A stretch of 64,000 nucleotides of DNA. It comes from a virus. Under the pieces are notes generated by a model. It saw nothing but the letters and a program-made list of their open reading frames with translations. It ran no database searches and was not told the origin of the DNA. The position numbers were made by a program, and so were the translations under genes. Where the stretch lies: the IMG/VR virus record IMGVR_UViG_3300023296_001674. One strand, given 5' to 3'. Shown piece after piece: positions 1-64,000 of this stretch. Every line of letters begins with the position of its first letter. Positions within the stretch are counted from its first letter, which is position 1.

Positions 1-1748
1 CGACACACCTTAATAATGCTCCAGTAGGCGCTACAATTGGATTGCCACCAGGATTAACGGTTAGTGCATCTGGTATATTAAGTGGATTTTCAACGGTGAC
101 TATAGATACAATATTCTCATTTGAAGTTACAGTATTTGATGGCAGTGCTAATGTACAACAACAATTTACAATAACAATAACCGATAACGCAGCAACGTCG
201 AGCGAGTTGAGTTCATTGAATGTTAGATTAACAGGCAATATTAATAAAGAATTTAAAAATTGGAATACTTCAGATTTGATTTATGACGTAGAGTTATTTG
301 CCGCTGATATTGAGGGATTTGGCAGAGTTGTTGAACCAGATGTATATGTAATGAATAATATACATTCGTTAAATCCTACAACAATTGCAGAGTCATTCAA
401 TATGCATCACAAAACATTTGATTCGCTGATTGGTATGCCAACATTTGCAGTTGTTCGTGATGTAAATGATAATATTATATATGAAGTAGTATATGTTAAT
501 ATAATAGACCCGCAACTTGGATCGTCATTTGATATAATAGATGATTATTCAATGCGCGATGATTCATTAATATTGTCTCCTAAAACAGTTTCACAGAGTT
601 TCACGCATCTTCGCACAGAGCTTCAGGTATTGCCAAATTCTGATGAATTACCCAGTTGGATGAGCGCCGAACAAATATTGGGTGATTCTTCTTCGATTAT
701 TGGGTATAATCCTTCGCTTGTATTAGCATATGTTAAACCAGGATTTGGCGATATTATAATAGATCGTTTGAATACGATAGAAACAACAACTGTTATTACA
801 CCAGCATCTGAAACCACATTCGACGATACTGCGGTATTCGGTGATGAATTTTCACCCGTAGTTAGTCCGGGCGATACATTAACAATCAAAAATGGCACAG
901 CGGCAATGGAAACCGTAACATTTAATGCACCTGGAACATTGTTACAAATAGTACAAGATATTAATGACGAAACCATAGACGGCGTTCACGCCGCAGTAAG
1001 AATAATAGAGCAATTTATTCCAGACAGTCCACCAGCCACTTGGCCAGGAACATTTCAAATAGGTCAAGTATTAGTATTAACATATGATGAAAAAACTATA
1101 GATTTGGGTGGCACCGCATTAACTATTTTGGGATTACCCGCTGTTGGAAGAGAAACATTATGGGATGATGGCACCTCTTTTGATGCATCCACGGGTACGG
1201 AAATTATAATTACTAAAGGTTTAGGATATCAACTTACTGGTCGAAATTTAATCATAGATCGTTATTTATTTGAAGATAATTCATCAGCAGTAACAGACCT
1301 TACTAGTTTTGATGGTGCTACAACGACATTTGACGGCAATTCTACAGCATTCGATTTAGTATTTGGAGTACAAAAATGGATTAAATTCAATTCAGATATA
1401 GATAATCCAGTATGGATAACAAACAAAGGTGTGATTGGCGGTTTTGATACTGGTGATACAGTGTCTATTCAACTAGAAACTGTTAATGATTCTGGTTTGA
1501 CTATATCTTATTCATTAATTTATGGTGCGCTACCAGATGGTTTAACATTAGATAGCGATGGATTGATAAGTGGAACAATAACAGGTAGTTTATACACTTC
1601 TATCTATTTTGTGGTGCACGCAATTGATTCAGATGGTAATTTTTCTGATAGAGGATTTGAGATCGTTGTTGATGGACCAACCACATTCGACACCAATCTG
1701 ACAACATTTACCGATTTGGGCGTTCCAATGACTTTGGATGTTACATAA
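1..1748 (+). CDS. Virion/tail-fibre-associated structural protein with Ig-like repeats (5' partial)
   Basis: Frame is open from nt 3, so the listed TTG at 42 is probably internal. LPPGLTVSASGILSG near the N-end and LPDGLTLDSDGLISGTITG near the C-end resemble bacterial Ig-like (cadherin/He_PIG-type) surface repeats. T/S/D/G-rich. Precedes two fibre-like genes. Confidence 0.55.
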   Translation, partial: THLNNAPVGATIGLPPGLTVSASGILSGFSTVTIDTIFSFEVTVFDGSANVQQQFTITITDNAATSSELSSLNVRLTGNINKEFKNWNTSDLIYDVELFAADIEGFGRVVEPDVYVMNNIHSLNPTTIAESFNMHHKTFDSLIGMPTFAVVRDVNDNIIYEVVYVNIIDPQLGSSFDIIDDYSMRDDSLILSPKTVSQSFTHLRTELQVLPNSDELPSWMSAEQILGDSSSIIGYNPSLVLAYVKPGFGDIIIDRLNTIETTTVITPASETTFDDTAVFGDEFSPVVSPGDTLTIKNGTAAMETVTFNAPGTLLQIVQDINDETIDGVHAAVRIIEQFIPDSPPATWPGTFQIGQVLVLTYDEKTIDLGGTALTILGLPAVGRETLWDDGTSFDASTGTEIIITKGLGYQLTGRNLIIDRYLFEDNSSAVTDLTSFDGATTTFDGNSTAFDLVFGVQKWIKFNSDIDNPVWITNKGVIGGFDTGDTVSIQLETVNDSGLTISYSLIYGALPDGLTLDSDGLISGTITGSLYTSIYFVVHAIDSDGNFSDRGFEIVVDGPTTFDTNLTTFTDLGVPMTLDVT

Positions 1749-1790
1749 ATATAATAAATAGTTTATAGGTTAAACACGGAGAAAATAACG

Positions 1791-2909
1791 ATGTCCATTA
1801 CTGAAATAAATTTAATTGATGAAGCTTTTCCTATCGCCGGAATAGATCAACCATCTGACGGATATAGAGATAACTTTAACAATATTAAAATATCATTGAC
1901 TGATCTGGATACAGCAGTCATCACCGAAATGGATGATATTAGTGATGTTGATACAACTAGTGTTGCGCCCATATTAAATGATATATTCACATTTGATAGC
2001 ACAAATTGGGTTCCTATAGCATTCGAGATTGTGAATGATATTACCCCACAATTAGGTGGATTATTAGACCTTAATGGATTTGGATTGGGTGATGGAACAA
2101 ATATTATTATTAGTTTAGTTGAAGCTGCTACCCCTGTTAACTATCTTGCTTTTGGTAATGCGGATACGGGCGTTTCGCCTATCATTGCATCGATTGGCAC
2201 AGATACAGATGTTGGATTAGTATTAAAACCAAAAAATGCTGGTAAAGTAACCATAAGTTCAGATGATGCAGAAGCAGATATAACAACCGATGGAGTTTTG
2301 CCGTTGTTAATTAGACCTGCTAATTCATTGACATTGCGTTCTGGTGGTAATACATCGGGTAATGGTTATTCCACTGTACTTCGCGGTGGTGATAGCACAG
2401 GTGGCGATGGTGATGGTGGTGAAGTAATTATTAAACCTGGCGTATTCGATGGTTCTGGTAGTCAAGGCGGCGTGACGGTTAGAGATGAAACAGATGATGA
2501 AATAATTAGATTTAGAGGAACAAGCACAGGTACACCAGTAAATTCAATTTTGATTGTTAACTCTATAACCACAGAAGGACCAGCATTGTTAACAATTGGC
2601 GACGACGCCAATGTAGATTTTCTTATTGTTCCCAAAGGAACTGGAAAATTAGATGTTTCTGGTATTTTATATCCAAACACCGATGGAACAACTGATGGCG
2701 ATGTTATGAAAACTGATGCTGCTGGTGTTCTTTCGTTTGACGCACCAACCGATTTAGGTGAATTTACAGTTGCTGGCTTGCCTGCTGCTGCTACGAATGC
2801 CGATTCATGGGCGCTGGCAACAGATGCTAGTGGCGGAAGAACAATCGTGCGTAGCGATGGCACCGCATGGAAGGTGATAGCGTTAGAGAGTGCAACAGTA
2901 GTAACATAA
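1791..2909 (+). CDS. Tail-fibre-like structural protein
   Basis: GGAG RBS upstream. N-terminus GIDQPSDGYRDNFNNIKISLTDL is paralogous to the next ORF. G/T/D-rich composition. C-terminal DGTAWKVIA motif is shared with 2925..3227. Confidence 0.5.
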   Translation: MSITEINLIDEAFPIAGIDQPSDGYRDNFNNIKISLTDLDTAVITEMDDISDVDTTSVAPILNDIFTFDSTNWVPIAFEIVNDITPQLGGLLDLNGFGLGDGTNIIISLVEAATPVNYLAFGNADTGVSPIIASIGTDTDVGLVLKPKNAGKVTISSDDAEADITTDGVLPLLIRPANSLTLRSGGNTSGNGYSTVLRGGDSTGGDGDGGEVIIKPGVFDGSGSQGGVTVRDETDDEIIRFRGTSTGTPVNSILIVNSITTEGPALLTIGDDANVDFLIVPKGTGKLDVSGILYPNTDGTTDGDVMKTDAAGVLSFDAPTDLGEFTVAGLPAAATNADSWALATDASGGRTIVRSDGTAWKVIALESATVVT

Positions 2910-2924
2910 GGCATATAAATATAA

Positions 2925-3227
2925 ATGGCTTCTTCAATAATAGAAACAGACCCACAATCAGGTATAGATCAACCAGCATCAGTTGTTAGAAATAATTTTG
3001 TTCGAGCGAAAATCGAAATAGAAGAGTTGCAGGATGAAAAAATTAATAAATCAGGCGACACTATGTCAGGATTGTTAAAACTTGCTGCCTTAAATATTGC
3101 TGAACTCCCCGATCCAGCAACAAACTTAGCAGGTATTGCAGTAGTAACAGACTCTGGCCCTAACCCTATTCCAGTTTATAGTAATGGTATAGCTTGGCTT
3201 AAATTTTCGGATGATTCTGCTATATAA
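2925..3227 (+). CDS. Short tail-fibre-like protein (paralog of the termini of 1791..2909)
   Basis: SGIDQPASVVRNNFVRAKIEIEEL plus a GDTMSG motif common in phage fibre N-termini. C-terminal NGIAWLKF matches DGTAWKVI of the upstream gene. Confidence 0.45.
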   Translation: MASSIIETDPQSGIDQPASVVRNNFVRAKIEIEELQDEKINKSGDTMSGLLKLAALNIAELPDPATNLAGIAVVTDSGPNPIPVYSNGIAWLKFSDDSAI

Positions 3228-3228
3228 A

Positions 3229-3257
3229 TTGACATTAATACAGTAATCATGTAGTAT
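3229..3257 (+). promoter_or_regulatory. sigma70-type promoter candidate
   Basis: TTGACA (3229-3234), 17 nt, TAGTAT (3252-3257). Intergenic, 33 nt before the mazG ATG. Contains the ATGTAGTAT box. Confidence 0.5.
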
Positions 3258-3289
3258 TCATCAAATAATTAAACTAAAGGTGAATAATA

Positions 3290-3727
3290 ATGACTGATTT
3301 AAACAATACATTTAAACAATATCAAACATTCGTAGAGGGTGTAACTAGTGAAACAAGTAAAGATACTGAAATGTTTCAAAAACGCATTACAGAATTAGAA
3401 CAAGCTGGTATTAATTTTGCAGAATTTGATACTGCTATTGCTGGCATCGGCGGTGAAGCGGGTGAGATTGGCGATTTATGGAAAAAATTAAAATATCATG
3501 GTAAGCCATGGAATGAAGAAAATAGACAAAATTTTATTGACGAAGCAGGAGATATGTTTTGGTATCTAGCAAAATATATGCAATCATTGAATATCACGAT
3601 AGAAGAAGTATTAGATAGAAATGTTGCAAAATTAGAATCGAGATATCCCGGTGGAACTTTTTCAATAGAACGATCAGAAGTTCGTGATAGAGAAATTGAT
3701 CCGAGTTACGAAGGTAAAAATACATAA
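3290..3727 (+). CDS. mazG: MazG-like nucleoside triphosphate pyrophosphohydrolase
   Basis: GGEAGEIGDLWKK ... EAGDMFWYL ... NVAKLESRYP, the EExxE/D helices typical of MazG. AAAGG RBS. Confidence 0.8.
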   Translation: MTDLNNTFKQYQTFVEGVTSETSKDTEMFQKRITELEQAGINFAEFDTAIAGIGGEAGEIGDLWKKLKYHGKPWNEENRQNFIDEAGDMFWYLAKYMQSLNITIEEVLDRNVAKLESRYPGGTFSIERSEVRDREIDPSYEGKNT

Positions 3728-3740
3728 GAGGTATTTAAAA

Positions 3741-4025
3741 ATGCATCCAGGTTTAGAAAAAGAAAAAGCAAGCGAAATGTCTATAGAAGATTGTCACGAA
3801 AAGATAACTGAAATAGATAGACGCATGGGAATAGCATATCAATTAACGCACACTGACGTATTGCCGCAAATGCGATTATTAAAAGAGCATTATCAAATGA
3901 TAATAAAAGATAAAATGGACGCAGAGATGCAAGAAATGATAGATTCTGATCCTAAACTTGGACGCACCGTTATTGATATAGATTGGCCCGATCCTGCTGA
4001 TGAAGAAGATGAAGACACGTTTTAA
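3741..4025 (+). CDS. Hypothetical protein
   Basis: ATG at 3741 is preceded by an AAGAGG RBS. The longer listed ORF (3684) overlaps mazG and is less likely. Acidic C-terminus. Confidence 0.5.
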   Translation: MHPGLEKEKASEMSIEDCHEKITEIDRRMGIAYQLTHTDVLPQMRLLKEHYQMIIKDKMDAEMQEMIDSDPKLGRTVIDIDWPDPADEEDEDTF

Positions 4026-4026
4026 C

Positions 4027-4056
4027 TTGACAGGTGTATAACAAATATATTATATT
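4027..4056 (+). promoter_or_regulatory. sigma70-type promoter candidate overlapped by a palindrome
   Basis: TTGACA (4027-4032), 18 nt, TATATT (4051-4056). 28 nt before the ATG at 4084. Confidence 0.45.
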
Positions 4057-4061
4057 TGTTA
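4039..4061. repeat. 23-bp perfect palindrome (TAACAAATATA-T-TATATTTGTTA)
   Basis: 11-bp arms around a central T, checked base by base. Covers the -10 region of the 4027 promoter. Confidence 0.8.
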
Positions 4062-4083
4062 ACTCTAAAAGAGGATAAAAGTG

Positions 4084-4296
4084 ATGACAAAAGTTTCACA
4101 TGTTGTATTGAGTGCAGAAGACCAAACCAAGAAAGATATCGAATCTTTAAAAACTATATTTACTGAACATGGTATATCGATTGGGTTAAATATTTTACAT
4201 AATGCATGGTCATATAGTTTAATAGAACAATGCCATATCAATCAAAGTGTTGTACACGCAGTAGATGAATATAATACATCAGTAACGGATAAATAG
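4084..4296 (+). CDS. Hypothetical protein
   Basis: AGAGGA RBS. GTG 4081 and ATG 4084 are both possible starts. Confidence 0.4.
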   Translation: MTKVSHVVLSAEDQTKKDIESLKTIFTEHGISIGLNILHNAWSYSLIEQCHINQSVVHAVDEYNTSVTDK

Positions 4297-4298
4297 TA

Positions 4299-4835
4299 GT
4301 GATTAAAGAGTTAAAAGATAGATATATTGATGATATAGGCAGGGTGATAATGACCACCGATGGTCTTATTGATATGTTAATGAAGCAACAATCAATCGAA
4401 GGTTTATTGGTTGAAGAATGTGACGACACACTTAAATATAATACAAATATCGATAACAACAAACAGTTAGAAATATACTCAGACGAGAAAGCGAACGAAA
4501 CACCTGATATATATGATTCAATTGCCACAACTAGGTGGAAAACACCAGAGAAATATCAAATTGCAGATGATGCATTAGTAACGTGGTTATTTGAGAAATG
4601 TAAATCTGAAAATGAATACAACAGAGTTTTAATGGAATTAGAAATGTTTGATGATCGTGGGTTATATCCATTACTTAAACATTTAATATTTTTGGTAGAT
4701 CATTTTAGAAAAAACAATATTGTATGGGGTATAGGGCGCGGATCGAGTGTTTCATCATATATTTTATTTCTCATTGGAATACACAGAGTTAATTCGATTG
4801 ATTTTAATTTAAACATCAACGATTTTTTAAAATAA
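4299..4835 (+). CDS. Stand-alone DNA polymerase III alpha (DnaE) fragment-like protein
   Basis: C-terminal 70 aa (YNRVLMELEMFDDRGLYPLLKHLIFLVDHFRKNNIVWGIGRGSSVSSYILFLIGIHRVNSIDFNLNINDFLK) parallels the DnaE segment ...GYFLIV.DFI.W.K.NGI.VGPGRGSAAGSLVAY.L.IT..DP..F.LLFERFLN. The ORF stops just before the position of the catalytic PDFD.DF motif. GTG start is uncertain. Confidence 0.55.
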   Translation: MIKELKDRYIDDIGRVIMTTDGLIDMLMKQQSIEGLLVEECDDTLKYNTNIDNNKQLEIYSDEKANETPDIYDSIATTRWKTPEKYQIADDALVTWLFEKCKSENEYNRVLMELEMFDDRGLYPLLKHLIFLVDHFRKNNIVWGIGRGSSVSSYILFLIGIHRVNSIDFNLNINDFLK

Positions 4836-4846
4836 GGAAAAATTAA

Positions 4847-5209
4847 ATGGTAAAAAGACATAAAAGTGCTAAAGGTGATCAAATAGATTTTGATCTTTTG
4901 CAACTTAATAATAAAGAAGTGGTAGCCATTGGTAATGCCAGCATGAATGCAAACGGCGATACATTAGGAAGGGGTGGAGTAATTGTTCGAAAAGTAGACG
5001 ATATCCCCAAATCACAATTAGCAGACCCTAATGCAGCATACAATCAACAAAATCCAAAATCGACTAAATTAGTTAGTTTAAAGAGTGCAGTTGTAGTTGA
5101 TGACGTTGTTGTAGAAGCGACACCCGAAGTGGTGGTTGAAGAAACAGTCGTTGATGAAATCGAAAAAAAGCAAAAATCTAAAAGAAAAATAATTGACAGC
5201 GAAGAGTAA
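4847..5209 (+). CDS. Hypothetical protein
   Basis: AAGGAAAA RBS. V/E-rich C-terminal half with a KKQKSKRK tail. Confidence 0.5.
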   Translation: MVKRHKSAKGDQIDFDLLQLNNKEVVAIGNASMNANGDTLGRGGVIVRKVDDIPKSQLADPNAAYNQQNPKSTKLVSLKSAVVVDDVVVEATPEVVVEETVVDEIEKKQKSKRKIIDSEE

Positions 5210-5222
5210 AATGTAGTATACT
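5193..5222 (+). promoter_or_regulatory. sigma70-type promoter candidate
   Basis: TTGACA (5193-5198), 18 nt, TATACT (5217-5222). ATGTAGTAT box at 5211-5219. 33 nt before the ATG at 5255. Confidence 0.5.
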
Positions 5223-5254
5223 TCATTATAATAAAGTATTAATGGAGTATACAA

Positions 5255-5644
5255 ATGGCTACCGATTTTGATTATAGTACAACTGGTGTATTAACACCAA
5301 TTCGCGATCATGTTATAGTTACAGAAATGGACAACGAAGATGAGCGAATAGTTAACGGCATCATTCTGTTAAGTGAAACAGGATCAGACCGTGGCATCCA
5401 CCCAAGACAAGCATATGTAACCGCAGTAGGGCCAGATCAATCAGATGTGGCACCCGGCGATTGGATATTGGTCGAACACGGACGATGGACACGTGGTGTA
5501 AAATTAGACGATGGAAATATATATCGCAAAGTTGACCCATCTTGCATATTGGGAATAACTGGCGATAAGACTGACGATCTTCAGGTAATGGGCGACAAAG
5601 TTGTTAATAATTCTAGACATAATATGGGCGGGTTTGACGAATAA
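5255..5644 (+). CDS. groES: GroES-like co-chaperonin (T4 gp31 analogue)
   Basis: LTPIRDHVIVTEM..ERIVNGIILLSETG...AYVTAVGP....VAPGDWILVEHG follows the GroES pattern (P.GD.V.V...E....GGI.LP......G.V.AVG.G....V..GD.V). TGGAG RBS. Confidence 0.6.
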   Translation: MATDFDYSTTGVLTPIRDHVIVTEMDNEDERIVNGIILLSETGSDRGIHPRQAYVTAVGPDQSDVAPGDWILVEHGRWTRGVKLDDGNIYRKVDPSCILGITGDKTDDLQVMGDKVVNNSRHNMGGFDE

Positions 5645-5695
5645 ATCAAACGATTATACCAGTAAGTTATAACCCCCAATAAAGAGAAATAAAGT

Positions 5696-6619
5696 ATGTC
5701 AATTAAAGAATTATGGACCGAAAAATATCGTCCAAAACGAATCGAAGATTATGTATTTCGTGATGAAAAACAGAAAAAACAAATAGAAGCATGGGTTTCA
5801 GAAAAAGCAATACCACATTTGCTATTATCTGGCACCCAAGGTATCGGCAAAACAACAATCGCGAAGGTTTTATTTCGTGAATTAGAAGTTCCACCAGAAG
5901 ATATATTAGAGTTGAATGCCAGTGATAACACTGGTGTTGACGATATGAGAAATCGCGTTGGTAGTTTTGCAAGCAGAATGCCATTTGGTGAATTTAGATA
6001 TATTTTATTAGATGAAGCAGATTATTTAACACCTAACTCACAAGCAGTATTGCGTGGATATTTAGAGAAATATTCGGCAACCTCGAGATTTGTGTTGACC
6101 TGCAATTACGATTATAAAATCATACCAGCATTGAAAAGTAGAACGCAAGGGTTTCATTTAGAAAAACTTGATCGTGGTGAATTCGATATTCGAATTGCTA
6201 CCATATTGGCGTCAGAAGGCGTTGAATTTGATGCATCACTTATGGATTCATTTATTGAAGCCACATATCCAGATTTGCGCAAGTGTATTAATGATTTACA
6301 ACAAAACGTCGTTGATGGAATATTGACATTACCAGTGGTAAGTTCAGGCAATGATGATTATAAAATATTAATGGTTGAATTGTTTAAAGATAAAAAAATA
6401 AGAGAAGCAAGAAAATTGATTTGCACACAAGCAAGACCAGAAGAATATGATGATATATATAGATTTTTATATCAAAACTTGCAATATTTTGGTAATGAAC
6501 AAAATCAAGAAACTGCCATTATTAAAATAAAAGAAGGTTTGGTTAATCACGCTATTTGTGCCGATCCTGAAATAAATCTTGCCGCTACAATGGTAGAACT
6601 AGGATATTTGATGGAATAA
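5696..6619 (+). CDS. Sliding-clamp loader large subunit (RFC small-subunit / T4 gp44 type AAA+)
   Basis: LWTEKYRPKRIEDYV, Walker A SGTQGIGKTT, Walker B ILLDEADYLT, sensor-1 FVLTCNY, SRTQGF. Confidence 0.85.
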   Translation: MSIKELWTEKYRPKRIEDYVFRDEKQKKQIEAWVSEKAIPHLLLSGTQGIGKTTIAKVLFRELEVPPEDILELNASDNTGVDDMRNRVGSFASRMPFGEFRYILLDEADYLTPNSQAVLRGYLEKYSATSRFVLTCNYDYKIIPALKSRTQGFHLEKLDRGEFDIRIATILASEGVEFDASLMDSFIEATYPDLRKCINDLQQNVVDGILTLPVVSSGNDDYKILMVELFKDKKIREARKLICTQARPEEYDDIYRFLYQNLQYFGNEQNQETAIIKIKEGLVNHAICADPEINLAATMVELGYLME

Positions 6620-6665
6620 TCATGAAAGAAAACGAATAGTTACACAAAAAACACGAGGACATGAT

Positions 6666-6998
6666 ATGAAATTAGTTATTATAGAAAGCCCATTCGCCGC
6701 CCCCACCGATGAAGGTGTTCAAGAAAATATTATATATGCAAGGAGATGCGTTCGTGATAGTCTTGACAAAGGTGAAGCACCAATAGCATCACATTTGCTT
6801 TATACGCAAGATGGTATATTAGACGATACGATACAACATGAACGCGATTGGGGCATAAATGCCGGATTGGCGTGGCGGAAAGTGGCTGAAGGATCGGTTG
6901 TATATACTGATAAAGGTATAACAAAAGGAATGGAATATGGCATTAAAGCCGCAGAAAGTTCTGGTATATCGGTTGAATACCGAAAACTCGATAATTAA
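6666..6998 (+). CDS. Hypothetical protein (possibly nucleoside 2-deoxyribosyltransferase-like fold)
   Basis: MKLVIIESPFA...ENIIYARRC...PIASHLLY pattern is reminiscent of small Rossmann-like phage proteins. Family assignment not secure. Confidence 0.45.
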   Translation: MKLVIIESPFAAPTDEGVQENIIYARRCVRDSLDKGEAPIASHLLYTQDGILDDTIQHERDWGINAGLAWRKVAEGSVVYTDKGITKGMEYGIKAAESSGISVEYRKLDN

Positions 6999-7012
6999 AA
7001 AGGATAAAATAA

Positions 7013-7441
7013 ATGGTTTTTTCAAAATATGACAAAGGTCGCCCATTTTTGGTGGTAACACAAAATTCAAGACCCGCAGAAGGCGAGAATACTTCAACAA
7101 AAAACTGGGGCAAAACTGGCAAGAAAGTAATACAAGAAATGGTTTCAATTGTTGATACCGTCAAAGATAAGCATCTTTTCGAAGCCGCAGTTATTGTTGA
7201 TGTTTTACAACGACGCATCGTTAAATCAAGATTTTCTGATGATAATAGCGCCACATTAACTCATTATTTGACACAATACAAAAAAGAAATTGCTGAAGGT
7301 ATTCAGGTTTGGATGAGTAGACAATATGAAAATCAAGATGAAGCCCAAGCATTCATGGATAATCTTGATTCAGAAATAGTAAAAATGGATGTACCAACTG
7401 ATATAGTGGATGTAGTACCAGATGAAACAGTTAGCGAATAA
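7013..7441 (+). CDS. Hypothetical protein
   Basis: AAGGA RBS. No recognisable motif. Confidence 0.5.
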   Translation: MVFSKYDKGRPFLVVTQNSRPAEGENTSTKNWGKTGKKVIQEMVSIVDTVKDKHLFEAAVIVDVLQRRIVKSRFSDDNSATLTHYLTQYKKEIAEGIQVWMSRQYENQDEAQAFMDNLDSEIVKMDVPTDIVDVVPDETVSE

Positions 7442-8042
7442 TATAATACTTTGCGATATCGATGGATGCTTGCTAAATTGGCTTGATTCATTCATTGATT
7501 ATATGAAAACCCAATGGGGCTATACATGGAACCATGAATTGGGTGAGCCACATCAATATGATATGGCACCACATTTTGGAATAACACATGACGAAGTTGT
7601 TATACATATAACAAACTTCAATGTTGGGTTCTGGCAGTTTGGTGCGTTAAAACCGACTGATGGTGCACAGGATGCTATGATTAAACTTTCTGATATGGGA
7701 TATAGATTTGTTGCTATCAGCAGTTGTTCCACTGATAATAGAACTGTTGCACTTAGAAAAGCAAATTTATATAATCATTTTGGTGATATATTCGATGATG
7801 TGCACTGTATTGACATACATGAAAACAAAAAATCATACTTAACAAAGCATCAACCAACGTTTTGGATTGAAGATAATTTCAACAATTGCGTTGATGGATT
7901 GCAGTATGGTCACAATTGTATACTTGTAAATAGAAATTGGAACGAAAATGATCATCATGATGAAATAACTCGATTTGATGAATGGTCGCAAATAGTTGAT
8001 TTCATTGGAGAAAATAAAAATTTTAATAAAGTCCGCACTTAA
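7422..8042 (+). CDS. HAD-superfamily phosphatase, 5'(3')-deoxyribonucleotidase-like
   Basis: N-terminal ILCDIDGCLLNW (DxDx motif I), ISSCS (motif II-like), FWIEDN (motif IV-like). Confidence 0.55.
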   Translation: MKQLANNIILCDIDGCLLNWLDSFIDYMKTQWGYTWNHELGEPHQYDMAPHFGITHDEVVIHITNFNVGFWQFGALKPTDGAQDAMIKLSDMGYRFVAISSCSTDNRTVALRKANLYNHFGDIFDDVHCIDIHENKKSYLTKHQPTFWIEDNFNNCVDGLQYGHNCILVNRNWNENDHHDEITRFDEWSQIVDFIGENKNFNKVRT

Positions 8043-8121
8043 TAGCACCCAATATTAGACTAAATACTATTAGGTTGAATGGCCGTTCGCCGCTTTCTTT
8101 TAACATAAGCAAAGGAGCATT

Positions 8122-8874
8122 ATGGTGACTAGACATAAAGCGAAACATAAAAAAAACAACCAAGGAAATCAACGATCTAACGATAATATCGTTAATATCA
8201 ATGATTATAAGACCCCAACGAAGAGTAGAAAGACAAAAGTAGATATTATACCACGAAATGAAGCACAGGAAGATTATATTTTCGCAATAGAAGATTGCAG
8301 AGTTGTGTTTGGTGTTGGCCCTGCTGGCACCGGTAAAACATATATTCCGACATTGATGGCAATCAAATCCCTTAAAGCAGGCGAAGTTGAAAAAATTGTA
8401 ATGACTCGACCGATGGTAAGCGTGGATGAAGATATAGGTGCATTGCCAGGTGCATTGCCAGGTGATATTGTGGCAAAAACTGCACCATGGGCTAGACCCA
8501 TTGTTGATATATTAGAAGAATTTTACCACCCAACTCAAATAGCATCAATGATGGAATCGGGAATTATAGAATTTTCACCATTAGGATTTATGAGAGGTAG
8601 AACATTTAAGAACAGCTTTATCATCTTCGACGAAGCACAAAATGCTACCGTATCGCAGATGAAAATGGTATTAACACGGATTGGTCAAGGAAGTCAGATG
8701 GTTATTATTGGCGACTTGAACCAACATGACAGAGGATTTGAGGCGAATGGCCTTAAAGATTTTATTGATCGTTCTATTAATTCAGAAAATATCGACGTAA
8801 TCGAATTTAGCAGGGGTGACATTGAGCGCGACGAGGTTGTTGCAGATGTTCTAGAAATTTACGGCGAAGAATAA
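8122..8874 (+). CDS. phoH: PhoH-like ATPase
   Basis: Walker A GPAGTGKTY, VMTRP, IGALPG, IIFDEAQN, IIGDLNQHD. Contains an in-frame 12-bp tandem duplication at 8437-8460. Confidence 0.9.
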   Translation: MVTRHKAKHKKNNQGNQRSNDNIVNINDYKTPTKSRKTKVDIIPRNEAQEDYIFAIEDCRVVFGVGPAGTGKTYIPTLMAIKSLKAGEVEKIVMTRPMVSVDEDIGALPGALPGDIVAKTAPWARPIVDILEEFYHPTQIASMMESGIIEFSPLGFMRGRTFKNSFIIFDEAQNATVSQMKMVLTRIGQGSQMVIIGDLNQHDRGFEANGLKDFIDRSINSENIDVIEFSRGDIERDEVVADVLEIYGEE

Positions 8875-8891
8875 CAAAATCTCCTAATTGG

Positions 8892-8928
8892 TTAGGTGCA
8901 GATATAAAAATTCTGCACCTAACTATTT
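8892..8928 (+). terminator. Terminator-like hairpin
   Basis: Perfect 11-bp stem TTAGGTGCAGA / TCTGCACCTAA with a 9-nt loop, 18 nt after the phoH stop. The trailing T-tract is weak (CTATTT). Confidence 0.5.
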
Positions 8929-8955
8929 GACATATCATCATTTTTAGTGTATTAT
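8927..8955 (+). promoter_or_regulatory. sigma70-type promoter candidate
   Basis: TTGACA (8927-8932), 17 nt, TATTAT (8950-8955). Confidence 0.5.
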
Positions 8956-9039
8956 ATCGAAAATATGAGATAAATCAATAATGTTTTTTATGTATGTATA
9001 AATAGTATTACAGTTATTACATACATAAAAGGATTTATT

Positions 9040-9933
9040 ATGAAATGCGAAAATGGTTGCGGCAAAGAATCTATATATATAACCAAGCGTGGAAGGCATA
9101 TATGCGCCAAATCTGGAAATTCATGTCCCGCTGTTAAAGAGAGAAAAAAACTATCGTATTTGAAAAAATATGGAGTTGAAAATCCGCAACAATCAAAAGA
9201 AATAAAAGATAAAACAAAAAAAACAAATCTTGACCGATATGGTTCAGAATATATTGTTATTTCTAAAGATTTTAATAAAAAAAGCAAAAAAACATTAATG
9301 GAAAATTATGGTGTCGAATATAATATGCAATCGGATATAATACAAAATAACAGAAGAAAAAAATCATTAGATATATATGGCGTAGATCATCAAAGTAAAC
9401 GTGAAGACATTAAAGATAAAAAAAGGCAGACGTCATTAAAACGATATGGGGTAGAAAGTTATTTTCAAACCGATGAATTTAGAGAAAAATATATAAAAAC
9501 AATGTTGGATAGATATGGCGTCGAGAATCCCATGCATGATAAAAAAATAAGAGAAAAATGTATTAAAGCTGCCATATCTTCATATTATAAAAAGGGCATA
9601 GGTATATCGTCTAACGGTGAACAGCGATGGCTTGATAGCCATAATATAGATATAAAAAATAGACAAAAAGTTATTGAATGTAACAGTGGCAAAATTTATA
9701 GTGTTGATGCATTAGTTGATAATACGGTTTATGAATATTTGGGTGTTTTTTGGCACGGACATCCAAAATATTTTGATCATGAAAAAATTAATACAGTCGT
9801 TGATATATCATTTGGCGAGTTATATATAAAAACAACACAGCGCATTAATGATATTATTGACACTGGATATGAAATTATTGTAGTATGGGAAGATGGAACA
9901 AATTTTACAGGAAATGAAATACATGAGACGTGA
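9040..9933 (+). CDS. Homing-endonuclease-like protein (Zn-ribbon, tandem YGV repeats, restriction-endonuclease-like C-terminal domain)
   Basis: N-terminal CxxC...C..C. About 7 repeats of (K/R)YGVEN..Q......K...T. C-terminal NTVYEYLGVFWHGHP...GELY...GYEIIVVWE is homologous to the C-terminus of 14165..15295. Its 3' end overlaps the start of the topoisomerase gene. Confidence 0.6.
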   Translation: MKCENGCGKESIYITKRGRHICAKSGNSCPAVKERKKLSYLKKYGVENPQQSKEIKDKTKKTNLDRYGSEYIVISKDFNKKSKKTLMENYGVEYNMQSDIIQNNRRKKSLDIYGVDHQSKREDIKDKKRQTSLKRYGVESYFQTDEFREKYIKTMLDRYGVENPMHDKKIREKCIKAAISSYYKKGIGISSNGEQRWLDSHNIDIKNRQKVIECNSGKIYSVDALVDNTVYEYLGVFWHGHPKYFDHEKINTVVDISFGELYIKTTQRINDIIDTGYEIIVVWEDGTNFTGNEIHET

Positions 9934-11284
9934 TATGACATCAAGTGAATATATTTTAGATACATCAAAAGAATATTCTATATACACTTGCCACAAGCGC
10001 GGAATCCCAAGAGTCACCGATGGGCTAAAAAATGGTCAACGGCAAGCATTATGGCTTATTAGAAACAAAACAGAAAAAATAAAAGTTATTGCACTAGCGG
10101 GTGCAATGATTGAATCTGAATTATATCTTCACGGTGATAAATCTGCCGCTGATTCGATATCAAAACTTGCTGCACCTTTTTGTAATAACGTTCCTTATCT
10201 TGTTGGAAAAGGAAACTTTGGAACACGTGTATCACCCGTTGGTGGTATTGGTGCGCCAAGATATGTTTCAGTCAAAAAAGGCCAAGCAGTCGAACGGTTG
10301 ATATATCCTGATTTGGACATAGTTCCATTAATGGATAATCACGATGGTTCAACCAAAGAGCCTGAAACGTTCCTTCCTATCATTCCCACCGTTCTATTAA
10401 ATGGGGTAGCAGGAATTGCCGTAGGTTGGTCAACTGATATCCTGCCACATAAGTTAGAAGATTTAATAAAGGCTACCAAAGCAGCACTAGAAGGCAAGAA
10501 AGTGCCTAAATTGATACCATCATATGATTATTTTGATATCACAGTCAAAAAAGTTCCAGGTGTTGAAAATTCTTGGGAGTTTACTGGAAAAGTGGAAATC
10601 ATTAGCACAAGTGTCGCACGAGTTACCGAGTTACCGCCAGATTTGACATTAGAAAATTTTAGAGCACAGTTAGCACAAATGGAAGATAATGGCGCAATTA
10701 TGGATTATACTGACAAATCCACGAAAGCAATCAATATCGAAATTAAATTCAGACGTGGTTCACTTAAAGATATGTCACCTGAACAATTAATTGATACTCT
10801 TAAATTGAAATCTCGAAAAAAAGAACGCATCGTTGTTATTGATTGGGATGGACAAGCAATTCGCACATATGATAATCCCGAACAAGTTGTGGTTGATTTT
10901 GTTGCGTGGAGATTTACAAAATATATTGAACGTTATGAAAAATTGCGAGATGTAACTAATAGTGAAATAAAATTTTGGAAGGGTGTGCAAATGTGCTATC
11001 TTGATGATCTACCAGATAGATTAACAAAAATGGCAAACAAAGCGGAAATGGACAAAGAAATTCAAGATATAACAAAATCAGTCAAATTATCTGACGCACA
11101 GATTGATCGTATTTCGAATTTTGCATCATATAGATGGACTAAAGATGGATATAAACAATGTGTTGAAAAAATACATGAATTAGAACAACAATATAAAGAA
11201 TATATTAGATTGTTAAAAAATCCTGATGATATCAAAGATATTTTCATTGAAGAAATAGATGCATTAAAAAAGGTTAAGTTCTAA
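9923..11284 (+). CDS. DNA topoisomerase II medium subunit (T4 gp52-like, GyrA-type cleavage core)
   Basis: YSIYTCHKRGIPRVTDGLKNGQRQALW matches the GyrA/gp52 N-terminal motif (AIP...DG.KPVQR). ATG 9923 was chosen because AGGAAA lies 8 nt upstream and the N-terminal length matches T4 gp52 as recalled. In-frame alternatives: 9893, 9914, 9935. Confidence 0.85.
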   Translation: MRRDMTSSEYILDTSKEYSIYTCHKRGIPRVTDGLKNGQRQALWLIRNKTEKIKVIALAGAMIESELYLHGDKSAADSISKLAAPFCNNVPYLVGKGNFGTRVSPVGGIGAPRYVSVKKGQAVERLIYPDLDIVPLMDNHDGSTKEPETFLPIIPTVLLNGVAGIAVGWSTDILPHKLEDLIKATKAALEGKKVPKLIPSYDYFDITVKKVPGVENSWEFTGKVEIISTSVARVTELPPDLTLENFRAQLAQMEDNGAIMDYTDKSTKAINIEIKFRRGSLKDMSPEQLIDTLKLKSRKKERIVVIDWDGQAIRTYDNPEQVVVDFVAWRFTKYIERYEKLRDVTNSEIKFWKGVQMCYLDDLPDRLTKMANKAEMDKEIQDITKSVKLSDAQIDRISNFASYRWTKDGYKQCVEKIHELEQQYKEYIRLLKNPDDIKDIFIEEIDALKKVKF

Positions 11285-11526
11285 TGAGCGATCCACACAA
11301 ATATATAATAACATATGGGCCATGCACGGGCAATCCATCCAATCATTTAAATTTTCAAAAAAAACATGACGGAAATAAAGTGAAAGAAATAAATGACACA
11401 CATGGATTGAATGTCAAAGTTGAATATGATATGGAATTTCATGGTAATGATCTTCATACACTTACCGTTATATACAGTTCGGATGAAGAATCAGATTTGG
11501 TTGCATTTAAATTGTTAACAATATGA
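11284..11526 (+). CDS. AFKLRW-tail family small protein (divergent tail ...DLVAFKLLTI)
   Basis: C-terminal VAFKLL motif. TAATG overlap with the upstream stop and ATGA overlap with the next gene. Confidence 0.6.
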   Translation: MSDPHKYIITYGPCTGNPSNHLNFQKKHDGNKVKEINDTHGLNVKVEYDMEFHGNDLHTLTVIYSSDEESDLVAFKLLTI

Positions 11527-11786
11527 CATTTGAAATAATAGATGCAGATGGTACCAAACCGCAATATATCGACGGCAAAGAAATATATGGATGCACACAT
11601 TATGTTGATTTTGACGGATATGTAAAAGACAAATATGATTGGATGCTTGACAATGTTGCCTTATGGTATTATGATGTTCAGCACGAGCCAATGGATAGAA
11701 ACGGTGATTGTGGCGGTGGTGAATTATTGACAATATATTTTACTACGATTGAAGACGCGATGGCGTTTAAATTAGCATGGACTTAA
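11523..11786 (+). CDS. AFKLRW-tail family small protein (...EDAMAFKLAWT)
   Basis: DWMLDN plus C-terminal DAMAFKLAW. Confidence 0.65.
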   Translation: MTFEIIDADGTKPQYIDGKEIYGCTHYVDFDGYVKDKYDWMLDNVALWYYDVQHEPMDRNGDCGGGELLTIYFTTIEDAMAFKLAWT

Positions 11787-11790
11787 CGAA

Positions 11791-12039
11791 ATGGTGTTAA
11801 AGAATATGAAAAAACAATATGAATATATGTTTTATGGCGACAATTATGATTTCGAAGATGTTCGCGAAATAGAAGAATGGTGTGTGGAAAATATTGTTGA
11901 CATTAATGATTGGTGGTTTGATGAAAAAATAACAAGACATTCTGAAGGTATTAATTATATTGGCACTCAATATGAATATGTATTTGGCTTCAAACACGAT
12001 ACAGATGCAATGGCATTTAAAATATTATGGGTTTTTTAG
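11791..12039 (+). CDS. AFKLRW-tail family small protein (...DAMAFKILWVF)
   Basis: EEWCVEN plus C-terminal DAMAFKILW. Confidence 0.65.
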   Translation: MVLKNMKKQYEYMFYGDNYDFEDVREIEEWCVENIVDINDWWFDEKITRHSEGINYIGTQYEYVFGFKHDTDAMAFKILWVF

Positions 12040-12052
12040 AGAGGAATATATC

Positions 12053-12256
12053 ATGACAACTGCTACGAAAGAAGAACAAATAATGTCTGCTTTTTATCTT
12101 GTTGGTAATAACGATACCGAACATGATATTAGAGCATGGTGGAAACAATATGGTGATTTATACGACGAAGTATTTGCCGATGAAAATAACAGAAAACGAT
12201 CCCAAGAAATAGCCGATGAGTTATGGATTGAAAAATGTCCACTTGACAAATCATAA
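12053..12256 (+). CDS. Hypothetical protein
   Basis: ATG 12053 follows a GAGAGGAA RBS. The listed 11960 start overlaps the preceding gene. Confidence 0.5.
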   Translation: MTTATKEEQIMSAFYLVGNNDTEHDIRAWWKQYGDLYDEVFADENNRKRSQEIADELWIEKCPLDKS

Positions 12257-12271
12257 ATAATGTAGTATAAT
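12243..12271 (+). promoter_or_regulatory. sigma70-type promoter candidate (full consensus)
   Basis: TTGACA (12243-12248), 17 nt, TATAAT (12266-12271). ATGTAGTAT box at 12260-12268. 31 nt before the ATG at 12302. Confidence 0.6.
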
Positions 12272-12301
12272 CAATACATTAACATAATAAAGGACGGCTT
12301 A

Positions 12302-14182
12302 ATGGTCAATAAAGATGAAGAAATTGATGCACTCAATCCATATCAACACTCGCGGTTGCGTACAGAAGTGTATAGTGGTTCAAGACAACCACACACCCAA
12401 GAAGTTATCATATACAATGAAAAACATGAACCAATAATCGAAGAAGTTACGTGGATTCCTGCATTATTAACATATTATAGAGAAATAGTCGATAACGCTT
12501 GTGATGAAGTTATCGGTCTTGGCAATGGCAATCGCGTCGACATAAACTTTGATAAAGACACCTTCGTGTTTAGTTGCACGGATAATGGTAGAGGTATTCC
12601 TATAAAGCCGGTTTCGAAAACTGATGATACACCGATGGCAACCGCCGTATTGACTAGAACTATGATGGGAAGAAATTTTAGAGAGCGCAAACAAGTTGGT
12701 GGACAGAATGGTATGGGTGTAGCCATTTCTGTATATTGCAGCAAGTGGTCTAAGGTAGAAATTCGCCGTGATAAAAAATTGTTTACACAAAGTTTCGCGG
12801 AACACGATATTGAATTAATGATCGAGTTTCCTAAAACAAAAAAAGATAAAAATGTTACCACTGGAACAAAAATAACTGTATCACCAAGTGAAAAGGTGTT
12901 TCATGGTGGATTGATTATGCCTGAACAATTTTTATATTCACGTATATTTGATGTAGCATTGGCTAATCCTACTGTGCAAATATTTTATAACGGTAAGCGC
13001 ATTCGTGTTAGACCGGCAAGTGAAAAAACATTATTTCCTAACGATGATACCGTGTATATCGACATTCGTGAAAATGCATTTCGATCACGATTTATATTGA
13101 AACCAGATTTTCGTGTTGGTGATGTAATGATGCATTCGATTGTAAATAACATACCTGTTTTTGATGGTGGTTCACATATCGATGCTTTCACCACCGCGTT
13201 CTATTCTGGCTTACTTAATGCTATGGCATCGCAAGCAAAGAAACGCAAATTGACGTTGCATAGAAACGACGTCAACAGCGGATTATTAATATACAATATC
13301 ACAACTATGGATGCTCCTGATTTTAACTCACAAGCCAAAACAAAATTGATCAATGAAGATGTTGGTAAGATAATCAAAAATTATTTTACTGATGAAAAAG
13401 TATTCAAAGATATTATTAAAAAGAATCCAACATGGGCCGAATCGATATTAGAACGTTGTGAAGCAAGAACGCAGAAAAAAGAAGAAAAGGATGTTGCAAA
13501 ATTATCCAAGAAAAATCTACGAGGGCGCGTTCCTGAATTGCTAGATGCTGCTGGTAAAGATAGAAGCAAGTGCATACTATTGCTTGGTGAGGGCGATTCT
13601 GCTGTATCAGGCATACCACCAGTGCGCGATCCTGACATTCATGGCGTATTGGGCATTCAAGGTAAGATCATGAACGTTAACGGCGAACGTCCAAAGAAAG
13701 TATTAGATAGTGCAACGCTGTCATCATTGATGACAACCATTGGCTTAGTTATGGGGCAAGTAACTGTTCGCAAAGAAATGAACTACGGTAAAGTTTACTT
13801 TGCTACTGATGCTGACCCTGATGGATTAAATATTGCTGCATTGTTAGCCAATTTCTTTTATACTTATTGGCCTGAATTATTTGACCCTGATAAAGAACCT
13901 GTGTTCTACATCTTCAATACGCCGTTTATTATTGCCCGTAAAGGAAAACAAAATAAATATTGGTATTCACACGACTTTAATGATTTCATACCAACTGAAT
14001 TTAAAGGATGGGAAATAACAAGAGCAAAAGGTTTAGCGGCATTGGAAGAACCTGATTGGATTTATTCATTGGCTAAACCCGATTTATACCCGCTAACTGA
14101 TGATGGCAGAATGGTAGAAGCATTAGATTTGATATTTAATTCGGATTTAGCGGACGCACGCAAATTATGGATCGGACTTTAA
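12302..14182 (+). CDS. DNA topoisomerase II large subunit (T4 gp39+gp60 equivalent, GyrB-type ATPase + TOPRIM)
   Basis: GHKL ATPase motifs EIVDNACDE, DNGRGIP, GQNGMGV. TOPRIM LLLGEGDSA and ATDADPDGLNIAALL. Single uninterrupted ORF. Confidence 0.9.
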   Translation: MVNKDEEIDALNPYQHSRLRTEVYSGSRQPHTQEVIIYNEKHEPIIEEVTWIPALLTYYREIVDNACDEVIGLGNGNRVDINFDKDTFVFSCTDNGRGIPIKPVSKTDDTPMATAVLTRTMMGRNFRERKQVGGQNGMGVAISVYCSKWSKVEIRRDKKLFTQSFAEHDIELMIEFPKTKKDKNVTTGTKITVSPSEKVFHGGLIMPEQFLYSRIFDVALANPTVQIFYNGKRIRVRPASEKTLFPNDDTVYIDIRENAFRSRFILKPDFRVGDVMMHSIVNNIPVFDGGSHIDAFTTAFYSGLLNAMASQAKKRKLTLHRNDVNSGLLIYNITTMDAPDFNSQAKTKLINEDVGKIIKNYFTDEKVFKDIIKKNPTWAESILERCEARTQKKEEKDVAKLSKKNLRGRVPELLDAAGKDRSKCILLLGEGDSAVSGIPPVRDPDIHGVLGIQGKIMNVNGERPKKVLDSATLSSLMTTIGLVMGQVTVRKEMNYGKVYFATDADPDGLNIAALLANFFYTYWPELFDPDKEPVFYIFNTPFIIARKGKQNKYWYSHDFNDFIPTEFKGWEITRAKGLAALEEPDWIYSLAKPDLYPLTDDGRMVEALDLIFNSDLADARKLWIGL

Positions 14183-15295
14183 TTTTATTTTCTTCCAGTC
14201 TCTTTCCCACATTGTAATGACATTATATCCTGCATTTATTAACATTAATTCTTTTTTAATAGTATTATCATATAATTCACCCATTGTGCATTTTGTTCGT
14301 TTATTATAAACCGATCTATCAAATATTTCTGGATTGCCGTGCCAATAATCGCCATTGAATTCATAAACAGTGTTGGTTATTGGGTTATAACCATCTACAA
14401 ATTTATCATTGATTTTTTGTTCTAATATTATATTTTTATCATTTAAACTATTGAACCATTCGGTTGCTGGTTTTGATATACGATACCTACATGATGGACA
14501 TCCGGTACCCATTTTGTGTGAATTTGCCTCTTGATAAAATTCGCCATGTTTTGGACATATTATAATTATTTTTTCAACGCATCCATTATATTCGGTTTTT
14601 GAATAATTGTATTTGTAATTATGTATAATTTCTACCTGTTTAATGTATTCTTCGGTTGATATTAATTTGTCTTTATAAAAGCATTTGATGCATCCACCGC
14701 CATTATAATGCGTATCGATTCGTTTTTTAAAAATTCCATGTGTTTTACATATTATTTTTATTTCTTGTTTATAGTTAGTATATTGATTGATTAACGAATA
14801 GTCATATTTATTATCGTGTACAATATTAAATAAATTTATCATATCGATGTGTGTTTCAAATTGTTTTAATTTATTTCGTCTTATTATTTCACTACATTGT
14901 TGACAGCCTTGACCTTCTAAATGCCTTGACGCTTGTGTGATGAATTTTCCATGCTTTTTGCATATAATTGTAATTTTATCATGTGAGTGTGTGTAGACAG
15001 TATCCGTGTAATCATATTCATTATCAAATATTTTTTTTGATTTTTTAATAAATTCTTGAATATTGCTTTTGTTTTTGATTTTATTTTTAATTCCTGCGCT
15101 TATTCTACCGCATTTATAACAGCCGACCCCTTTTTTATGTTGCCATGCCATTAATTCAAAAATGCCATGTTCTTGACATATAATTTTAATTTTTGTATCT
15201 GCATTTTTATAATCAACTAATGAATAATCAAATCGATTATTCCATTTTTTAACAAATCGATCAATAACAATAGCAGTGGTTAATTTGCTTGACAT
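14165..15295 (-). CDS. Homing-endonuclease-like protein (repeated Zn-ribbon modules, restriction-endonuclease-like C-terminal domain)
   Basis: Five repeats of (Y/F)DYS...Y.....KI.IIC..HG.F......H..G.GC..C. C-terminal NTVYEFNGDYWHGNP...MGELY...GYNVITMWE is homologous to 9040..9933. Its 3' end overlaps the topoisomerase gene by 18 nt. Confidence 0.6.
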   Translation of the reverse strand: MSSKLTTAIVIDRFVKKWNNRFDYSLVDYKNADTKIKIICQEHGIFELMAWQHKKGVGCYKCGRISAGIKNKIKNKSNIQEFIKKSKKIFDNEYDYTDTVYTHSHDKITIICKKHGKFITQASRHLEGQGCQQCSEIIRRNKLKQFETHIDMINLFNIVHDNKYDYSLINQYTNYKQEIKIICKTHGIFKKRIDTHYNGGGCIKCFYKDKLISTEEYIKQVEIIHNYKYNYSKTEYNGCVEKIIIICPKHGEFYQEANSHKMGTGCPSCRYRISKPATEWFNSLNDKNIILEQKINDKFVDGYNPITNTVYEFNGDYWHGNPEIFDRSVYNKRTKCTMGELYDNTIKKELMLINAGYNVITMWERDWKKIKLKSDP

Positions 15296-15317
15296 GGTTT
15301 ATATACCTTGATATAAT
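15289..15317 (+). promoter_or_regulatory. sigma70-type promoter candidate (full consensus)
   Basis: TTGACA (15289-15294, overlapping the start codon of the minus-strand gene), 17 nt, TATAAT (15312-15317). Confidence 0.6.
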
Positions 15318-15392
15318 GTATTACTATACTTATTTAGTCTTTTTTATAGATAATGTATAAATAAAAGAAATAACTTGATAGGAATGATAAAT

Positions 15393-15791
15393 ATGACATC
15401 TAAAATATTGCGTTTTCAAAAAACATTAACCCCAAAATACGTTAGAGTAATGGCGGATTTTGGTGCCGATGGATTGTGGGACAGCCAAGGTCGCATGAGT
15501 GATTGTGATATCGACCTACCCGATGATATTGGATTTCGTTTAGACGAATGGCAGACATGGTTTAGTAGCAAATATGATTGCGAGTTAGACGATAGGTACT
15601 TAACAGAAGTATTTAAAGTTAGAGATTTTGCCGATGAAGGGTTAGAAATCGCACGCGATCTTAAAATTTATTTGGGTGATGCATGGACTGTAGTTTATTT
15701 TGATGCATTTCGATCTATGGTTCATAGCCGTGACAAACTAACTGTAAATAGAACATTTTTTGAGTATGAAATAATATGCGATACAGAGTAA
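15393..15791 (+). CDS. Hypothetical protein
   Basis: ATG 15393 lies 9 nt after AGGA. In-frame alternatives: TTG 15375 and ATG 15384. Confidence 0.5.
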   Translation: MTSKILRFQKTLTPKYVRVMADFGADGLWDSQGRMSDCDIDLPDDIGFRLDEWQTWFSSKYDCELDDRYLTEVFKVRDFADEGLEIARDLKIYLGDAWTVVYFDAFRSMVHSRDKLTVNRTFFEYEIICDTE

Positions 15792-15994
15792 CAACATTAT
15801 TGCGCGAAGGAATCAGAGATAATGCCGGTGTGGCATCAACACTTGCTTTACATCGATTAGGGTTTCCTGACGTCACCAGTGTCCTCATTGGTAATACTTA
15901 TGAATTTGATTACGAAGGAGACGTTGACGAAATCGTAAAAGAGTTGTATAATCCAGTAATGGAAGATTATACAGTGGAGGTTATTGAAGAATGA
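15776..15994 (+). CDS. purS: PurS-like protein (FGAM synthase small subunit family)
   Basis: RVTTLLREGIRDNAGVASTLALHRLGFPDVTSVLIGNTYEF....DVDEIVKELYNPVMEDYTVEVIE parallels the PurS pattern V.V.LK.GVLDPQG.AV..AL..LG...V..VR.GK..E...........V..MC..LL.N.VIE.Y..E. Confidence 0.6.
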   Translation: MRYRVTTLLREGIRDNAGVASTLALHRLGFPDVTSVLIGNTYEFDYEGDVDEIVKELYNPVMEDYTVEVIEE

Positions 15995-16338
15995 AAGTAT
16001 ATTTAGATGATTATCGTAAAATACCAGATGACACTTGGACTTTGGCTACGTCATATCAAAACTTTAGACATGTTATTGAAGATGGCGATGAAGAGATAAC
16101 TGAAATATCATTCGACCACGATTTGGGGGTAGATAGTAGCAACCATGTAGCCTTAACAGGCATGGATGCAGTTAAATGGCTAATCAGCCATATAGAATGC
16201 TTTGCACCAGAATTAAATAGATCATTAAAAGCCATATATGTTCATAGTGCAAATCCAGTTGGTGCAGAAAATATACGTTCATACTGCAAAAGCGCACAAA
16301 AGCACGGAATTTTAAATATGGACGTGGTCGTTAAATAG
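15991..16338 (+). CDS. Conserved phage protein, receiver-like (cyclic-phosphate-processing receiver-type) fold suspected
   Basis: MKVYLDD.R..P..W......F.......ITEISFDHDLG......TGMDAVKWL pattern, recalled from a widespread phage family. Not verified. Confidence 0.4.
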   Translation: MKVYLDDYRKIPDDTWTLATSYQNFRHVIEDGDEEITEISFDHDLGVDSSNHVALTGMDAVKWLISHIECFAPELNRSLKAIYVHSANPVGAENIRSYCKSAQKHGILNMDVVVK

Positions 16339-16382
16339 TATTATAATAAATATATTATACACGATTTAACGAGGATAAGCAA

Positions 16383-16691
16383 ATGAAGCACTTATTACTA
16401 TCATTATCTATACTTATGGGTTTAACGTATACAACAACATCAGCACACGCACAAGCGGTATGTGGACCACGCGATAGCATGGTAAAACAGCTAGGTAAGG
16501 GTTATACAGAAACACAAAAAATGATAGGTTTAGCGGCAAATGGCAGTTTGATGGAAATATTTACATCAGACATTTCTGGATCGTGGACTATTATGTTAAC
16601 TGCGCCAAATGATACCACGTGTTTAATGGCGGCAGGAAAATTTTTTGGTATGGTTAAGGAAACAAAAAAGCCAAATAGTAAAGAAAATTAA
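16383..16691 (+). CDS. Secreted small protein (signal peptide)
   Basis: MKHLLLSLSILMGLTYTTTSAHA/QA gives a signal peptide with an AHA cleavage motif. Two Cys. GAGGA RBS. Confidence 0.6.
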   Translation: MKHLLLSLSILMGLTYTTTSAHAQAVCGPRDSMVKQLGKGYTETQKMIGLAANGSLMEIFTSDISGSWTIMLTAPNDTTCLMAAGKFFGMVKETKKPNSKEN

Positions 16692-16707
16692 CAATTAAAG
16701 GTGATTG

Positions 16708-17169
16708 ATGAAAATTAGATATAAAATAGGAGATTTGTTGGATTGTCCTGAACAAACAATATTGCAGGGAGTTAATATGCAGATCAAAATGCGATCTGGG
16801 ATAGCCAAAGCAATTCGTGAAAAATACCCAGAAGTTTACGAAGAATATAAAAAAGTCGCAGAAACAAAGGGTTTACACCTTGGTGATGTTATATGGGTGG
16901 CAACAGATGATAAATTGATAGCCAATGGTGTCACACAAGAATTTTATGGCAGAGATAATAAGTGCTATATTGATTACGAGGCGATACGAACGGTAATGAA
17001 AACTATTAATTCTTGTGCTATATTGAGTAATATTACGCATGTATCCATGCCATTAATAGGTGCAGGATTGGGCGGCGGCGATTTTAGTATAATTTCAAAA
17101 ATTATTGAAGAAGAGTCCAAGAATTTTCAACCGGTTGTGTATGTATTAACAGAATCTGATCTTCCGTGA
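16708..17169 (+). CDS. Macro-domain protein (ADP-ribose binding / hydrolase family)
   Basis: GVNMQIKMRSGIAKAIREKYPEVYEEY and HVSMPLIGAGLGGGDF match macro-domain signature segments. ATG 16708 preferred over TTG 16705. Confidence 0.7.
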   Translation: MKIRYKIGDLLDCPEQTILQGVNMQIKMRSGIAKAIREKYPEVYEEYKKVAETKGLHLGDVIWVATDDKLIANGVTQEFYGRDNKCYIDYEAIRTVMKTINSCAILSNITHVSMPLIGAGLGGGDFSIISKIIEEESKNFQPVVYVLTESDLP

Positions 17170-18037
17170 GTTTTTTACATTGCCAATTTTTTAATAGTCC
17201 GCGATTGGGTTTATAGTTTTCGTTTTTCCACATTTTGGTTAAAGTCCATATTGGCAAGTTCAAATCTTCCGAAAACGTGATTAAAGTTCCGTATGCTAAA
17301 TATATATTGTTATCGGGTGCAACAATCCTCCAAATATGTTTTTTTGCATTATTATATTTTAATGTATCTGTTCTTTTTTTAATAGACTGTGGTGATAATG
17401 GGTTAGTTTTTATACCTTTATTCCATGGAATATTACCTTTTAGTGTGTTGCTTATTTTCTGTCTCACATCTAATCGTTTTGATGAACTAAGAGCGCCCGT
17501 TCTGCCAGTTGGTCTACCGGTCAAAGTTTTGCTTATTTTTTGTTTTATATTATCTGCATTAGAACCAAATCGTTCCATAAATGATTTTCCTTTATGGCGT
17601 AAACTCATTTCATATTTTATTTGCGTCGCTTTTTCTTTTCCGTATCTTTGTTCTAATGTTATACCTTTTAATTTTTCTCTAAGTAAATTTTTTGTATATT
17701 CTGAAGTTTTGCTACCTTTTCTGTTTGGTGGTCTAAGACCAAGGCATATATTGGTTAATATTCCGTTTTTTTCAAAATCTATTCTGCCATATTGACGAAT
17801 TAATTTATCTTCTAAATCATATGCATCATTTTCAGATAAATGTTTTGATACAATATGTATAATAGGATGTTGACCATTTTTCAATATATTTTGTATTTTT
17901 TTAAACTTTCTTTTATTATCAGCATTGGCTTCAGTTTCCGTCAAATGTATGAGATAGCGATTTTTGCATCCTTTGCCGATATAAAACGGCTCATTGGTAT
18001 ATGGATCATAATAAATATAGACATAATAAGTATTCAT
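17102..18037 (-). CDS. GIY-YIG homing endonuclease (Seg-like) with NUMOD3-type repeats
   Basis: Starts MNTYYVYIYYDPYTNEPFYIGKGCKNRYLIH (GIY-YIG), with an AGGAG RBS 8 nt upstream on the minus strand. The listed start (18193) adds an implausible 52 aa. Repeated K.K.S..L.G. modules. Its 3' end overlaps the macro gene by 68 nt. Confidence 0.85.
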   Translation of the reverse strand: MNTYYVYIYYDPYTNEPFYIGKGCKNRYLIHLTETEANADNKRKFKKIQNILKNGQHPIIHIVSKHLSENDAYDLEDKLIRQYGRIDFEKNGILTNICLGLRPPNRKGSKTSEYTKNLLREKLKGITLEQRYGKEKATQIKYEMSLRHKGKSFMERFGSNADNIKQKISKTLTGRPTGRTGALSSSKRLDVRQKISNTLKGNIPWNKGIKTNPLSPQSIKKRTDTLKYNNAKKHIWRIVAPDNNIYLAYGTLITFSEDLNLPIWTLTKMWKNENYKPNRGLLKNWQCKKLTEDQILLIHTQPVENSWTLLQ

Positions 18038-18091
18038 GCTGTAAACTCCTGTATAGTTTATAGTGTAATTGGGTGTTCCATCACCGCGAAT

Positions 18092-18123
18092 TACATTACT
18101 ATTTATTAATAAATAGTAATGTA
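18092..18123. repeat. 32-bp perfect palindrome
   Basis: TACATTACTATTTATT|AATAAATAGTAATGTA. All 16 pairs verified. Lies in the divergent intergenic region between 18037(-) and 18170(+). Confidence 0.9.
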
Positions 18124-18169
18124 TCCAACAATTGAGGATTAATATTATGCAGGTGAATGACACAATATA

Positions 18170-18784
18170 ATGGCAAATAATGATATACATCAACTTTTAG
18201 TTGAATCAAAACAACGAATATCCAAGTATGATGATATGCTAAACGAAGCAGAACGCACTTTTCGTGAATTAAACTCCCGTAATATGCAAGCAACGTTAAT
18301 ACAGATCGAAGATTTCTTTGACTCCAATAATCTATATGCATTTAATAATTGGTTTGAAGGTATCGTTTGGGATGGCCCAAATATTACCAAATATTGGATT
18401 GAATTAACGTTGAAATATACGTATGAATCAATGCCAGAGCCAGTTGCGATGAATCGTTTCAGTGAAATGGGCGTTCAATATGATTTTGTTGATACCATAA
18501 TAATGAAATCCAAAAAAGTTCAAAATCCTGACGACCTTGATCCAGTGACACGTAAGCCAAAAGAAGAAAAAGAACGTATATGGTTGGTTTCACTTAAGAT
18601 TCCTAGACATTTAGTTGAAGACCCAATGCCTGATGATTCAGAAGATGTTGATAATGTTCAAAACTTAGAAGCCACTGCGAACGCTGAAGAAGAAGCTAAA
18701 GGCAATCCAGACATGGAAGAAGCAGATGATATGACTGCGGACGATGGCGCAAGCGATGAAGGCGGCGACGAACTTGATTTATAA
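18170..18784 (+). CDS. Hypothetical protein with strongly acidic C-terminal tail
   Basis: The C-terminal ~55 aa is D/E-rich (…EEADDMTADDGASDEGGDELDL). Confidence 0.5.
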   Translation: MANNDIHQLLVESKQRISKYDDMLNEAERTFRELNSRNMQATLIQIEDFFDSNNLYAFNNWFEGIVWDGPNITKYWIELTLKYTYESMPEPVAMNRFSEMGVQYDFVDTIIMKSKKVQNPDDLDPVTRKPKEEKERIWLVSLKIPRHLVEDPMPDDSEDVDNVQNLEATANAEEEAKGNPDMEEADDMTADDGASDEGGDELDL

Positions 18785-19526
18785 CATTAACATAAACGAA
18801 GGCTTGAAAGTAGCCGATCTCAATGATTTAGTTGATGAAACTATATCAATAGACAAATTTGCCAGCAAGATTGATACTGACGCAATCGTTGTTGCATTTA
18901 AATCACATAGCACCATAACATTACCAATGGATGACTTATCAGAATTTATAGAAACCGGTAAGAACGAAGTTTTAGATACAGAAGTGAGTGCTGGCCCAGA
19001 TAAAGATGGAAAATACCTATTGTTTGTAGAGTTTTTAAGAAATGAAAATTTTCCTAAAAATTTAATAGAAGTTTTAGATAGTATGAGATCACTAACATTA
19101 ATAAAAAATTGGTCATATACATTTTATGGCGACTCAGATGAAATAAAGGACGTGACGATGGAAAATTTAACCAATGACATTAGATTAGAGAAATTAGACC
19201 GCGATGTTACACCAGATGAAATCAAAGAAACGGTTGAATTCTTCAAAAATAGCGATTTAGATGATATAAATTTCGATGGCGACAATCAAATATGTTTTGA
19301 ACAAACGGGTCAAACCATAGTAAAACAACAAATAGCATTAGGTGACCCAACAATGGTTCTTGATGCATTAAACATGAGAGTTTCTCCTATTCAATTAGAT
19401 AATGACAGTCTTCGCGAATGTAGATACTTGAGGGGTTTTCTTGGGTCGAACTGGGAAGTTACTAAAATAAATGAACATTTCGTTCTAGCCAACGATGCAG
19501 ATGAGAGAGTAATGATTATAAAATAA
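18744..19526 (+). CDS. Hypothetical protein (start uncertain)
   Basis: Long ORF. ATG 18744 overlaps the upstream gene by 41 nt. In-frame TTG 18804 is the alternative. Confidence 0.45.
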   Translation: MAQAMKAATNLIYNININEGLKVADLNDLVDETISIDKFASKIDTDAIVVAFKSHSTITLPMDDLSEFIETGKNEVLDTEVSAGPDKDGKYLLFVEFLRNENFPKNLIEVLDSMRSLTLIKNWSYTFYGDSDEIKDVTMENLTNDIRLEKLDRDVTPDEIKETVEFFKNSDLDDINFDGDNQICFEQTGQTIVKQQIALGDPTMVLDALNMRVSPIQLDNDSLRECRYLRGFLGSNWEVTKINEHFVLANDADERVMIIK

Positions 19527-19532
19527 TAATAC

Positions 19533-19561
19533 TTGACATCACCAAAGCCTTCGTTTAAGAT
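19533..19561 (+). promoter_or_regulatory. sigma70-type promoter candidate
   Basis: TTGACA (19533-19538), 17 nt, TAAGAT (19556-19561). 36 nt before the ATG at 19597. Confidence 0.45.
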
Positions 19562-19596
19562 ATACATAATGTAATAATCTAAACGGAGGTTTTTTT

Positions 19597-20229
19597 ATGC
19601 CAAATACACTAGATGAATGCGCCACCATTGAACAAGTTGCCGAGTTTTATGAAACAAATACGGGAGATGAAGATTTTGACACTGATGTTGTTTATCGCAT
19701 GGCTGAAATTTCGGCTGAAACAGACGAAAATTTAGATAATTCATTAAGTTACCGAAATATGATGATCGGTGCGGATGAATACTGTGAACAACTTATCGGT
19801 GAGATCAATGAAGCAATTGCCGCGTTAGATGAAGCATATGATGCCGAACAATGGGATCAATTAACCGATGACATATTTACTGATTGGGAAAGCGATGAAG
19901 CAATGTCTGATGCCGCAGCGGAAATCGACGATGTAAACAACCTACTACACGACTTTAAAGGATATCTTAATGATATCGGCGAATCAGTAACTGGTTTGTA
20001 TGGCTCCGATTTTGATTTCGGATTCGGCGACATGATGAATGAATCATTTTTTGGTGACTTTTGGGGAACCGAAATGAACATGAATAAAATCCAACAATCA
20101 CAAGACGAAATGGTATTGCTGTTAAATCGCATCATCAATGCACAAGAGAAATTTGTCGATAATTTAGATGATATTGAAACAGAAATTCAAGATCACGTTA
20201 ATGGTGTTTGGGACGATATCGCTGCGTAA
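19597..20229 (+). CDS. Highly acidic hypothetical protein
   Basis: GGAGG RBS. D/E-rich throughout. Confidence 0.55.
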   Translation: MPNTLDECATIEQVAEFYETNTGDEDFDTDVVYRMAEISAETDENLDNSLSYRNMMIGADEYCEQLIGEINEAIAALDEAYDAEQWDQLTDDIFTDWESDEAMSDAAAEIDDVNNLLHDFKGYLNDIGESVTGLYGSDFDFGFGDMMNESFFGDFWGTEMNMNKIQQSQDEMVLLLNRIINAQEKFVDNLDDIETEIQDHVNGVWDDIAA

Positions 20230-20255
20230 TTTAATTTTATATAAGGAGAAATAAT

Positions 20256-20507
20256 ATGACTGAAGAACAGAAAAAAGCAGAACAAAAGAAAAACACTACA
20301 AATGCTGCCGTAGGTGGTAGTGCAGGAATTGCTGGCGAGGACGTTGTTGATACAATTCTTGGTATCGGCGAAACCGCACTGGATGTAACATTGGATGTGT
20401 TATCTGCTGGTACTGAAGTTGCTGGTGATGCATTAGGCGTTGCAGGTGATGTTGCTGAAGGTGCCGCAGAAATCGTTGGTGGCGTGCTTGGCGCAATAGC
20501 AGATTAA
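20256..20507 (+). CDS. Gly/Ala/Val/Asp-rich small protein
   Basis: AAGGAG RBS. Repetitive AG(D/E)(A/V) segments. Confidence 0.5.
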   Translation: MTEEQKKAEQKKNTTNAAVGGSAGIAGEDVVDTILGIGETALDVTLDVLSAGTEVAGDALGVAGDVAEGAAEIVGGVLGAIAD

Positions 20508-20509
20508 TC

Positions 20510-20728
20510 ATGGCTGAACAAAAATTGATTAATGCGCTAGAACGTGAAACCGAAGGGCTACGAATTGATTACATGGATCACTTAAAGGTGCTGACGATGG
20601 TTAAAGATAATGACCATGATGGCGTTCGTGACCAACTGTATGATATGGACACATGCCAACGTGATTCAATTTATAGCGAAATAGAACGATATGATACAGT
20701 GTTTTTTGAAGCATTAGGAGATATGTAA
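20510..20728 (+). CDS. Hypothetical protein
   Basis: Tightly packed between neighbours (TAATG overlap at the 3' end). Confidence 0.5.
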   Translation: MAEQKLINALERETEGLRIDYMDHLKVLTMVKDNDHDGVRDQLYDMDTCQRDSIYSEIERYDTVFFEALGDM

Positions 20729-21267
20729 TGGATGAACGTGAATTTACCAAAACGTGGTGGAAAAATTTGTGTGCAGACGAAGATCGATTGATTAAATGGC
20801 TCCAGAAACTGCAACATACAGAACGACACGGTTTCTACGATAATCACGATGCGATAGAACGATTTACTGATCCAATGAAGGATAAAAATGCAATCAAAGT
20901 TCTTACACAAACCGCTATTGATGAATGGCGTCATGCCGATTTGTTAGTAGGGTTGATTCATAATCGCGGTCTTGCTATTACCGCACCAGTGAAAAGTTTG
21001 TATTGGGACGAAATGGAAAAAGTTATCGTCGACCTTGATACATGCATGGCTGCATTTCACTTGGCAGAGACACTTGCCGCATGGAGATTTGAAATATTCT
21101 ATGAATATGAAAATACACCCAATGATGTGAAACAATGGCTGGAGACAGTTATACCAGATGAACAATATCATGGCAAAATCTTTCGCAAATTAACATCCGA
21201 AGATACTATTGCACGAATTAAAATCGAACAGCAACGTGTCATCGAACTTATGAAATCTAAAAAATAA
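20728..21267 (+). CDS. Ferritin-like / di-iron-carboxylate-type protein (tentative)
   Basis: Two ExxH motifs in helical context (AIDEWRHADLL and IPDEQYHGKIF). Confidence 0.35.
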   Translation: MDEREFTKTWWKNLCADEDRLIKWLQKLQHTERHGFYDNHDAIERFTDPMKDKNAIKVLTQTAIDEWRHADLLVGLIHNRGLAITAPVKSLYWDEMEKVIVDLDTCMAAFHLAETLAAWRFEIFYEYENTPNDVKQWLETVIPDEQYHGKIFRKLTSEDTIARIKIEQQRVIELMKSKK

Positions 21268-21278
21268 TGGAGAGACAA

Positions 21279-21377
21279 ATGGGATTAAATCATAGAAACA
21301 CTTATATCGTGGTGAATATTGATACAGGAATAACATCTATTCTTGACAATGATGAACAACTACAACAGTTTTTATAA
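21279..21377 (+). CDS. Possible 32-aa micro-ORF
   Basis: GGAGAG RBS 4 nt before the ATG. Not in the ORF track (below 60 aa). Overlaps the start of the next ORF in another frame. Confidence 0.3.
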   Translation: MGLNHRNTYIVVNIDTGITSILDNDEQLQQFL

Positions 21378-22260
21378 AGATTCAGTAGAATATTATGAAA
21401 GTGAAGAAAAATTTAATAGAAATAATGTTGTGATTGCAGGTGGTAACATCGTTGAATTGAAAACTAGTGTTATCGTTGTTACTCCTAAAAAAGAACCGGT
21501 AACACGCGATTCTATGATTGAAGATTTATTAGGTGACGCTGGTGTAAAACGCACTCGTATGCGTAATTCTGGTAATGAATTTGTGAAATATACCAAGCTA
21601 CCCAATGACGATGACATCGATGACGATTTGACAGAAGAAGATTATATAAATGAATACGATATTGAAACCGTCGCGTATGATAACAAACAACGAATAAGTG
21701 GCGTTGACGAGGGATTGCTTTACGGTGGTTCAACCGCCAAATTGAATAATGAATTAGCCAAATCTATTGTAGATGATATGGACGACACAGGTAATACAAC
21801 GGATAAACTTGACGAAGTGCTTGATCGCATAGGAAAACGCGTTGAAACACCAACCGAAATCAATAAAATGATTGATCCTATTGTCGAAATAGCCGAAGAT
21901 ACAATCAATAAAGTTACCGATGCAGCACGTGAAGGAATCGTCAGTGCACTTGATCGTATTTCATCACCCGATTATCCTGATTTCATTAATGAAATAGTCA
22001 ATAAAAACATTGATCTTGAAATAGAAAATGATGATACATCATTAGGATCAATGCCACGAGCGTCTGATCCCAAACCACAGGTTGACAAATTGGGTGAAAT
22101 AGACGATACGGAATATTTTAACAGCGATATCATTCGTGGTGGAGTGCCACAAAAAAATGATACACAAGAGAGTGATGCACCTACACCCGAAGCTGAACGT
22201 TTTCATGAAATGCTCCGTAAACGAGATTTCGGAATGGGCGGTGGTGGTAGTGCTGGATGA
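21349..22260 (+). CDS. Hypothetical acidic protein (start uncertain)
   Basis: First ATG of the ORF is 21349. No obvious RBS. Ends GMGGGGSAG. Confidence 0.5.
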   Translation: MMNNYNSFYKDSVEYYESEEKFNRNNVVIAGGNIVELKTSVIVVTPKKEPVTRDSMIEDLLGDAGVKRTRMRNSGNEFVKYTKLPNDDDIDDDLTEEDYINEYDIETVAYDNKQRISGVDEGLLYGGSTAKLNNELAKSIVDDMDDTGNTTDKLDEVLDRIGKRVETPTEINKMIDPIVEIAEDTINKVTDAAREGIVSALDRISSPDYPDFINEIVNKNIDLEIENDDTSLGSMPRASDPKPQVDKLGEIDDTEYFNSDIIRGGVPQKNDTQESDAPTPEAERFHEMLRKRDFGMGGGGSAG

Positions 22261-22477
22261 TGATTCGTTAAAGATAGTTAGAACCGCCGCAAGTGAGGCA
22301 GGAGACTATCTGAAGGATGTGTTAGAACCATGTGAAGGGCATCCTGTGCGAAATGCATACGCACACGTATGGGAGCGCCTTAAACACCATCTAGGCGGGT
22401 GTTCATACAAAGACTGTGATAACGACGATGTTCCACTATTGTTGGAACTGATTGAAGAAATAAGAAACAAAAAATAG
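22205..22477 (+). CDS. Hypothetical protein (start uncertain)
   Basis: ATG 22205, or GTG at 22241-22250, in frame. Overlaps the end of the upstream gene. Confidence 0.4.
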   Translation: MKCSVNEISEWAVVVVLDDDSLKIVRTAASEAGDYLKDVLEPCEGHPVRNAYAHVWERLKHHLGGCSYKDCDNDDVPLLLELIEEIRNKK

Positions 22478-22506
22478 TTGACAGTAAAGGGTTAATGTAG
22501 TAGATT
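22478..22506 (+). promoter_or_regulatory. sigma70-type promoter candidate for the tRNA pair
   Basis: TTGACA (22478-22483), 17 nt, TAGATT (22501-22506). tRNA 5' end is 12 nt downstream. ATGTAGTAG box at 22495-22503. Confidence 0.5.
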
Positions 22507-22517
22507 ATAGATATTAA

Positions 22518-22594
22518 GGGCGTGTATTCCAACCGGTAGAGAAACGAGACTTAAAATCTCGACAGTGTGGGTTCGAATCCCACCACGCCTACCA
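22518..22594 (+). tRNA. tRNA with anticodon UAA (Leu by anticodon) but class-I architecture; CCA encoded
   Basis: Hand-folded cloverleaf. Acceptor GGGCGTG/CACGCCT (G1-U72). D loop with GG. Anticodon stem CGAGA/TCTCG, loop CTTAAAA (TAA at 22552-22554). 5-nt variable region ACAGT. T arm GTGGG-TTCGAAT-CCCAC. Discriminator A, then CCA. Confidence 0.75.
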
Positions 22595-22598
22595 CATA

Positions 22599-22676
22599 GC
22601 TTCCGTCGTCTAACTGGATAAGGCACCCGACTTCTAATCGGGATATTTGTAGGTTCGAGTCCTACCGGGAGCACCA
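22599..22676 (+). tRNA. tRNA-Arg (anticodon UCU); CCA encoded
   Basis: Acceptor GCTTCCG/CGGGAGC. D stem GTCT/AGGC. Anticodon stem CCCGA/TCGGG, loop CTTCTAA (TCT at 22633-22635). T arm GTAGG-TTCGAGT-CCTAC. Discriminator A, then CCA. The variable region reads as 6 nt. Confidence 0.8.
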
Positions 22677-22677
22677 A

Positions 22678-23679
22678 TTAAAAAATATTAATATTTTTTA
22701 AAAACATATGAAATGAACTGTATTCGATATTAAAATATTGTTGAATTTCATTTGGGGTTTTTTTATCTATATGATACATATGGCATAATATATTTATGCT
22801 GTTAAGTATATTGCGTTCAGTGTTATATGGATCACCCAACACAAAATTAAACATTTTGGATAATACTTTTGCTGATATTTTGTTGGGATTATTCCAACCT
22901 AGTGCTGGTTTCAATTTGTTATTATATACACGACCTGTTATAGATGAATATTTAATCGGAGTATATGGATGTTTAATCGCAGAACGTCGATTGATATGTT
23001 TTATATTGGCTGTATCGATTTTTTGTTCAAATAAATAATTGTCAAATGGTTCATTGTGTTTAGTTGCCCATTTTAAAATATTATCAAATAATATTTCTTT
23101 GGATATTGCATTATCTGAACCTTTTAATGAATTAACCGAATTCATTAAAAATTGACAATTAGCAGGATGTGAAATAATATCAGGATGCATTTTTAAATCA
23201 AATCCGCTTTTTACTGAAAACATATGATCATGGCAGACGCCATCTTTTTTTGTTAAGGGATTATAAAATCCATGCTTAACATATAAATCATAACCAAGAA
23301 ATGTATCATAATATTTTTCAATAAATCTAAATGAACATAATTGTTTATATCGTTTATATTGCACGCCGTGCGTTGTAGGCAAACCATTACTTTTTATTAA
23401 TGACGCACGTTGCCGCTGTCTTGATTCGGTTGTGCGTATATTATTAGAATGTATACCACCACATTTGGACGAACAAAAAATATTACCATTTTGATGCTTT
23501 TCGTATGATATAATAGATTTACATATGGAACATAATTTTGGATTTTCTTCATATACATTTTTAACTTTAGCACGACTGTATTTTTGTGAACAGGTTTGTG
23601 TACAAAATTTGCTATGACGCTTATCTTTTGGTGTAAACTCTATTTTACACTGATGGCATATATATTTGTTTGTTGACAT
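22678..23679 (-). CDS. HNH-type homing endonuclease-like protein with N-terminal Zn-ribbons
   Basis: CHQCKIEF...FCTQTC and CSICK...FCSSKC ribbons. DGVCHDHMFSVKSGF....HPANCQFLMNSVNSLKG resembles an HNH (H-N-N) core. Its stop codon lies 2 nt from the tRNA-Arg CCA end. Confidence 0.55.
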   Translation of the reverse strand: MSTNKYICHQCKIEFTPKDKRHSKFCTQTCSQKYSRAKVKNVYEENPKLCSICKSIISYEKHQNGNIFCSSKCGGIHSNNIRTTESRQRQRASLIKSNGLPTTHGVQYKRYKQLCSFRFIEKYYDTFLGYDLYVKHGFYNPLTKKDGVCHDHMFSVKSGFDLKMHPDIISHPANCQFLMNSVNSLKGSDNAISKEILFDNILKWATKHNEPFDNYLFEQKIDTANIKHINRRSAIKHPYTPIKYSSITGRVYNNKLKPALGWNNPNKISAKVLSKMFNFVLGDPYNTERNILNSINILCHMYHIDKKTPNEIQQYFNIEYSSFHMFLKNINIF

Positions 23680-23783
23680 ATTGGTATCCTTTCGATTATA
23701 AATACGATGGCGGTTGGATTTTCCTTTCGGTGTCCTTGTGATATATATTTCCAGTATGTATCACGCCGCTATTACTATTTATC

Positions 23784-23810
23784 TTGACAAACCTTATTTT
23801 CTCCTATAAT
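23784..23810 (+). promoter_or_regulatory. sigma70-type promoter candidate for the fliG/fliM-like operon
   Basis: TTGACA (23784-23789), 15 nt, TATAAT (23805-23810). The spacer is shorter than ideal. 32 nt before the ATG at 23842. Confidence 0.4.
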
Positions 23811-23841
23811 ATGAACACATCATTATAAAGGGAGAAATAAT

Positions 23842-24021
23842 ATGTTTGATATTTTAGAAGATGCATTTGATATTTTAACTGCGCCAATTCGCAACACGGT
23901 TGATGTACTTGAAGGATTGTCGGAAGGCGAACTTCGAACGCATGCTATTGCGCAACTTGGTTCGAGTGCGGTTGCGGGTTTGGAAGCATATGAAATCATT
24001 GAGCTATTGTTGGAAGATTAA
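23842..24021 (+). CDS. Hypothetical 59-aa acidic helical protein (missed by the 60-aa cutoff)
   Basis: AAGGGAG RBS 7 nt upstream. MFDILEDAFDILTAP...EIIELLLED. TAATG overlap with the next gene. Confidence 0.55.
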   Translation: MFDILEDAFDILTAPIRNTVDVLEGLSEGELRTHAIAQLGSSAVAGLEAYEIIELLLED

Positions 24022-24257
24022 TGGCAAAAGTTATTTTACGCGAACCAGTAGATGTAATACGTTGGTGGCCGGGGGGCGACGAAATTGAAAATGTTACCGA
24101 GGTTCGTCATACTCAACTAGGATTTATTGGTCATTTGCAACAAGATGGAAATACGCTCATGGTAAAACCTGGTGATTATGTATTGTCATTTCTTGGAAAG
24201 CAAATAATAATGAATGAAGAAATTTTCAAAATCAACTTTAAAGGTCACAAAGAATGA
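24021..24257 (+). CDS. Hypothetical protein
   Basis: Translationally coupled on both sides (TAATG, ATGA). Confidence 0.5.
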   Translation: MAKVILREPVDVIRWWPGGDEIENVTEVRHTQLGFIGHLQQDGNTLMVKPGDYVLSFLGKQIIMNEEIFKINFKGHKE

Positions 24258-24646
24258 ATCAAGATATATGGGATCGATTAGATAAAGTTAGCACATTCAG
24301 GCTTACTTCATATTTGAAAAATGAATATCCACAAGTGGTTGGTGTCATTCTTTTCAATTTGTCTAGGAAAACGGTTGCTGGTGTAATGGATGAATTACCA
24401 GAAAATTTTGCTATGGAAGTTGTAATGCGTATGTTGCGCACGGATGATGTTCGCAAGGAAGTTATTGATATCATTGAAGACACATTACAGGATGAATTTT
24501 TTAATAATGTAGTCACTTATGACAATAAAGAAAAATTTATAGGTGATATGTTCGATGTTATGGTTCATTCTGATCACATGGTAGAACAGCTTGAAGAACG
24601 CAATCGTGAAATGGCTGAAAAAGTTAAGGGGTATATGGACACATGA
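24254..24646 (+). CDS. FliG middle-domain-like protein (flagellar rotor/switch homolog)
   Basis: LKNEYPQVVGVILFNLSRKTVAGVMDELPENFAMEVVMRMLRTDDV aligns by eye with E. coli FliG [46 protein letters not shown] (recalled), including the EHPQ-type motif. Confidence 0.7.
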   Translation: MNQDIWDRLDKVSTFRLTSYLKNEYPQVVGVILFNLSRKTVAGVMDELPENFAMEVVMRMLRTDDVRKEVIDIIEDTLQDEFFNNVVTYDNKEKFIGDMFDVMVHSDHMVEQLEERNREMAEKVKGYMDT

Positions 24647-25161
24647 TTAATCAATCTATGATAGAAGCATTAATACCGACAATGAAGAACACTGCATTTA
24701 AAGGTATTTGCACTAATCCAGATATTCAACTTGATAATTTGGCACTTATGACATTTGGTGAATATGTTGATACAATACCGCTTCCTGCAATGTGTTGTAA
24801 GTTTGATTTTGCTGGATATGCTGCATTTATCATATTTGATAGTTCATTGATATATTCTATGGTTGATGTTTTATCTGGTGGTCGTCGTGGCACCGCTGCA
24901 ATGCGAATTGAAGGCAGGGGATATACAACAATTGAAAAGCGCATTATTAAAGAATTAGTAATGGAATCAATTGTGAATGAGTTATTGTATGAACTCAATA
25001 TATTATCAAAAGATATATATATGGAAATAGAACATATAAGTCTCAGTCCAGATAATATGAGAAAGCAATTATCTGAAAATGAAATGGTTCAAATTGCACG
25101 AATGAGAGTAGACTTGGATGACCGTGGTGGTCGTTTCGAATTATGCGTTGAAGAACATTAA
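24643..25161 (+). CDS. FliM-like protein (N-terminal peptide + middle domain; no FliN-like C-terminal domain)
   Basis: AAFIIFDSSLIYSMVDVLSGGRRGTAAMRIEGRGYTTIEKRIIKEL versus E. coli FliM GLVVFSPSLVFIAVDNLFGGDGRFPTKVEGREFTHTEQRVINRM (recalled). GGxG motif present. N-terminal INQSMIEALI resembles LSQAEIDALL. Confidence 0.75.
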   Translation: MINQSMIEALIPTMKNTAFKGICTNPDIQLDNLALMTFGEYVDTIPLPAMCCKFDFAGYAAFIIFDSSLIYSMVDVLSGGRRGTAAMRIEGRGYTTIEKRIIKELVMESIVNELLYELNILSKDIYMEIEHISLSPDNMRKQLSENEMVQIARMRVDLDDRGGRFELCVEEH

Positions 25162-25173
25162 AGGAGAAATAAT

Positions 25174-25950
25174 ATGGGTTGTGACATTCACATATATCCT
25201 GAAATATTTAAAGACGGAGTTTGGCAATTATCTGAACCGTTAAATCTTGCTGCATGGTGGGATGAACGTATTTTAGATGAAGCAGATGATTATGATGCTC
25301 TTGATGAAGAACATAAATCTATGTCGAAAGAGCAAATATTAGAACAATATAAAAACGACACGCGTGTTCAATGGGAAGGGCCGTGGGATTCTAATTATTC
25401 ACTTAGGGGTAGAAATTATAATTGGTTTTCGATACTTGCCAATGTTCGCAATGGATATGGATTTGCTGGTGTAGACACTGGTGATAGTTTTGTTCCTATT
25501 CATGCACCTAATGAAGAACCACGCGGTCTTCCTGATGATGTGTCATCGGATGTTAAAAAACTTTCTGATAGTTGGGATTCCGACGGTCATTCACATTCAT
25601 ATAACACACTGCAAGAATTATTAGATTATGATTGGGATGGTCAAACACGGATAACACGTGGTATTGTTAACGTTGAGAATTTCAAAGAATTTAAAGAAAA
25701 AGGTGAACCATCAGCATGGGCGGGTGGTGTTTCTAATGTAGAAATAGTTTCTAACGAAGTCATGGCACAAATCGCATTAGGAATTTATGGCACACTTGAT
25801 AGAAATGAAACTAGATATTATACTCATGTAGAATGGAAAAATACTTATCGTGAAAATGTTGGTGCAAGTTATTTGCAAGGCATTCTTGATGAACTAACAA
25901 AATATGGTAAACCAGAAAATGTAAGAATAGTATTTTGGTTTGACAATTAA
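25174..25950 (+). CDS. Hypothetical protein
   Basis: AAGGAG RBS. Begins MGCDIHIYPE. No family recognised. Confidence 0.55.
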   Translation: MGCDIHIYPEIFKDGVWQLSEPLNLAAWWDERILDEADDYDALDEEHKSMSKEQILEQYKNDTRVQWEGPWDSNYSLRGRNYNWFSILANVRNGYGFAGVDTGDSFVPIHAPNEEPRGLPDDVSSDVKKLSDSWDSDGHSHSYNTLQELLDYDWDGQTRITRGIVNVENFKEFKEKGEPSAWAGGVSNVEIVSNEVMAQIALGIYGTLDRNETRYYTHVEWKNTYRENVGASYLQGILDELTKYGKPENVRIVFWFDN

Positions 25951-25958
25951 GGAGATCA

Positions 25959-26174
25959 ATGATGAAACACAATCTTCGGCATATAAATGATGCCCCTATA
26001 GATAAACCATTTATTGCATATAAAACGGATGGCGATACTGTTATAGCAAAATATGGAGATAGCAATCAACCAGATAATTTACCTTGGGTTAGCGAAAGTC
26101 GTGGTTTTGGTAATGAAGATTTTATTGCTTGGCAACCGCTGCCTGATCTATACATGAATCGTGGTGATTTGTAA
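25959..26174 (+). CDS. Hypothetical small protein (DUF551-like C-terminus?)
   Basis: AAGGAG RBS. C-terminal FIAWQPLPDL resembles the W.PLP ending of DUF551 phage proteins. Confidence 0.45.
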   Translation: MMKHNLRHINDAPIDKPFIAYKTDGDTVIAKYGDSNQPDNLPWVSESRGFGNEDFIAWQPLPDLYMNRGDL

Positions 26175-26611
26175 TGCCACATGACAAAATTATAAAAGCG
26201 CGTGAAGAAATGCGCAAATCATATGGTTTTTATGGAAAACTATTAGATGTGTTTGATATACACGCAACTGGCAATGATGAACAACCTGTTTCGACCATTG
26301 CTATATATGATAATATTATAGAGTATAATCCTGATTTTATAAATGATTTAGAACATGATCAAATTATATTTGCTTTGGCGCATGTTATATTGCTTATGAT
26401 ATTCAAATGCAATGAACGTCGTGGTGATCGTGATCGGTTAATATGGAACAGTGCGTGCAATTATTCAATTAACAATATACTTGTTAAACAAAACATAGGT
26501 CGCAAGACTAATGAATGCTTGCTATCTGATGATTATGATGATATGATAATTGAACAAATTTACGAAGATTTAATATCAAAAGGATTCAATTATGGGCAAG
26601 GTAAAAAATAA
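26174..26611 (+). CDS. DUF2201_N-like putative metallopeptidase-domain protein with degenerate HExxH
   Basis: ...YNPDFINDL....IIFALAHVILLMIFKCNERRGDRDRLIWNSACNYSINNIL follows the family pattern (..HE.lH....H..R.....lWn.A.D..iN..L), but HExxH is replaced by LAHVI. Confidence 0.45.
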   Translation: MPHDKIIKAREEMRKSYGFYGKLLDVFDIHATGNDEQPVSTIAIYDNIIEYNPDFINDLEHDQIIFALAHVILLMIFKCNERRGDRDRLIWNSACNYSINNILVKQNIGRKTNECLLSDDYDDMIIEQIYEDLISKGFNYGQGKK

Positions 26612-26639
26612 TAATTGAATATATTATAGAAAGGACTTT

Positions 26640-27083
26640 ATGATGGGTAAATCCATTTCACAAAACCGCAAAGTGCGCCATAACTATACCATTGATGATG
26701 AGTATGAAGCGGGTATTGTATTACAGGGCAACGAAGTAAAAAGTTTGGCTGTTGGACAGTGCAGCATTGCTGAATCGTATGTTACCATTGAAGGCAATGA
26801 AGCATTTTTGGTTAATGCGCATATTGATCCATATGATTTAGGTTCTAAGTTTGTGGCACAAGAGCCACGACGTCGGCGCAAATTATTGTTGCATAAACGC
26901 GAGATAAAGAATTTGCTTGTCAAATCGCAACAAGGGGGTTATACTATAGTTGCATTATCGATGTACTTCAATGACACGGGCAAGGTAAAACTTAAAATTG
27001 CCACTGCCAGAGGAAAGAAGAACTACGATAAGCGTGCCACGGAGAAGCAACGTGATTGGGATCGTGATAAGCGCAATTTATAG
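26640..27083 (+). CDS. smpB: SsrA-binding protein SmpB
   Basis: NRKVRHNYTIDDEYEAGIVLQGNEVKSL....I.ESYV...........H.DPY.......EPRRRRKLLLHKREI....K.QQGGYTIVALSMY....KVKLKIATARGKK.YDKR matches SmpB end to end. Confidence 0.9.
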   Translation: MMGKSISQNRKVRHNYTIDDEYEAGIVLQGNEVKSLAVGQCSIAESYVTIEGNEAFLVNAHIDPYDLGSKFVAQEPRRRRKLLLHKREIKNLLVKSQQGGYTIVALSMYFNDTGKVKLKIATARGKKNYDKRATEKQRDWDRDKRNL

Positions 27084-27097
27084 GAAAGGTTAATACA

Positions 27098-27457
27098 ATG
27101 GATTCAGTGTTTATTATTTCATCGACCTCGGCTGGATATGAACATTCAGATACTGTGTTACAGGGTGCATGTTTGACTATGCAAGACGCAATAATTTCAT
27201 TGGATCGCGTTAAAAAATGCATTGAGTTTGGTTACTTGAAAAAATTATTTAAAAGATATAGCGAACGCAAATATAACGACAATGATGAAAATTTATATAT
27301 TAACGTCGTTTCACCAGAATATCGAATAATTGTCATGGAACAATATAACCAATTTGTAAAAAGTATGACACACAATGATGATATGTATTCTTGGGATTTG
27401 GGGCACGGCGATTGGATGGATTTGTTTATCGAAGAAGTTGAATTTTTTAATAGTTAA
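27098..27457 (+). CDS. Hypothetical protein
   Basis: GAAAGG RBS. No motif recognised. Confidence 0.5.
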   Translation: MDSVFIISSTSAGYEHSDTVLQGACLTMQDAIISLDRVKKCIEFGYLKKLFKRYSERKYNDNDENLYINVVSPEYRIIVMEQYNQFVKSMTHNDDMYSWDLGHGDWMDLFIEEVEFFNS

Positions 27458-27471
27458 GAAAGGAAGACAAT

Positions 27472-28503
27472 ATGTTTAATTTTAAAGATGTAGGATGGAA
27501 AAAATTAACGGCAGTGGGGACAATTAGTTTCTTTGTTATATATTTCATTGTTACGAGCATTCATGTTCAATACGCATCGGTTCGACCACATGTACTCAAT
27601 GAAAACATTATCGTATATGATGAAATTGATGTTGTTGGTTATCGAACGATTTCTGCTGCAAGGCAGCTTATCACAATGTTGACTAATAAAACTGGTGGAT
27701 ATATGTCTAACGACAAACTACCACCATATAGTTGGGCTGATGATATGCCTAATTGGGAGTTTGGTGTTATTAAAGTTCTTCGTGGTTATAACATTGTTCT
27801 TCGTGAAAACTTTACACGATCACAAACACAATCAGTTGAAGATAAAGACGCGGTTGCAGCGATGACTGCACTTAACGTAGACAATCTTTCATGGATGTTC
27901 CCATCAGTTGAAGGGTGGCCTTGGACAAAGGGCGAGTATGTTAAATCCAGCGAATCGTTGTTTGCACTTGAAAAACGATTACTTGATAACAATCCTGCCG
28001 ACGGAAACTTTTTCACACGTGCTACATCGTTGGCGACATTTATTAATCGCAGCAATAAAGTTTTAGGTAGCCACAGCCAACTATTATCGGCATCTGTTAC
28101 CAAAGAACGCATTAACACCGATATGACGGGTGACAAAAATGCAGAAGAAGCCAAACCACAAGAATATATCAACTCTGATATTTTAACATCGTGGTTACAA
28201 ATCGATGATAATTTTTGGGAAGCACAGGGTTCAATCTATGCATTGAGTGTTATCCTTAAAGCGATGGAAAGCGATTTTTATAAAGTGCTTGAAGATAAGA
28301 ACGCACTGCCAGCGCTACGCCAGATCATTGTTGAACTGGAAACTGCTCAGGGATTGGTTTATTCGCCACTAATTATTAATGGTGCAGGTTTAAACTCGAC
28401 GCCTTATGGACTTGGTGCAAACTATTCGTTAATTTTGGCAAACTACGTTAGCCGTGCAAGTGCTGCATTGACTGATTTGGAAAAGTTGCTTAAAAACGGA
28501 TAA
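27472..28503 (+). CDS. Membrane-anchored protein, DUF2333-like (tentative)
   Basis: N-terminal TM (LTAVGTISFFVIYFIVTSI). NDKLPPYSWADDMPNWEFGVIKVLRGYNIVLRENFTRSQTQSVEDKD resembles my recollection of DUF2333 proteins. Unverified. Confidence 0.45.
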   Translation: MFNFKDVGWKKLTAVGTISFFVIYFIVTSIHVQYASVRPHVLNENIIVYDEIDVVGYRTISAARQLITMLTNKTGGYMSNDKLPPYSWADDMPNWEFGVIKVLRGYNIVLRENFTRSQTQSVEDKDAVAAMTALNVDNLSWMFPSVEGWPWTKGEYVKSSESLFALEKRLLDNNPADGNFFTRATSLATFINRSNKVLGSHSQLLSASVTKERINTDMTGDKNAEEAKPQEYINSDILTSWLQIDDNFWEAQGSIYALSVILKAMESDFYKVLEDKNALPALRQIIVELETAQGLVYSPLIINGAGLNSTPYGLGANYSLILANYVSRASAALTDLEKLLKNG

Positions 28504-28509
28504 TAACAC

Positions 28510-28537
28510 TTGACGTAATGTAGTATTATGTTATATT
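28510..28537 (+). promoter_or_regulatory. sigma70-type promoter candidate
   Basis: TTGACG (28510-28515), 16 nt, TATATT (28532-28537). ATGTAGTAT box at 28518-28526. 33 nt before the ATG at 28570. Confidence 0.5.
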
Positions 28538-28569
28538 GATAATGAAATTGAAACTGTAGGAGAGATTAG

Positions 28570-29649
28570 ATGCAAGAATTTGAAACACAGATTAAAGAAA
28601 TTAGACAACAGATTAAAAATGGTGATGTTGATCAGGATGCGATTGCTGATGTGTTACAAAAATCTGGTATGGATATTGGTGATCTTGGTATTGACATCGA
28701 TATGGAAAATGCCAAACTTTCTGATATCATGCAACAACAAGAAGTTATGACTGGTAACATTGCTGGTTTGATTGTTGATTTGGATGGTGTTACCTCTGCC
28801 TTTGGTAGCCAGTTTAATGAAATGAAAGAAAAAACTGCGCTTGAAACGATTGTTGGTATTTTTATGAAATCCAAATCGATTGAAATGAGCCAAACACGTG
28901 TTCGTAATACTGATATCAGCGGCAACTTGAATGAGTTGATTCGTAAATCAGATACGATCACAACCATTCTCCAACAACAGTTGGAAGTTCTGGACGGCAG
29001 ATTTAATATTTCTAAAGACAGCCTTAAAGGCGTATTATCTGATCGTGAACAAACTGTTGGCGAACTTACTGATACACGTGAAAAGATTTCGGCACTTGAT
29101 CCGAGACTCATTGAAGCGGAACAAGCAGTTGAAAACGAAGCAGACCCCAAATTGCGCACACAAAAAGAAACTGCGTTGCAATTGTTGAATGAAGAATACA
29201 ACACACTTGTTAATGATGAGCAGCGGCTTACTGCACTTTCACAGACGCAAGAAAAATATGTGGAAATGTATAAAACGTTTGTTGATTCATTGGAGAACCA
29301 ACGTTCTACGCAGATGGTGTTGATTGCCAAGTTGCAAACAGACACGAAGCATCGTACTGTATTATATGATGCGTTAGCCAAATCATTGGTTACTGCATCA
29401 CAGCAAGAAGTTGCTCATAAAATCAACGACATCGGTTCAGCGGTTGATAATGAATCACAAGTAACAATGGCAAATCTTGGTTCGGCGGCAAACAATCGCA
29501 TGGCAGATATGATGGAATCACATGATGGCAATATGCTCGTTGCTAAAAAGGTTCAAGAAGAGAAAGCGAAAGCGGATGATCGTTTTGAGCGACGGTTTGG
29601 TGAAATTATGAAAAAGCACGATGCTGGAGAATATGGCAAAGCTGCTTAA
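28570..29649 (+). CDS. Coiled-coil protein, TelA-like (toxic-anion-resistance family) tentative
   Basis: 359 aa, the size and all-helical/coiled-coil composition typical of TelA/KlaA/YaaN. Local resemblance IVGIFMKSKS...LNELIRKSDTITTILQQQLEVL. Unverified. Confidence 0.4.
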   Translation: MQEFETQIKEIRQQIKNGDVDQDAIADVLQKSGMDIGDLGIDIDMENAKLSDIMQQQEVMTGNIAGLIVDLDGVTSAFGSQFNEMKEKTALETIVGIFMKSKSIEMSQTRVRNTDISGNLNELIRKSDTITTILQQQLEVLDGRFNISKDSLKGVLSDREQTVGELTDTREKISALDPRLIEAEQAVENEADPKLRTQKETALQLLNEEYNTLVNDEQRLTALSQTQEKYVEMYKTFVDSLENQRSTQMVLIAKLQTDTKHRTVLYDALAKSLVTASQQEVAHKINDIGSAVDNESQVTMANLGSAANNRMADMMESHDGNMLVAKKVQEEKAKADDRFERRFGEIMKKHDAGEYGKAA

Positions 29650-29686
29650 TCAATAGTTTTTATCTAAGATTAGAAAGGGATAGATT

Positions 29687-30844
29687 ATGAATAATGCGCG
29701 AGTAGTACAACAAGCAAATGACGAACACTTTGAGTTAACTGACAATGCTGAAACGAAAAGATATTTTGCTAAATTCTCGCGCATTATTTCCCTTTTGAGT
29801 TCGATATCGGAATCAGAACGCAAAGCACATAAAGAAGATTATGAAGCCGACATTATCATTGATGAATTAAGAAAGTTGTCGAATACATTCGAAGCATTAT
29901 CGATGAAGTATTTGTTTACAGGTGTTGTTCACAATAAACTACCAAAAAATCTTGAGATTGACACAACCGATTCTGGATTTCCGGTATTTCATGAGATATT
30001 ACAACTTGAAAATGATATGAGCCGGGCAACTGATGAATTTGATTCGTTGCCAGATTTTAAAACATTTAAAGATGATATGATCGATCACATGTTAAAGTAT
30101 CGCACACCCGCCCGTGAATTGCAATTTGGTATGTCACAAAAATGTTATTATGATTTGTTGACGCAGCGACGCATGTTTGTTACACGCAATATGCCAACGA
30201 TTGTTCCAATTGCAACAGAAGGCGACAACGAACTTACTTCAAAAAATAAAAAATATCTTATTCATTGGAGTGTTTATGATAGCGCCAAAAACTATCCTAA
30301 TGTTTATATCATGGTTGTAGAAGATTCTGCCAAACGTTTTGGTGAGAATACATTGTTGGACGATCCTGAAATATTGAAAGAACTTAAAGATACCATTCTA
30401 AATCAATCATTGTCATCATTGAAAATGGTAACGATTGCGATGAATATCGACAAAGATTTTGAACACTTGCATCCATTAAGTTTGAAACGGATTTATATTG
30501 GACCAATGTATAGCAATCGTTATACACACCACAATGATAACATCCAACGGGTTCTTAAAGAAGCAAAGCAGGGTTCAGATTGGGTGTTTGCATGGACGGT
30601 AGAAACATTGCTTTCAAAAGGAACCAAGACAATCAAGAAAGGATTGTTTGGCGACCAATTGCTTCAAGTGTATTATGTTGATCAGCACGATCATGAATCA
30701 TTCCAAAGCGGTAGCACTGAAACTGAGTATCATATGGTATTACCATACGAATCGTATCAGTGTTTACACGAAGACCCAACCAATCCATTGCATGGAATTT
30801 TCATCAAGGTGGTTGATAAAGATGGGCGGATATTGGAATTATGA
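29687..30844 (+). CDS. Hypothetical protein
   Basis: AAAGGGA RBS. 385 aa with no motif recognised. Confidence 0.55.
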   Translation: MNNARVVQQANDEHFELTDNAETKRYFAKFSRIISLLSSISESERKAHKEDYEADIIIDELRKLSNTFEALSMKYLFTGVVHNKLPKNLEIDTTDSGFPVFHEILQLENDMSRATDEFDSLPDFKTFKDDMIDHMLKYRTPARELQFGMSQKCYYDLLTQRRMFVTRNMPTIVPIATEGDNELTSKNKKYLIHWSVYDSAKNYPNVYIMVVEDSAKRFGENTLLDDPEILKELKDTILNQSLSSLKMVTIAMNIDKDFEHLHPLSLKRIYIGPMYSNRYTHHNDNIQRVLKEAKQGSDWVFAWTVETLLSKGTKTIKKGLFGDQLLQVYYVDQHDHESFQSGSTETEYHMVLPYESYQCLHEDPTNPLHGIFIKVVDKDGRILEL

Positions 30845-31068
30845 TACATTTTGATTTTGTATTAAGTGATGTCGATGCAGAGAATTTAATGTCTTTATTC
30901 GGTACTGCTATTGGCAATGATAATAATCAAATCATGAAAGAGATGGTTAAAGACGACCATGATGTTGATATCATTAAAGCATACAAACGCGATATTGAAT
31001 ATTTAAAAGAGTTGAAACTCAAAATGTCGAATACGCGGGTTGCAGAAAATGAAATCATTGCCGAGTAA
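30841..31068 (+). CDS. Hypothetical small protein
   Basis: ATGA overlap with the upstream stop. Confidence 0.5.
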   Translation: MIHFDFVLSDVDAENLMSLFGTAIGNDNNQIMKEMVKDDHDVDIIKAYKRDIEYLKELKLKMSNTRVAENEIIAE

Positions 31069-31252
31069 AGGTCATTTATTTTGGCGCAAAGAATTTTATT
31101 CTATGTGTTCTAAACATCAGATTAATAATCCCGATTGTTCATTGTGTAAAAATGGTAGATGGTGTAATGTATGGAAGCAGCACGTATCGCATATAATATT
31201 TATGATTGCTCCAGAGTTGTGGCGTTGGTGGGTTAATAAAAGGAGATCGTAA
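31049..31252 (+). CDS. Hypothetical Cys-rich small protein
   Basis: First ATG of the ORF. CSKHQINNPDCSLCKNGRWC. Confidence 0.4.
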   Translation: MKSLPSKGHLFWRKEFYSMCSKHQINNPDCSLCKNGRWCNVWKQHVSHIIFMIAPELWRWWVNKRRS

Positions 31253-31253
31253 T

Positions 31254-31439
31254 ATGGCATCATTTTCAAAAGAAGAATACATTGCTTATTTGACTAGCAA
31301 AATGAAACATCGATGCACAAGATATAAACGTGCTTCTGATGATAATCAACTTATCAAAAATGATTTGGATATCATATACGATGAACTATCAGAGTTGGAA
31401 ACAATTATGAATAGTTCTAGAGACACATTTTACTTATAG
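31254..31439 (+). CDS. Hypothetical small protein
   Basis: ATG 31254 lies 7 nt after AAGGAG. The listed 31206 start overlaps the upstream gene. Confidence 0.5.
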   Translation: MASFSKEEYIAYLTSKMKHRCTRYKRASDDNQLIKNDLDIIYDELSELETIMNSSRDTFYL

Positions 31440-31450
31440 GAGATTGTGAT

Positions 31451-31660
31451 ATGACTTTATTATATTTTAATGACGAAGAAAATGCTGCGATTGAAGAATT
31501 GGCGGCAAAACAAGGTCTTAGTTGTGCTGGTGTGTTACGCCAAGCAGTTCGGCTATATCAACAAGCGCACCATGAACTTGAAAAGGGAAATCAACTTGGT
31601 TATTATAATGCACAAGGGAATCGAGTGATTGATAAGCCGTTTGGATGCATGGGCGATTAA
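31451..31660 (+). CDS. Ribbon-helix-helix (CopG/antitoxin-like) DNA-binding protein, tentative
   Basis: TLLYFNDEENAAIEELAAKQGLSCAGVLRQAVRLY shows the beta-strand, helix, helix pattern of RHH proteins. TAGGAG RBS. Confidence 0.4.
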   Translation: MTLLYFNDEENAAIEELAAKQGLSCAGVLRQAVRLYQQAHHELEKGNQLGYYNAQGNRVIDKPFGCMGD

Positions 31661-31668
31661 TAAAGCAC

Positions 31669-31696
31669 TTGACGAATATTGTATTGCGAGTATAAT
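31669..31696 (+). promoter_or_regulatory. sigma70-type promoter candidate
   Basis: TTGACG (31669-31674), 16 nt, TATAAT (31691-31696). Confidence 0.55.
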
Positions 31697-31739
31697 GTAA
31701 TCAAACGCCCTATAATGAATGAAATGGAGATAAAGAACA

Positions 31740-33662
31740 ATGGATAAAAATTTAATGGAAATCAAAGAAGCAGACATTCTTAAACATTATACATCGGTGT
31801 TTGGATTGGTTACTGACTTCAGTTATACTCCTAAAGCCAAAAAAGATTCAGGCACAGAAGAAGTAGTTTCCGATACCACATACGTTCGTCGCACTAAGCG
31901 TTCTCATGTGTCGGGTATTAAATCAACTGGTTCTAAATCTAGTGTTGCATTAATGGATACAATCGAAGGCGTTGATGGTGATGATCCGTTGATTACCGAA
32001 ATTCAAAGCCATATGATTCGTGTCATTCGCCGTGCTATGGCTATTGCCAGTGAAGTGGTAGACGTGTTTGGAAATTCAACTAATCTCAATCGTCTTAAAG
32101 AAGCAAATGGCAATGGACGTGTTTCCGAAATTGAACGAATTGAATTTCAAGAATTATTGAACACTGCGTCATTGATTGGATTGTTTGTTACCACAAGTTA
32201 TGTAACATTTATTCTTTCTGATTATATGACCGACAGTGACACCATGCAAATTTCCATCGATCCAACCGAAGAAATTGTAATTGACAATCCGGTTATCGCA
32301 CTGAAAGGCGCACTATGGGAACTTGATGACAATATTAAAAAATACGCAAAAGATGATATTACGCTAGTCCGCGTAGTGAAAGATTATTTTGCACAGTTGA
32401 TGGCTGAATTGCAAATTCGTAAATCAGGAATTCGTCACGCCGAAGTATTCATTGACAATAACTATCGGGTTGAAGAAGATAAATTTGACATCATTGGTTT
32501 TGATACAGCCAAAAAAGGTAAATCAACCAAACTTATTATGCAATTTGTTAGACCAGATCAAGTTGTTGGTAATCACATCGCGAAATATCAAGCATTAAAA
32601 TTAGCAAAAATGGTTGCACTATATGATTTCACACGCCAACGTAATCCGATATTGGATGTTGCTGGATTTCCACTTGGTGTTATTGGCGACGGTAATCCTG
32701 GAACTGGTAAGACAACTCTTTATCAAATGTTTTGTGGATTGGTTAATGATTATGCACAGGCGCAAAATCGCCCATTCGTTGTTGAAGTGTTTACGCCTGA
32801 TATGATTAGTTCATATCAAGGTAAAACCGCACAGAACGCTAAACAGGCGCTAACAAGCGGTATGGACCCACACGTATTCGGCAGTGTGCTGTTTGATGAT
32901 GTCGATCAAACGACAGCAAGCCGTGGTGATGATAAAGCATCCGCTGGACAACAAGAAGTAACGTCGGTTCTTATGGAAACACTTGCTGGTGCCAATACAA
33001 TCATCCGTGGGAACGCTTCTGCCTTTTTGTTTAGTAATTATCCAGAAAAAGTAGATGACGCCCTACGGCAGCGATGTGGGCTTCGTTGGTTGGTTGATGG
33101 GCCACAAACATTGGAAGATTATCAAGATATTCTTGCTTTATTGTTGGGTAAAAATCATACACTTGACTTGGGTGGTATTGAGTTGTATACTACACAAGAT
33201 ATCAAGAAAGCGATTGGACGTAGTTACGAGAAGCATAATCGCCCCACAGAAACTGCATTGATTGAAGTATTTGATCGCGTAGTTGATGAACAGGGCGAGT
33301 TGAATACCATCGAAAAAGTTGGTATTTACCTGAAAGCGATTCAAGGTGCTGATCCACGATTTACAGGTCGATCAATTAAGAATATTACCGATACTTGTAA
33401 AATGCGTTCGGCTGATTTTGAAGTTCCTGACGAATGGGTTGAAAATCCAGAAGTATTTGTTGAACTTGACTATGATCGCAAGGTTGATATGCTTAAAGAG
33501 TTAGTTACGCCTATTACAAGCGAAATGGTTTTACAAGAAACTAACCGTTATGCTGATTCAGAGTTTCGTTATTCTGATAAAAGCGATGAAGCCGAAATTG
33601 TAAATATGGTTCGTTATCACCATAATAAAACTGAGGCTGACAAACGTATCAGAAATGATTGA
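31740..33662 (+). CDS. Classic AAA-family ATPase with ~300-aa unknown N-terminal region
   Basis: Walker A GDGNPGTGKTT, Walker B VLFDDVDQ, FLFSNYPEKVDDALRQRCG (ATN.P..LD.A..RR-type second region of homology). Confidence 0.75.
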   Translation: MDKNLMEIKEADILKHYTSVFGLVTDFSYTPKAKKDSGTEEVVSDTTYVRRTKRSHVSGIKSTGSKSSVALMDTIEGVDGDDPLITEIQSHMIRVIRRAMAIASEVVDVFGNSTNLNRLKEANGNGRVSEIERIEFQELLNTASLIGLFVTTSYVTFILSDYMTDSDTMQISIDPTEEIVIDNPVIALKGALWELDDNIKKYAKDDITLVRVVKDYFAQLMAELQIRKSGIRHAEVFIDNNYRVEEDKFDIIGFDTAKKGKSTKLIMQFVRPDQVVGNHIAKYQALKLAKMVALYDFTRQRNPILDVAGFPLGVIGDGNPGTGKTTLYQMFCGLVNDYAQAQNRPFVVEVFTPDMISSYQGKTAQNAKQALTSGMDPHVFGSVLFDDVDQTTASRGDDKASAGQQEVTSVLMETLAGANTIIRGNASAFLFSNYPEKVDDALRQRCGLRWLVDGPQTLEDYQDILALLLGKNHTLDLGGIELYTTQDIKKAIGRSYEKHNRPTETALIEVFDRVVDEQGELNTIEKVGIYLKAIQGADPRFTGRSIKNITDTCKMRSADFEVPDEWVENPEVFVELDYDRKVDMLKELVTPITSEMVLQETNRYADSEFRYSDKSDEAEIVNMVRYHHNKTEADKRIRND

Positions 33663-33678
33663 TTGAAGGGATAAAATA

Positions 33679-34956
33679 ATGCAATTACTTGTCGATAATG
33701 AGTTAAAGTATGGAAATTTGTTGTTGGTTGATTCTGCACATTTAATCGCACGGTATAATCGTGCATTGAATGTTATATGTGGAAAAAAGACCGAGTTGGA
33801 AATTTTTCATATTGATGGCAGTGGATATAGCCCCGAAGTCGCGAAAGAACTCGACGATAAAGAATATATGAATCCACACGGTGTTAATAAGAAAATCATC
33901 ATTTTGTCATTAGAACAAGAAGGTCTTCCAGTATTGGATTCTTATTTCTCCACTACACGTGATTTGATTAGACGATTTATTCAAGATAATAAATCTGAAC
34001 TTTTTGCACTAACGAGTCGTGATGTGGTTTATGGCGAACTGGAGAATTCAACATTCAAAATTGAAAGTTTCACGGATTTGCTATGTATTAAACGCATCAT
34101 ATTTGAAATCAATACAGTTGGTGATTCCATCAAAAAAGGAAAACAGCTTACCAGTTTGATTAAATCATTTATGGTTAACGATAATATGTGGCATGATGAA
34201 AAAACGGTTGAAGAGATTATTGGGTTATCATCTGTGGTTGGTGATATTCGTCGACACCAAGTGACGCCGTCGCACACCGAATATAAACAAATCAATTTTT
34301 ATTCACGGCATTACGGCGGCGTATATGTATTCAATCACGACAATGGTGATTATACAGTTATTGCGCATGAAGAACAATACAGAAAAGAGGCTGAAACTTG
34401 TCATTTAAATGTTAAATTCATCCACATAGATGATAAAAAAGAAGTGATTGCATTTTTAAAGAAGAATAACATCGTTGAGATGTATAGTGATCGATATTTG
34501 CGCAAGAATATAGATTTGATGCGTGAAAAAATTAATTTCATCGCAATTGATCATATGTCACAGACGCACACAGACGCAGATTTGACGGATATTAGCGATG
34601 ATGAAATTAAAAAATATATTTATGATCACTATGATGAGTTACCTAAAGAGTTCCGCGTTCTTTCAAAAGCAGTAAAATTGATTGATAACGGATATTCTGT
34701 GGATTTGGAATCTGGTTCTGATGATATATTTTTCTACTTTGCTCGTTCTAGCGATCACGATCTCAAAGATTTGGTTAATCAATTGATTGCGTATTACACG
34801 CCGTTAGATTTTCTAAATGTGTTTATATCCAACAAACGTGCTTTTTATGAGTTGTATGACGAGTGGTCCAATAGTAAAAAATCATTTGTTGTTAATTACT
34901 TGGTTAGAGAATATCAACAAGATAAACACAGAATTAAAGGTAAATTCTTTGGGTAA
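33679..34956 (+). CDS. Hypothetical protein
   Basis: GAAGGGA RBS. 425 aa with no motif recognised. Confidence 0.55.
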   Translation: MQLLVDNELKYGNLLLVDSAHLIARYNRALNVICGKKTELEIFHIDGSGYSPEVAKELDDKEYMNPHGVNKKIIILSLEQEGLPVLDSYFSTTRDLIRRFIQDNKSELFALTSRDVVYGELENSTFKIESFTDLLCIKRIIFEINTVGDSIKKGKQLTSLIKSFMVNDNMWHDEKTVEEIIGLSSVVGDIRRHQVTPSHTEYKQINFYSRHYGGVYVFNHDNGDYTVIAHEEQYRKEAETCHLNVKFIHIDDKKEVIAFLKKNNIVEMYSDRYLRKNIDLMREKINFIAIDHMSQTHTDADLTDISDDEIKKYIYDHYDELPKEFRVLSKAVKLIDNGYSVDLESGSDDIFFYFARSSDHDLKDLVNQLIAYYTPLDFLNVFISNKRAFYELYDEWSNSKKSFVVNYLVREYQQDKHRIKGKFFG

Positions 34957-34972
34957 TGCAAAATATCGATAT

Positions 34973-35614
34973 ATGAAAACTCGCGAACAACAATGGAAAT
35001 ATGATGTTGAGGCAGTAATATGTAGATTGGAGCAATACACTAAACTCGCAGTGCATAATATATATAATTTTTCTCACGACCATGAAGTAATGCGTTATGG
35101 ATTGTATAAAACATGCAATTATAAAATGACAAAAAATAAATGGTATGTTACATTAATGCGGTGGATTAAAACTGAAGATGTATTTGGGCCGTTTGATTCT
35201 AAAAAAGAAGCAGAAGAATATATCGAAATTAACCATGTTATATATTTAACATCGGGAACCAAATTTGATGAGTTAAAAAAAGGCAACGCAATGAATAATT
35301 TAGAAGCAGAAAGCAAAGAAGCAATCGTGGATTGGATTAAAGAAAATAGCGGATATGTGTATTCACAATTTACATTTGTAAAACAAACCGAAGACGAAAT
35401 ATTACCAACAGTTGACGAGTTTGAAAAAAATTTATATAATGTAGCTGAATGGTTGCTTGAATCCGAAGAAGTGTTATCTGATGAAAATAGAGACAATTAT
35501 CCAGATGCAGAATATCATCAAAAATATATTTTTGGTCCACTTGATGGTAATTTATATGCACACACCTTTTCAAATGAAAGTGGTGATATTCTATATGTAG
35601 TTGTCGGATCGTAA
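34973..35614 (+). CDS. Hypothetical protein
   Basis: First ATG downstream of the upstream stop (34956). The listed 34817 start overlaps by 140 nt. Confidence 0.5.
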   Translation: MKTREQQWKYDVEAVICRLEQYTKLAVHNIYNFSHDHEVMRYGLYKTCNYKMTKNKWYVTLMRWIKTEDVFGPFDSKKEAEEYIEINHVIYLTSGTKFDELKKGNAMNNLEAESKEAIVDWIKENSGYVYSQFTFVKQTEDEILPTVDEFEKNLYNVAEWLLESEEVLSDENRDNYPDAEYHQKYIFGPLDGNLYAHTFSNESGDILYVVVGS

Positions 35615-35698
35615 AAATAATCTATATATATTAAAACCGTATAATATAACTGATAAATATATCATAAATATTAAACCGAAACAGTTGAGGATAAAACA

Positions 35699-36574
35699 TT
35701 GTTTACAGGATATGAAAGTTGGGTGGAGCAATATTTCAAAGATATTGAATCATCAGAAAAAGTCGTTATTTGTTGTAACGATACATCTGCGTGGAAAATG
35801 TATCCAGACTATAATTGGGTGTACAATAAACTTGAGTTATGCAAATCACAAAATATAGAATCTGGCCCACATGGCGTAAAGCCATCATTTGAACCTGTTT
35901 TTAGTAAACCAGTTATTAATTTATATGGTCAAAATCGTCGTGCGTTGAAAATATTCAGTTGGGAAGATGCGGAGTATTATCCTGGACATTTTTGGATGCC
36001 GGTATTTAATGGAACACATCTATCGTCTGATATGGCTTTGGTTGATGGCGTAAGTCAATGGTGTTATACAATGCAAGCATTTGAAAACGATGACGGGCAA
36101 TTAACAAGGTATGAATCTGCAAATGGCGAATTTGAAGAATTGGTTGACAAAGCAAAACTTTGGGCACTGACTAATTTAAAAGGTTATACAGGTATCGTTA
36201 ATATAGAAACCATAAATGGTAAAATTATTGATTGTCATTTGCGTATGATGCCACGATTGGTTGATTTATATAGCGAGGGTTGGTTGGAAGCAGTTTCTAT
36301 ATTATATGACAAACAAACATGGACTTTTAATCGTGGCACTGAAAGTGGATACAGTTATACGTTACGTGCATCAGAAAATGGAACATGTTTGATATCTGAT
36401 AAGGATCGATTTGATGAAATAAAAAACACAGTGAGTTCTATTCAAAAAATATTTAAAAACGATTGTAATATAGTAAAAAATGGGAGACTTGTAATAGTTA
36501 ATGGATGCGATGCAACAATAGTAAATGATGCAATAAATGAACTTAATGAAATTATTATTTTGACTGATGAATAG
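35699..36574 (+). CDS. ATP-grasp-fold enzyme (tentative), TTG start
   Basis: GAGGA lies 7 nt before TTG 35699, and there is no in-frame ATG for 32 codons. PVFSKPVINLYG......pGHFWMP...G.H.S.D and GIVNIETINGKIIDCHLRM resemble ATP-grasp segments. Confidence 0.45.
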   Translation: MFTGYESWVEQYFKDIESSEKVVICCNDTSAWKMYPDYNWVYNKLELCKSQNIESGPHGVKPSFEPVFSKPVINLYGQNRRALKIFSWEDAEYYPGHFWMPVFNGTHLSSDMALVDGVSQWCYTMQAFENDDGQLTRYESANGEFEELVDKAKLWALTNLKGYTGIVNIETINGKIIDCHLRMMPRLVDLYSEGWLEAVSILYDKQTWTFNRGTESGYSYTLRASENGTCLISDKDRFDEIKNTVSSIQKIFKNDCNIVKNGRLVIVNGCDATIVNDAINELNEIIILTDE

Positions 36575-36618
36575 ACAGTGTGTTATTATATATAAAATAA
36601 CATAATGGAATATTATAA

Positions 36619-37419
36619 ATGACAAAAATTCAAGAATTTCTACAAGAAGCTACCGTAATAGATACCGAAACTACCGGCGTAAATTTTAAAGAAGATGAAG
36701 TAGTCGAAGTTGCAGGTGGACGTTTAATAAATGATGAATGGAAAGTTGAATCGCTTCTCATGGGTTCAAATAATCCAGTTCCACCCGGTGCAAGTGCCGT
36801 TAATAACATCAGTAATAAAATGATTGCAGGGCTACCAAAATTTGATCAATGCATAGAAACTATAAATGATATTGTACATGTAGATTCAACAAAATATATG
36901 GTTGCACATAACTCCAATTTTGATAGACGAATGATGCTTGTTTCTTATGAACGAGCAAATGATACAGTATTCAATAAATTCGAAATTCAAGAAGATTGGA
37001 TTTGCACATGGAAACTGGCACAACAATTATATCCAAAAGATGGTGTGATGAAATACAGTTTGGCGTATTTGCGATACTATCTTGAGTTAGACATCAGTGA
37101 TGATATGCTTGCTCACCGCGCTGGCGCAGATGTTACAATGTGTGGCATATTGCTTCAACGATTGATAGAAGAAGCCATCAAGCAAGATAAAATCGATGAT
37201 ACACAAGACATTGGTACACAATTACAAAAACTTTGTTGGCAACGAATGAATATAGATTTATGGCCTTTAGGAAAGCACAAAGGAACTAAGATATCAGAAG
37301 TTCCAACAAAATATCTCATGTGGTGCACCGATAAAATTGATTTATTGGATGAAACTCACACTAAATTCGATAAAGATTTATTCACTTCAGTAGTAAAAGT
37401 ATTAGAATCGAGGCTGTAA
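36619..37419 (+). CDS. DnaQ/ExoX-like DEDDh 3'-5' exonuclease
   Basis: Exo I VIDTETTG, Exo II MVAHNSNFDRRM, Exo III HRAGADV. C-terminal KHKGTKISEVPTKYLMWC resembles the ExoX C-terminal module. Confidence 0.85.
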   Translation: MTKIQEFLQEATVIDTETTGVNFKEDEVVEVAGGRLINDEWKVESLLMGSNNPVPPGASAVNNISNKMIAGLPKFDQCIETINDIVHVDSTKYMVAHNSNFDRRMMLVSYERANDTVFNKFEIQEDWICTWKLAQQLYPKDGVMKYSLAYLRYYLELDISDDMLAHRAGADVTMCGILLQRLIEEAIKQDKIDDTQDIGTQLQKLCWQRMNIDLWPLGKHKGTKISEVPTKYLMWCTDKIDLLDETHTKFDKDLFTSVVKVLESRL

Positions 37420-37462
37420 TAGCCGGTTTTTAATAAATATCATTAGATCAAAGGGAGATTTA

Positions 37463-37981
37463 ATGATGTTTGGATTGGGTACACTTGGAACTAAATTAAT
37501 TATTGCTGGTATTGTAGTTGCCGTTATTAGTACTGCTGTTGGTGGGTTTTTTCTTTATCAAAAAAGCATTGTTTCGGATTTGCAAGATAAAATAGACTTT
37601 CAGGCTGAAGAAATAACGACGCTGACTGGCAATGTTATAAAGTTGAAGGCAAGCAATGAAAGCTTGGAGTTACAGGCAACAAAAAAAGCAGCAGAAACAA
37701 AAGCAGCGTATGCTGAAATAACACGCTTGCGTGTGGTAGACAGCGAATCTACGGCTCGGGTTAATGAAGTGGAAAGTATACTTCGTGATAGTAATAGAAA
37801 TAAACAATTAGATTCTGTCAGAAAATCTAAAAGAGCTAGTTTTCTACTTAGATTGATGGATTTGGATGCTACATGTCAAGTTGTTAATTTCGATAATGTT
37901 AATGGAAAATGCGTAAGAGGAAAATGGGTTCCAAAAGGAGAAAGAGTTATTGAGTTGGAGGTAAAATCCGATGAAAAATAA
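37463..37981 (+). CDS. Membrane-anchored coiled-coil protein (i-spanin-like candidate)
   Basis: N-terminal TM (LIIAGIVVAVISTAVGGFFLY) followed by coiled-coil. Overlaps the next (lipoprotein) gene by 11 nt. Confidence 0.45.
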   Translation: MMFGLGTLGTKLIIAGIVVAVISTAVGGFFLYQKSIVSDLQDKIDFQAEEITTLTGNVIKLKASNESLELQATKKAAETKAAYAEITRLRVVDSESTARVNEVESILRDSNRNKQLDSVRKSKRASFLLRLMDLDATCQVVNFDNVNGKCVRGKWVPKGERVIELEVKSDEK

Positions 37982-38531
37982 CATTTTATATGCCGTAGTA
38001 TTATTGATGGTGTTAACTGGATGTGAACAAGTGCAAAAAACTGAATCTATTAAATTGGTAACTGCTACCACTTATCCTGAATTACCAGACATCGAACCAT
38101 TATCTGATCCGGGGTTACTACCATGGAAACATAATATGCCACGCGATATGGAAGTTATGTCAGTTATAAACAACACTGCATGTCGTAAAGTTAAAACCAA
38201 AATAAATGAACGCATACCTTATGTGGTTGAACCTGTTGAAGAACAAACTAAAACATGGTGGAAAAAATGTGGTGAGCATCCAATATTTCCAGAAACTAAT
38301 ATTCATGTTGGTTTCGATTTAGAAAATTGGAATATAGTACTTTCTAATTTATTCAAATTAAAAGAACGCAATTGGCAGTATAAACAACGTGTATTGGAAA
38401 TAAATAATCAACGCGAAACATGGCGCAATCAAGCAGAGCGCGAACGTATAAAAATACCCATAGAACCACCAAAAAAAGAAGAACCAAAAGAAGAAAAATC
38501 GTTTTTTAAATCATTGTTCAGTGACGATTAA
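37971..38531 (+). CDS. Lipoprotein (o-spanin-like candidate, unusually long)
   Basis: Signal peptide plus lipobox LLMVLTG/C. P/E/K-rich C-terminus. Confidence 0.5.
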   Translation: MKNNILYAVVLLMVLTGCEQVQKTESIKLVTATTYPELPDIEPLSDPGLLPWKHNMPRDMEVMSVINNTACRKVKTKINERIPYVVEPVEEQTKTWWKKCGEHPIFPETNIHVGFDLENWNIVLSNLFKLKERNWQYKQRVLEINNQRETWRNQAERERIKIPIEPPKKEEPKEEKSFFKSLFSDD

Positions 38532-38535
38532 GTTA

Positions 38536-38564
38536 TTGACAAATATGCATTATTGACGTATATT
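38536..38564 (+). promoter_or_regulatory. sigma70-type promoter candidate abutting the dnaJ start
   Basis: TTGACA (38536-38541), 17 nt, TATATT (38559-38564). The ATG at 38571 lies 7 nt after the -10. Confidence 0.45.
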
Positions 38565-38570
38565 ATATCT

Positions 38571-39416
38571 ATGAAAAAATATTATGAAACATTAGAAGTC
38601 GAAAAAACAGCAACCGATGCCGAAATTAAAAAATCGTATCGCAAGTTGGCTATGAAATATCATCCTGATACAAATCCCGATGATGTAACAGCCGAAAATA
38701 ATTTCAAAGAAATAAATGAAGCATATGAGGTTTTATCCGACGAAACGAAAAAATCTAACTATGATACATTTGGCGATCCTGATGGTAGACCTACACCACA
38801 CACTAGCCAGCACGGTTTTGGTGGTGGTTTTCAATCAGCAACAGATTTTAATGATATTTTCAATGATATTATGAATGCACGAAGTGCACCAAAAAATGCT
38901 CATGCACAATCACAAATGACTATTACATTGGAAGAGGCGTATGTAGGATCATCAGTTGAGATAGAAATAACTAATCATAAAAATATATCATCAAAGCAAA
39001 ATATAAGAATTCCCGCTGGTATTAAACATGGTATGACGTTACGCCTTGCGGGTGCCGGTCATCATCACATTGAGGAGTTGCCACCCGGTGATTTATTGGT
39101 TAATATACAAATCACACCACATTCCATATTTACTGTGGTAGATTACAATTTAATCATGGAAGAAAAAATTAGCATGATCGAAGCCGTGTTTGGCAAGGAA
39201 ATAGAAGTTACTACATTGGCTGGAAAAACTTTGAAATTAGAAATTCCAAAAGGAACGCAACCAAATCATAAAATTCGATTAAAAGGTAAAGGAATGCCCG
39301 TATTAAACAGAAAAGATGTATTTGGTGATTTATATATAATTGTCAATGTTGAAATACCTACGAATATAACACAAAAACAACGAGATTTATTAAGTGAATT
39401 TAATGAAGTTTCTTGA
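38571..39416 (+). CDS. dnaJ: DnaJ/CbpA-like J-domain co-chaperone (no zinc-finger domain)
   Basis: J domain YYETLEVEKTATDAEIKKSYRKLAMKYHPD. G/F region GFGGGF. C-terminal beta domains. No CxxCxGxG repeats. Confidence 0.85.
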   Translation: MKKYYETLEVEKTATDAEIKKSYRKLAMKYHPDTNPDDVTAENNFKEINEAYEVLSDETKKSNYDTFGDPDGRPTPHTSQHGFGGGFQSATDFNDIFNDIMNARSAPKNAHAQSQMTITLEEAYVGSSVEIEITNHKNISSKQNIRIPAGIKHGMTLRLAGAGHHHIEELPPGDLLVNIQITPHSIFTVVDYNLIMEEKISMIEAVFGKEIEVTTLAGKTLKLEIPKGTQPNHKIRLKGKGMPVLNRKDVFGDLYIIVNVEIPTNITQKQRDLLSEFNEVS

Positions 39417-39441
39417 CAAAATATAAGTGTTAAGTTATAGT
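39413..39441 (+). promoter_or_regulatory. sigma70-type promoter candidate
   Basis: TTGACA (39413-39418, overlapping the dnaJ stop), 17 nt, TATAGT (39436-39441). 33 nt before the ATG at 39474. Confidence 0.5.
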
Positions 39442-39473
39442 TAGTTAATAGTTAATAGCACATAGGATGAAAT

Positions 39474-40004
39474 ATGATAGAAATTGTTTTAGAAGATGAT
39501 CCAGCATTAAAAATTGTTGTGCCACTATATGATTTTGACGAGCCGTTGAATATTGTAACTACACAAGATGAATTCGGTTTAACTGAATTCATTGATGCTA
39601 TGTTTGTGACCATGAAATTGAATAAAGGTCTCGGTTTGGCGGCTAATCAAATAGGACAAAACGTTCGCGTATTTGTTATGGATTTTTACGGCGAAGAATT
39701 TATTTGTATCAATCCAATAATTGAACAGTCATCAACAGAATTTACAATAGATCAAGAAGGCTGTTTAAGTTTTCCAGATTTATCATTAAATGTAAAACGA
39801 TCATCTGAAATATTTGTATCGTATTCAAATATCGATGGCGTTGAAATTCAAAGATGGTTATCTGGTATTACAGCTAGGTGTTTTCAACATGAACTAGATC
39901 ATTTGAATGGGATAACATTCGATTCACAAGTTGCAAAGCTAAGTTTAAAAATGGCTAAAGACAAAAGAAGAAAAAAAATAAAACAAAAACAAAGGAATAC
40001 CTAA
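39474..40004 (+). CDS. def: Peptide deformylase
   Basis: Motif 1 GLGLAANQIG, motif 2 EGCLSFP, motif 3 QHELDHLNG. Confidence 0.9.
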   Translation: MIEIVLEDDPALKIVVPLYDFDEPLNIVTTQDEFGLTEFIDAMFVTMKLNKGLGLAANQIGQNVRVFVMDFYGEEFICINPIIEQSSTEFTIDQEGCLSFPDLSLNVKRSSEIFVSYSNIDGVEIQRWLSGITARCFQHELDHLNGITFDSQVAKLSLKMAKDKRRKKIKQKQRNT

Positions 40005-42263
40005 ATGCCTAACGGATTTGACCAACGACACATTTCTATAATGCTTCAAAAAGCAGTAACATTAGCAGAAAAATACGATCACATATATATAACATTAGAA
40101 CATATCAGTTTAGTATTACTGGATGATAAGTCCGTTGATCACGGTATTAAAGAATGCGGCGGCGACATAAAACTTATTAAAGAAATGGTTTTGACTGCAT
40201 TGTTAGATGAAGCAGATATAACTGAAGCAGGAACTGAGCCACAACCAACAAGAGCAGTCATCAATGTTATTCAACGGGCAATCCAGCATTCTGTTGGATC
40301 AGGCCGCAATACAGTTGAACCATTTTATCTTATGGCAAGTTTGTTAATGGAAAAAGATTCCGTTGCTGTATGGGCATTAGCACAACAAAATGTTGATCGT
40401 GTAAGTTTTATTAGAACTATAAATGTTCCACCATCAGGACAAAATAAAGGTGGCCCGATGAATGAACTCGATCCTATAACGGGTCAACCTATGCCACAAC
40501 CTGAAAATGCATTAAGAGATTATTGTGTTAATTTGAATGAAAAGGTAATTGCTGGTGATATTGATCCATTGATAGGTCGCGAAAAAGAAATTGAACGGTC
40601 ACTACAAGTTTTATCTAGACGACGCAAAAACAATCCATTGCTTGTTGGTGAGCCAGGAGTTGGTAAAACCGCTATTGCAGAAGGATTGGCATGGAAAATT
40701 GTTAATGAAACCGTGCCAAATTATATCAAAGATTCTATTGTATATTCGTTGGATATTGGTGCACTTATGGCTGGTGCCAAATTTCGCGGTGATGTCGAAG
40801 AACGATTAAAAGCGGTTCTTGCCGGATTGGAAGAAGTTGGCAAAACCAACAAAACCATATTATTCATTGATGAAATTCATACCATTATTGGTGCGGGTGC
40901 TACATCAGGTGGAAGTATGGATGTTAGTAACCTATTGAAACCCGCACTTGCTGCTGGTTCATTACGTTGCATGGGTTCCACCACATATGCTGAATATAAT
41001 AAGTATTTCGAAAAAGATGCGGCACTTAAGCGTCGTTTCAAAAAAATTGATATTATTGAACCTACTGTTGATGAAACAAAAACTATTATCAAAGGTTTGG
41101 CAAAATATTTTGCTGAGTATCATGAAGTTAAATTCACAAAAGAAGCATTAATGAGTGCAGTTGATTTATCCGTTAAGCATATACACGATAACAAACTTCC
41201 AGATAAAGCGATTGATGTTATTGATGAGGCGGCGGCAGCACAAAGATTATTCGATGGCGAAGATCGCCTTGAAATCATTGATGTTAAACAAATTGAAGAA
41301 ACCGTTGCAAAGATTGCAAGGATTTCTATTGATGCAACATCAAAAACCGACAAAGATAGATTGCGTAACCTTGCAGAAAATCTAACAACACATGTGTTTG
41401 GTCAAGAAGAAGCGATTGATGTTCTAACCAAGGCAGTTAAATTAAGCAAATCTGGATTGCGTGAAGAAAATAAACCGATTGGTAATTTCTTATTCAGTGG
41501 ACCTACAGGCGTAGGTAAAACCGAAGTTGCAAAACGTCTTGCCGATGAACTAGACGTTCCGTTGGTGCGATTTGATATGTCTGAATATATGCAAAAGCAC
41601 GAAGTGTCTAAACTTATTGGATCGCCACCTGGTTATGTTGGTCATGATGATAGTGATGGATTTTTAATTGAAGAAATTGATAAGCATAATTATTGTGTTT
41701 TATTGTTAGATGAAATCGAAAAAGCACACCAAGATATATTCAACGTTCTGTTACAAGTTATGGATAATGCAACACTAACCGGTGGTCGCAATAAAACAGT
41801 GCGCTTTGACAATGTTATAATCATCATGACATCAAATGCTGGTGCATCAGACCTTGCAAAAGAAGTTATGGGATTTGGCAACGAAGAGCGAGTTGGCGAT
41901 GATCTTATAGCCATCGAAAAATTATTTACACCTGAATTTAGAAATCGTTTGGATAAAATCGTTGGATTTAAACCATTACAACAAGAAATAATGAATAAAG
42001 TTGTTGTTAAATTTATAAAACAATTGAAAGTTCAACTTAAAACACAGGATGTTAAACTTACGTTGATGAAGAAAGCCATTGAGTGGCTTGCCGTTAAAGG
42101 ATACAGTTCCAAATATGGAGCACGACCACTTTCGCGTGTAATAGACAATCATATCAAGCAGCCAATATCTGAAGAGTTATTATTTGGTCAACTTGAAAAT
42201 GGTGGTTCAGTTAAAATTGACATCGTTGAAGACGAACTTGAATTCACTTACAAACCAAAATAA
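40005..42263 (+). CDS. clpA: ClpA-type double-AAA+ unfoldase
   Basis: N-domain [67 protein letters not shown]2 [13 protein letters not shown] and [10 protein letters not shown]. About 750 aa without a long ClpB middle domain. MGFG loop in the ClpP-docking position. Confidence 0.9.
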
Positions 42264-42277
42264 CGGAATAATACGCG

Positions 42278-42463
42278 ATGACAGAAGTATTAAAATCATT
42301 ATATATACAAAGTGAAATATCGCGCATAACTAAACGCATTAAACAATATAATCAAATTTACCATTCGTTAGAAATAAAAGATTTGAATTTAAAACGATTG
42401 ATAACTAATAAACAACGAGAAATAGATATCTTAGATATGATATCAAGAGGAAACAATCAATGA
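42278..42463 (+). CDS. Hypothetical small protein
   Basis: Coupled to the next gene (ATGA overlap). Confidence 0.45.
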   Translation: MTEVLKSLYIQSEISRITKRIKQYNQIYHSLEIKDLNLKRLITNKQREIDILDMISRGNNQ

Positions 42464-42783
42464 CTGAAATAGAAACAAGAGCTACATTATTCGCCGTAAA
42501 ATCTATGTTCCCAGCAGAACACATTGAAACAGCCAATCGATTAGAATGGTGTCAAGAAAACAACATGGAATTTTTTAATGTTAGCATTCGTGGCACCAAA
42601 GTGGGTGATGTATTTTATGACGAACAAGAAATGCAAGAAATTGGCGTTCTTGAATTGCTTGATGCAGATGGTGTCAAAAAAGGCGAGATAAACCTTGAAA
42701 CATTACCACCAATCAACATCGGTATGGGATTTGTGTTTCATGATGAAACAGATGCCGCAGCATTTAAGCTGCAATGGAACTAA
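42460..42783 (+). CDS. AFKLRW-tail family small protein (...DAAAFKLQWN)
   Basis: LEWCQEN plus C-terminal DAAAFKLQW. Confidence 0.65.
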   Translation: MTEIETRATLFAVKSMFPAEHIETANRLEWCQENNMEFFNVSIRGTKVGDVFYDEQEMQEIGVLELLDADGVKKGEINLETLPPINIGMGFVFHDETDAAAFKLQWN

Positions 42784-42977
42784 TAAAAGTATCAGTTGGC
42801 AGTGATACAAATTTAGTTGATAATTCTATAATATGGTGCAAAGAAAATAATATAAACTTTGAAAAATATGAACCAATTCATAAATCTAATAAATTTGATC
42901 GTGATATAATCGTTGGTTTTATTTTTTATTTTTTAGCAGAAGAGGACGCGTTTGCATTTAAACTGCGATGGGTTTAA
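42774..42977 (+). CDS. AFKLRW-tail family small protein (...DAFAFKLRWV)
   Basis: IIWCKEN plus C-terminal AFKLRW. Its ATG is embedded in the CAATGG (Q-W) codons of the upstream tail (10-nt overlap). Confidence 0.65.
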   Translation: MELIKVSVGSDTNLVDNSIIWCKENNINFEKYEPIHKSNKFDRDIIVGFIFYFLAEEDAFAFKLRWV

Positions 42978-42980
42978 GTG

Positions 42981-43009
42981 TTGACATTACCATATTATTA
43001 ATATATTAT
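42981..43009 (+). promoter_or_regulatory. sigma70-type promoter candidate
   Basis: TTGACA (42981-42986), 17 nt, TATTAT (43004-43009). 35 nt before the ATG at 43044. Confidence 0.55.
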
Positions 43010-43043
43010 ATAGTATAGTGAAAATAGAGAAGGATTATAAAAT

Positions 43044-43823
43044 ATGAAATTTACATTTCTAGGTGCAGGTAGCGCATTTACGATGGAAAACTATCAATCT
43101 AATATGATAGTGACATCAGATTCTGGAAAAAATTTATTAATTGATTGCGGTGGCGATGTGCGCCATAGTATGAAAGCGGCAGGATTTGGCGTAGCCGATA
43201 TTGATGCGATATATGTCAGTCATCTACATTCAGATCACACTTCTGGAATCGAATGGTTGGCGTTTAATACATATTTTAATGATGCCTTAAAACAACCAAA
43301 AATGTTTATCAATGAAAAACTTTCACGTGAACTTTGGGAAAATACACTACAAGGTGGACTTGGAAGCATACAAGGAAAAATAACCACCCTTGATTCATAT
43401 TTTGAAGTTACTCGTGTTATAAAAAACAAATGTTTCATTTGGGAGGATATTGAATTTAGACTCGTTCAAGTGATTCATTATATGGATGGATTTGACATTG
43501 TTCCATCATATGGTTTGTTGTTTACAGTGAATGGATTGAGATATTTCTTAACTACTGATGCTCAACATGCTCCTTCGCAAATTCAAGATTTTTACAACAT
43601 GAGTGATGTTATCTTTCAAGATTGTGAAACTACCCCGTTTGCATCCGGTGTTCATGCGCACTATGAAGAACTTATAACACTTAATGAAGAAACAAAAGCC
43701 AAAATGATACTATATCATTATTCAGATGGCGACAAGAAAGATTGCACCAACGATGGATTTAGATGTTGGGCAACAAATCAAATGGAAATTGATTTAAATA
43801 CAGGAACGGTAATTAACGCATGA
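43044..43823 (+). CDS. Metallo-beta-lactamase-fold hydrolase (RNase Z/PhnP-like)
   Basis: LLIDCGG, then the HxHxDH motif SHLHSDHTSG, then a later TTDAQH. Confidence 0.75.
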   Translation: MKFTFLGAGSAFTMENYQSNMIVTSDSGKNLLIDCGGDVRHSMKAAGFGVADIDAIYVSHLHSDHTSGIEWLAFNTYFNDALKQPKMFINEKLSRELWENTLQGGLGSIQGKITTLDSYFEVTRVIKNKCFIWEDIEFRLVQVIHYMDGFDIVPSYGLLFTVNGLRYFLTTDAQHAPSQIQDFYNMSDVIFQDCETTPFASGVHAHYEELITLNEETKAKMILYHYSDGDKKDCTNDGFRCWATNQMEIDLNTGTVINA

Positions 43824-44023
43824 CAAAAACGTGGTGGTTTTGGATAATGTTAGCATTGGGTATTATAATACAATATCCATTTGAATTATTCACTTATGGA
43901 ATGTTGCTAGAGTCAGGCGTGGCTGCATTTTTAGGACTCACATCTGGACTAAATATTTTAGAATATTATATGTGGGTTTTGGTGCTATATGCATATCATA
44001 TGGACAAATTATATATTAAATAA
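43820..44023 (+). CDS. Small membrane protein
   Basis: Two hydrophobic segments. ATGA overlap. Confidence 0.5.
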   Translation: MTKTWWFWIMLALGIIIQYPFELFTYGMLLESGVAAFLGLTSGLNILEYYMWVLVLYAYHMDKLYIK

Positions 44024-44055
44024 TATAGACAATCTAACACAAAAATGGTATTATA

Positions 44056-44364
44056 ATGGCAGAACTAAGTGAAGATGAAGAATTAAAACAACTATTAGAC
44101 GACGATGATTTAAGAGATTATTTCAACGGACGCGACCCTAATAGAAAAAAATCAGACCCTTTTATATCTGAAGAGACCGCGAACCGTCATAGAGGAAAAT
44201 CCACTGTTTTAACGACAAAGGATGTTCCAGAAGAAAAACAAGAAACACACGGAATATCTTTTACACAACACGTTAAAAGCATTAAAGAAACAGCTAGGCA
44301 ATACATGTGGATAGGCATATCTGTTGGATTATTCTTAGCAATTATCATAACCTTAATATTATAG
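44056..44364 (+). CDS. Tail-anchored membrane protein
   Basis: Charged N-terminal region and a C-terminal TM (WIGISVGLFLAIIITLIL). Confidence 0.5.
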   Translation: MAELSEDEELKQLLDDDDLRDYFNGRDPNRKKSDPFISEETANRHRGKSTVLTTKDVPEEKQETHGISFTQHVKSIKETARQYMWIGISVGLFLAIIITLIL

Positions 44365-44373
44365 AGGAAAAAT

Positions 44374-44745
44374 ATGCAATCTATCGATACATTTATGGCC
44401 GATTGGTCATCTAGACAAGATGCACCGGCACATACTTCCCGTGCTAAAATTTATGAACATTTATTAGTTGAGCTAACAAAGAGCGCACGCGACAATAAAA
44501 CGGTTCGTATTAACCACATTAAATCAACATATAACAGAAGTGGCGATTTAAGAACTTTCTTGAAATGGATTACTGGCGAAGCTGATCAAAAATCATTTTC
44601 GTTAACTATGGCAGTTCAACCATCTGGTCGTCATTTTGAAGATGCCCCCAACAAAGATAAGTTGAAAACTGTCGCAGAAAAGTATGGATTTAGGGTCAAA
44701 TTTGAATATCCTGATAATCAAGGGTATGAGATGGAACGAAACTAG
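44374..44745 (+). CDS. Hypothetical protein
   Basis: AGAGGAAA RBS. Followed by a strong terminator. Confidence 0.55.
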   Translation: MQSIDTFMADWSSRQDAPAHTSRAKIYEHLLVELTKSARDNKTVRINHIKSTYNRSGDLRTFLKWITGEADQKSFSLTMAVQPSGRHFEDAPNKDKLKTVAEKYGFRVKFEYPDNQGYEMERN

Positions 44746-44765
44746 GATTCCGAACGTATGTTAAC

Positions 44766-44805
44766 AAAAAAGGCTACAACGATAAATATTGGTGTAGCCT
44801 TTTTT
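44766..44805 (+). terminator. Rho-independent terminator
   Basis: AAAAAAGGCTACA-(loop)-TGTAGCCTTTTTT. GC-containing stem flanked by an A-tract and a T-tract, so possibly bidirectional. Confidence 0.75.
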
Positions 44806-44984
44806 ATGGGAAATTATTGATACATGGAAGACAAAAAAGATTTATGGTGGGTGCTTTACGAATATGGATTATATGATGCTATTAAAATTATATATCCCCC
44901 ACCTTGGAATTTTACATATATATCAAAAAACTAGCATATAAGGTTATTAAACTGATAATATAACTAATACGGGTGGAAAAAACT

Positions 44985-45221
44985 ATGAAAAACATTAGAC
45001 CTGCTACCGATTATAAAATATCTTGTCAAATTACTGAATACTTTGCGGAATATAACGAAATAAGCAAATGTGTTGAAATGCTATCAGAAAAAATAGATAA
45101 TACATCATTATCACCAAAAGAAATGGATATGATTCATCAAGAATTGGATGAAAACATGGGAAAACTGGAGGAAGTATCTGGCATCCTTGCAGATTTGGGT
45201 TATATACGATTATATGATTAA
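44985..45221 (+). CDS. Hypothetical small protein
   Basis: ATG 44985 after GGGTGGA. GTG 44973 is the alternative. Confidence 0.5.
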   Translation: MKNIRPATDYKISCQITEYFAEYNEISKCVEMLSEKIDNTSLSPKEMDMIHQELDENMGKLEEVSGILADLGYIRLYD

Positions 45222-45275
45222 ATAATGACTATTTACTAAATTTATGCTACAATAATAAAAAATAAGGAAGCATTA

Positions 45276-46064
45276 ATGAAGCAATTTACGAATAATATAT
45301 ACTTAGGCGATACTCTCGATATGATGAAACAGATTGATGACGAATCTATTGATCTGATTATCACCGATCCACCATACGGAATGGCTTATCACGGCAATAG
45401 ACGCAATGAAAAGGCTGATGCATGGGGAAATGTCGATAAAAAATTTGATCATATCGAAAATGATAGCGGCGAAGAGTTTGAAGCGTTATTGTTGAGTTAT
45501 ATCACGGAATGCCTACGTATAATGAAACCAGATACTGCAATGTATATGTTTTGTAGTTGGCACAAAGTTGGTTTCTTTCAAGCAGAACTTGAAAAGCATT
45601 TCACATTAAAGAATTTATTGGTGTGGAACAAAAATAATCATACAGTTGGTGATTTGTACGGCAGTTATGCACCAAAGCACGAACTTGTGTGGTTCTGCCA
45701 TAAAGGTCGCGTGACTATGCAAGATACCAAAAGACACACCGATGTATTAGATCACGATGATGAAACTATATTGAATGATATGGTTATAATGGATCATAAA
45801 AAAATACATGATCCAGTTCATCCAACAATGAAACCGATTGATATGTTACGAAAGTTTGTTAGAACATCAAGCAAAGAGAATGATTTGATATTTGATGGAT
45901 TTATGGGTAGCGGCTCAACTGCGGTTGCAGCAGCAAAAGAAGGTAGACAGTTTATGGGTGCAGAACTATCACCTGAATATCATAAAATAGCATCAGATAA
46001 AGCAAATGCAGCCATACAGGATAAGGAAGCAGAAGATGCTAGTAAAAGTTACCTTGAATGGTAA
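45276..46064 (+). CDS. DNA methyltransferase, beta-class (N6-A or N4-C)
   Basis: Motif IV IITDPPYG is N-terminal. HPTMKP. Motif I FDGFMGSGST is C-terminal. Confidence 0.85.
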   Translation: MKQFTNNIYLGDTLDMMKQIDDESIDLIITDPPYGMAYHGNRRNEKADAWGNVDKKFDHIENDSGEEFEALLLSYITECLRIMKPDTAMYMFCSWHKVGFFQAELEKHFTLKNLLVWNKNNHTVGDLYGSYAPKHELVWFCHKGRVTMQDTKRHTDVLDHDDETILNDMVIMDHKKIHDPVHPTMKPIDMLRKFVRTSSKENDLIFDGFMGSGSTAVAAAKEGRQFMGAELSPEYHKIASDKANAAIQDKEAEDASKSYLEW

Positions 46065-46066
46065 AT

Positions 46067-46291
46067 TTAGCCCCAGCGTAGCTTAAAAGCCATCGCTGAT
46101 TCAAGATTAAAAAATAAAACACCAGTGGAACACATGCATGCACCACTGGTGTATCCATCTAAAATAAAATCTTCTTTTACTTTTAGATTTTCAAATAACC
46201 AATTATCTATAAATTTTTCAGATATCACTGTATCATATTCAAAATATAAATCACTTGTTCTTCTTATTTTATAAAATTCTTCTACAGCCAT
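46067..46291 (-). CDS. AFKLRW-tail family small protein (...SAMAFKLRWG)
   Basis: NWLFEN plus tail. Its ATG is embedded in the AGATGG (R-W) codons of the upstream member. Confidence 0.65.
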   Translation of the reverse strand: MAVEEFYKIRRTSDLYFEYDTVISEKFIDNWLFENLKVKEDFILDGYTSGACMCSTGVLFFNLESAMAFKLRWG

Positions 46292-46488
46292 CTCATTTTG
46301 AATCCCATTGAATCTTCTTCATCTAACAACCAGACCACCGATGATGGTGGTTTTCGGACATCGGCAGAATCACATATGGCATAACTGTCTTCATCGATAT
46401 TGTCGATCAGCCATAGTTTAACTTCATCCATTTCGTTGTTGGAAATATAGAATTTTGTGTTGTTTATTTGACGTATTTTCATATCCAT
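46282..46488 (-). CDS. AFKLRW-tail family small protein (...[10 protein letters not shown])
   Basis: KLWLIDN plus tail. 10-nt overlaps on both sides. Confidence 0.65.
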
Positions 46489-46847
46489 CGTAATTTAAAT
46501 GCAACCACGTCGCTTTCATTATTGAATACAAATTTATACGTTAAATTATTTCGTTTGTCTTCAGTATAAGACCGGACGTAATATTCTTCAACGTTTTCTT
46601 TGAGCCACTCATTCATGTTATTTACCGTGACTTCATCATAGTTTTGCAACAACGCATAATATGATTGCTGTTCAACAATTTCAAATGATGGCTCCAATGA
46701 TTTAGACTGAACTGTGTGTATCGTTTCACTGCATATATCAACGCATTCATTGCAAATATATACATCTACACTAGCAATTAAATGTTTTACTTGCGATTGA
46801 TCTTTTTTACAAAATGAACATGTAGGTACTTTATTTTTTATAGCCAT
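46479..46847 (-). CDS. ClpX-type C4 zinc-finger fused to an AFKLRW-tail domain
   Basis: [34 protein letters not shown] versus E. coli ClpX [34 protein letters not shown] (recalled). C-terminal NEWLKEN...[10 protein letters not shown]. Confidence 0.75.
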
Positions 46848-47188
46848 TTTAATTTAAACGCTGTAACGTCTTCCTTGCATGTAAAGGTGAATTCAACGGT
46901 ATTAGTGCCGTTGATCGAATAATTGGTTTTGTTTTCAAATATGTATACTATATCATTATCCACGCACCAATCATCTATTAAATCAACGCCGTCTGCAATC
47001 ATGGCTGAATATACGTCATACGTTACAATAAATTTATACTTAAAAAATTTTTCTACTTGAGAATGAAAGCCAACTATATCATTTAATAACGTAATATTTG
47101 TTGGATTGTTTATTTTTTTAGTATCGACATCAAAATCTTGTAATATTTCAAATAATACTGCTTTGCGTAATGTATCTATATCATTCAT
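46838..47188 (-). CDS. AFKLRW-tail family small protein (...[10 protein letters not shown])
   Basis: DDWCVDN plus tail. Confidence 0.65.
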
Positions 47189-47207
47189 AATACTCGCCCA
47201 TTATTTA

Positions 47208-47555
47208 TTATATCCATCTTAATTTAAACGCCATCGCAGATTCTTTGTCATCATAAAACAACACTTCTATTTCTACCATTCCATTATCATCTTCGTCCCA
47301 ACCAGACCAATCCCAACGCCAATCACTAGTGCAATTTTCAAGCAACCAATCATGTTCTTCGTGATTGTTAAAATCCCATTCTTCACTAACTTTCGTTCCG
47401 TTTTTTTCACGACGTGGTGGATTTATTTTTGTCCCTGATATTTTAATATTAACTGTATTTTCGGATATGATCGATTTGTTATATGATGGCGTCGGTATAG
47501 ACGCTGTCGATACTTCTAATGTATATTTTCTACCACAATGAATATCGCCTTCCAT
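47208..47555 (-). CDS. AFKLRW-tail family small protein (...SAMAFKLRWI)
   Basis: Start moved to MEGDIHCG (47555), which has an AAAGAGA RBS and its own promoter upstream. DWLLENC plus tail. Confidence 0.6.
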   Translation of the reverse strand: MEGDIHCGRKYTLEVSTASIPTPSYNKSIISENTVNIKISGTKINPPRREKNGTKVSEEWDFNNHEEHDWLLENCTSDWRWDWSGWDEDDNGMVEIEVLFYDDKESAMAFKLRWI

Positions 47556-47591
47556 GATTAATCTCTTTTTAATTGTTAATACTTTTTCAGT

Positions 47592-47621
47592 ATAATACCA
47601 AATATATACTGATAATGTCAA
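47592..47621 (-). promoter_or_regulatory. sigma70-type promoter candidate (minus strand) for the 5-gene family cassette
   Basis: Minus-strand TTGACA (47621-47616), 18 nt, TATTAT (47597-47592). Confidence 0.5.
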
Positions 47622-47627
47622 TATCTC

Positions 47628-47655
47628 TTGACATACATTAATGATGTGATATAGT
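47628..47655 (+). promoter_or_regulatory. sigma70-type promoter candidate (plus strand), back-to-back with the 47592 promoter
   Basis: TTGACA (47628-47633), 16 nt, TATAGT (47650-47655). 33 nt before the ATG at 47688. The two -35 boxes are 6 nt apart. Confidence 0.55.
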
Positions 47656-47687
47656 GTTCTTATAACTGATCTTGAAAGGATTTTATA

Positions 47688-48431
47688 ATGGCTTATGTTC
47701 GCGCAGTTCAAAACATTTTAGATATGGAAATTGAAGATTTATATTTTGAAAGTGATGGAAAATATCACAAAAAAGGCGAGTTGAGGCGATTGGGTGCACG
47801 CACAAAATACGTCAAATTAAAGATTTTATTTTATAGTGCACAAGACAACATGGATGACGAATTGGCATCACAAGCAGAAAAAGCAGCAGATGAAATTAAA
47901 AATCCTTGTTACGTCGGCGATGAACGTCGCGAGGAAATTTTAGCAAAAATATCACACATCACAGAAGAAGAACGTGCTCAAGGTAAAACGAAACATGCCA
48001 CATTTTCAGTGGAGGATCGCAACTGGCGCACAAAAGGTGTTCATGGTATATTTCATAATGAATCTAATTCTATTGTTATTTTCAAAGAGAAACATGGTGA
48101 TTCATTGTATGATATGAGTTCTGCATTTAATGCTGCTAGCGCGTTTCTTACTGTGCTACGCGAACGATTGAATGATGGTTGGTATAACGATCAACTCGAG
48201 GATGAAGATCATGAATCCAACCAATTGGATTTATTGAAATCCAATGAAATTATATTAACCGAAGAACAGGAAGCTAGAAAAATTGTCGACATGGCTACCA
48301 ACCGTAAAATAACAGGAGATTTTATTCGTGCTGGAAAAGATGCGTATGAATTCTTGCAAGATCGTAGCGAATATGAATATGGTTGTTTTTCTATTGAGAC
48401 GCCATCGGTTGCTGATTTTACATTGACATAA
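47688..48431 (+). CDS. Hypothetical protein
   Basis: GAAAGGA RBS. No motif recognised. Confidence 0.55.
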   Translation: MAYVRAVQNILDMEIEDLYFESDGKYHKKGELRRLGARTKYVKLKILFYSAQDNMDDELASQAEKAADEIKNPCYVGDERREEILAKISHITEEERAQGKTKHATFSVEDRNWRTKGVHGIFHNESNSIVIFKEKHGDSLYDMSSAFNAASAFLTVLRERLNDGWYNDQLEDEDHESNQLDLLKSNEIILTEEQEARKIVDMATNRKITGDFIRAGKDAYEFLQDRSEYEYGCFSIETPSVADFTLT

Positions 48432-48450
48432 TTGATTAATGTGTTATTAT
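48423..48450 (+). promoter_or_regulatory. sigma70-type promoter candidate (extended -10), followed by an 8-bp hairpin
   Basis: TTGACA (48423-48428), 16 nt, TGtTATTAT (48442-48450). Hairpin TCTATATG-AAA-CATATAGA at 48451-48469, just before the RBS. Confidence 0.5.
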
Positions 48451-48483
48451 TCTATATGAAACATATAGAAAAGGATTATCGCT

Positions 48484-48879
48484 ATGGTACAAAAAATGAC
48501 ACGTGACGAATTTCAAAAAATGGTTGATGACGCGGCTGGTTATCAGTGCAAGAAAACTGATGGAGTGGTGACTGCACTTAAAATCGAATGGTCTGTTGGC
48601 GGTCAATCTGGTGGTAGTTGTTGGGATGAAGGAGACTCGACATATCATGGAACAAGCGGTGAAGCAGAGCCAGAGTTCGAAGACCTTGATAGTATCTTGC
48701 TGGCGGTTGCCCCACAACTCAGTTTTTTACATTATAAAAAATTAATGCAAAAAATTGAAACCGACGATTACCGTCAAAACGATTACTATGGAAACTACAC
48801 CGATTACGCAACAAAAACAATCACAGTCGATGATATTTGGGTGTTTTTGATTGAGTATGACATGATTGAACAAGCATGA
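48484..48879 (+). CDS. Hypothetical protein
   Basis: AAAGGA RBS. Confidence 0.55.
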   Translation: MVQKMTRDEFQKMVDDAAGYQCKKTDGVVTALKIEWSVGGQSGGSCWDEGDSTYHGTSGEAEPEFEDLDSILLAVAPQLSFLHYKKLMQKIETDDYRQNDYYGNYTDYATKTITVDDIWVFLIEYDMIEQA

Positions 48880-49256
48880 CGCATATATTTTTAATAATCG
48901 GTTTGCCCGGTAGTGGTAAAACACACTTAGCAAACCGATTAAAAAATACTTGTGGTTTAATCATAGATGATATTGTATCATTAGATCAGTTGCCTGATGA
49001 CGGTAATATCATCATCACTGATGTAAATTTATGCGATAATGGCATCTACCATAAAGCATGTGATAAGTTAAAAGAAAAATATGACAATGATGTTAACATA
49101 CATTCAATATTTTTTCAAAACAATTCTTATGCTGCACGATGCAATGTTGAATATAGAAACGACGGACGCGATGTTGAAGGAACTATTCGGAGGTTTGAGA
49201 AGATTTATAAACCGCCTATTAATGCAAGGAAAATATGGAATGGTGTTAACGGTTAA
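48876..49256 (+). CDS. Small P-loop NTPase/kinase-like protein
   Basis: Walker A IGLPGSGKTHLANRL at the N-terminus. ATGA overlap. Confidence 0.55.
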   Translation: MTHIFLIIGLPGSGKTHLANRLKNTCGLIIDDIVSLDQLPDDGNIIITDVNLCDNGIYHKACDKLKEKYDNDVNIHSIFFQNNSYAARCNVEYRNDGRDVEGTIRRFEKIYKPPINARKIWNGVNG

Positions 49257-49308
49257 TCAGTTCTATGATTATTTGATAATTGTAATATATTTTCCGCTAA
49301 TTTTTGCA

Positions 49309-49337
49309 TTGACATTATCTATTTTTACTGTTAAAGT
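49309..49337 (+). promoter_or_regulatory. sigma70-type promoter candidate
   Basis: TTGACA (49309-49314), 17 nt, TAAAGT (49332-49337). 35 nt before the cysS ATG. Confidence 0.45.
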
Positions 49338-49371
49338 GTATTATTATTTATCATAAAAAGGATTAATTATA

Positions 49372-50673
49372 ATGACACATATATCGTTATATAATAGCAT
49401 GTCGAGAGAAAAAGAAAAATTCAAACCAATAGACGATTCTCGCGTAACTATGTATTATTGCGGTATCACCCCTTATGATAAACCACATCTTGGTAACGTA
49501 AGAGCGAGTATCACTGGTGATATGATATATAGACTGTTGCGGGTTTTTTATAAATCAGAAAATGTCATATATGCTAGAAATATTACTGACATAGATGATA
49601 AAATCGAAGCAAAAAGCCAAGAAACAGGAAGGTCTGCGATTGATATAACGAATGAAACTATTCAATGGTTTCATGAAACTATGAAAGTATTACATGTATT
49701 GCCACCGGATTTGGAGCCAAGGGTTTCTGATAATGAAGAATCTATGATGGATATGATTAACATATTACTTGATAAAAATATCGCATATAAATCAAATAAT
49801 GGTGACATTTATTTTGAATTAGATAAATTTCCAGAACACGGAAAATTATGCCGCCACAGTCGCGAAGATTTAAATATAAATGAAGAACATTCTTCAGAAA
49901 AAAAACATCCACAAGATTTTGTTTTATGGAAAGAAAATCATCAACGATTTGGTTGGCATATTGAATGTTCCGCGATGATTAAAAAGCATTTGGGTGACAC
50001 TATCGATATTCATGGTGGTGGTGGTGATTTACGTTTCCCACATCATGAGAATGAAATAGCTCAAAGTGAAACTGCTAATGGTGTCCCATTGGCTAATTAC
50101 TGGATGCATAACGGTATGATTACAGTGAACGGAAAGAAAATGGCTAAATCTACTGGAAGCTTTATTACAGTCGATGAAGCACTAGATCGTGTTCCCGGCG
50201 AAGCGATACGATTTTACATGCTTAAGACGCATTACCGTAAACCGTTTGATTGGTCGTGGGATGGTTTGATGGAAGCCAAGTCTGAACTTGATGGGTTATA
50301 TAGAAAGATGCAGAAACGCACTTATGTTAAAATGGGTGGCGTGTCAGTACAAGTATTATATGCGTTGGCTGATGATTTGAATACACCATTGGTGATATCA
50401 GAATTATACAAAGAAGCGGATAAGGAAATATCTTCTTTATTGGATTCGGCGCAGCTATTGGGTATACTGAATCATACACCAGAAGAATGGTTTCATGGCA
50501 CAACGAAAGATTCATTACTTGATGCATCGTCAATCGAGGCACTTATTGAAGTACGGAAACTATTGAAAGAAAATGGCGACTATGAATCTGCGGATATAAC
50601 AAGAGATATATTATTAGGACAAGGCATTATACTTGAAGATAAACCAGATGGGACAACTTGGCGAAAAATATGA
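49372..50673 (+). CDS. cysS: Cysteinyl-tRNA synthetase
   Basis: MYYCGITPYDKPHLGNVRA (HIGH-type), GWHIECSAM, HGGGGDLRFPHHENEIAQSE, KMAKSTGS (KMSKS). Confidence 0.9.
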   Translation: MTHISLYNSMSREKEKFKPIDDSRVTMYYCGITPYDKPHLGNVRASITGDMIYRLLRVFYKSENVIYARNITDIDDKIEAKSQETGRSAIDITNETIQWFHETMKVLHVLPPDLEPRVSDNEESMMDMINILLDKNIAYKSNNGDIYFELDKFPEHGKLCRHSREDLNINEEHSSEKKHPQDFVLWKENHQRFGWHIECSAMIKKHLGDTIDIHGGGGDLRFPHHENEIAQSETANGVPLANYWMHNGMITVNGKKMAKSTGSFITVDEALDRVPGEAIRFYMLKTHYRKPFDWSWDGLMEAKSELDGLYRKMQKRTYVKMGGVSVQVLYALADDLNTPLVISELYKEADKEISSLLDSAQLLGILNHTPEEWFHGTTKDSLLDASSIEALIEVRKLLKENGDYESADITRDILLGQGIILEDKPDGTTWRKI

Positions 50674-50921
50674 TTATAACACAACAAACTAATAGTCTAG
50701 ATGAGTGTAGATATGTATGTTTGGACGACAATCAAAATCTTACAGAATTAATGGATTTACTATATTGGCTGTCTGAAAATTGTTATAGAGTGCCAGGATT
50801 GGAATGGGTGTTTAGACGATTGGATCGATATAATCAAATAATTATCACATTTGGTTTTAATTCATTAAGTGATTGTTATAATGATGAATATCATATGGCA
50901 TTCAAGTTAAAATGGTTGTAG
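50670..50921 (+). CDS. AFKLRW-tail family small protein (...YHMAFKLKWL)
   Basis: ATGA overlap with the cysS stop. LLYWLSENC plus tail. Confidence 0.65.
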   Translation: MIITQQTNSLDECRYVCLDDNQNLTELMDLLYWLSENCYRVPGLEWVFRRLDRYNQIIITFGFNSLSDCYNDEYHMAFKLKWL

Positions 50922-51005
50922 TATAATGTAAATAATAGATAGACAATTACTTAATAAAGTGTTATATTTAAAGAACATAATATTTTAAAATAGGAAGAGT
51001 TATAT

Positions 51006-52060
51006 ATGTTATATAATGACGATTGTTTAGTCGCAATGAAAAAATTAATTGAAGAAAATACACAAGTGGATTCTATTGTAACCGATCCGCCATATCATCT
51101 AACCAACACAAATGATGAAAATAAAGGTTTCATGGGTAAACAATGGGATGGTGGCGATATTGCGTTTAATGTTGAAACATGGAAACTCGCATACGATCTT
51201 TTAAAACATGGTGGTCATTTAATAGCGTTTAGTGCATCAAGAACATATCATCATATGGTGGTAGCCATTGAAAATGCGGGATTTGAAATACGTGATCAAC
51301 TTATGTGGCTTTATAGTTCAGGTTTTCCTAAAGGACATAATATATCTAAAGGATTAGAAAAAACCGGTGCAACACCTGTTGACATTGAAACATGGGAGGG
51401 ATGGAATACGGTGTTAAAGCCAGCACATGAACCAATAGTTTTAGCCAGAAAGCCATTAGAACCTGACTCGACTATTGCGCAAAACGTGTTGAAACATGAC
51501 ACAGGTGGTTTGAATATAGCCGACTGTAGCGTGGGCGATGAAAAAAGATTCAATCCAAGTGCAAGTAGCAATAAAATTTATGGTCAATTTGAAGGATCAG
51601 AAAAAGATGGTAGAGATTCTACAGGTAGATATCCAACAAACGTAATTCATGATGGATCAGATGATGTCAATGACGCTTTTCAAAAATATGCCCAATCGGG
51701 TGAAAATCCTATTCGTTTTTTTATGGGTCTAAAACATCTGAAACTGAACGCAATCATGGATCAGCAAATATTAAAAATACACACCCAACTGTTAAACCAC
51801 AAGATTTGATGCGTTATTTATGTCGTCTTATTACGCCTAAAAATGGAATAGTGTTTGATCCATTTATGGGTTCTGGATCAACCGGAATAGCTGCTAAAAC
51901 TGAGGGTTTTGATTTTATTGGCATTGAACGCGAATTAGAATATTTTGAAATATCTAAAAAACGAATAGAAACTGCATATCATGTTCCTAACAAAAAAGTA
52001 GTGTTGTCTACAGACAACAATGATTCTGTGCCAGACCTTGATGATATATTCAAAGAATAA
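51006..52060 (+). pseudogene. Beta-class DNA methyltransferase interrupted by a frameshift at a T7 run (pseudogene, sequencing error, or slippage-dependent)
   Basis: ORF 51006..51809 carries motif IV VTDPPYH. ORF 51806..52060 carries motif I FDPFMGSGST. Frame 2 is open from 51706 and reads ...FFYGSKTSSETERNHGSANIKNTHPTVKPQDLMRYL. The frames meet at TTTTTTT (51716-51722), and one extra T would give a single ~351-aa ORF. Confidence 0.75.
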
Positions 52061-52080
52061 ATGTAATAGATTTAAATAAA

Positions 52081-52329
52081 ATGTGTAATCCATATATAAA
52101 AATATTTGAATATATCATGGATACACAATATTCAGAGATATATAAATGGTTGCGCAATCACGGCGAAGATGGTATAGATTGGTGCATAGAAGACTACAAT
52201 CAACAATATGTAATCAATGGTATGGATAATAACGTGAGTGTGGAATGTGATATGGTTGTAAAAATATATAATATTGATGTAGCGGCAGTTTTTGAAATGG
52301 AGCAAGTTGGTGGGCATAATGGAAAATAA
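52081..52329 (+). CDS. Divergent AFKLRW-family-like small protein (tail degraded to ...VAAVFEMEQVGGHNGK)
   Basis: IYKWLRNHGEDGIDWCIEDY resembles the family N-motif. The C-terminal motif is degenerate and extended. Confidence 0.45.
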   Translation: MCNPYIKIFEYIMDTQYSEIYKWLRNHGEDGIDWCIEDYNQQYVINGMDNNVSVECDMVVKIYNIDVAAVFEMEQVGGHNGK

Positions 52330-52540
52330 AAATAGACATATATCAGAAACAGGGCGTCATATTCTTGAAACACATCCATATGTAGTTGAGAATATTGATG
52401 ACAGCGATTGTTTTGTTGATATCATATATTGGACACGGGCGGTGTTTGGTGGTAAGGAAGAACGGGTAATAACATGTTGGAATAATTATTATTTTAGACA
52501 TGAAGTCGATTGTTTTAATTTTAAAATGAGGTGGTTGTAA
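52319..52540 (+). CDS. AFKLRW-tail family small protein (...DCFNFKMRWL)
   Basis: ATG 52319 after GGTGGG. TTG 52292 is the alternative. Confidence 0.6.
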   Translation: MENKNRHISETGRHILETHPYVVENIDDSDCFVDIIYWTRAVFGGKEERVITCWNNYYFRHEVDCFNFKMRWL

Positions 52541-53133
52541 TGATTATAGGATTGACTGGTGGAATGGCATGTGGTAAATCGACATGTTCTAATATGATTA
52601 AGAAAATGGGAATTCAAGTGTTTGATGCTGATGCAGAAGCACACAAGTTGCTTGAGAGAGATGTGCGTGTTATTCGTGATATACAAGATCAACTACCACA
52701 GGCGGTGGACACAATTGATAGTAAAGAATTTATTAGTCGTGATAAATTATCGAAATTAATGCTAAATGATGATTCAGTTATTGAAATAGTCACTGAAGCA
52801 ATAACTATTCCATTAAAATATGCTTTACTCCGATTTATTGAACGCAATCGAGATAATAGATTCGCCGTTGTGGATGCGCCGATGTTATTTGAGTATAAGT
52901 GGGATACATATTGTGAAAAAATAATCACAGTTGATGCACCGAGAGATCGACAAGAATTGCGAATAATGAAAAGACATGGTATGACTGAATTAAAAATGAT
53001 GATATTACTTGATTTGCAGATGACATCAGAAGAACGAAATTTAAAATCAGATTATGTCATAGATAATGGATCGAGTTTATATAATACCAATGAACAAATA
53101 GTAAATATATTCTTGACATTGCAGCAAATATAA
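52540..53133 (+). CDS. coaE: Dephospho-CoA kinase
   Basis: MIIGLTGGMACGKST.....K..GIQVFDADAEAHKLL. ATG 52540 (TAATG overlap), or GTG 52531 embedded in the upstream AGGTGG (10-nt overlap). Confidence 0.85.
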   Translation: MIIGLTGGMACGKSTCSNMIKKMGIQVFDADAEAHKLLERDVRVIRDIQDQLPQAVDTIDSKEFISRDKLSKLMLNDDSVIEIVTEAITIPLKYALLRFIERNRDNRFAVVDAPMLFEYKWDTYCEKIITVDAPRDRQELRIMKRHGMTELKMMILLDLQMTSEERNLKSDYVIDNGSSLYNTNEQIVNIFLTLQQI

Positions 53134-53141
53134 AGTAAAAT
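53113..53141 (+). promoter_or_regulatory. sigma70-type promoter candidate
   Basis: TTGACA (53113-53118), 17 nt, TAAAAT (53136-53141). 27 nt before the ATG at 53168. Confidence 0.55.
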
Positions 53142-53167
53142 ATATTTTTAATCAATGGAGTATAAGA

Positions 53168-53329
53168 ATGGCAAAAAGTTCAAGAGGGCGCGGAAAAGGA
53201 TCAACTGGAACCCGTAGCAAATCAAAACATAATAGCAAACGCGGTAAAGGCGTATTGAAAAAGGCAGCACGTCGTGTGACACGAACTAATTGTGTCCGCC
53301 GACCATGTCGTCAAGCAAGAAAGACATAA
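53168..53329 (+). CDS. Very basic 53-aa protein (missed by the 60-aa cutoff)
   Basis: TGGAG RBS. MAKSSRGRGKGSTGTRSKSKHNSKRGKGVLKKAARRVTRTNCVRRPCRQARKT. Own promoter. Confidence 0.5.
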   Translation: MAKSSRGRGKGSTGTRSKSKHNSKRGKGVLKKAARRVTRTNCVRRPCRQARKT

Positions 53330-53333
53330 TACA

Positions 53334-53936
53334 ATGCAGTTTCCATTCATCAAATCAAATGTAACATTGGGGCTATTCATGAAAAATGAATATGTCAAAG
53401 TGAAATCACGATATACCAAATTATATGAACTTGCGAGACATTATTGGTTTGAATTGGTTTGTTTATCTATTTTAATGATGGTTATTATATCAAGTATGGA
53501 TAAAACATATACGCCAGTGGTTATAACACCAGTAGGTGTGGAAACAACATCAAACACTATCGCCGTTCAACCATCAAATACATACATTGATTTAAATTCA
53601 ATTGTGCGATATAAATCGACGATGATGGACAATGAAACTGTTGGTGATATAGAACGGCACGATCTTATTAATGCGCATGAAAACAAGTTTGTTGGTCAAC
53701 GTATAATTCACACTGGCAAACTTGATATAATAGATACAAAATATGATCATTATGCATTATATATATCAACCGCCAGTATATATGATGACGCGAAGTGTAA
53801 AATTGATATAGATGATAAAAAAATAATATATACACTACGCGAGGACGCAATTGTAACTATAAAAGGGTCAATTGAAGAAATCACGTTCAATTATAATATT
53901 GCAGATTGCGTTGTTGTGATGCCTGATGAAAAATAA
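53334..53936 (+). CDS. Single-pass membrane protein
   Basis: First ATG after the basic ORF. TM WFELVCLSILMMVIISSM. Confidence 0.5.
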   Translation: MQFPFIKSNVTLGLFMKNEYVKVKSRYTKLYELARHYWFELVCLSILMMVIISSMDKTYTPVVITPVGVETTSNTIAVQPSNTYIDLNSIVRYKSTMMDNETVGDIERHDLINAHENKFVGQRIIHTGKLDIIDTKYDHYALYISTASIYDDAKCKIDIDDKKIIYTLREDAIVTIKGSIEEITFNYNIADCVVVMPDEK

Positions 53937-54190
53937 TGAGTGATGAAAAATCTATATTTCATGACGTTGAAGAATCCAACACCGACGTGGGAATTGAGTA
54001 TACACTTTGGGGAAGTTATGATATAATCATCGAAGTTATGAATTGGCTACATGAACATTATCCATCGACGTGGGGAATTGAATGGACTGTCGATCATCAT
54101 AATAGACACGACGCGATAAACGTTGTATTCAATTTAAAAGAATGCAATACTGATGCAGCACTTATGGGGTTTAAATTGAGATGGTTGTAA
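53936..54190 (+). CDS. AFKLRW-tail family small protein (...ALMGFKLRWL)
   Basis: VMNWLHEHY plus tail. TAATG overlap upstream. Confidence 0.65.
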   Translation: MSDEKSIFHDVEESNTDVGIEYTLWGSYDIIIEVMNWLHEHYPSTWGIEWTVDHHNRHDAINVVFNLKECNTDAALMGFKLRWL

Positions 54191-54570
54191 AAAATTTTAT
54201 AGCATTGCCACACGATCCGTATTTTTCTAATGTAGTAATAACTAATAGAGAGCCGGATAAAATGAGAGTGTATATACAACATAAAGGAGCAACGCCGTAT
54301 AATAATCAATCACATACAACATTATCTATATTGGCTACATCTGTTTATGTAATAGAATTAAACACCATGCCAATAGCAAAATATGTTTTTATAATGTTGT
54401 ATCATTCAGATGTCATATTGATAAAAAATTTTGTTAAACAAAACAACCTTGCTTGTTCGTTTTCAACGGGAAAAATTATAAAGGATCGAAATAATAATAA
54501 AAAGACTGGTTATCTATGTTCTACTAATGATGAAACCGCCGCAATGGCTATTAAAATGATGTGGAGTTGA
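54181..54570 (+). CDS. AFKLRW-family-like protein (tail ...AAMAIKMMWS)
   Basis: Its ATG is embedded in the AGATGG of the upstream tail (10-nt overlap). Degenerate tail. Confidence 0.5.
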   Translation: MVVKNFIALPHDPYFSNVVITNREPDKMRVYIQHKGATPYNNQSHTTLSILATSVYVIELNTMPIAKYVFIMLYHSDVILIKNFVKQNNLACSFSTGKIIKDRNNNKKTGYLCSTNDETAAMAIKMMWS

Positions 54571-54573
54571 ATA

Positions 54574-54849
54574 ATGAAAATTAACTGCGTGGAAAAAATG
54601 GATCATAAACCGGCATATGAAACTGTTGATGTTTGTAATGACGGAATACAGGTACATATAATAAAACAGTGCCCGGCAAAATATACATGTTTGTTTCCTA
54701 CTAGAAATGAGGCAATTATTTTTATTCGTGAATTGAAAAAAATACCAAGTATTGATTATCAACAGTATCATTTGGGTGATAGAAATCTATTGGAAGTTAA
54801 TATTCATTCGAAAGACGCATTATTTTTGTTTTCATTGAGATGGTTATAA
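54574..54849 (+). CDS. LRW-tail subfamily protein, tandem copy 1 (...ALFLFSLRWL)
   Basis: About 91 aa. Collinear with the next two ORFs (..HKP.....). Confidence 0.6.
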   Translation: MKINCVEKMDHKPAYETVDVCNDGIQVHIIKQCPAKYTCLFPTRNEAIIFIRELKKIPSIDYQQYHLGDRNLLEVNIHSKDALFLFSLRWL

Positions 54850-54850
54850 T

Positions 54851-55129
54851 ATGTCAATACATATAGAATGCGTAAATCGAATGATTGAACGACCTGTATT
54901 CGTAGACATCGAAACTGTTGGTGGTAGAGGTGTTATAATACAAGACCAGCATGATTCGATACCAGCAGAATTTAATATATTTTCAGATACGAATAAAGAG
55001 TTGCATAAAATAATGAATGAAATATCACGTATGCATGGTGTAACAATTACAGATACTCGTGATCTCTGGGCAACTATTAATGTTAATACAAAAGAATCAT
55101 TGCTTTTGTTTTCATTGAGGTGGCGGTAA
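54851..55129 (+). CDS. LRW-tail subfamily protein, tandem copy 2 (...SLLLFSLRWR)
   Basis: Shares IPAEFNIF / VPAEFICN and the K(E/D)(S/T/A)LL(L/I)F(S/W)LRW ending with copies 1 and 3. Confidence 0.6.
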   Translation: MSIHIECVNRMIERPVFVDIETVGGRGVIIQDQHDSIPAEFNIFSDTNKELHKIMNEISRMHGVTITDTRDLWATINVNTKESLLLFSLRWR

Positions 55130-55130
55130 T

Positions 55131-55412
55131 ATGACGGAATTGTATATACATCAAACTGTGCGGATGCACCATAAGCCATCATTTGAACAATACAACACCT
55201 TGGGTGGTGGTGGTTACATCAATTATACGAATGAGTTTGTACCAGCAGAATTTATTTGCAACGCAGATGATTCTGCAACATTACTTGCGTTTATAGACGA
55301 GTTGAGAATATTACCCGGTCTTCAAGTTGACAGAGAGCATCATCAATCTGAGATTACCGTTAAAATTCATTCAAAAGAAACATTATTAATATTTTGGTTG
55401 AGGTGGATGTGA
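55131..55412 (+). CDS. LRW-tail subfamily protein, tandem copy 3 (...TLLIFWLRWM)
   Basis: Same length class and motifs as copies 1 and 2. Confidence 0.6.
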   Translation: MTELYIHQTVRMHHKPSFEQYNTLGGGGYINYTNEFVPAEFICNADDSATLLAFIDELRILPGLQVDREHHQSEITVKIHSKETLLIFWLRWM

Positions 55413-55570
55413 TGTTATATAGATTTAAAGATATGGACGTTAAGCCGGATGAAAACATAAAAGAATGGTGCAATGAAAATTTAACAGACGGTGAAGTAGA
55501 ATTTGGTGCTACTACCATTTACATACAATCGGAGATAGATGCAATGGCGTTTGAATTAAGATGGATTTAA
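55412..55570 (+). CDS. AFKLRW-tail family small protein, 52 aa (...DAMAFELRWI), missed by the 60-aa cutoff
   Basis: TGATG overlap. IKEWCNEN plus DAMAFELRWI. An in-frame GTG at 55403 would recreate the 10-nt overlap. Confidence 0.6.
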   Translation: MLYRFKDMDVKPDENIKEWCNENLTDGEVEFGATTIYIQSEIDAMAFELRWI

Positions 55571-55572
55571 CA

Positions 55573-56295
55573 TTATTTATGTTTACAATTGTCATTATGC
55601 CACCTATTTAATGCTCCATAATTTCGAGTTGATAAATTGCAATGAGGGCATGTTTTATATGGCTGTGATAATTTTGCTTTAGACATTTTATTTTTAGCCG
55701 ATATTGTTTTAGGTTTTCCTTTTGCCGCATTGCTCATTTTTTGTTTAGTTGTTTCGGAGTGTGTTCTTCCGTATTTACCTGTTAATGCCGCGCTAATACA
55801 TTTTTTAGTTTCTTTGCTGAGTTTTTTACCTATATTCGCCAAAAATAATTTTTGTTTGGTTTCTGCTGTATGTTTTTTGCCTACCCCCGCTAAAGATAAT
55901 TTTTGTTTGGTTTCTTCTGATAATTTCTTACCTTTATGAGCATTGCTTATTTTTAATTTAGTTTTTTCAGTATGTTTGTATCCACTTTTACAATAAAATT
56001 TATTGTCGCCGTTGTGTTGATTTAGATAATTTGTATTATTGGCTGCGTCAATTTTTGATAAAACTTTGCTTTCCCATAATCTGGCTTTTTTTGGATTATT
56101 TGGAAATTCTTTACGTATTTCATATATAAAATTTTCTAATCCATATTTTTGTATAAGGCTTTCGATAATTGCCGATGAAGTAAAATATGTAGACCACAAA
56201 TCAGATGGGTGGCAGTTTTTAGCATATCTTACCCCATAATAATGTTGGCCCGTTTCTAAAAAAGTTATGCGATATGTATAAGGTATATGATTCAT
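55573..56295 (-). CDS. GIY-YIG homing endonuclease (Seg-like) with NUMOD3 repeats
   Basis: YTYRITFLETGQHYYGVRY (GIY-YIG). Five repeats of HTEKTKLKISNAHKGKK-type modules. C-terminal CPHC..C Zn motif. Confidence 0.85.
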   Translation of the reverse strand: MNHIPYTYRITFLETGQHYYGVRYAKNCHPSDLWSTYFTSSAIIESLIQKYGLENFIYEIRKEFPNNPKKARLWESKVLSKIDAANNTNYLNQHNGDNKFYCKSGYKHTEKTKLKISNAHKGKKLSEETKQKLSLAGVGKKHTAETKQKLFLANIGKKLSKETKKCISAALTGKYGRTHSETTKQKMSNAAKGKPKTISAKNKMSKAKLSQPYKTCPHCNLSTRNYGALNRWHNDNCKHK

Positions 56296-56425
56296 CTTGA
56301 TTTTCCTTGGCTTTTATGATAGTATAAATAATAAAGTAGTGGGACAGCCCAACTTCCTTGGCGGGTTTTAGTTGTTGAAACCAACTAATTACCACTATAT
56401 CTATTTATTTTTTGGAGTTAAAATC

Positions 56426-57643
56426 ATGAATGACCATCGCGAGATTGCTACAGCTTTAGACTTATTTCATTTTGAGGAGCATTCACCAGGAATGGTATAT
56501 TGGCATCCTGAAGGGTTTAAATTATATCGAACCATAGAAGAATATATGCGAAGCATGCATGAAAAATATGGATATAAAGAAATTAGAACACCAATAATGG
56601 TCAATAAATCTTTATGGAAATTGTCTGGTCATTGGGATAAATTTCAAGACAATATTTTTATTGCTGGTGAAATAGGTGAAGTAATAAGCGATGAGTTAAT
56701 TTATACTGACGGGCAATATGTAATGTCTCCGATGAATTGTCCAAATCATATACAAGTGTACCAAAAGGGAACAAAGTCTTACAAGATGCTACCTGATCGT
56801 TTATTTGAATTTGGTGTGGTGCATCGCAATGAACCATCTGGATCATTGGCTGGCATTATGAGATTGCGAAGTTTTACACAAGATGACTCGCATATACACT
56901 GTACTGAAGATCAAATTTTGAGTGAAACAACCAATTTTATCAATATGCTTCAAGAAGTTTATTCTAAGTTTGGGTTCAATGACGTCGCTGTAAAACTTGC
57001 CACTCGATGTGAAGAACGCATTGGCGACGATGCCAGTTGGGATAAAGCCGAGAAAGCATTAGAAGATGCTTGTATACATCTTGGATTGGAATACACAATT
57101 AATCCCGGTGAATCAGCATTCTATGGCCCAAAACTTGAGTTCACGCTACAAGATAGCCTTGGTCGTGATTGGCAATGTGGAACCATCCAGATTGATTTTA
57201 ACATGTGCGAACGATTGGGTGCTACATACATTGACGAAAATGGTGATAAGAAACATCCGGTATTGATTCACCATGCTGTATTGGGAAGTTTGGAACGCTG
57301 GGTTGGTGTATTGCTTGAGAACAGCAATGGTGAACTACCGTTGTGGCTTGCCCCTACACAAGTGGTTGTTGCCAGTATTACCAGTGATGTTAATGACTAT
57401 GCTGAAGAGAAAATGGTTACACTTAGTGGTATCGGATATCGAGTTGAGTTGGATGACCGAAATGAAAAAATCGGTAAGAAAATCAAAGACGCACAGAAAC
57501 GACGTATTCCATATATGCTTATTGTGGGTAAAAAGGAAAAAGAGAATCAAATGGTCAACGTTCGCAAATTGAACGGCGACCAAGATGATATGGAGTTGAT
57601 AGATTTTATAGGATCATTCGTCAAATCTACAAATGAAAGGTGA
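56426..57643 (+). CDS. thrS: Threonyl-tRNA synthetase, catalytic + anticodon-binding domains only (no TGS/editing region)
   Basis: Starts MNDHREIATALDLFHF.E.SPGMVYWHPEG, the segment that opens the ThrRS catalytic core. HRNEPSG, FTQDDSHIHC, class II motifs. C-terminal anticodon-binding domain. TGGAG RBS 8 nt before ATG 56426. Confidence 0.85.
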   Translation: MNDHREIATALDLFHFEEHSPGMVYWHPEGFKLYRTIEEYMRSMHEKYGYKEIRTPIMVNKSLWKLSGHWDKFQDNIFIAGEIGEVISDELIYTDGQYVMSPMNCPNHIQVYQKGTKSYKMLPDRLFEFGVVHRNEPSGSLAGIMRLRSFTQDDSHIHCTEDQILSETTNFINMLQEVYSKFGFNDVAVKLATRCEERIGDDASWDKAEKALEDACIHLGLEYTINPGESAFYGPKLEFTLQDSLGRDWQCGTIQIDFNMCERLGATYIDENGDKKHPVLIHHAVLGSLERWVGVLLENSNGELPLWLAPTQVVVASITSDVNDYAEEKMVTLSGIGYRVELDDRNEKIGKKIKDAQKRRIPYMLIVGKKEKENQMVNVRKLNGDQDDMELIDFIGSFVKSTNER

Positions 57644-57836
57644 ACGTGTTTTTGATAAAATGAAACTCCCATATCCATGTTACGTTAATTATGGCGTTGA
57701 CCCAGATATGGTAATCGAATGGTGTGATGAGAATATCGAGTGTAAATGGGGGTATTTTCATCAAAATAACGGAACTCTTTATATATACATTACAGATGAT
57801 GTATATGGAATTGCATATAAGTTAAAATGGTCTTGA
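57633..57836 (+). CDS. AFKLRW-tail family small protein (...YGIAYKLKWS)
   Basis: VIEWCDEN plus tail. Overlaps the thrS end by 11 nt (alternative ATG at 57660). Confidence 0.6.
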   Translation: MKGERVFDKMKLPYPCYVNYGVDPDMVIEWCDENIECKWGYFHQNNGTLYIYITDDVYGIAYKLKWS

Positions 57837-57859
57837 CTGTTTTTATTTCTGTGTTAATA
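57832..57859 (+). promoter_or_regulatory. sigma70-type promoter candidate (extended -10)
   Basis: TTGACT (57832-57837), 16 nt, TGtTAATAT (57851-57859). 29 nt before the ATG at 57888. Confidence 0.5.
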
Positions 57860-57887
57860 TACGTATGAATATTAATGGAGAAGTAAA

Positions 57888-58193
57888 ATGGGCATGTTTG
57901 ATTGGGTTAAAAGTGAATATTCGCTGCCACAAATGCAACCACCAACCGATGAGTTTCAAACCAAAGACGCTTTCTGCAATCTTGATGTATACACATTAGA
58001 TAAAGATGGCATACTGTGGGTTGAATATCAAGATTGGAGCATGAATGATCTTGGTGATAAAAAACTATCACATTTTGATGGCGAAATGTATTTCTATGGG
58101 TCTACCAAAGCTACAGGGCGCATGCAAGAATACTTAGCAGTATTCATTGATGGGACACTTGAAACAGTAGAGAAAGTTAATTATGGGCCGTAA
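57888..58193 (+). CDS. Hypothetical protein
   Basis: TGGAGAAG RBS. Confidence 0.55.
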   Translation: MGMFDWVKSEYSLPQMQPPTDEFQTKDAFCNLDVYTLDKDGILWVEYQDWSMNDLGDKKLSHFDGEMYFYGSTKATGRMQEYLAVFIDGTLETVEKVNYGP

Positions 58194-59337
58194 ATCAAGA
58201 CAGCGCGAAGAAGAAATGTTGGCTGGTGAACAAAAAATCACCAACCGCTTGAGTTCGCATACGTCACAAACAAAGAAAAAATTTGGCGCACTTGGATGGC
58301 AGGAAGTTATATTCAAAGCGATTGCTGAAAATCATAAACATTGGATCAATGCACCATCAACGTGGGTGAACACCAAAAAAACTAAAAATATAGACGCGTT
58401 GCGCCACGACATGGTTCGTTATGTATTCGGTGTATACAAGTGTCCCAAATTTCTTGAAGACGTTTGGCTCCCAACCCATCGCGAAACATATAATTATGCT
58501 AATCATAGACGGCATGAATCAGATGAAATTGAGAATAAAGATGTTCATTATGTTGCATGGTATCTAACTGTCGCACAGGGCGGATCGTTATATAAGTCCA
58601 ACACCAAAGGTATACTGACCAAAAAAGAAACACATGCATTTTTACATGCACCCAAGAATAACACAGTCAAACAAAATATTTGGTGGGCACGTGCTTATTG
58701 CGAGAGTGATAACATTGGAACAGCAACAAGAATTGCTCAATCCAGACTTGTAAATCGCTCGATGTCTAATGAATTTTGGATTTCGGTGATGAGATTCTTT
58801 TCAAAATATCCAACCAGCGTCAATGAAATAAATGATTTGTTGGATTATTTTATATACGCATTACAAGAAAACGAGGATTACACACTTAAAGGTCGTTCAT
58901 TGGAAGCGGTAAAAATTAGTTGCGTGGAATGGCATAGATTTCTTAACAAACAAAAATCTATTGGTGGTGGAACGTGGGCTGGAAGTGCCGTTGATAACGG
59001 AAGTTATACCACAGGAAAAGATGAACATAAAGTCAAGTGGTTGATAACACAAATCAGAACAGGCAATGAATTACTCAAAGAAGGGCAGAAAATGCGCCAT
59101 TGTGTTGTTTCATACAAACGACGATGCTCAGAAGGGCATTGTTCTATTTGGTCACTAACTTCACATGATATGATTGGTAATAACAAACGCTGTTTAACAG
59201 TCGAGTTATCTAGTAACAATCAAATCATTCAGTGTCGTGGATTGGCGAATCGTATGCCGAGACCAATTGAAAATAATATCCTTGGACGATGGTGTGTTGA
59301 TAATAGTCTTCAGGCCAATCGTAATTCAAGATGGTAA
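58183..59337 (+). CDS. PcfJ-like protein
   Basis: C-terminal EGQKMRHCVVSYKRRCSEGHCSIWSL.....KRCLTVEL..NNQIIQCRGLANR matches the PcfJ-like domain pattern (recalled). Confidence 0.55.
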   Translation: MGRKSRQREEEMLAGEQKITNRLSSHTSQTKKKFGALGWQEVIFKAIAENHKHWINAPSTWVNTKKTKNIDALRHDMVRYVFGVYKCPKFLEDVWLPTHRETYNYANHRRHESDEIENKDVHYVAWYLTVAQGGSLYKSNTKGILTKKETHAFLHAPKNNTVKQNIWWARAYCESDNIGTATRIAQSRLVNRSMSNEFWISVMRFFSKYPTSVNEINDLLDYFIYALQENEDYTLKGRSLEAVKISCVEWHRFLNKQKSIGGGTWAGSAVDNGSYTTGKDEHKVKWLITQIRTGNELLKEGQKMRHCVVSYKRRCSEGHCSIWSLTSHDMIGNNKRCLTVELSSNNQIIQCRGLANRMPRPIENNILGRWCVDNSLQANRNSRW

Positions 59338-59344
59338 TGAATGG

Positions 59345-59373
59345 TTGACATTATGTTGATTATGATTTATACT
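59345..59373 (+). promoter_or_regulatory. sigma70-type promoter candidate
   Basis: TTGACA (59345-59350), 17 nt, TATACT (59368-59373). 29 nt before the ATG at 59402. Confidence 0.55.
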
Positions 59374-59401
59374 CCATATTGTAATAATATAGGATACAAA
59401 A

Positions 59402-59752
59402 ATGCATAAACGAAATATACTCGACGAGCCATATTTTGCCAGAGAGCCTGATTGCAGAGGCGAAGGCGATGATGGCTATATCGGATTTGGCGCAGGTAGT
59501 GATTTTAATCGTGAAATAATCGAACCTGGAATTAACGATAATTATCCTGATGGTGTTGTTGGTGTTCGCATTGATGGTGATTATTGGGTGGTTGCTATTT
59601 TGCCGTATGAAACATATAAAGACGTCTCGATGCAGGACATTATTTCAGAATATTGGCCCGAGTTTACCGACGTCGTATGTAGGCCAGATAGTGGCGATCC
59701 ATGGTGGGACGATGTATATTGGAAGAGAGATTATAAAGATGGAGAAAAATGA
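59402..59752 (+). CDS. Hypothetical protein
   Basis: TAGGA RBS. W/D/Y-rich. Confidence 0.5.
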   Translation: MHKRNILDEPYFAREPDCRGEGDDGYIGFGAGSDFNREIIEPGINDNYPDGVVGVRIDGDYWVVAILPYETYKDVSMQDIISEYWPEFTDVVCRPDSGDPWWDDVYWKRDYKDGEK

Positions 59753-59753
59753 T

Positions 59754-60173
59754 ATGAGCGACACAGATGAAATAAGAACACCAGTAGAAAATATTGATGC
59801 AATTCTTGATGTCGACAATTATTTTAATTTGCAAGAAAAAATTCACAATTATTTTGGATATGTTGAAGATTGGAAAGTGATGGCATTGGTCGATCATCGA
59901 TCTGATTATTGGATATTACACGAAATTAAAAATGATGACGGTGAAACATATGGCGGCGAAGTTTTTTATCACGATGATCCATTTATAGATGGATATAAAA
60001 CCGAAGGAAATTACTACAGCGCAGTTCTTTATATGCAACGATTTCTTCCACAGTGGATATATCGTACAAAAGATTTTACCATGATTTGTATGGACACGCA
60101 ATGCGACGATAACAAATATATTGGTATATTTTCTAATATGAATGAACAACCAAATATAGTTCCATACGTATGA
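59754..60173 (+). CDS. Hypothetical protein
   Basis: ATG 59754 lies 9 nt after GGAG. The listed 59550 start overlaps the upstream gene by 200 nt. Confidence 0.5.
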   Translation: MSDTDEIRTPVENIDAILDVDNYFNLQEKIHNYFGYVEDWKVMALVDHRSDYWILHEIKNDDGETYGGEVFYHDDPFIDGYKTEGNYYSAVLYMQRFLPQWIYRTKDFTMICMDTQCDDNKYIGIFSNMNEQPNIVPYV

Positions 60174-60445
60174 TAATACGTTATTCAGACTCTTCAAAAT
60201 TTTGGAGATATTTAACATTATTTATATTGCCAAAACATAAAGCACGTGTATATAATGCAACAGATGAGGAAATAAACGAGTTAAAAAAATGGCTGAGTGA
60301 TCAAAAAATATGGTTTTTTAGTAATAAAATAGATTACTACTCTGCTAAAAATGCGGATCATGCAAAATCATCCAAACCATTGATAACAATACATATTAGA
60401 GATGAAGAAGTATTGATGGGTATGAAATTGGCATGGGAAAATTAA
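60170..60445 (+). CDS. AFKLRW-family-like small protein (tail ...VLMGMKLAWEN)
   Basis: ELKKWLSDQKIWFF plus MGMKLAW. ATGA overlap. Confidence 0.5.
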   Translation: MIIRYSDSSKFWRYLTLFILPKHKARVYNATDEEINELKKWLSDQKIWFFSNKIDYYSAKNADHAKSSKPLITIHIRDEEVLMGMKLAWEN

Positions 60446-60468
60446 TAAGATAATAAAAAGGAAAAACA

Positions 60469-60762
60469 ATGAGTAATATGTATACCATACAGTGGATGGG
60501 GTTTAACGAACAACCCAATTACAATCGCGTCTGGGGTCATATAAAAATGAAAGACGGCAGAGATTATGTTTTTTGGGGAGTCAAAGATAAAAAAATAGAA
60601 TTCAAACTTCATGATCACGATAATAAAATATCTTATATTATTAACCAAAATGAAAAAAAAGGTTATAAAAAAATACATCCCGCACACTATGAAATAATAT
60701 GTCCAGATTTTATTGAGAATATGGAAATATGGTTTACCACACACGTGTTAATGGGAGATTAA
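60469..60762 (+). CDS. WGR-domain-like protein, tandem copy 1
   Basis: YTIQWMGF.....YNRVWGHI......YVFWGVKDKKIEFK.......NEKKGYKKI resembles the WGR pattern (...WGRIG..G......K..KGY). Paralog of the next ORF. Confidence 0.5.
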   Translation: MSNMYTIQWMGFNEQPNYNRVWGHIKMKDGRDYVFWGVKDKKIEFKLHDHDNKISYIINQNEKKGYKKIHPAHYEIICPDFIENMEIWFTTHVLMGD

Positions 60763-60763
60763 A

Positions 60764-61063
60764 TTGAACGGTTCATATGAAATGCAGTGGGTGGGATGGG
60801 ATAACTCAAAAAACCATGATAAAGTATGGGGTTGGTTTATCATGAAAAACGGCAAAGCTTGGTGTTTTTGGGGTGCAAGAGGTAAAAAATTAAAATTTAA
60901 AATACATCCATCACATGATTCTGCTGAAAAGGTTATGGAACAAAAAGAAAAAGCAAAATATAAGTTTGTTCCACCGTCGAAGTATGATACACTGGTTAAA
61001 GATTTCCTCGACGACGTTGAAGTATGGTGTATGACCGCAATAATAGAAGAAAAGGTAATGTAA
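60764..61063 (+). CDS. WGR-domain-like protein, tandem copy 2 (TTG start)
   Basis: GGGAG lies 6 nt before TTG 60764. N-terminus is collinear with copy 1 (MNGSYEMQWVGW versus MSNMYTIQWMGF). CFWGARGKKLKFK. Confidence 0.5.
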   Translation: MNGSYEMQWVGWDNSKNHDKVWGWFIMKNGKAWCFWGARGKKLKFKIHPSHDSAEKVMEQKEKAKYKFVPPSKYDTLVKDFLDDVEVWCMTAIIEEKVM

Positions 61064-61761
61064 TGAAAATATTATTAGTAAGGCACGGACAATCCGAAGC
61101 TAATGCAAATAAAGATTTGCATTATACAATGGCGGATCATGCCATACCATTATCAGAGTTGGGTGTAAAGCAAGCACGCGAAGCCGGTAAATTTTTAGGA
61201 ACTTATTTAGATAACATTGTTGGTATTCCTGCGGTCAAACCACTTATAAGATTATGGTTAAGCCCATATGAAAGAACTCGCAGAACCGCAAGTAATATAA
61301 TGATGGGCATCAATGACACCGCCAAGAGCGGCAAACATTCAACTTTTAAAATGGATAAACGCGAAAGCATCCGATTGTGTGAACAGCAGTTTGGATTGTT
61401 TGATGGTATACCCGACGATGAACGCCACATTAAATATCCTGATGAGGCAGATCATTATCAAAAATGCGAAGATCAAAATGGTCATTTTTGGGCACGGATG
61501 CCTCTTGGTGAAAGTCGATTCGATGTAGCAAATCGTGTTCACGAAACATTTGGAACATTTCATCGAGATAATGAAAAACACGGCATTAATACTATTGTTG
61601 TGGTATGTCACGGTGTTACGTTGCGTGCATTTGTGATGGAATGGTTACATCTTACACCCGAATGGTTTAATGATGAACCCAATCCTGGTAATTGTGATAT
61701 TCGATTGATTGAAAACAACAAGGATGAAGGTTATATTCACAGAGGTAAAATAGATGAGTGA
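61063..61761 (+). CDS. Histidine phosphatase (phosphoglycerate-mutase superfamily)
   Basis: MKILLVRHGQSEAN (RHG motif), SPYERTRRTA, VVCHGVTLRAF. TAATG overlap start at 61063. Confidence 0.85.
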   Translation: MKILLVRHGQSEANANKDLHYTMADHAIPLSELGVKQAREAGKFLGTYLDNIVGIPAVKPLIRLWLSPYERTRRTASNIMMGINDTAKSGKHSTFKMDKRESIRLCEQQFGLFDGIPDDERHIKYPDEADHYQKCEDQNGHFWARMPLGESRFDVANRVHETFGTFHRDNEKHGINTIVVVCHGVTLRAFVMEWLHLTPEWFNDEPNPGNCDIRLIENNKDEGYIHRGKIDE

Positions 61762-62056
61762 TATTACTATAACCATAACTGAACGCGAACGTGAAATATT
61801 AAACACAATCGTCAATGTTTGGGGCAGCGAGGATGATGATTTACTTATGCATGGTCATGCATCATATTCAGAAGTTAACGATTTATTAGAAAAAATGAAT
61901 ATTGATATTCCAGAAGGATTGGCTAACATGATGTCTGGAAAAACATTTAAAAGATATGAAGATATCAAAAAACGTCAAGAAACAAAACATCATTTTGATA
62001 AAATAATTACCGACAATCTTAATTCAAAATTTATGGAGACTAAAAATGACAAATAG
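61754..62056 (+). CDS. Hypothetical protein
   Basis: Overlaps its neighbours by 8 and 11 nt. Confidence 0.5.
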   Translation: MSDITITITEREREILNTIVNVWGSEDDDLLMHGHASYSEVNDLLEKMNIDIPEGLANMMSGKTFKRYEDIKKRQETKHHFDKIITDNLNSKFMETKNDK

Positions 62057-62306
62057 TATAGATTTTAATATTAATGAAATGGTTCGTGTTAAACTTACTG
62101 ATCATGGTCGGATGATGCACAAAAAATTTCATGATGATTTATTTATGGATTTCTTATTGACACAAAAATATACGCCACCCGAAGAAGATTCCGAGGGATG
62201 GAGTAGATGGCAACTTTGGATGTTGATGGAAGTGTTTGGTTCGCATTTTTCACATGGCTGTGATCTTCCATTTGATATGGGCATACAAATAATACAGGAG
62301 AAATAA
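62046..62306 (+). CDS. Hypothetical protein
   Basis: Compact operon context. Confidence 0.5.
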   Translation: MTNSIDFNINEMVRVKLTDHGRMMHKKFHDDLFMDFLLTQKYTPPEEDSEGWSRWQLWMLMEVFGSHFSHGCDLPFDMGIQIIQEK

Positions 62307-62307
62307 T

Positions 62308-62745
62308 ATGGGAATTTATATGACACATTACGCATTCATTGGGGTTAAATTTTCACCTAGTACACAACTTGTTGATCGCATACAACGTGGATGTAGTCAC
62401 GATGGTGCAAAAGCCAAATTTTGTTCCGAGTGTGGTGCTCCGATGTGGAAAGACAAACAAGATCGCGTGAATCAATTTGACGATATACATGAGGAATTAA
62501 TAGAACCACTATATGAAGAACTAGAAGAGCATTTTAATGAACATGTAGTTGTTGGAACAGATCACGATGGTGATGCGATTTATATTGGATACGGAACATC
62601 TGTTGAAAATTTTGAAGAATCTAATATTCCATTAATTGACCAAGAAATTGTAAAAAGTGTGTTACAGCCCATTCTTGAGAAATATAAAATATGGAATCAA
62701 TGTTCTGATACATTAGGATTTTGGCTTGTGAGTACAGGGCATTAA
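62308..62745 (+). CDS. Hypothetical protein with zinc-ribbon motif
   Basis: GGAGAA RBS. CSHDGAKAKFCSECGAPM. Confidence 0.5.
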   Translation: MGIYMTHYAFIGVKFSPSTQLVDRIQRGCSHDGAKAKFCSECGAPMWKDKQDRVNQFDDIHEELIEPLYEELEEHFNEHVVVGTDHDGDAIYIGYGTSVENFEESNIPLIDQEIVKSVLQPILEKYKIWNQCSDTLGFWLVSTGH

Positions 62746-62751
62746 TAATAT

Positions 62752-62904
62752 ATGAAAATATTCAGTCCATGCATTGGTCGATGTAATCTTAAAGAAAATG
62801 TATGCACAGGATGTTTACGCACTAAAAATGAAATAATTAAATGGCGAAATATGATATTCACTGAACGCATTAATGTAATTAAACGAATTTCTTCTATAAA
62901 ATAA
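62752..62904 (+). CDS. DUF1289-like small Cys-rich protein, 50 aa (missed by the 60-aa cutoff)
   Basis: SPCIGRCNL.ENVCTGCLRTKNEIIKWRNM...ER follows the DUF1289 pattern SPC.G.C.L.....C.GC.RT..EI..W (recalled). Confidence 0.5.
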   Translation: MKIFSPCIGRCNLKENVCTGCLRTKNEIIKWRNMIFTERINVIKRISSIK

Positions 62905-62912
62905 ATCAACAC

Positions 62913-62941
62913 TTGACATAGATGTTAATTCGTTATATATT
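62913..62941 (+). promoter_or_regulatory. sigma70-type promoter candidate
   Basis: TTGACA (62913-62918), 17 nt, TATATT (62936-62941). 30 nt before the ATG at 62971. Confidence 0.55.
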
Positions 62942-62970
62942 ATTCATACACAGAATGAAGGATAATTGCT

Positions 62971-63228
62971 ATGAAAACCAATCATCGACGCAGTTTCAGT
63001 GATAAACGACATTCACGTGCTGTATTCAATGAATACATTGTCGGCAATTTTTCCAAAATTGCCGATGATGGAAAATATATATCTGCGGGATCGACGTCGG
63101 GTGATCATTGTTGTGGTAAACGCGGTATTCGACGCGATAAAGCGGGTGCAAAGAAATATGTAAATTCGCGCACAAGATTTCATAACAAAATGGCATTAGA
63201 TAGACAGATAAACGAAGTGGAGATTTAA
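62971..63228 (+). CDS. Hypothetical basic protein
   Basis: GAAGGA RBS. R/K/H-rich. Confidence 0.5.
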   Translation: MKTNHRRSFSDKRHSRAVFNEYIVGNFSKIADDGKYISAGSTSGDHCCGKRGIRRDKAGAKKYVNSRTRFHNKMALDRQINEVEI

Positions 63229-63229
63229 A

Positions 63230-64000
63230 ATGAAAACCGATGAATACGGAAATCGCATGAAAGATTACGAAAGAATGGAAACCGGAAGACGGTTTATGCC
63301 ACTTCTACCCGTATATGCGCGGATTGATGGTCGTAGTTTTAGTAAGTTCACCAAAGGAATGCGCCGCCCTTATGATAAACGCATGTCACGATGTATGATT
63401 GAAACAGCAAAATATCTTGTCGATCAAACCGACGCTATGATAGGATATGTCCAAAGTGATGAGATTTCTCTTGCATGGTATAGCGATTCAGTTGATAGCC
63501 AAATTTTCTTTGATGGCAAGATTCAAAAGATGGTTTCAGTTCTTGCTGGTATGGCATCAGTTAAGTTTCTCCACGAATATCGAAATACATTTGGTGCACA
63601 GGCAGATATGGATGCGCTACCGTTGTTCGACGCACGTGTATTTCAACTACCTACTAAGGTAGAACTTGCAAACACATTTCTTTGGCGAGAACGTGATGCT
63701 ACCAAAAATGCTATCAGTATGGCTGCACGATCATTTTATAGCCATGCTGAATTACATAAAAAATCTGGTTCTGAAATGCAAGAAATGATGTTCCTAGCAG
63801 GACAGAACTTCAACGACTATCCAGCATTTTTTAAACGTGGAACATTTGTTCGCCGTGAATTAGTAGACATTGAACTGTCTGCTGGTGAATATGCCAACAT
63901 TCCAGATCGTCATAAACCACATAGCATGTGGGTTAAACGCCATCGCATGGTTGAAATGGATATGCCATCATTTGGAACAGTAATGAATCGCGACGATGTA
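63230..64000 (+). CDS. tRNA-His guanylyltransferase (Thg1)-like protein, 3' partial
   Basis: Not in the ORF track because it runs off the window. GAAGTGGAG RBS. PVYARIDGRSFSKFTKGM..PYD.RM, then YVQSDEISLAW.......FFDGKIQKMVSVLAGMAS..F, the Thg1/TLP signature segments. Confidence 0.8.
   Translation, partial: MKTDEYGNRMKDYERMETGRRFMPLLPVYARIDGRSFSKFTKGMRRPYDKRMSRCMIETAKYLVDQTDAMIGYVQSDEISLAWYSDSVDSQIFFDGKIQKMVSVLAGMASVKFLHEYRNTFGAQADMDALPLFDARVFQLPTKVELANTFLWRERDATKNAISMAARSFYSHAELHKKSGSEMQEMMFLAGQNFNDYPAFFKRGTFVRRELVDIELSAGEYANIPDRHKPHSMWVKRHRMVEMDMPSFGTVMNRDDV

Follow-up and report, generated by a model that had tools for sequence, protein, structure and literature searches.

A tmRNA needs SmpB to be stable, to be delivered by EF-Tu and to be accommodated on ribosomes whose mRNA channel is empty, and the growth of some phages depends on host trans-translation. 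Carriage of a single half of this system is common among phages. A census in 2014 found ssrA in a few phages and smpB in none (PMC4131195), and phages that carry the tmRNA only, such as the Bxz1-like mycobacteriophages and Bacillus phage G of that census, the Sinorhizobium phage Phosso and many contigs in IMG/VR, presumably rely on the host to supply the rest. The phage described here appears to be the mirror image of these phages, carrying the protein and, in the 81 kb scanned, not the RNA.

The presence of SmpB in a phage is not in itself new. A survey of huge phages in 2020 reported that their translation genes include both SmpB and tmRNA, the tmRNA calls being made with ARAGORN (PMC7162821), and the novelty that an earlier note on this DNA implied for a phage SmpB was therefore overstated. 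Within the first 200 files of the supplementary genomes of the 2020 survey at least eight genomes encode an SsrA-binding protein, the best matches of these eight proteins being to named Bacteroidetes, Mollicutes or Clostridium, and the SmpB matches in a phage database include 15 Prevotella-phage records. The SmpBs of the huge phages (e.g. LR756501) and of the Prevotella phages are likewise found among tRNAs, aminoacyl-tRNA synthetases and peptide deformylase, but have only about 42% identity with the present SmpB, which is of an alphaproteobacterial type and sits in a Phosso-like backbone. What is new here is a distinct, phage-only clade of alphaproteobacterial-type SmpB in a Phosso-like lineage.

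One of the huge phages, LR756501, is a complete phage of 735 kb with SmpB at 199.5 kb and 59 tRNAs, and in the reassembled complete genome no tmRNA was detected by ARAGORN or nhmmer. The tRNA array of this phage also contains two odd tRNA-like elements with a G3:U70 acceptor stem, at about 366,480-366,584 and about 366,900-367,070 of LR756501.1 (both on the minus strand), which are about 105 and 170 nt long, one of them having a sub-threshold match to RF00023 (18 bits, E = 1.5e-4). These could be elements that consist of a tRNA-like domain only or intron-bearing tRNAs.

Closer to the present phage are the jumbo phages of Rhizobiales, namely AP-J-162 (471.5 kb) and the T4-like jumbo myoviruses Atu_ph07 of Agrobacterium (490 kb) and Phosso of Sinorhizobium (469 kb), all of which have a smaller genome with a higher GC content. 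In AP-J-162, a Sinorhizobium phage described as a relative of Atu_ph07, one tmRNA has been annotated, and Atu_ph07 is reported to have none (PMC11242549). The genome of Phosso (PV764938.1, 469 kb) was taken in full and mapped by local tblastn to the window, by which is meant the whole stretch of 64,000 nucleotides analysed here. Within an unannotated gap of Phosso there is a permuted alpha-type tmRNA (349553-350242, minus strand) that scores 108 bits with the Rfam model RF01849 and 113 bits with RF04321, has an intervening segment of roughly 380 nt and encodes the tag ANDNVSTKVALAA. It lies more than 200 kb from the part of the backbone that is shared with the window. ARAGORN reports no tmRNA in Phosso, a false negative for phage tmRNAs of this type, and local tblastn of Phosso gives no SmpB. 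SmpB is also absent from Atu_ph07, which sets both phages apart from the present one. A further unannotated RNA of Phosso, a GOLLD RNA (187 bits) that has a tRNA embedded in it, was observed at 33533-34001 on the plus strand of PV764938.1, within a 1-kb gap in the annotation.

The smpB gene of the window and its parts are as follows.

26630 to 26635, plus strand: AAAGGA, a Shine-Dalgarno-like sequence 7 nt before the ATG at 26643, from reading of the sequence
26640 to 27083, plus strand: smpB open reading frame of the six-frame list, 147 amino acids from the first ATG
27010 to 27080, plus strand: codons of the C-terminal tail, R124 to L147, placed by alignment, with a helix predicted at residues 131-146

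The open reading frame begins ATGATG, and translation from the second ATG, at 26643, gives a protein of 146 amino acids. This second ATG is likely to be the true start; it is the one used in public gene calls (P0001, 146 amino acids, 100% identical), and AAAGGA is its putative ribosome-binding site.

The product is a full-length, canonical SmpB. Pfam PF01668 matches it with E = 7e-54 and 182 bits (cut-off 27), over positions 1-138 of the 143 in the profile, and both NCBIfam equivalogs are well above their cut-offs (NF003843 with 190 bits against 130, TIGR00086 with 168 bits against 119). A phmmer search of PDB sequences gave fifteen SmpB chains with E values from 1e-38 to 3e-27. An AlphaFold2 model, for which an alignment of 72 sequences was the input, has a mean pLDDT of 87.1, and in it a beta-barrel leads into a C-terminal helix (residues 131-146). 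When this model was compared with the PDB by Foldseek the top 21 matches were all SmpB chains (query TM 0.61-0.81, core rmsd 1.2-1.4 A), with no non-SmpB match below E = 0.1. The claim of the earlier note that the reading frame is collinear with SmpB over its full length, made without profile searches, thus holds against all three profiles and the solved structures, and the tail motif it quoted is present.

The C-terminal tail was aligned with those of relatives from the phage clade, of alphaproteobacterial SmpBs and of the E. coli and T. thermophilus proteins. The E. coli numbering is sound, since the aligned sequence is identical to PDB chain 6q98_5. Within the phage protein the tail motif reads R124-G-K-K-N-Y-D-K-R132 ... 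W140, so that the basic tail described from the sequence alone (GKK.YDKR...RD) is intact, and its residues correspond to those of E. coli in the alignment as follows.

E. coli K131-G-K-K134: phage R124-G-K-K127
E. coli H136: phage Y129
E. coli D137-K-R139: phage D130-K-R132
E. coli K143: phage K136
E. coli R145: phage R138
E. coli W147: phage W140

A review lists the SmpB tail residues whose mutation abolishes tagging (PMC4151336), and by that list counterparts of all the tagging-essential tail residues are found in the phage protein. The same review reports that the effect of His136Tyr is only minor (PMC4151336), and Tyr is the natural residue at this position in T. thermophilus SmpB. Compared with proteobacterial SmpBs the phage protein is without an N-terminal extension of 8-15 residues and without the last 6-13 residues, its final L147 aligning with E. 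coli I154, the position at which T. thermophilus SmpB, a functional protein, also ends. The earlier note proposed a comparison of the tail with that of the host SmpB; set against proteobacterial SmpBs the tail is shorter with its functional residues kept, and no known essential element of SmpB is absent from the phage protein.

This bears on the suggestion, also made earlier, of an antagonist role, in which the phage SmpB would be a decoy that binds host tmRNA or ribosomes unproductively and so blocks host trans-translation. As some tail mutants of SmpB keep the binding of tmRNA and ribosomes whilst tagging is abolished (PMC4151336), a dominant-negative form is conceivable, and the present tail is the shortest within its clade. 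However, an antagonist predicts damage to the tail or its loss in particular lineages, neither of which is seen; the residues whose loss yields such mutants are all conserved, both here and across the phage clade, the tail stops where that of a functional SmpB does and it is modelled as a helix. With purifying selection acting across the clade as well, an antagonist is very improbable.

The relatives of the protein place it within a group of its own. In a search of 5.8 billion proteins the identical P0001 was followed by 14 metagenomic SmpBs at 60-79% identity, and cellular SmpBs were all at 58% or below, every named one being alphaproteobacterial (Sneathiellaceae, Marinibaculum, Kordiimonas, Oricola, Brucellaceae and Liberibacter). 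Cellular alphaproteobacterial SmpBs share the fold, the tail motifs and the full-length profile match, and have 51-58% identity with the phage protein in Sneathiellaceae, Marinibaculum, Kordiimonas, Oricola and Liberibacter; the present gene differs in being phage-encoded, in belonging to a separate clade found only in phages and in having no tmRNA found near it. The neighbours of the protein at 58% identity (P0016) are ordinary bacterial genes, a cellular context. The relative at 79%, on contigs of 257 kb and 234 kb, has the same downstream DUF2333 gene and next two open reading frames as the window, along with the same upstream block with a Macro-domain gene, and the relatives at 60% and 63% have a Macro gene and three conserved open reading frames, then SmpB. 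Comparison of four of the phage smpB copies gives pN of 0.14-0.26 against pS of 0.76-0.86, with synonymous sites saturated. The gene is thus best regarded, from these comparisons, as a member of an old, phage-only SmpB clade whose position has been kept under purifying selection. A JGI scan with the alignment of the phage-clade SmpBs was set aside, as it gave only relatives at or below 55% identity, mostly cellular as judged by the high GC of several loci and host-style tmRNAs in others. In the 79% relative a tRNA match of 124 nt (7249-7372, plus strand, of the locus L004) was also observed about 2.6 kb upstream of smpB, consistent with an intron-containing tRNA.

The element that carries the gene is much larger than the window. 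An exact copy of the SmpB protein is found on seven contigs, four of which are of 0.2-1 Mb, the longest having 570,549 and 570,750 bp. On the first of these (ena:ERZ27315719:k141_202852, from ENA) smpB is at 141.9-142.4 kb and the window corresponds to roughly 105-169 kb, or some 11% of its length. About 35% of the window is GC and nearly all of its genes are on the same strand. They include a T4-type clamp loader (phrog_168, E = 2e-72), a split topoisomerase II (phrog_551), PhoH, MazG, homing endonucleases and two aminoacyl-tRNA synthetases, and in the 81 kb covered there are no virion structural genes (capsid, portal, sheath or terminase). The best cultured matches by tblastn are Phosso and Atu_ph07, both for topoisomerase II (54% and 49%) and for ClpA (45% and 43%). 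The backbone is collinear with that of Phosso, with 3.3-8.9 kb of the window corresponding to 94.6-103.7 kb of Phosso, 18.2-19.5 kb to 107.5-108.8 kb and 38.5-42.3 kb to 124-127.7 kb, and with a ligase just right of the window corresponding to 141-143 kb. The order shared is MazG, DnaE-like, clamp loader and PhoH, then DnaJ, Def and ClpA, then ligase, over about 70 kb of Phosso (73-143 kb). The block that contains SmpB has no counterpart in Phosso by local tblastn, and is an insertion relative to it. A megablast of the region against INPHARED gave no match, nor was the phage found in IMG/VR, and a JGI scan with fragments of the outermost flank proteins found no relative, so that the contig is missing from the JGI collection. 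The small open reading frames between the topoisomerase II genes are a feature of their own: in the window about 1 kb (11285-12301) with four of them (80-92 amino acids) separates the two genes, and in Phosso small open reading frames lie between these genes too.

The clamp loader, the split topoisomerase II, the homing endonucleases and the collinearity with Phosso bear out that this DNA comes from a phage, as had been supposed, and that this is a jumbo phage of roughly 570 kb related to those of Rhizobiales. Its host is probably alphaproteobacterial, given that the nearest cellular SmpBs are from Alphaproteobacteria and that the closest phages in culture have Sinorhizobium and Agrobacterium as hosts. 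That smpB is a functionless passenger recently taken from a host, or that the contig is itself cellular DNA, is a reading that draws on the SmpB matches in the phage database, most of which are host genes at the edges of prophages. It is hardly credible here: the clade is old, reaching down to 60% identity, and has kept its position, the low non-synonymous against saturated synonymous divergence argues for a gene kept by selection, the gene order is collinear with that of Phosso, the window contains the clamp loader, split topoisomerase II and homing endonucleases just described, and independent assemblies agree on a length of about 570 kb.

Whether a tmRNA accompanies the gene was examined in the window together with 8.2 kb to its left (L011) and 8.7 kb to its right (L012), joined through exact overlaps, a total of 80,955 bp that corresponds to about 96.3-177.2 kb of the contig, or 14% of it. 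The only tRNA-like genes in the window, by ARAGORN and by Rfam, are the pair that had been noticed by eye at 22.5 kb.

22518 to 22594, plus strand: tRNA-Leu(taa), ARAGORN and Rfam
22599 to 22676, plus strand: tRNA-Arg(tct), ARAGORN and Rfam

ARAGORN found no tmRNA in the 80,955 bp, nor did Rfam 15 at its gathering thresholds find any tmRNA family there (RF00023, RF01849 and RF04321 included), nor, in the window, with permissive filters at E <= 10. A custom scan for a tRNA-like domain (a T-arm and an acceptor stem with G3:U70 and ACCA) gave nothing with CCA in the 81 kb, and three matches without CCA were rejected, being within open reading frames and at the level of shuffled sequence. Fourteen two-piece tmRNAs from phages were used to make nhmmer profiles of the acceptor and coding pieces, and with these the best match in the 81 kb had E above 3, against E = 3e-14 for the Phosso tmRNA as control. 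A profile of 19 one-piece tmRNAs also gave nothing in the 81 kb, a weak control in that the two-piece tmRNA of Phosso itself has only E = 0.004 with it. The Phosso tmRNA was recovered as a positive control by Rfam, by the custom scan and by the phage-trained profiles. Out to about 35-45 kb from smpB, then, tmRNAs of every known architecture are absent. The earlier note called for a scan of the full genome with ARAGORN or covariance models, permuted forms included; over the 14% covered here such a scan confirms its report of no tmRNA in the window and extends this by about 8.5 kb on each side. Its further idea, that a two-piece tmRNA might have gone unseen, was well founded. Phosso, the closest cultured relative, does have a permuted alpha-type tmRNA that ARAGORN misses; with the same Rfam models and the phage-trained profiles none was found in the window.

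The smpB loci of four relatives are also without a tmRNA by ARAGORN, Rfam and nhmmer. Of 80 SmpB loci from metagenomes, all of them other than alpha-type, 19 have a one-piece tmRNA downstream of smpB; the adjacency of the two genes varies by lineage, and its absence here is therefore uninformative on its own. Likewise, absence from the window says little about the whole genome, because the window is only 11% of the 570.5-kb contig. An attempt to guess the position of a tmRNA by synteny was rejected, the flanks having no Phosso homologues and tmRNA being sporadic among such phages.

It is quite possible that the phage encodes a tmRNA of its own, probably of the permuted alpha type, in the other roughly 490 kb of the genome, in which case smpB would be half of an ordinary, non-adjacent pair. 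The region scanned is only 14% of the genome, in Phosso the tmRNA lies far from the backbone shared with the window, and huge phages with both SmpB and tmRNA were reported in 2020. That two related phages, Phosso and AP-J-162, both carry a tmRNA counts against the host as the source and raises the prior for one in the present phage. Permuted tmRNAs are also common in viral contigs. When IMG/VR was scanned for the acceptor motif of the alpha type, at least 120 viral stretches matched. Among those listed the GC content is under 42% in all but about twenty, and in about 35 a PhoH homologue is no more than a few kb away; in the stretches that were sampled, 14 out of 14 proved to be complete permuted two-piece tmRNAs, many adjoining tRNAs. 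With so many viral matches the acceptor pattern was rejected as a means to single out the present phage in metagenomes. Nothing speaks directly against a tmRNA elsewhere in the genome, although Atu_ph07 is reported without one, no SmpB lies within any of the stretches fetched around the 120 motif sites listed, the complete, SmpB-bearing LR756501 has none by ARAGORN or nhmmer, and there is none at the smpB loci of the four relatives.

The reading preferred here, with a probability of about 0.55, is that the phage supplies a functional SmpB that serves the two-piece (permuted) tmRNA of its host. It is favoured because of the alphaproteobacterial affinity of the protein, the precedent of phages that carry a single component and the absence of a tmRNA at the smpB loci of the clade that were examined. 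During infection the phage-made SmpB would bind a tmRNA encoded elsewhere, most likely that of the host, by its tRNA-like domain. [quoted passage not shown] The setting may be one in which host expression, that of smpB included, has been shut down and mRNA decay is high, as shut-off of host transcription and degradation of mRNA by the phage would give rise to non-stop complexes with no new host SmpB to deal with them. The benefit to the phage would be the continued recycling of ribosomes, and the tagged fragments would be cleared, possibly by the phage ClpA and ClpS with a ClpP.

Several genes near smpB may be relevant to this last step.

38553 to 39416, plus strand: DnaJ-like gene, syntenic with the Phosso gp193-195 block
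39474 to 40004, plus strand: peptide deformylase, syntenic with the same block
40005 to 42263, plus strand: ClpA-like unfoldase, syntenic with the same block
46479 to 46847, minus strand: small open reading frame, a stand-alone ClpX-type C4 zinc-finger domain (PF06689, E = 1.9e-15)
2096 to 2413 of L011, just left of the window: ClpS adaptor

ClpA is among the unfoldases that are able to feed ssrA-tagged proteins to ClpP, and it is tempting to link the ClpA-like, ClpS and ClpX zinc-finger genes to the disposal of tagged proteins, although this is speculation.

Other genes of the region are of interest in their own right. About 1.5 kb upstream of smpB are two adjoining small open reading frames that match parts of the flagellar motor switch, FliG_M (24254-24646, plus strand, E = 5.4e-17) and FliM (24643-25161, plus strand, E = 2.8e-22), fragments that are unusual for a phage and that might interfere with the motility of the host. 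At 43044-43823 (plus strand) there is an open reading frame with an Apyc1 (anti-Pycsar) or metallo-beta-lactamase fold, a candidate anti-defence nuclease that would degrade cyclic nucleotides. The open reading frames at 49372-50673 (plus strand), 56372-57643 (plus strand) and 55573-56295 (minus strand) include a cysteinyl-tRNA synthetase and a short class II synthetase, the latter 47% identical to the C-terminal part of the Phosso ThrRS and adjoining a NUMOD3 homing endonuclease. Just right of the window is a Thg1-like tRNA-His guanylyltransferase (10923-11837 of L012).

A wider proposal is that jumbo and T4-like phages of Alphaproteobacteria routinely take over the ribosome rescue of their hosts with exactly one half of the system, with a two-piece tmRNA only in Phosso and many marine contigs and with SmpB only in the present lineage. 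This is rather unlikely, but if it were true each half alone would be limiting or under attack during infection. The supply of host SmpB might collapse, or an RNA-cleaving defence might flood the cell with non-stop mRNAs, and the phage SmpB would then be a counter-measure that keeps ribosomes free and not mere gene hoarding.

For the study of such phages a practical point follows from Phosso, where ARAGORN missed a permuted tmRNA with a long intervening segment, so that statements that a phage of this kind has no tmRNA need covariance models behind them. For the lineage itself, an SmpB that looks to be in working order has long been kept with no adjoining tmRNA at any locus examined, the opposite of what is found in its nearest cultured relative. 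Should the whole genome be without a tmRNA, this would indicate that supply of the protein alone is worth its cost to the phage, and would point towards the supply of SmpB as a weak spot of infected alphaproteobacterial cells.

Follow-up and report, generated by a model that had tools for sequence, protein, structure and literature searches.

A conserved and previously undescribed gene module built around a classic-clade AAA+ ATPase in a huge phage and in bacteria

The window, a 64,000-nt stretch of viral DNA (IMG/VR record IMGVR_UViG_3300023296_001674), is part of a ~570 kb huge phage of the T4 superfamily and contains an invariant core of four collinear genes that is shared with bacteria. 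The core encodes the 359-aa protein CC, the 385-aa protein U, a classic-clade AAA+ ATPase and a protein of the DUF6638 family. A fifth, membrane-anchored gene usually accompanies it, either DUF2333 or a 2-TM protein together with DUF1523. The phage set thus comprises five parts, namely the AAA+ motor, three functionally uncharacterised proteins and a membrane protein. Comparison of the loci supports the view that the block is a real, conserved functional unit and not a chance run of genes. The phage carries a copy of an undescribed bacterial module, for which we infer, with a probability of roughly 0.4, a role as a membrane-coupled AAA+ machine that remodels proteins, CC being its client.

Nine plus-strand open reading frames occupy positions 27472-34956 (Table 1), as the initial annotation had reported, and calling genes independently on the parent contig returned the identical set. 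The intergenic gaps within this block range from -20 to +79 nt, and a Shine-Dalgarno-like purine-rich stretch lies 5' of most genes. The nine-gene module of the initial annotation contracts to five conserved members (DUF2333, CC, U, ATPase and DUF6638), because the four small ORFs have no counterpart in other loci: tblastn against 81 bacterial loci and against L083-L087 matched none of them. In L087, U directly adjoins the AAA gene. The four ORFs between U and the ATPase are, as judged from sequence comparison, phage-specific inserts outside the conserved module. The ORF at 31451 had been called RHH-like; a match to RHH_1 exists (E = 1.6e-3), but it is marginal, with 18.8 bits against a cut-off of 20.5 bits. 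In bacteria, the gaps between CC and U and between the ATPase and DUF6638 gather unrelated small genes, and the genes found in the slots of the operon include Hypoth_Ymh, HNH, DUF2971 and DUF559 with an IS element.

Table 1 Features of the phage block and its 3' border
Feature	Position	Strand	Length or description
DUF2333 protein	27472-28503	+	343 aa
Promoter-like site	28510-28537	+	TTGACG-16-TATATT, 10/12, extended -10 TG; 66-nt gap 5' of CC
CC	28570-29649	+	359 aa
U	29687-30844	+	385 aa
Small ORF	30841-31068	+	75 aa
Small ORF	31049-31252	+	67 aa
Small ORF	31254-31439	+	61 aa
Small ORF, weak RHH/CopG-like match	31451-31660	+	69 aa
Promoter-like site	31669-31696	+	TTGACG-16-TATAAT, 11/12, best of the region; 79-nt gap 5' of the ATPase gene
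Classic-clade AAA+ ATPase	31740-33662	+	640 aa
DUF6638 protein	33679-34956	+	425 aa
Tenth ORF	34949-35614	+	221 aa; gene call on the parent contig

The two sites proposed as sigma70-type promoters exist as consensus matches and occupy the two largest intergenic gaps of the block. They are nevertheless unproven as promoters, because the region holds 54 promoter-like matches, a number not above the 48.9 +/- 7.4 of shuffled sequence. The -35 hexamer of the 31669 site occurs again at 35412. The start of the tenth ORF (a TTG with AAAGG upstream) overlaps the DUF6638 stop by 8 nt, and both genes may be co-translated. This ORF had no Pfam match and no tblastn match in any related locus, and its membership of the module is therefore unsupported.

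A relative of the ATPase is encoded in at least 571 bacterial species genomes. The gene order of the core was inspected in about 100 loci, the model rhizobium Sinorhizobium meliloti being among the carriers. CC lies upstream of U in 92 of 95 assessable loci, U was found in 94 of 95 and DUF6638 in 86 of 87. U precedes the ATPase gene in every locus, adjoining it in most bacterial ones, and DUF6638 always follows it. Within the 81 alphaproteobacterial loci the order is constant (CC in 75/77, U in 76/77 and DUF6638 in 69/70 assessable cases); the corresponding counts for 18 other loci are 17/18, 18/18 and 17/17, and the one CC lacking there, at L106, was recovered by HMM. Synteny is still kept where the identity of U falls to 24-25%. 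The conserved co-occurrence that the initial annotation had suggested looking for is thus found in essentially every related locus, in the form of the collinear genes CC, U, AAA and DUF6638. Searches of PHROG, Pfam, NCBIfam, PADLOC and the PDB assigned neither a virion function nor any other well-known function to the module. Housekeeping genes, panBC, choXWV, tdk and fhs among them, flank the bacterial loci. In microarray tables of S. meliloti lipid mutants, SMc02730 and SMc02735 were essentially unregulated, an observation that counts against the proposed machine. The operon also occurs on very large, low-GC Vibrio replicons.

The carrier phage has a split, T4-type topoisomerase II, closest to those of the jumbo phages Atu_ph07 and Phosso (48%), and encodes HNH endonucleases, aminoacyl-tRNA synthetases and tRNAs. 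Proteostasis genes surround the module: SmpB on the upstream side, and DnaJ, peptide deformylase and ClpB on the downstream side. An anti-Pycsar Apyc1-like gene is located 8 kb downstream. The phage core lineage is about 40-50% diverged from all bacterial versions, its nearest relative being L087 (59-61% identity), and the phage proteins retain every family-invariant residue. None of 50,697 deposited phage genomes contained the core genes, and a scan of IMG/VR for the ATPase found no relative.

The ATPase, for which more than 100 full-length homologs at about 50% identity were found, matches Pfam AAA over residues 318-449. It carries the motifs GNPGTGKTT, VLFDDVDQ and SNYPEKVDDALRQR, which confirms the classic AAA cassette noted initially; the protein belongs to the classic clade. 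Its N-terminal region is family-specific, comprising a conserved N-terminal peptide, a disordered linker (~35-64) and a five-helix bundle (~87-230); neither an MIT nor any other known N-domain was recognised in this region. A single AAA module (~280-500) is followed by a conserved helical C-terminal extension with the motif YADSEFRY. The structural model is mediocre, with a pTM of 0.43 and a pLDDT of 69.6 (83-93 in the N-terminal bundle). In 26 divergent homologs the Walker A motif GxPGTGKT, the pore loop [YF]-Q-G, the Walker B motif hhDD[IV]DQ, the sensor-1 Asn and DDALRQR..R are kept, and an active hexameric translocase is proposed because Walker A, the aromatic pore loop, sensor-1 and the arginine fingers are conserved. 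Every family member has an Asp (DD) at the Walker B position where the classic-clade consensus normally has the catalytic Glu, which may mean weak or regulated hydrolysis. The best PDB and NCBIfam relatives (Afg2, PAN, CbbX, FIGL1, Vps4, SpoVK and EccA) all score far below the family cut-offs. CbbX (4.8e-6), SpoVK (1.8e-7) and EccA (1.2e-4) are the best NCBIfam matches, CbbX is also among the best PDB matches, and in each of these proteins a family-specific N-domain of roughly 300 aa precedes a single AAA module. Unlike them, the module ATPase has the unique YADSEFRY extension, scores only ~20-30 bits against cut-offs of 420-470 bits and is not accompanied by their partners (Rubisco, spore coat or T7SS).

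Protein CC has a composition (two Pro; 41% E/Q/K/L/A) that fits its description as all-helical, and Pfam returned coiled-coil noise only; no match was found in Pfam, PHROG, NCBIfam, PADLOC or the PDB. It is the best-conserved component besides the ATPase (79% mean column identity), and the phage protein is 49% identical to its Aliiroseovarius ortholog. Two stretches are conserved: a hydrophobic-basic patch at aa ~91-104 and, at aa 339-347, an amphipathic C-terminal helix with the motif F-x-x-R-F-x-x-[IV], which persists down to 32% identity. The initial likening to TelA was not borne out: CC resembles TelA/KlaB toxic-anion-resistance proteins in size (~350 aa) and helical character, but none of 20 family members matched TelA even at E <= 10, and hhalign against the TelA of phage Phosso gave a probability of 0.08%. 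That related jumbo phage encodes a genuine TelA (Pfam, 312 bits).

The suggested kinship with PspA/ESCRT-III and Vps4-type ATPases likewise found no support in the profile comparisons. In the Vps4/ESCRT-III systems (archaeal CdvB/CdvC; eukaryotic CHMP/Snf7), too, the AAA ATPase is of the classic clade and single-ring type, carries a helical N-terminal domain and is encoded beside a conserved helical protein that ends in a conserved amphipathic helix, and a genetic link to membrane proteins exists; the CC motif loosely resembles the MIM1 pattern, (D/E)xxLxxRLxxL(K/R). However, none of the 20 CC members matched Snf7 or PspA_IM30, CC has ~360 aa whereas ESCRT-III/PspA proteins have roughly 220, two invariant partners (U and DUF6638) are added and Walker B reads DD, not DE. 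Vps4 is one of many weak generic AAA matches (E ~4e-4), behind Afg2, PAN, CbbX and FIGL1, and its MIT domain is absent here. The PspA/PspF/PspBC locus similarly combines small membrane proteins and an AAA+ protein with a helical effector that sits peripherally on the membrane, and a role in envelope stress is proposed. Yet the CC profile aligned to E. coli PspA with a probability of only 0.9% (hhalign), and PspF is a sigma-54 enhancer-binding AAA+ protein of a different clade which regulates transcription and does not thread substrate.

Protein U, originally listed as unknown, belongs to a family that is missing from Pfam and comprises 353 clusters (50% identity, E <= 1e-3), nearly all of 340-415 aa. 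Its AlphaFold2 model (pLDDT 93.5, pTM 0.92) predicts an N-terminal helical hairpin, then a helical domain and finally a C-terminal half rich in beta-sheet, a fold with no relative among solved structures. The 425-aa protein, by contrast, was listed as unknown but has a family name, DUF6638 (PF20343, 336 bits). The phage copy is 34% identical to its Aliiroseovarius ortholog and matched nothing in the PDB or PADLOC.

The membrane protein of the window affiliates with DUF2333 (PF10095, 305 bits) and has a hydrophobic segment at residues ~11-30, in agreement with its initial reading as a DUF2333-like protein with an N-terminal TM. Following the positive-inside rule, the remainder of the protein is probably periplasmic, which would leave only the short N-terminal tail and the TM helix to reach cytoplasmic partners. 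DUF2333 proteins above the Pfam cut-off follow DUF6638 in L088, L089, L093, L100 and S. meliloti and precede CC in L087 and in the window; in all, at least six loci of several lineages link the family to the core. The Rhodobacterales type of membrane partner, DUF1523 plus a 2-TM gene, lies 3' of DUF6638 in 68 of 69 alphaproteobacterial loci, and the two kinds of partner never occur together (0/84 loci). Different TM proteins are encoded in the operon of further lineages; in seven assessable lineages DUF2333 and DUF1523 are both missing from the vicinity, and in three of these no TM gene was seen. The DUF2333 proteins linked to the core fall into three distinct lineages; those of the window and of L087 occupy the same upstream slot but belong to different ones. 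The window protein is of the canonical stand-alone type, sharing only 21-27% identity with the module-linked copies and 44% with a sequence from a Pseudomonas phage record; since its lineage differs from the module-linked ones, the adjacency here could be coincidental.

In the favoured reading, the ATPase would form a soluble hexameric translocase that engages CC assemblies via its N-terminal helical domain and then remodels or disassembles them, with U and DUF6638 as obligate cofactors. CC is proposed as the client or partner because it is the most conserved of the remaining components, keeps its C-terminal motif in distant members and has the conserved hydrophobic-basic patch; its amphipathic helix would be the likely handle for the ATPase. 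Remodelling would take place at the cytoplasmic face of the inner membrane, where the bitopic DUF2333 (or DUF1523) protein may couple the machine to the envelope or periplasm.

The least improbable of the alternatives, although still an unlikely one, is membrane-protein quality control or export chaperoning, in which the ATPase would work on its membrane partner or exported clients much as Msp1, FtsH, Bcs1 or EccA do, and CC, U and DUF6638 would be adaptors and not clients. The matches to SpoVK, CbbX and the T7SS ATPase EccA point in this direction, as do the interchangeable membrane partners around a constant cytoplasmic core and the proteostasis neighbours in the phage. EccA, too, has a helical domain of ~280 aa at its N-terminus. 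Nonetheless, the scores fall well short of every family cut-off (SpoVK, 30 vs 423 bits), no secretion-system genes lie near any locus and some lineages lack an adjacent membrane gene. Next in rank, and doubtful, is anti-phage defence or superinfection exclusion: the ATPase and its partners would detect infection and activate an effector aimed at the membrane (DUF2333/DUF1523), and the huge phage would carry the system to exclude competitors. The typical defence-island or selfish genes found in the operon slots, the Vibrio and huge-phage carriers, the Apyc1-like gene and TRIP13 as best PADLOC match of the ATPase (1.2e-7) are consistent with such a role. On the other hand, no component matched a PADLOC model beyond the generic AAA domain, and the flanks are not defence islands. 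A BrxA match in 1 of 14 family members was due to chance. Defence systems are usually patchy and fast-evolving, whereas CC is highly conserved and the gene content is very stable over the species surveyed.

We give least credence to the possibility that only the four-gene core is the unit, the DUF2333 gene of the window being an unrelated neighbour and the phage copy perhaps passenger DNA that plays no part in infection. It would account for the stand-alone type of this DUF2333, for the absence of DUF2333 within 10 kb in 69 of 69 alphaproteobacterial GTDB loci and for the lack of the core in other phages. Against it, L087, the nearest core relative, has DUF2333 in exactly the same upstream position, and DUF2333 follows DUF6638 in five further loci. 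The phage proteins have also kept all invariant residues, and the GC content of the module (36.8%) is close to the phage background (34.7%). The window and L087 are ~40% diverged, which, if L087 is a phage contig, would imply long retention in phages.

Taken as a membrane-coupled remodelling machine, this genuinely undescribed module, widespread in bacteria including S. meliloti, would serve the phage during infection by preserving or remodelling the membrane or envelope of its host.

The block consists of nine plus-strand ORFs whose coordinates match those of the initial annotation and are reproduced by a gene call made independently on the parent contig, which predicts products of 343, 359, 385, 75, 67, 61, 69, 640 and 425 aa in this order. 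The intergenic gaps range from -20 to +79 nt, and a purine-rich, Shine-Dalgarno-like stretch lies 5' of most of the genes. A helical 359-aa protein (CC), a 385-aa protein (U), a 640-aa AAA+ protein (the ATPase) and a 425-aa protein of the family DUF6638 are all encoded collinearly on one strand (28570-34956) and are referred to as the core; the gene of a 343-aa membrane protein precedes them. The two promoter-like sites proposed within the block exist and are the top matches of its two largest gaps, but the number of such matches, 54 versus 48.9 +/- 7.4 in shuffled sequence, is not above chance. At three places in or near the module (28510, 31669 and 35412), a -35 hexamer TTGACG is followed 16-17 nt on by TATAAT or TATATT; these recurrent sites may represent a phage promoter class, although the overall promoter-like count is at chance.

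In a scan with one genome per species, an ATPase relative was encoded in at least 571 species. The best 80 of these were all Alphaproteobacteria and comprised Rhodobacterales, Stappiaceae, Hyphomicrobiales and Caulobacterales/Maricaulales-type MAGs; members of the Kiloniellales were also present among the ATPase protein matches. More than 100 full-length homologues shared about 50% identity with the ATPase. The counterpart in an Aliiroseovarius locus was 49% identical, and the orthologues of CC, U and DUF6638 were recovered there by BLASTP with identities of 49% (8e-113), 33% (3e-73) and 34% (8e-95), respectively. Among loci with enough flanking sequence, CC was present in 75 of 77 alphaproteobacterial and 17 of 18 other loci, U in 76/77 and 18/18, and DUF6638 in 69/70 and 17/17, invariably in the order CC, U, ATPase, DUF6638. 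The single locus of the latter group scored as lacking CC, L106, yielded the protein in an HMM search. In only one of 81 alphaproteobacterial loci, L031, were none of CC, U and DUF6638 detected within 10 kb of the ATPase homologue; this locus contains two ORFs of about 645 aa and may have been rearranged or duplicated. The four-gene order is kept in L103 and L106 despite a U protein of only about 25% identity, in Sinorhizobium meliloti and in Vibrio replicons of 0.88-0.94 Mb. At 50% identity, the U family by itself falls into 353 clusters. The suggestion that the block is a module linking a membrane protein with an AAA ATPase is thus borne out by the neighbourhood comparison, in which the core is collinear across loci; the data show a conserved five-component module that matches no known system. 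The core-bearing Vibrio records are labelled plasmids; in V. parahaemolyticus NZ_CP062152.1 (134634-152457, 37% GC) and three similar records the core adjoins mfd. Vibrio chromosomes have a GC content of about 45%.

The module is smaller than the nine genes originally assigned to it. The five large genes are conserved, but no related locus had a counterpart of the overlapping 221-aa ORF or of any of the four small ORFs, the RHH-like one among them, and hence the block is composed of five conserved genes and lineage-specific inserts. The 69-aa ORF scored 18.8 bits (E = 1.6e-3) against RHH_1, below the gathering score of 20.5 bits, and matched a PHROG transcriptional regulator (7.4e-4). In bacteria, the gap between CC and U measures 0 to 0.66 kb and that between the ATPase and DUF6638 0 to 2.4 kb. 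Both slots are hot spots where small genes of unrelated kinds collect (L001, L006-L078, L108), with the core genes intact; they contain Hypoth_Ymh, HNH endonuclease, DUF2971 and DUF559 endonuclease genes and ISRm16.

CC is the most conserved partner, with a mean column identity of 79%. Its conserved features are a hydrophobic-basic patch and, kept down to 32% identity, a C-terminal helix with the motif F-x-x-R-F-x-x-[IV]. No name had been found for CC and U, and Pfam, PHROGs, NCBIfam and PADLOC likewise gave no match. The proposed resemblance of CC to TelA did not hold at profile level: none of 20 CC members matched TelA (PF05816) at E <= 10, and hhalign gave 0.08% against the TelA of Sinorhizobium phage Phosso, a bona fide reference with 312 bits to PF05816. 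The suggested analogy with PspA/ESCRT-III was likewise rejected at profile level: these 20 members did not match Snf7 or PspA_IM30 at the same threshold, and hhalign against Escherichia coli PspA gave 0.9%. The fold of U is confidently predicted by the model (pLDDT 93.5, pTM 0.92) without a solved relative. Among 116 homologues, its near-invariant residues are mainly G, P and W, together with Y26, S96, D198, D255, R268 and Q358, a pattern more suggestive of a scaffold or adaptor than of an enzyme. A PADLOC match of U to BrxA (1.5e-4) appeared in one of 14 members and was attributed to chance. The 425-aa protein, listed before as unknown, does carry a family name, Pfam DUF6638 (PF20343; 336 bits over aa 11-425, gathering score 27 bits). 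Profile searches of the PDB with CC, U and DUF6638 found no relative.

The ATPase contains the classic AAA cassette recognized in the initial annotation (Pfam AAA, aa 318-449), and its best PDB and NCBIfam relatives all belong to the classic clade. The Walker A motif GNPGTGKTT (aa 318-326) is kept as GxPGTGK[TS] in 26 of 26 divergent homologues, in which pore loop 1 [YF]-Q-G (359-361), the sensor-1 SN (432-433) and the arginines of DDALRQR..R (439-449) are also conserved. The Walker B consensus of the classic clade is hhhhDE with a catalytic Glu; in this family it is invariably hhDD[IV]DQ, in which Asp replaces that Glu. The nearest solved or curated relatives, Afg2/Drg1, PAN, CbbX, FIGL1, Vps4, SpoVK and EccA, are weak and of a generic level. 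An ATPase specifically of the Vps4 type is not indicated: the protein has no MIT or other Pfam N-domain at E <= 0.1, and Vps4 (E ~4e-4) ranks behind Afg2, PAN and CbbX. In the structural model (pLDDT 69.6, pTM 0.43), a conserved peptide at the N-terminus leads via a disordered linker to a five-helix bundle modelled with confidence (aa 87-230), and the C-terminal extension is helical. Foldseek found no significant match for the model in the PDB, the best being FtsH at E = 0.04, and a profile search of the PDB with the N-domain found no relative. A transmembrane helix in the N-domain was considered and rejected; the candidate segment is of borderline hydrophobicity, with a median Kyte-Doolittle value of 1.54, reaches 1.6 in 19 of 53 sequences and is packed within the modelled bundle.

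The fifth component is a membrane protein of variable family. The assignment of the first gene to DUF2333 was confirmed (PF10095, 305 bits against a gathering score of 22 bits; aa 20-343 covering profile positions 13-330 of 330), and a PDB profile search found no relative of it. In 68 of 69 alphaproteobacterial loci, a 2-TM protein of about 89 aa and DUF1523, which has one N-terminal and one C-proximal TM segment, are encoded downstream of DUF6638; DUF2333 was found within 10 kb in none of the 69. The slot downstream of DUF6638 is occupied in L088, L089, L093 and L100 by a DUF2333 gene above the Pfam cut-off with an N-terminal TM, and in S. meliloti by a gene annotated as 'DUF2333 family protein'. 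In L087 (38% GC), whose core is the closest to that of the window at 59-61% identity, DUF2333 lies directly upstream of CC, the same arrangement as in the window. DUF2333 and DUF1523 occurred together in none of 84 loci. The module-linked DUF2333 proteins form one subfamily with 33-73% identity among them. The copy in the window is an outlier of canonical type: it shares 21-27% identity with them and 44% with a sequence from a Pseudomonas phage record. This looks like an in-situ replacement of DUF2333 in the phage module.

A metagenomic contig of about 570 kb (ENA ERZ27315719 k141_202852) encodes an identical ATPase protein. The topoisomerase large subunit of the window is closest (48%) to those of two jumbo phages of 469-490 kb, Phosso and Agrobacterium phage Atu_ph07, and its best plasmid matches reach only about 27%; the carrier is therefore a huge phage of the T4 superfamily. 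Since the 64 kb window contains no virion genes, this classification rests on replication genes. CC, U, the ATPase and DUF6638 were found in none of 50,697 deposited phage genomes, and a scan of IMG/VR gave no ATPase relative. The GC content of the module (36.8%) is near that of the window (34.7%) and its proteins retain every family-invariant residue, and hence the module, shown here to have been captured by a huge phage, is an old, maintained acquisition. A host assignment from GC content was dropped, as Phosso has about 50% GC locally.

Features of the window and of the module
Feature	Coordinates	Remarks
T4-type split topoisomerase II	9893-11284 and 12302-14182	
HNH endonuclease, likely homing	14165-15295	opposite strand, directly after topoisomerase large subunit
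Translation genes	22518-22676, 49372-50673, 56372-57643	tRNA-Leu(taa), tRNA-Arg(tct), cysteinyl-tRNA synthetase, class II aminoacyl-tRNA synthetase
FliG_M/FliM Pfam matches	24254-24646, 24643-25161	adjacent small ORFs, 130 and 172 aa
SmpB (PF01668)	26640-27083	just upstream of module
DUF2333	27472-28503	plus strand
CC	28570-29649	plus strand
U	29687-30844	plus strand
Four small ORFs	30841-31660	plus strand
ATPase	31740-33662	plus strand
DUF6638	33679-34956	plus strand
Proteostasis and counter-defence cluster	36619-43823	downstream of module

The cluster downstream of the module encodes an RNase T-like exonuclease, DnaJ, peptide deformylase, a 752-aa ClpB-like double AAA protein and an anti-Pycsar Apyc1-like MBL-fold protein. 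The class II aminoacyl-tRNA synthetase has an HGTP anticodon-binding domain, and ARAGORN found no tmRNA gene in the 64 kb window. FliG_M/FliM are flagellar-switch-like domains and unusual for a huge phage. Phosso has a comparable load of proteostasis and translation genes, with ClpS, a Clp ATPase, a small heat-shock protein, IF-3 and ribosomal protein S21; its genuine TelA lies at 40789-41850 of the Phosso locus.

In S. meliloti, the module falls in the interval from shmR (SMc02726) to the choline transporter genes, roughly at SMc02730-35; the mapping of tags to genes was inferred from shmR, and the tags of the choline transporter genes that bound the interval are presumed. A 3.7 Mb record of S. 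meliloti Ak57 bearing the module, CP090106.1, is labelled 'plasmid pSymB' in PLSDB. It contains a shmR-like haem receptor gene, choVW, tdk and fhs, which are chromosomal in strain 1021, and is thus evidently a mislabelled chromosome. The one lead from the literature is a ChvI-binding fragment located inside SMc02733 (PMC3687685), a tag within the inferred interval of the module. No functional literature was found on the five conserved genes, and DUF2333, DUF6638 and DUF1523 with their PF numbers appeared only in incidental mentions.

Judged from its sequence motifs, the ATPase would be a soluble hexameric AAA+ translocase which, together with U and DUF6638, would remodel assemblies of CC at the inner membrane, and DUF2333 or DUF1523 would couple this machine to the envelope. 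A more far-reaching version, to which we give roughly one chance in twelve, regards the module by analogy as a bacterial and phage counterpart of the ESCRT-III/Vps4 principle that is made of unrelated components and was captured by the phage for remodelling of host membranes. CC would then polymerise on the inner membrane via its hydrophobic-basic patch, the helical N-domain of the ATPase would capture the F-x-x-R-F-x-x-[IV] helix and the ATPase would disassemble the polymer; U and DUF6638 might serve as nucleators or adaptors, while signalling across the membrane might fall to DUF2333 or DUF1523.

Remodelling of CC assemblies competes with other roles for the module. It could be a defence or exclusion system, but no known anti-phage system was matched in PADLOC 2.0: with component-specific HMM matches in two or more genes of the same system as the criterion, only generic AAA matches (TRIP13, IetA) were obtained, and none for DUF6638. 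It could also serve membrane-protein quality control or act as an export chaperone. Likeness to known systems is general, that of a classic AAA+ motor with dedicated partners, and no specific described system fits. An explanation as virion proteins was discarded for want of PHROG structural matches. The place of the membrane protein in the proposed machine is open to the objection that DUF2333 adjoins the core incidentally; seven lineages have neither DUF2333 nor DUF1523, some of them with other TM proteins and three with none. Three DUF2333 lineages lie beside the core, and the two closest relatives bear different ones in an equivalent slot, which argues for a functional coupling of DUF2333 to the core.

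The module is undescribed, widespread and testable. It is present in roseobacters, stappiaceae, megabase Vibrio replicons and rhizobia, among them the genetic model S. meliloti, whose locus offers an immediate route to testing its function. The phage of about 570 kb keeps an intact copy with a base composition near that of the rest of its genome, and seems to have exchanged the DUF2333 for a different one; both suggest that the process on which the module acts is a generic cellular one and important in infection. It represents a new class of host-derived cargo of huge phages, beside the known translation and chaperone genes.

Follow-up and report, generated by a model that had tools for sequence, protein, structure and literature searches.

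One of the closest known systems is that of the Sinorhizobium phage Phosso (PV764938.1), a jumbo phage of 469 kb in which gp193-195 are annotated as a DnaJ-like protein, a peptide deformylase and a Clp ATPase, in that order, with def and clp 1 nt apart and with ClpS and ClpP encoded elsewhere; gp154/gp155 of phage AP-J-162 are listed with it (PMC11242549). In the Agrobacterium phage Atu_ph07, whose genome was published with ClpX, ClpB, ClpP and ClpS (PMC6102473), the gene for a class-B J-protein (gp293) lies directly 5' of that for ClpA (gp292) on the same strand, a TTGACA-type promoter precedes clpA, and the ClpP tripeptide reads IGF. The PA5oct-like Pseudomonas jumbo phages (Wroclawvirus) carry a J-domain gene 9 nt 5' of clpA, encoding a 229-aa protein whose C-terminal part is divergent; here ClpS and ClpP are phage-encoded within ~21 kb, and a GroES-like gene lies ~5 kb upstream. 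No Hsp70 was found in Atu_ph07, Phosso or the PA5oct-like phages, and every cultured phage with a J-ClpA module has its own ClpP, 13-240 kb from clpA.

Here, we describe a block of this kind on a 64,000-nt stretch of viral DNA (the window) from the IMG/VR record IMGVR_UViG_3300023296_001674. The phage genome is ~570 kb, of which the window is ~11%; together with ~10 kb on each side, the sequence examined from this genome comes to ~84 of ~570 kb. The gene order is that of Phosso, with identities of 32% (J-protein), 41% (Def) and 45% (ClpA), and the J-clpA order is also that of the PA5oct-like phages, although neither these nor Atu_ph07 have a def between the two genes. The block has the GC content of the remaining window, and the topoisomerase II of the window is nearest to those of Phosso (50%) and Atu_ph07; both observations fit a long residence of the block in this phage lineage. 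The phage also has aminoacyl-tRNA synthetases, tRNAs and SmpB.

The gene block and its products

Three intact, neighbouring ORFs on the plus strand make up the block (38571-39416, 39474-40004 and 40005-42263). The J and def genes are separated by 57 nt and def and clpA by 0 nt, the clpA ATG coming directly after the def TAA, with an AAGGAA Shine–Dalgarno sequence sitting within the 3' end of def. A previous sequence-only reading had described three adjacent, co-oriented genes with this junction and had named frameshifts as a ground for rejecting its proposal; the arrangement and the junction were borne out, and all three genes are intact. The same reading began the block at position 38536, where the -35 hexamer of a promoter-like sequence lies, and the J gene itself likely starts at the ATG at 38571 (281 aa, as given by the gene caller), not at the TTG at 38553.

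The first gene (38571..39416, +) encodes a class-B J-domain co-chaperone of 281 aa, resembling CbpA and Thermus DnaJ2, with Pfam matches to DnaJ (PF00226, 1.7e-27) and DnaJ_C (PF01556, 7e-44). The HPD motif (H31-P32-D33) is invariant in the alignment, the short G/F stretch (GFGGGF...DIFNDI) includes a DIF motif, and the C-terminal part consists of two client-binding beta-sandwich domains (CTD I/II). The protein has zero cysteines and shows a gap opposite the zinc-finger columns of E. coli DnaJ, the CxxCxGxG insert being absent, so that both Pfam and the alignment agree with the earlier description of a DnaJ/CbpA-like protein with HPD and G/F regions and no zinc finger. E. coli CbpA and Thermus thermophilus DnaJ2 have the same order of J-domain, G/F region and CTD I/II without a zinc finger and align over the full length, though the window protein is only 33% identical to them; among PDB entries it matches 4J80/6PSI and 3LZ8 best. 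The PRK14299 and CbpA models match it full-length in a single stretch, below their equivalog cut-offs. Two marks of a CbpA orthologue are missing, namely an equivalog score, since the protein reaches 160 bits with the CbpA model NF007618, far short of its cut-off (403), and an adjacent cbpM, no CbpM homologue being found in the window.

The second gene (39474..40004, +) encodes a peptide deformylase of 176 aa, recognized by Pfam (1.7e-38), by phrog_2890 and by TIGR00079, where its 111.7 bits lie above the cut-off of 103.95. Its three motifs (G52-L-G-L-A-A-N-Q59, E95-G-C-L-S99 and H139-E-L-D-H143) are invariant among relatives in the alignment, and every metal-binding and catalytic residue is present (G52/G54/L55/A56/Q59, E95-G-C-L-S99 and H139/E140/H143), in keeping with the claim that all three motifs would be found. 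Stand-alone phage deformylases, such as those of cyanophage S-SSM7 and of Vibrio and Caulobacter/Brevundimonas phages, belong to the same enzyme family and share the motifs; the window def differs from them in its predicted translational coupling to clpA and in encoding a long, strongly basic C-terminal tail. The S-SSM7 enzyme aligns only with the core of the window protein (residues 32-149).

The third gene (40005..42263, +) encodes a ClpA-type Hsp100 unfoldase of 752 aa with an N-domain (Clp_N, PF02861, at residues 17-62), two AAA+ modules (D1 and D2) and no M-domain. It matches TIGR02639 in a single stretch (residues 8-739) with 937 bits, slightly under the equivalog cut-off of 993.15, and scores 834 bits against NF008263 (cut-off 1350), whereas ClpB, ClpV, ClpC and Hsp104 match it only in two stretches. 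Of the PDB entries, E. coli ClpA matches it best, collinearly over residues 10-749, and its family in PHROGs is phrog_4871. Judged by these profiles, the protein is of ClpA type but belongs to a phage lineage that has diverged, and it is no strict equivalog; reassignment to another Clp/Hsp100 class, which the sequence-only reading had allowed for, did not follow, the profiles placing it in the ClpA and not the ClpB class.

Compared with the E. coli ClpS-ClpA-ClpP N-degron protease (1KSF, 6W1Z), the window ClpA is collinear over its full length and agrees in all ATPase motifs, in the pore loops and in the position of the ClpP-docking tripeptide. The two AAA+ modules have kept intact Walker A/B motifs, pore loops, Arg fingers and sensor 2 (the aligned motifs include the GYVG loop, RRF, RNR and GARP), with KFR in the D1 pore loop where E. 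coli has KYR. In D2, M622-G623-F624 aligns with the E. coli I-G-L, which upholds the earlier report of a full-length double AAA+ protein with an MGFG loop at the ClpP-docking position; nearly all of the 26 members of the phage ClpA clade have [IVM]GF there. These 26 metagenomic phage ClpAs are monophyletic (100/100), and the exact window protein occurs on six contigs, four of them of 0.2-1 Mb. Its identity is 53% to alphaproteobacterial ClpA and 47-48% to E. coli ClpA, both higher than to the ClpAs of cultured phages.

Two sigma-70-like promoters are predicted by consensus match on the plus strand, TTGACA-17-TATATT for the J gene (38536..38564) and TTGACA-17-TATAGT for def-clpA (39413..39441), the latter overlapping the dnaJ stop. 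Sites of the form TTGACA-N16-18-TATNNT number 14 in the window against 1.9 expected, a count reached in 0/100 shuffles. The ATG of the J gene (38571) begins 6 nt past the -10 hexamer and has no Shine–Dalgarno sequence, which would imply a leaderless mRNA; downstream of the def-clpA promoter come ~30 nt of leader and a Shine–Dalgarno sequence of the GGA type. The geometry of the J promoter is kept in related loci (L015, L017), and counterpart promoters lie 5' of def in four (L015, L017, L025, L026); Phosso dnaJ, unlike that of the window, has neither a TTGACA promoter nor the leaderless geometry. The presence of such putative promoters on both transcription units suggests early expression.

Three small ORFs (61, 107 and 67 aa; 42278..42977, +) come after clpA, the last two belonging to the '...AFKLRW' family of small proteins. 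They are probably co-transcribed with clpA, as no promoter-like or terminator-like site lies between. No ORF of the AFKLRW family turned up in Phosso, where a locus of 10.7 kb was examined.

Other proteostasis genes of the phage

A phage clpS lies ~6 kb upstream of window position 1 (2096-2413 of contig L029; window position = L029 position - 8210), and is lacking from the earlier reading, which was confined to the window. The protein (Pfam 4.8e-30, 47% identity to E. coli ClpS) retains NDD-TPMEFV and the equivalents of His66 and of E79/E82/K84, to which we would assign the roles known from E. coli ClpS; the putative residues of the N-degron pocket are among those kept. Our search also found ClpS in Phosso and in the PA5oct-like phages. 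The sequence-only reading had proposed a search for clpP, clpS, dnaK and groEL in the rest of the genome; apart from this clpS, the outcome was negative, with no ClpP in the ~84 kb examined, no Hsp70/DnaK in the window ±10 kb and no GroEL in the window.

Three further genes that it had named were recovered. The first encodes a GroES/T4 gp31-like co-chaperonin of 129 aa (5255..5644, +), preceded by a putative TTGACA promoter of its own (5193); the Pfam Cpn10 match is borderline (21.5 against 21.1 bits) and is backed by phrog_931 (2.4e-10) and phrog_3188 (1.8e-6). Homologues of this gene lie 5-10 kb 5' of clpA in 21/80 IMG/VR loci. The second encodes SmpB, the tmRNA partner (147 aa; 26640..27083, +; Pfam SmpB 7e-54); ARAGORN and Rfam detected two tRNAs only and no tmRNA gene in the window. 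The third, on the minus strand (46479..46847), encodes a protein of 122 aa that joins an N-terminal ClpX-type C4 zinc finger (Pfam zf-C4_ClpX, 1.9e-15) to an AFKLRW-family domain (AF2 model) and is without an AAA+ module; in two related loci (L015, L016) the orthologue shares the strand of clpA and follows immediately 3' of the cassette. A gene of the Apyc1 family, anti-Pycsar-like, lies 0.8 kb 3' of the cassette (Pfam 93 bits, cut-off 50).

Gene order in viral and bacterial loci

We compared the neighbours of clpA in 80 viral (IMG/VR) and 80 bacterial loci. A J gene lies directly 5' of clpA in 69 of the viral and none of the bacterial loci (Fisher p = 1e-33), and def stands between the two in 46/80 viral loci, against a single bacterial locus with def (Fisher p = 9e-17). 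In bacteria it is clpS that precedes clpA (59/80; Fisher p, viral vs bacterial = 1e-21), so that bacteria show clpS-clpA where phages show J-(def)-clpA with clpS unlinked. A clpP gene within 10 kb of clpA was seen in 1/80 viral loci only.

The order of the trio and its junction are kept in relatives at 54-70% ClpA identity, which shows that the block did not arise by chance. Between def and clpA, 7 related loci have 0-2 nt, and in 42/45 IMG/VR loci the gap ranges from -17 to +5 nt. The sequence itself gives no reason why def, rather than another gene, should be welded to clpA.

The earlier suggestion that a complete ClpA is uncommon in a phage finds no support, ClpA being common in jumbo phages. 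There are 114 phage ClpA records with at least 80% coverage, a PHROGs family of its own and matches on >583 IMG/VR contigs, in addition to published notes (PMC6102473, PMC7824862, PMC12619734). J-(def)-ClpA is a standard, virus-specific cassette of hundreds of large phages, cultured ones included, and the window block is therefore not a rarity.

Proposed working and competing readings

We think it fairly probable that the block represents, in this genome, the virus-specific cassette J-protein-(deformylase)-ClpA that is conserved among jumbo phages related to Atu_ph07 and Phosso, and that it works as follows. Host sigma-70 RNA polymerase would transcribe dnaJ, as a leaderless mRNA, and the translationally coupled def-clpA early in infection. 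The class-B J-protein would bind clients and drive the ATPase of host DnaK through its HPD motif, while the deformylase would add capacity for co-translational removal of N-formyl groups during the burst of phage translation. The ClpA hexamer would dock by its MGF loops on ClpP, either that of the host or one that the phage itself encodes at another locus, as all the cultured relatives do, and the phage ClpS would steer it to N-degron substrates. The net outcome would be folding and selective degradation under phage control during infection.

The sequence-only reading had seen the products as co-factors that must plug into host machinery. For DnaK this is plausible, as no phage Hsp70 was found here (window ±10 kb) or in those cultured relatives. 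Host ClpP as a necessity is not established, because all cultured relatives have their own ClpP and the window covers a small part of the genome. The extensive rewiring of host protein quality control that the same reading drew from this is conjectural.

It is unlikely that ClpA acts mainly as a peptidase-free unfoldase or remodelling chaperone with the J-protein and host DnaK, in virion assembly, disaggregation or the remodelling of replication complexes, in the way that E. coli ClpA activates RepA. One might read in this sense the J-ClpA linkage in three phage lineages and in 69/80 viral loci, the lack of clpP in ~84 kb here and its rarity near viral clpA, and the translocase or assembly roles suggested by Iyer et al. 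(PMC7824862). However, the protein has no M-domain for coupling to DnaK, the phage keeps ClpS, and the cultured relatives keep ClpP. The phi-G-F docking tripeptide is, moreover, kept across the whole phage ClpA clade, and ClpB-type disaggregases are not known to have one.

The strict def/clpA junction, the most strictly conserved feature of the cassette, could also mean that J-Def-ClpA is a single machine for triage by the N-terminus, in which deformylation is mechanistically coupled to N-degron proteolysis by ClpS/ClpA(P) and J/DnaK hands over clients; N-terminal degrons would be unmasked or edited, or retained formyl-Met would be read as a quality signal. This would explain why def-clpA coupling stands in place of the bacterial clpS-clpA linkage, and it draws on the essentially virus-specific position of def 5' of clpA and on a phage ClpS whose N-degron pocket appears intact. 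We nevertheless consider it slightly more doubtful still, since def is absent from the cassette in 23-25/80 viral loci, in Atu_ph07 and in the PA5oct-like phages, deformylases are common as stand-alone auxiliary genes (156 phage records), and the search of window and flanks turned up neither a Met-aminopeptidase nor an Aat transferase or a formyltransferase near the cassette. The tight coupling may reflect co-expression only.

A role in counter-defence seems to us improbable, and the least favoured of these functional readings. The J-protein would here serve as a decoy in the DnaJ-dependent immune sensing of the host, or compete in it, and ClpS/ClpA would degrade defence or stress-response proteins of the host. 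The predicted early-type promoters and the downstream Apyc1-family gene would suit such a role, as would the DnaJ-dependent bNACHT25 sensing raised in the moraphage paper (PMC12619734), but PADLOC models match none of the J-protein, Def and ClpS, and their matches to ClpA are partial, covering a single AAA (the D2 module) at <=126 bits, against 937 for ClpA.

A bacterial source of the block, be it a fragment of the host, a misassembly or a recent transfer, is effectively refuted by synteny and motifs, and so is its decay into a remnant without function: although the window ClpA is closer to alphaproteobacterial (53%) and E. coli (47%) ClpA than to those of cultured phages, the identical protein recurs on six contigs, the neighbourhood is phage-like and syntenic in relatives, the phage clade is monophyletic, the GC content is that of the window, bacteria show clpS-clpA and never J-def-clpA, and all motifs are intact.

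The block is in itself no discovery, since each gene is of a known type and ClpA, DnaJ, ClpS and ClpP are already listed in jumbo-phage genome papers; of the consistent J-(def)-clpA placement in phages, as against clpS-clpA in bacteria, we found no description in the literature searched. This consistent order sets the trio apart as a functional unit under selection in a large group of giant phages from the environment. The view that these phages are bound to rely on host ClpP is also corrected. Phosso, AP-J-162, Atu_ph07 and PA5oct could serve as cultured models for dissecting a Clp/Hsp40 system run by a phage, together with its substrates.

Identity and conservation of the cassette

The window contains three adjacent, uninterrupted ORFs on the + strand, and what a sequence-only reading had said of this block was borne out in every particular (ORFs, domains, motifs and junction). 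The first ORF (38553/38571-39416) encodes a J-protein in which Pfam recognizes a J-domain (1.7e-27) and the DnaJ C-terminal domain (7e-44); gene calling of the source contig places its start at ATG 38571, giving 281 aa. HPD is present in this protein, as is a short G/F stretch containing a DIF motif; it has no cysteines and, when aligned with E. coli DnaJ, lacks the entire zinc-finger insert, as does E. coli CbpA. Its nearest solved structures belong to Thermus DnaJ2 and to a CbpA-like protein. The second, def (39474-40004), exceeds the NCBIfam equivalog cut-off (111.7 vs 103.95 bits), and its metal-binding and catalytic residues are all invariant among relatives.

The third, clpA (40005-42263), encodes a 752-aa protein that the ClpA model covers end to end in a single stretch at 937 bits, just missing the equivalog cut-off of 993. 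The ClpB, ClpV and ClpG models match it in two pieces only, and its best PDB relative is ClpA (737 bits in one stretch; ClpB reaches 541 bits in two); the ClpA class proposed earlier holds in both comparisons. The protein retains intact Walker A/B motifs, both pore loops, the Arg fingers and sensor 2, and M622-G623-F624 occupies the aligned position of the E. coli I-G-L tripeptide that docks ClpP. The clpA ATG directly abuts the def TAA, that is, with the 0 nt separation originally reported.

The block has no megablast match among 50,697 phage records, and the phage is therefore new. Six public contigs carry the identical ClpA protein; four measure 0.2-1 Mb, and one, the source contig ena:ERZ27315719:k141_202852, has 570,549 bp, with the window at roughly 105-169 kb in reversed orientation. 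By its topoisomerase II subunits the window is closest to Sinorhizobium phage Phosso (50%) and Agrobacterium phage Atu_ph07 (48%), with Rak2-like phages next (~40%). It also contains PhoH, a clamp loader resembling T4 gp44, tRNAs, an aminoacyl-tRNA synthetase and numerous small ORFs. The DNA belongs to an uncultured jumbo phage deeply related to the Atu_ph07/Phosso group, and the GC content of the block equals that of the remaining window.

The order dnaJ-def-clpA was found in five of six inspected metagenomic contexts, one of them with an additional ORF between dnaJ and def, while the sixth ends at def by the contig edge; the def-clpA gap is 0-2 nt in all. Phosso, like the window, has an annotated dnaJ-def-clp trio, with 1 nt between def and clp. 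In phage AP-J-162, the deformylase gp154 adjoins DnaJ gp155 (PMC11242549). In Atu_ph07, dnaJ gp293 adjoins clpA gp292 (PMC6102473), and clpA of every PA5oct-like Pseudomonas phage is preceded, at a distance of 9 nt, by a gene for a J-domain protein. Other DnaJ-bearing huge phages (LR7565xx) were rejected as carriers, having no ClpA or Def within 6 kb.

Scanning IMG/VR with a ClpA profile yielded more than 583 relatives, and as a control the scan was repeated on bacteria, with a single genome for each species; neighbors were compared for the best 80 viral loci (of >583) and the best 80 bacterial loci. A J-protein gene lies directly upstream of clpA, on the same strand, in 69/80 viral and 0/80 bacterial loci (Fisher p 1e-33), and def is directly upstream in 46/80 vs 1/80 (p 9e-17). 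The reverse is true of clpS, which directly precedes clpA in 59/80 bacterial and 3/80 viral loci (p 1e-21); these three viral loci are probably contamination, since their ClpS is essentially identical to that of E. coli. Among the 80 bacterial loci, only one, in a Phascolarctobacterium MAG (control locus L277, 2446-2814), has a def-like gene in the 1.2 kb preceding its ClpA-like gene; this gene may be a chance neighbor or reflect a ClpC-type context. Of 45 viral loci with def, 42 have an in-frame clpA ATG -17 to +5 nt from the def stop, with the nearest ATG taken, which biases gaps to small values. This conservation, together with the viral vs bacterial neighbor counts, indicates a widespread, virus-specific cassette whose linkage is under selection.

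Metagenomic ClpAs at 54-70% identity are monophyletic in a rough NJ tree (100/100 bootstraps), and the bacterial, metagenomic-phage and cultured-phage groups are well separated. Because these three groups join at one node, the tree singles out neither a ClpA donor nor a number of acquisitions. That the block is bacterial contamination or a decaying remnant is effectively excluded, the contamination reading being ruled out by the six contigs with the exact protein, synteny, the tree and the bacterial gene order.

Partner proteins

The part of the genome examined comprises the window and, by exact-protein look-up, 10 kb on either side (84 kb in all; the window itself is ~11% of the genome). A tblastn of the window with E. 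coli proteins did not find ClpP, ClpS, DnaK, GroEL or CbpM, in agreement with the earlier statement that ClpP and Hsp70 are not visible there. The same reading had suggested searching the remaining genome for clpS; none was found in the window, but one lies ~6 kb before position 1 (2096-2413 of L029, the upstream extension; Pfam 4.8e-30). The product is 47% identical to E. coli ClpS, contains N-D-D-x-T-P-M-E-F-V and keeps equivalents of His66 and E79/E82/K84, residues which we take to have the degron- and ClpA-binding roles of the E. coli literature. Its neighbors are an SPFH/Band_7 protein (L029 967-1983) and a giant subtilase (Peptidase_S8, 1827 aa, seven He_PIG Ig-like repeats; L029 4475-9958), which runs into the window (42-1748).

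ClpP was not found by tblastn in the window, its flanks (84 kb) or the relatives' loci. IMG/VR was scanned both with a cassette-linked ClpP and with a ClpP profile; in a comparison capped at 80 loci (of more than 584 hits), the only contig in common with the ClpA contigs was that of L079 itself. The cultured phages do encode ClpP, 64% identical to the E. coli protein in Atu_ph07 and Phosso and 46% in PA5oct-like phages, and this bona fide clpP lies 13-240 kb from clpA; a missing clpP in an 11% sample of the genome therefore says little. ClpS is encoded by Phosso and PA5oct-like phages, and ClpX, ClpB, ClpP and ClpS are listed for Atu_ph07 (PMC6102473). Hsp70 was not found in the cultured J-ClpA phages nor in the examined region of this phage, and the partner of the J-protein is most likely host DnaK.

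Expression signals and neighboring genes

Perfect copies of TTGACA-16-18 nt-TATNNT occur 14 times in the window, vs 1.9 expected, and 0/100 shuffles reach 14. The gene-mapped copies (5193, 38536, 39413, 42981, 47592, 47628 and 48423) each lie just 5' of an ORF start, including one 5' of dnaJ and another 5' of def. The dnaJ ATG is 6 nt past the -10 hexamer and without a Shine-Dalgarno sequence (38536-38573), a leaderless-mRNA geometry that is kept, at 6-7 nt, in metagenomic relatives L015 (8477-8515) and L017 (8514-8553), where the J-proteins are only 46-54% identical; this implies a conserved, putatively leaderless dnaJ mRNA in three divergent relatives. Four other promoter-linked window genes that were checked (5255, 43044, 47688 and 48484) have leaders of ~30-35 nt. 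A leader of ~30 nt and a Shine-Dalgarno sequence precede def, and the clpA Shine-Dalgarno sequence, AAGGAA, is located within the def 3' end. No promoter-like or terminator-like site was found between clpA and three small downstream ORFs. From the motif positions, the leaders and the lack of a site after clpA, we infer two early units that would depend on host RNA polymerase: dnaJ alone, and def-clpA with the small ORFs.

The window also contains an expanded family of small proteins (60-125 aa) with the near-invariant C-terminus '...F-x-F..EEDAxAFKL(R/K)W-x'. Eleven copies lie in the window (42460-42783, 42774-42977, 50670-50921, 52319-52540, 53936-54190 and 57633-57836; 46067-46291, 46282-46488, 46479-46847, 46838-47188 and 47208-47555 on the - strand) and 4-7 per metagenomic relative (L015-L018, L026), many directly downstream of clpA. 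The family was not found in the Phosso or Atu_ph07 loci and has no Pfam or PHROG match. One copy carries the ClpX zinc finger noticed earlier, which was confirmed. AF2 predicts the C-terminal domain with confidence (beta-alpha-beta-beta-alpha); Foldseek against PDB and BFVD gave nothing at E <= 0.001, only generic ferredoxin/ACT-like similarity.

SmpB, likewise proposed from the sequence, was verified (26640-27083, 7e-54) and is also present in L017; no tmRNA was found in the window, and the protein may use host tmRNA or one encoded elsewhere in the phage genome. The proposed GroES-like gene, 35 kb from clpA, is only borderline in Pfam but is supported by PHROGs. GroES/gp31-like homologues (33-49% identity) lie 5-10 kb upstream of clpA in 21/80 IMG/VR loci (L035-L099), and likewise upstream in PA5oct-like phages (locus L002, 756-1073). 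L015 and L016 share with the window a conserved gene pair upstream of the cassette: an AAA ATPase (window 31740-33662, 640 aa) followed by a DUF6638 protein (33679-34956, 5.9e-100). Peptidase_M3-type enzymes break down short peptides from ATP-dependent proteases; relatives have such a gene (oligopeptidase A/thimet-like) a few kb before the cassette (L015/L016 2117-4123, L017 3033-5012), and it is missing from the corresponding place in the window. The load of translation genes is dense: tRNA-Leu, tRNA-Arg and a class-I aaRS (tRNA-synt_1e) in the window (22518-22676, 49372-50673), a class-II aaRS and a Thg1-like enzyme just downstream (extension L028, 4119-5336 and 10923-11837), and IF1 and PTH2 peptidyl-tRNA hydrolase in relatives (L017 7152-7370, L018 7926-8294).

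Proposed role and significance

We consider it reasonably probable that the cassette serves the phage as a proteostasis module expressed early in infection. The class-B J-protein would drive host DnaK, Def would raise deformylation capacity, and phage ClpS would steer ClpA, which would unfold substrates into a ClpP of host or phage origin. A peptidase-independent chaperone role of ClpA with J/DnaK is unlikely, given that the phi-G-F loop is conserved, that the phage has ClpS and that relatives carry ClpP. Slightly less likely still is a functional coupling of deformylation to N-degron proteolysis; the welded def-clpA junction makes this reading attractive, but about one-third of cassettes are without def, and the N-degron accessory genes Aat, Map and Fmt were not found in the window or flanks. 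A counter-defense role is the most doubtful of these three: an Apyc1 (anti-Pycsar) family gene with a metallo-beta-lactamase fold (43044-43823; 93 bits vs a cut-off of 50) lies 0.8 kb downstream of clpA, with its own TTGACA promoter (42981), but PADLOC gives no support. Membership of the cassette in a defense system was rejected on the same search.

The block is a known type of gene set, since ClpA, DnaJ, ClpS and ClpP of jumbo phages are already documented (PMC6102473, PMC7824862) and phage deformylases are common (156 records). The earlier claim that a complete ClpA is uncommon in phages was wrong, in view of these reports, its status as a core gene of 'moraphages' (PMC12619734) and the IMG/VR relatives. 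In the jumbo-phage literature searched, we did not find descriptions of the cassette as a conserved virus-specific unit, of def-clpA coupling or of the replacement of the bacterial clpS-clpA linkage in phages. The part worth keeping is this comparative pattern: a cassette that appears virus-specific, its def-clpA junction, and a clpS-clpA linkage that has been replaced.
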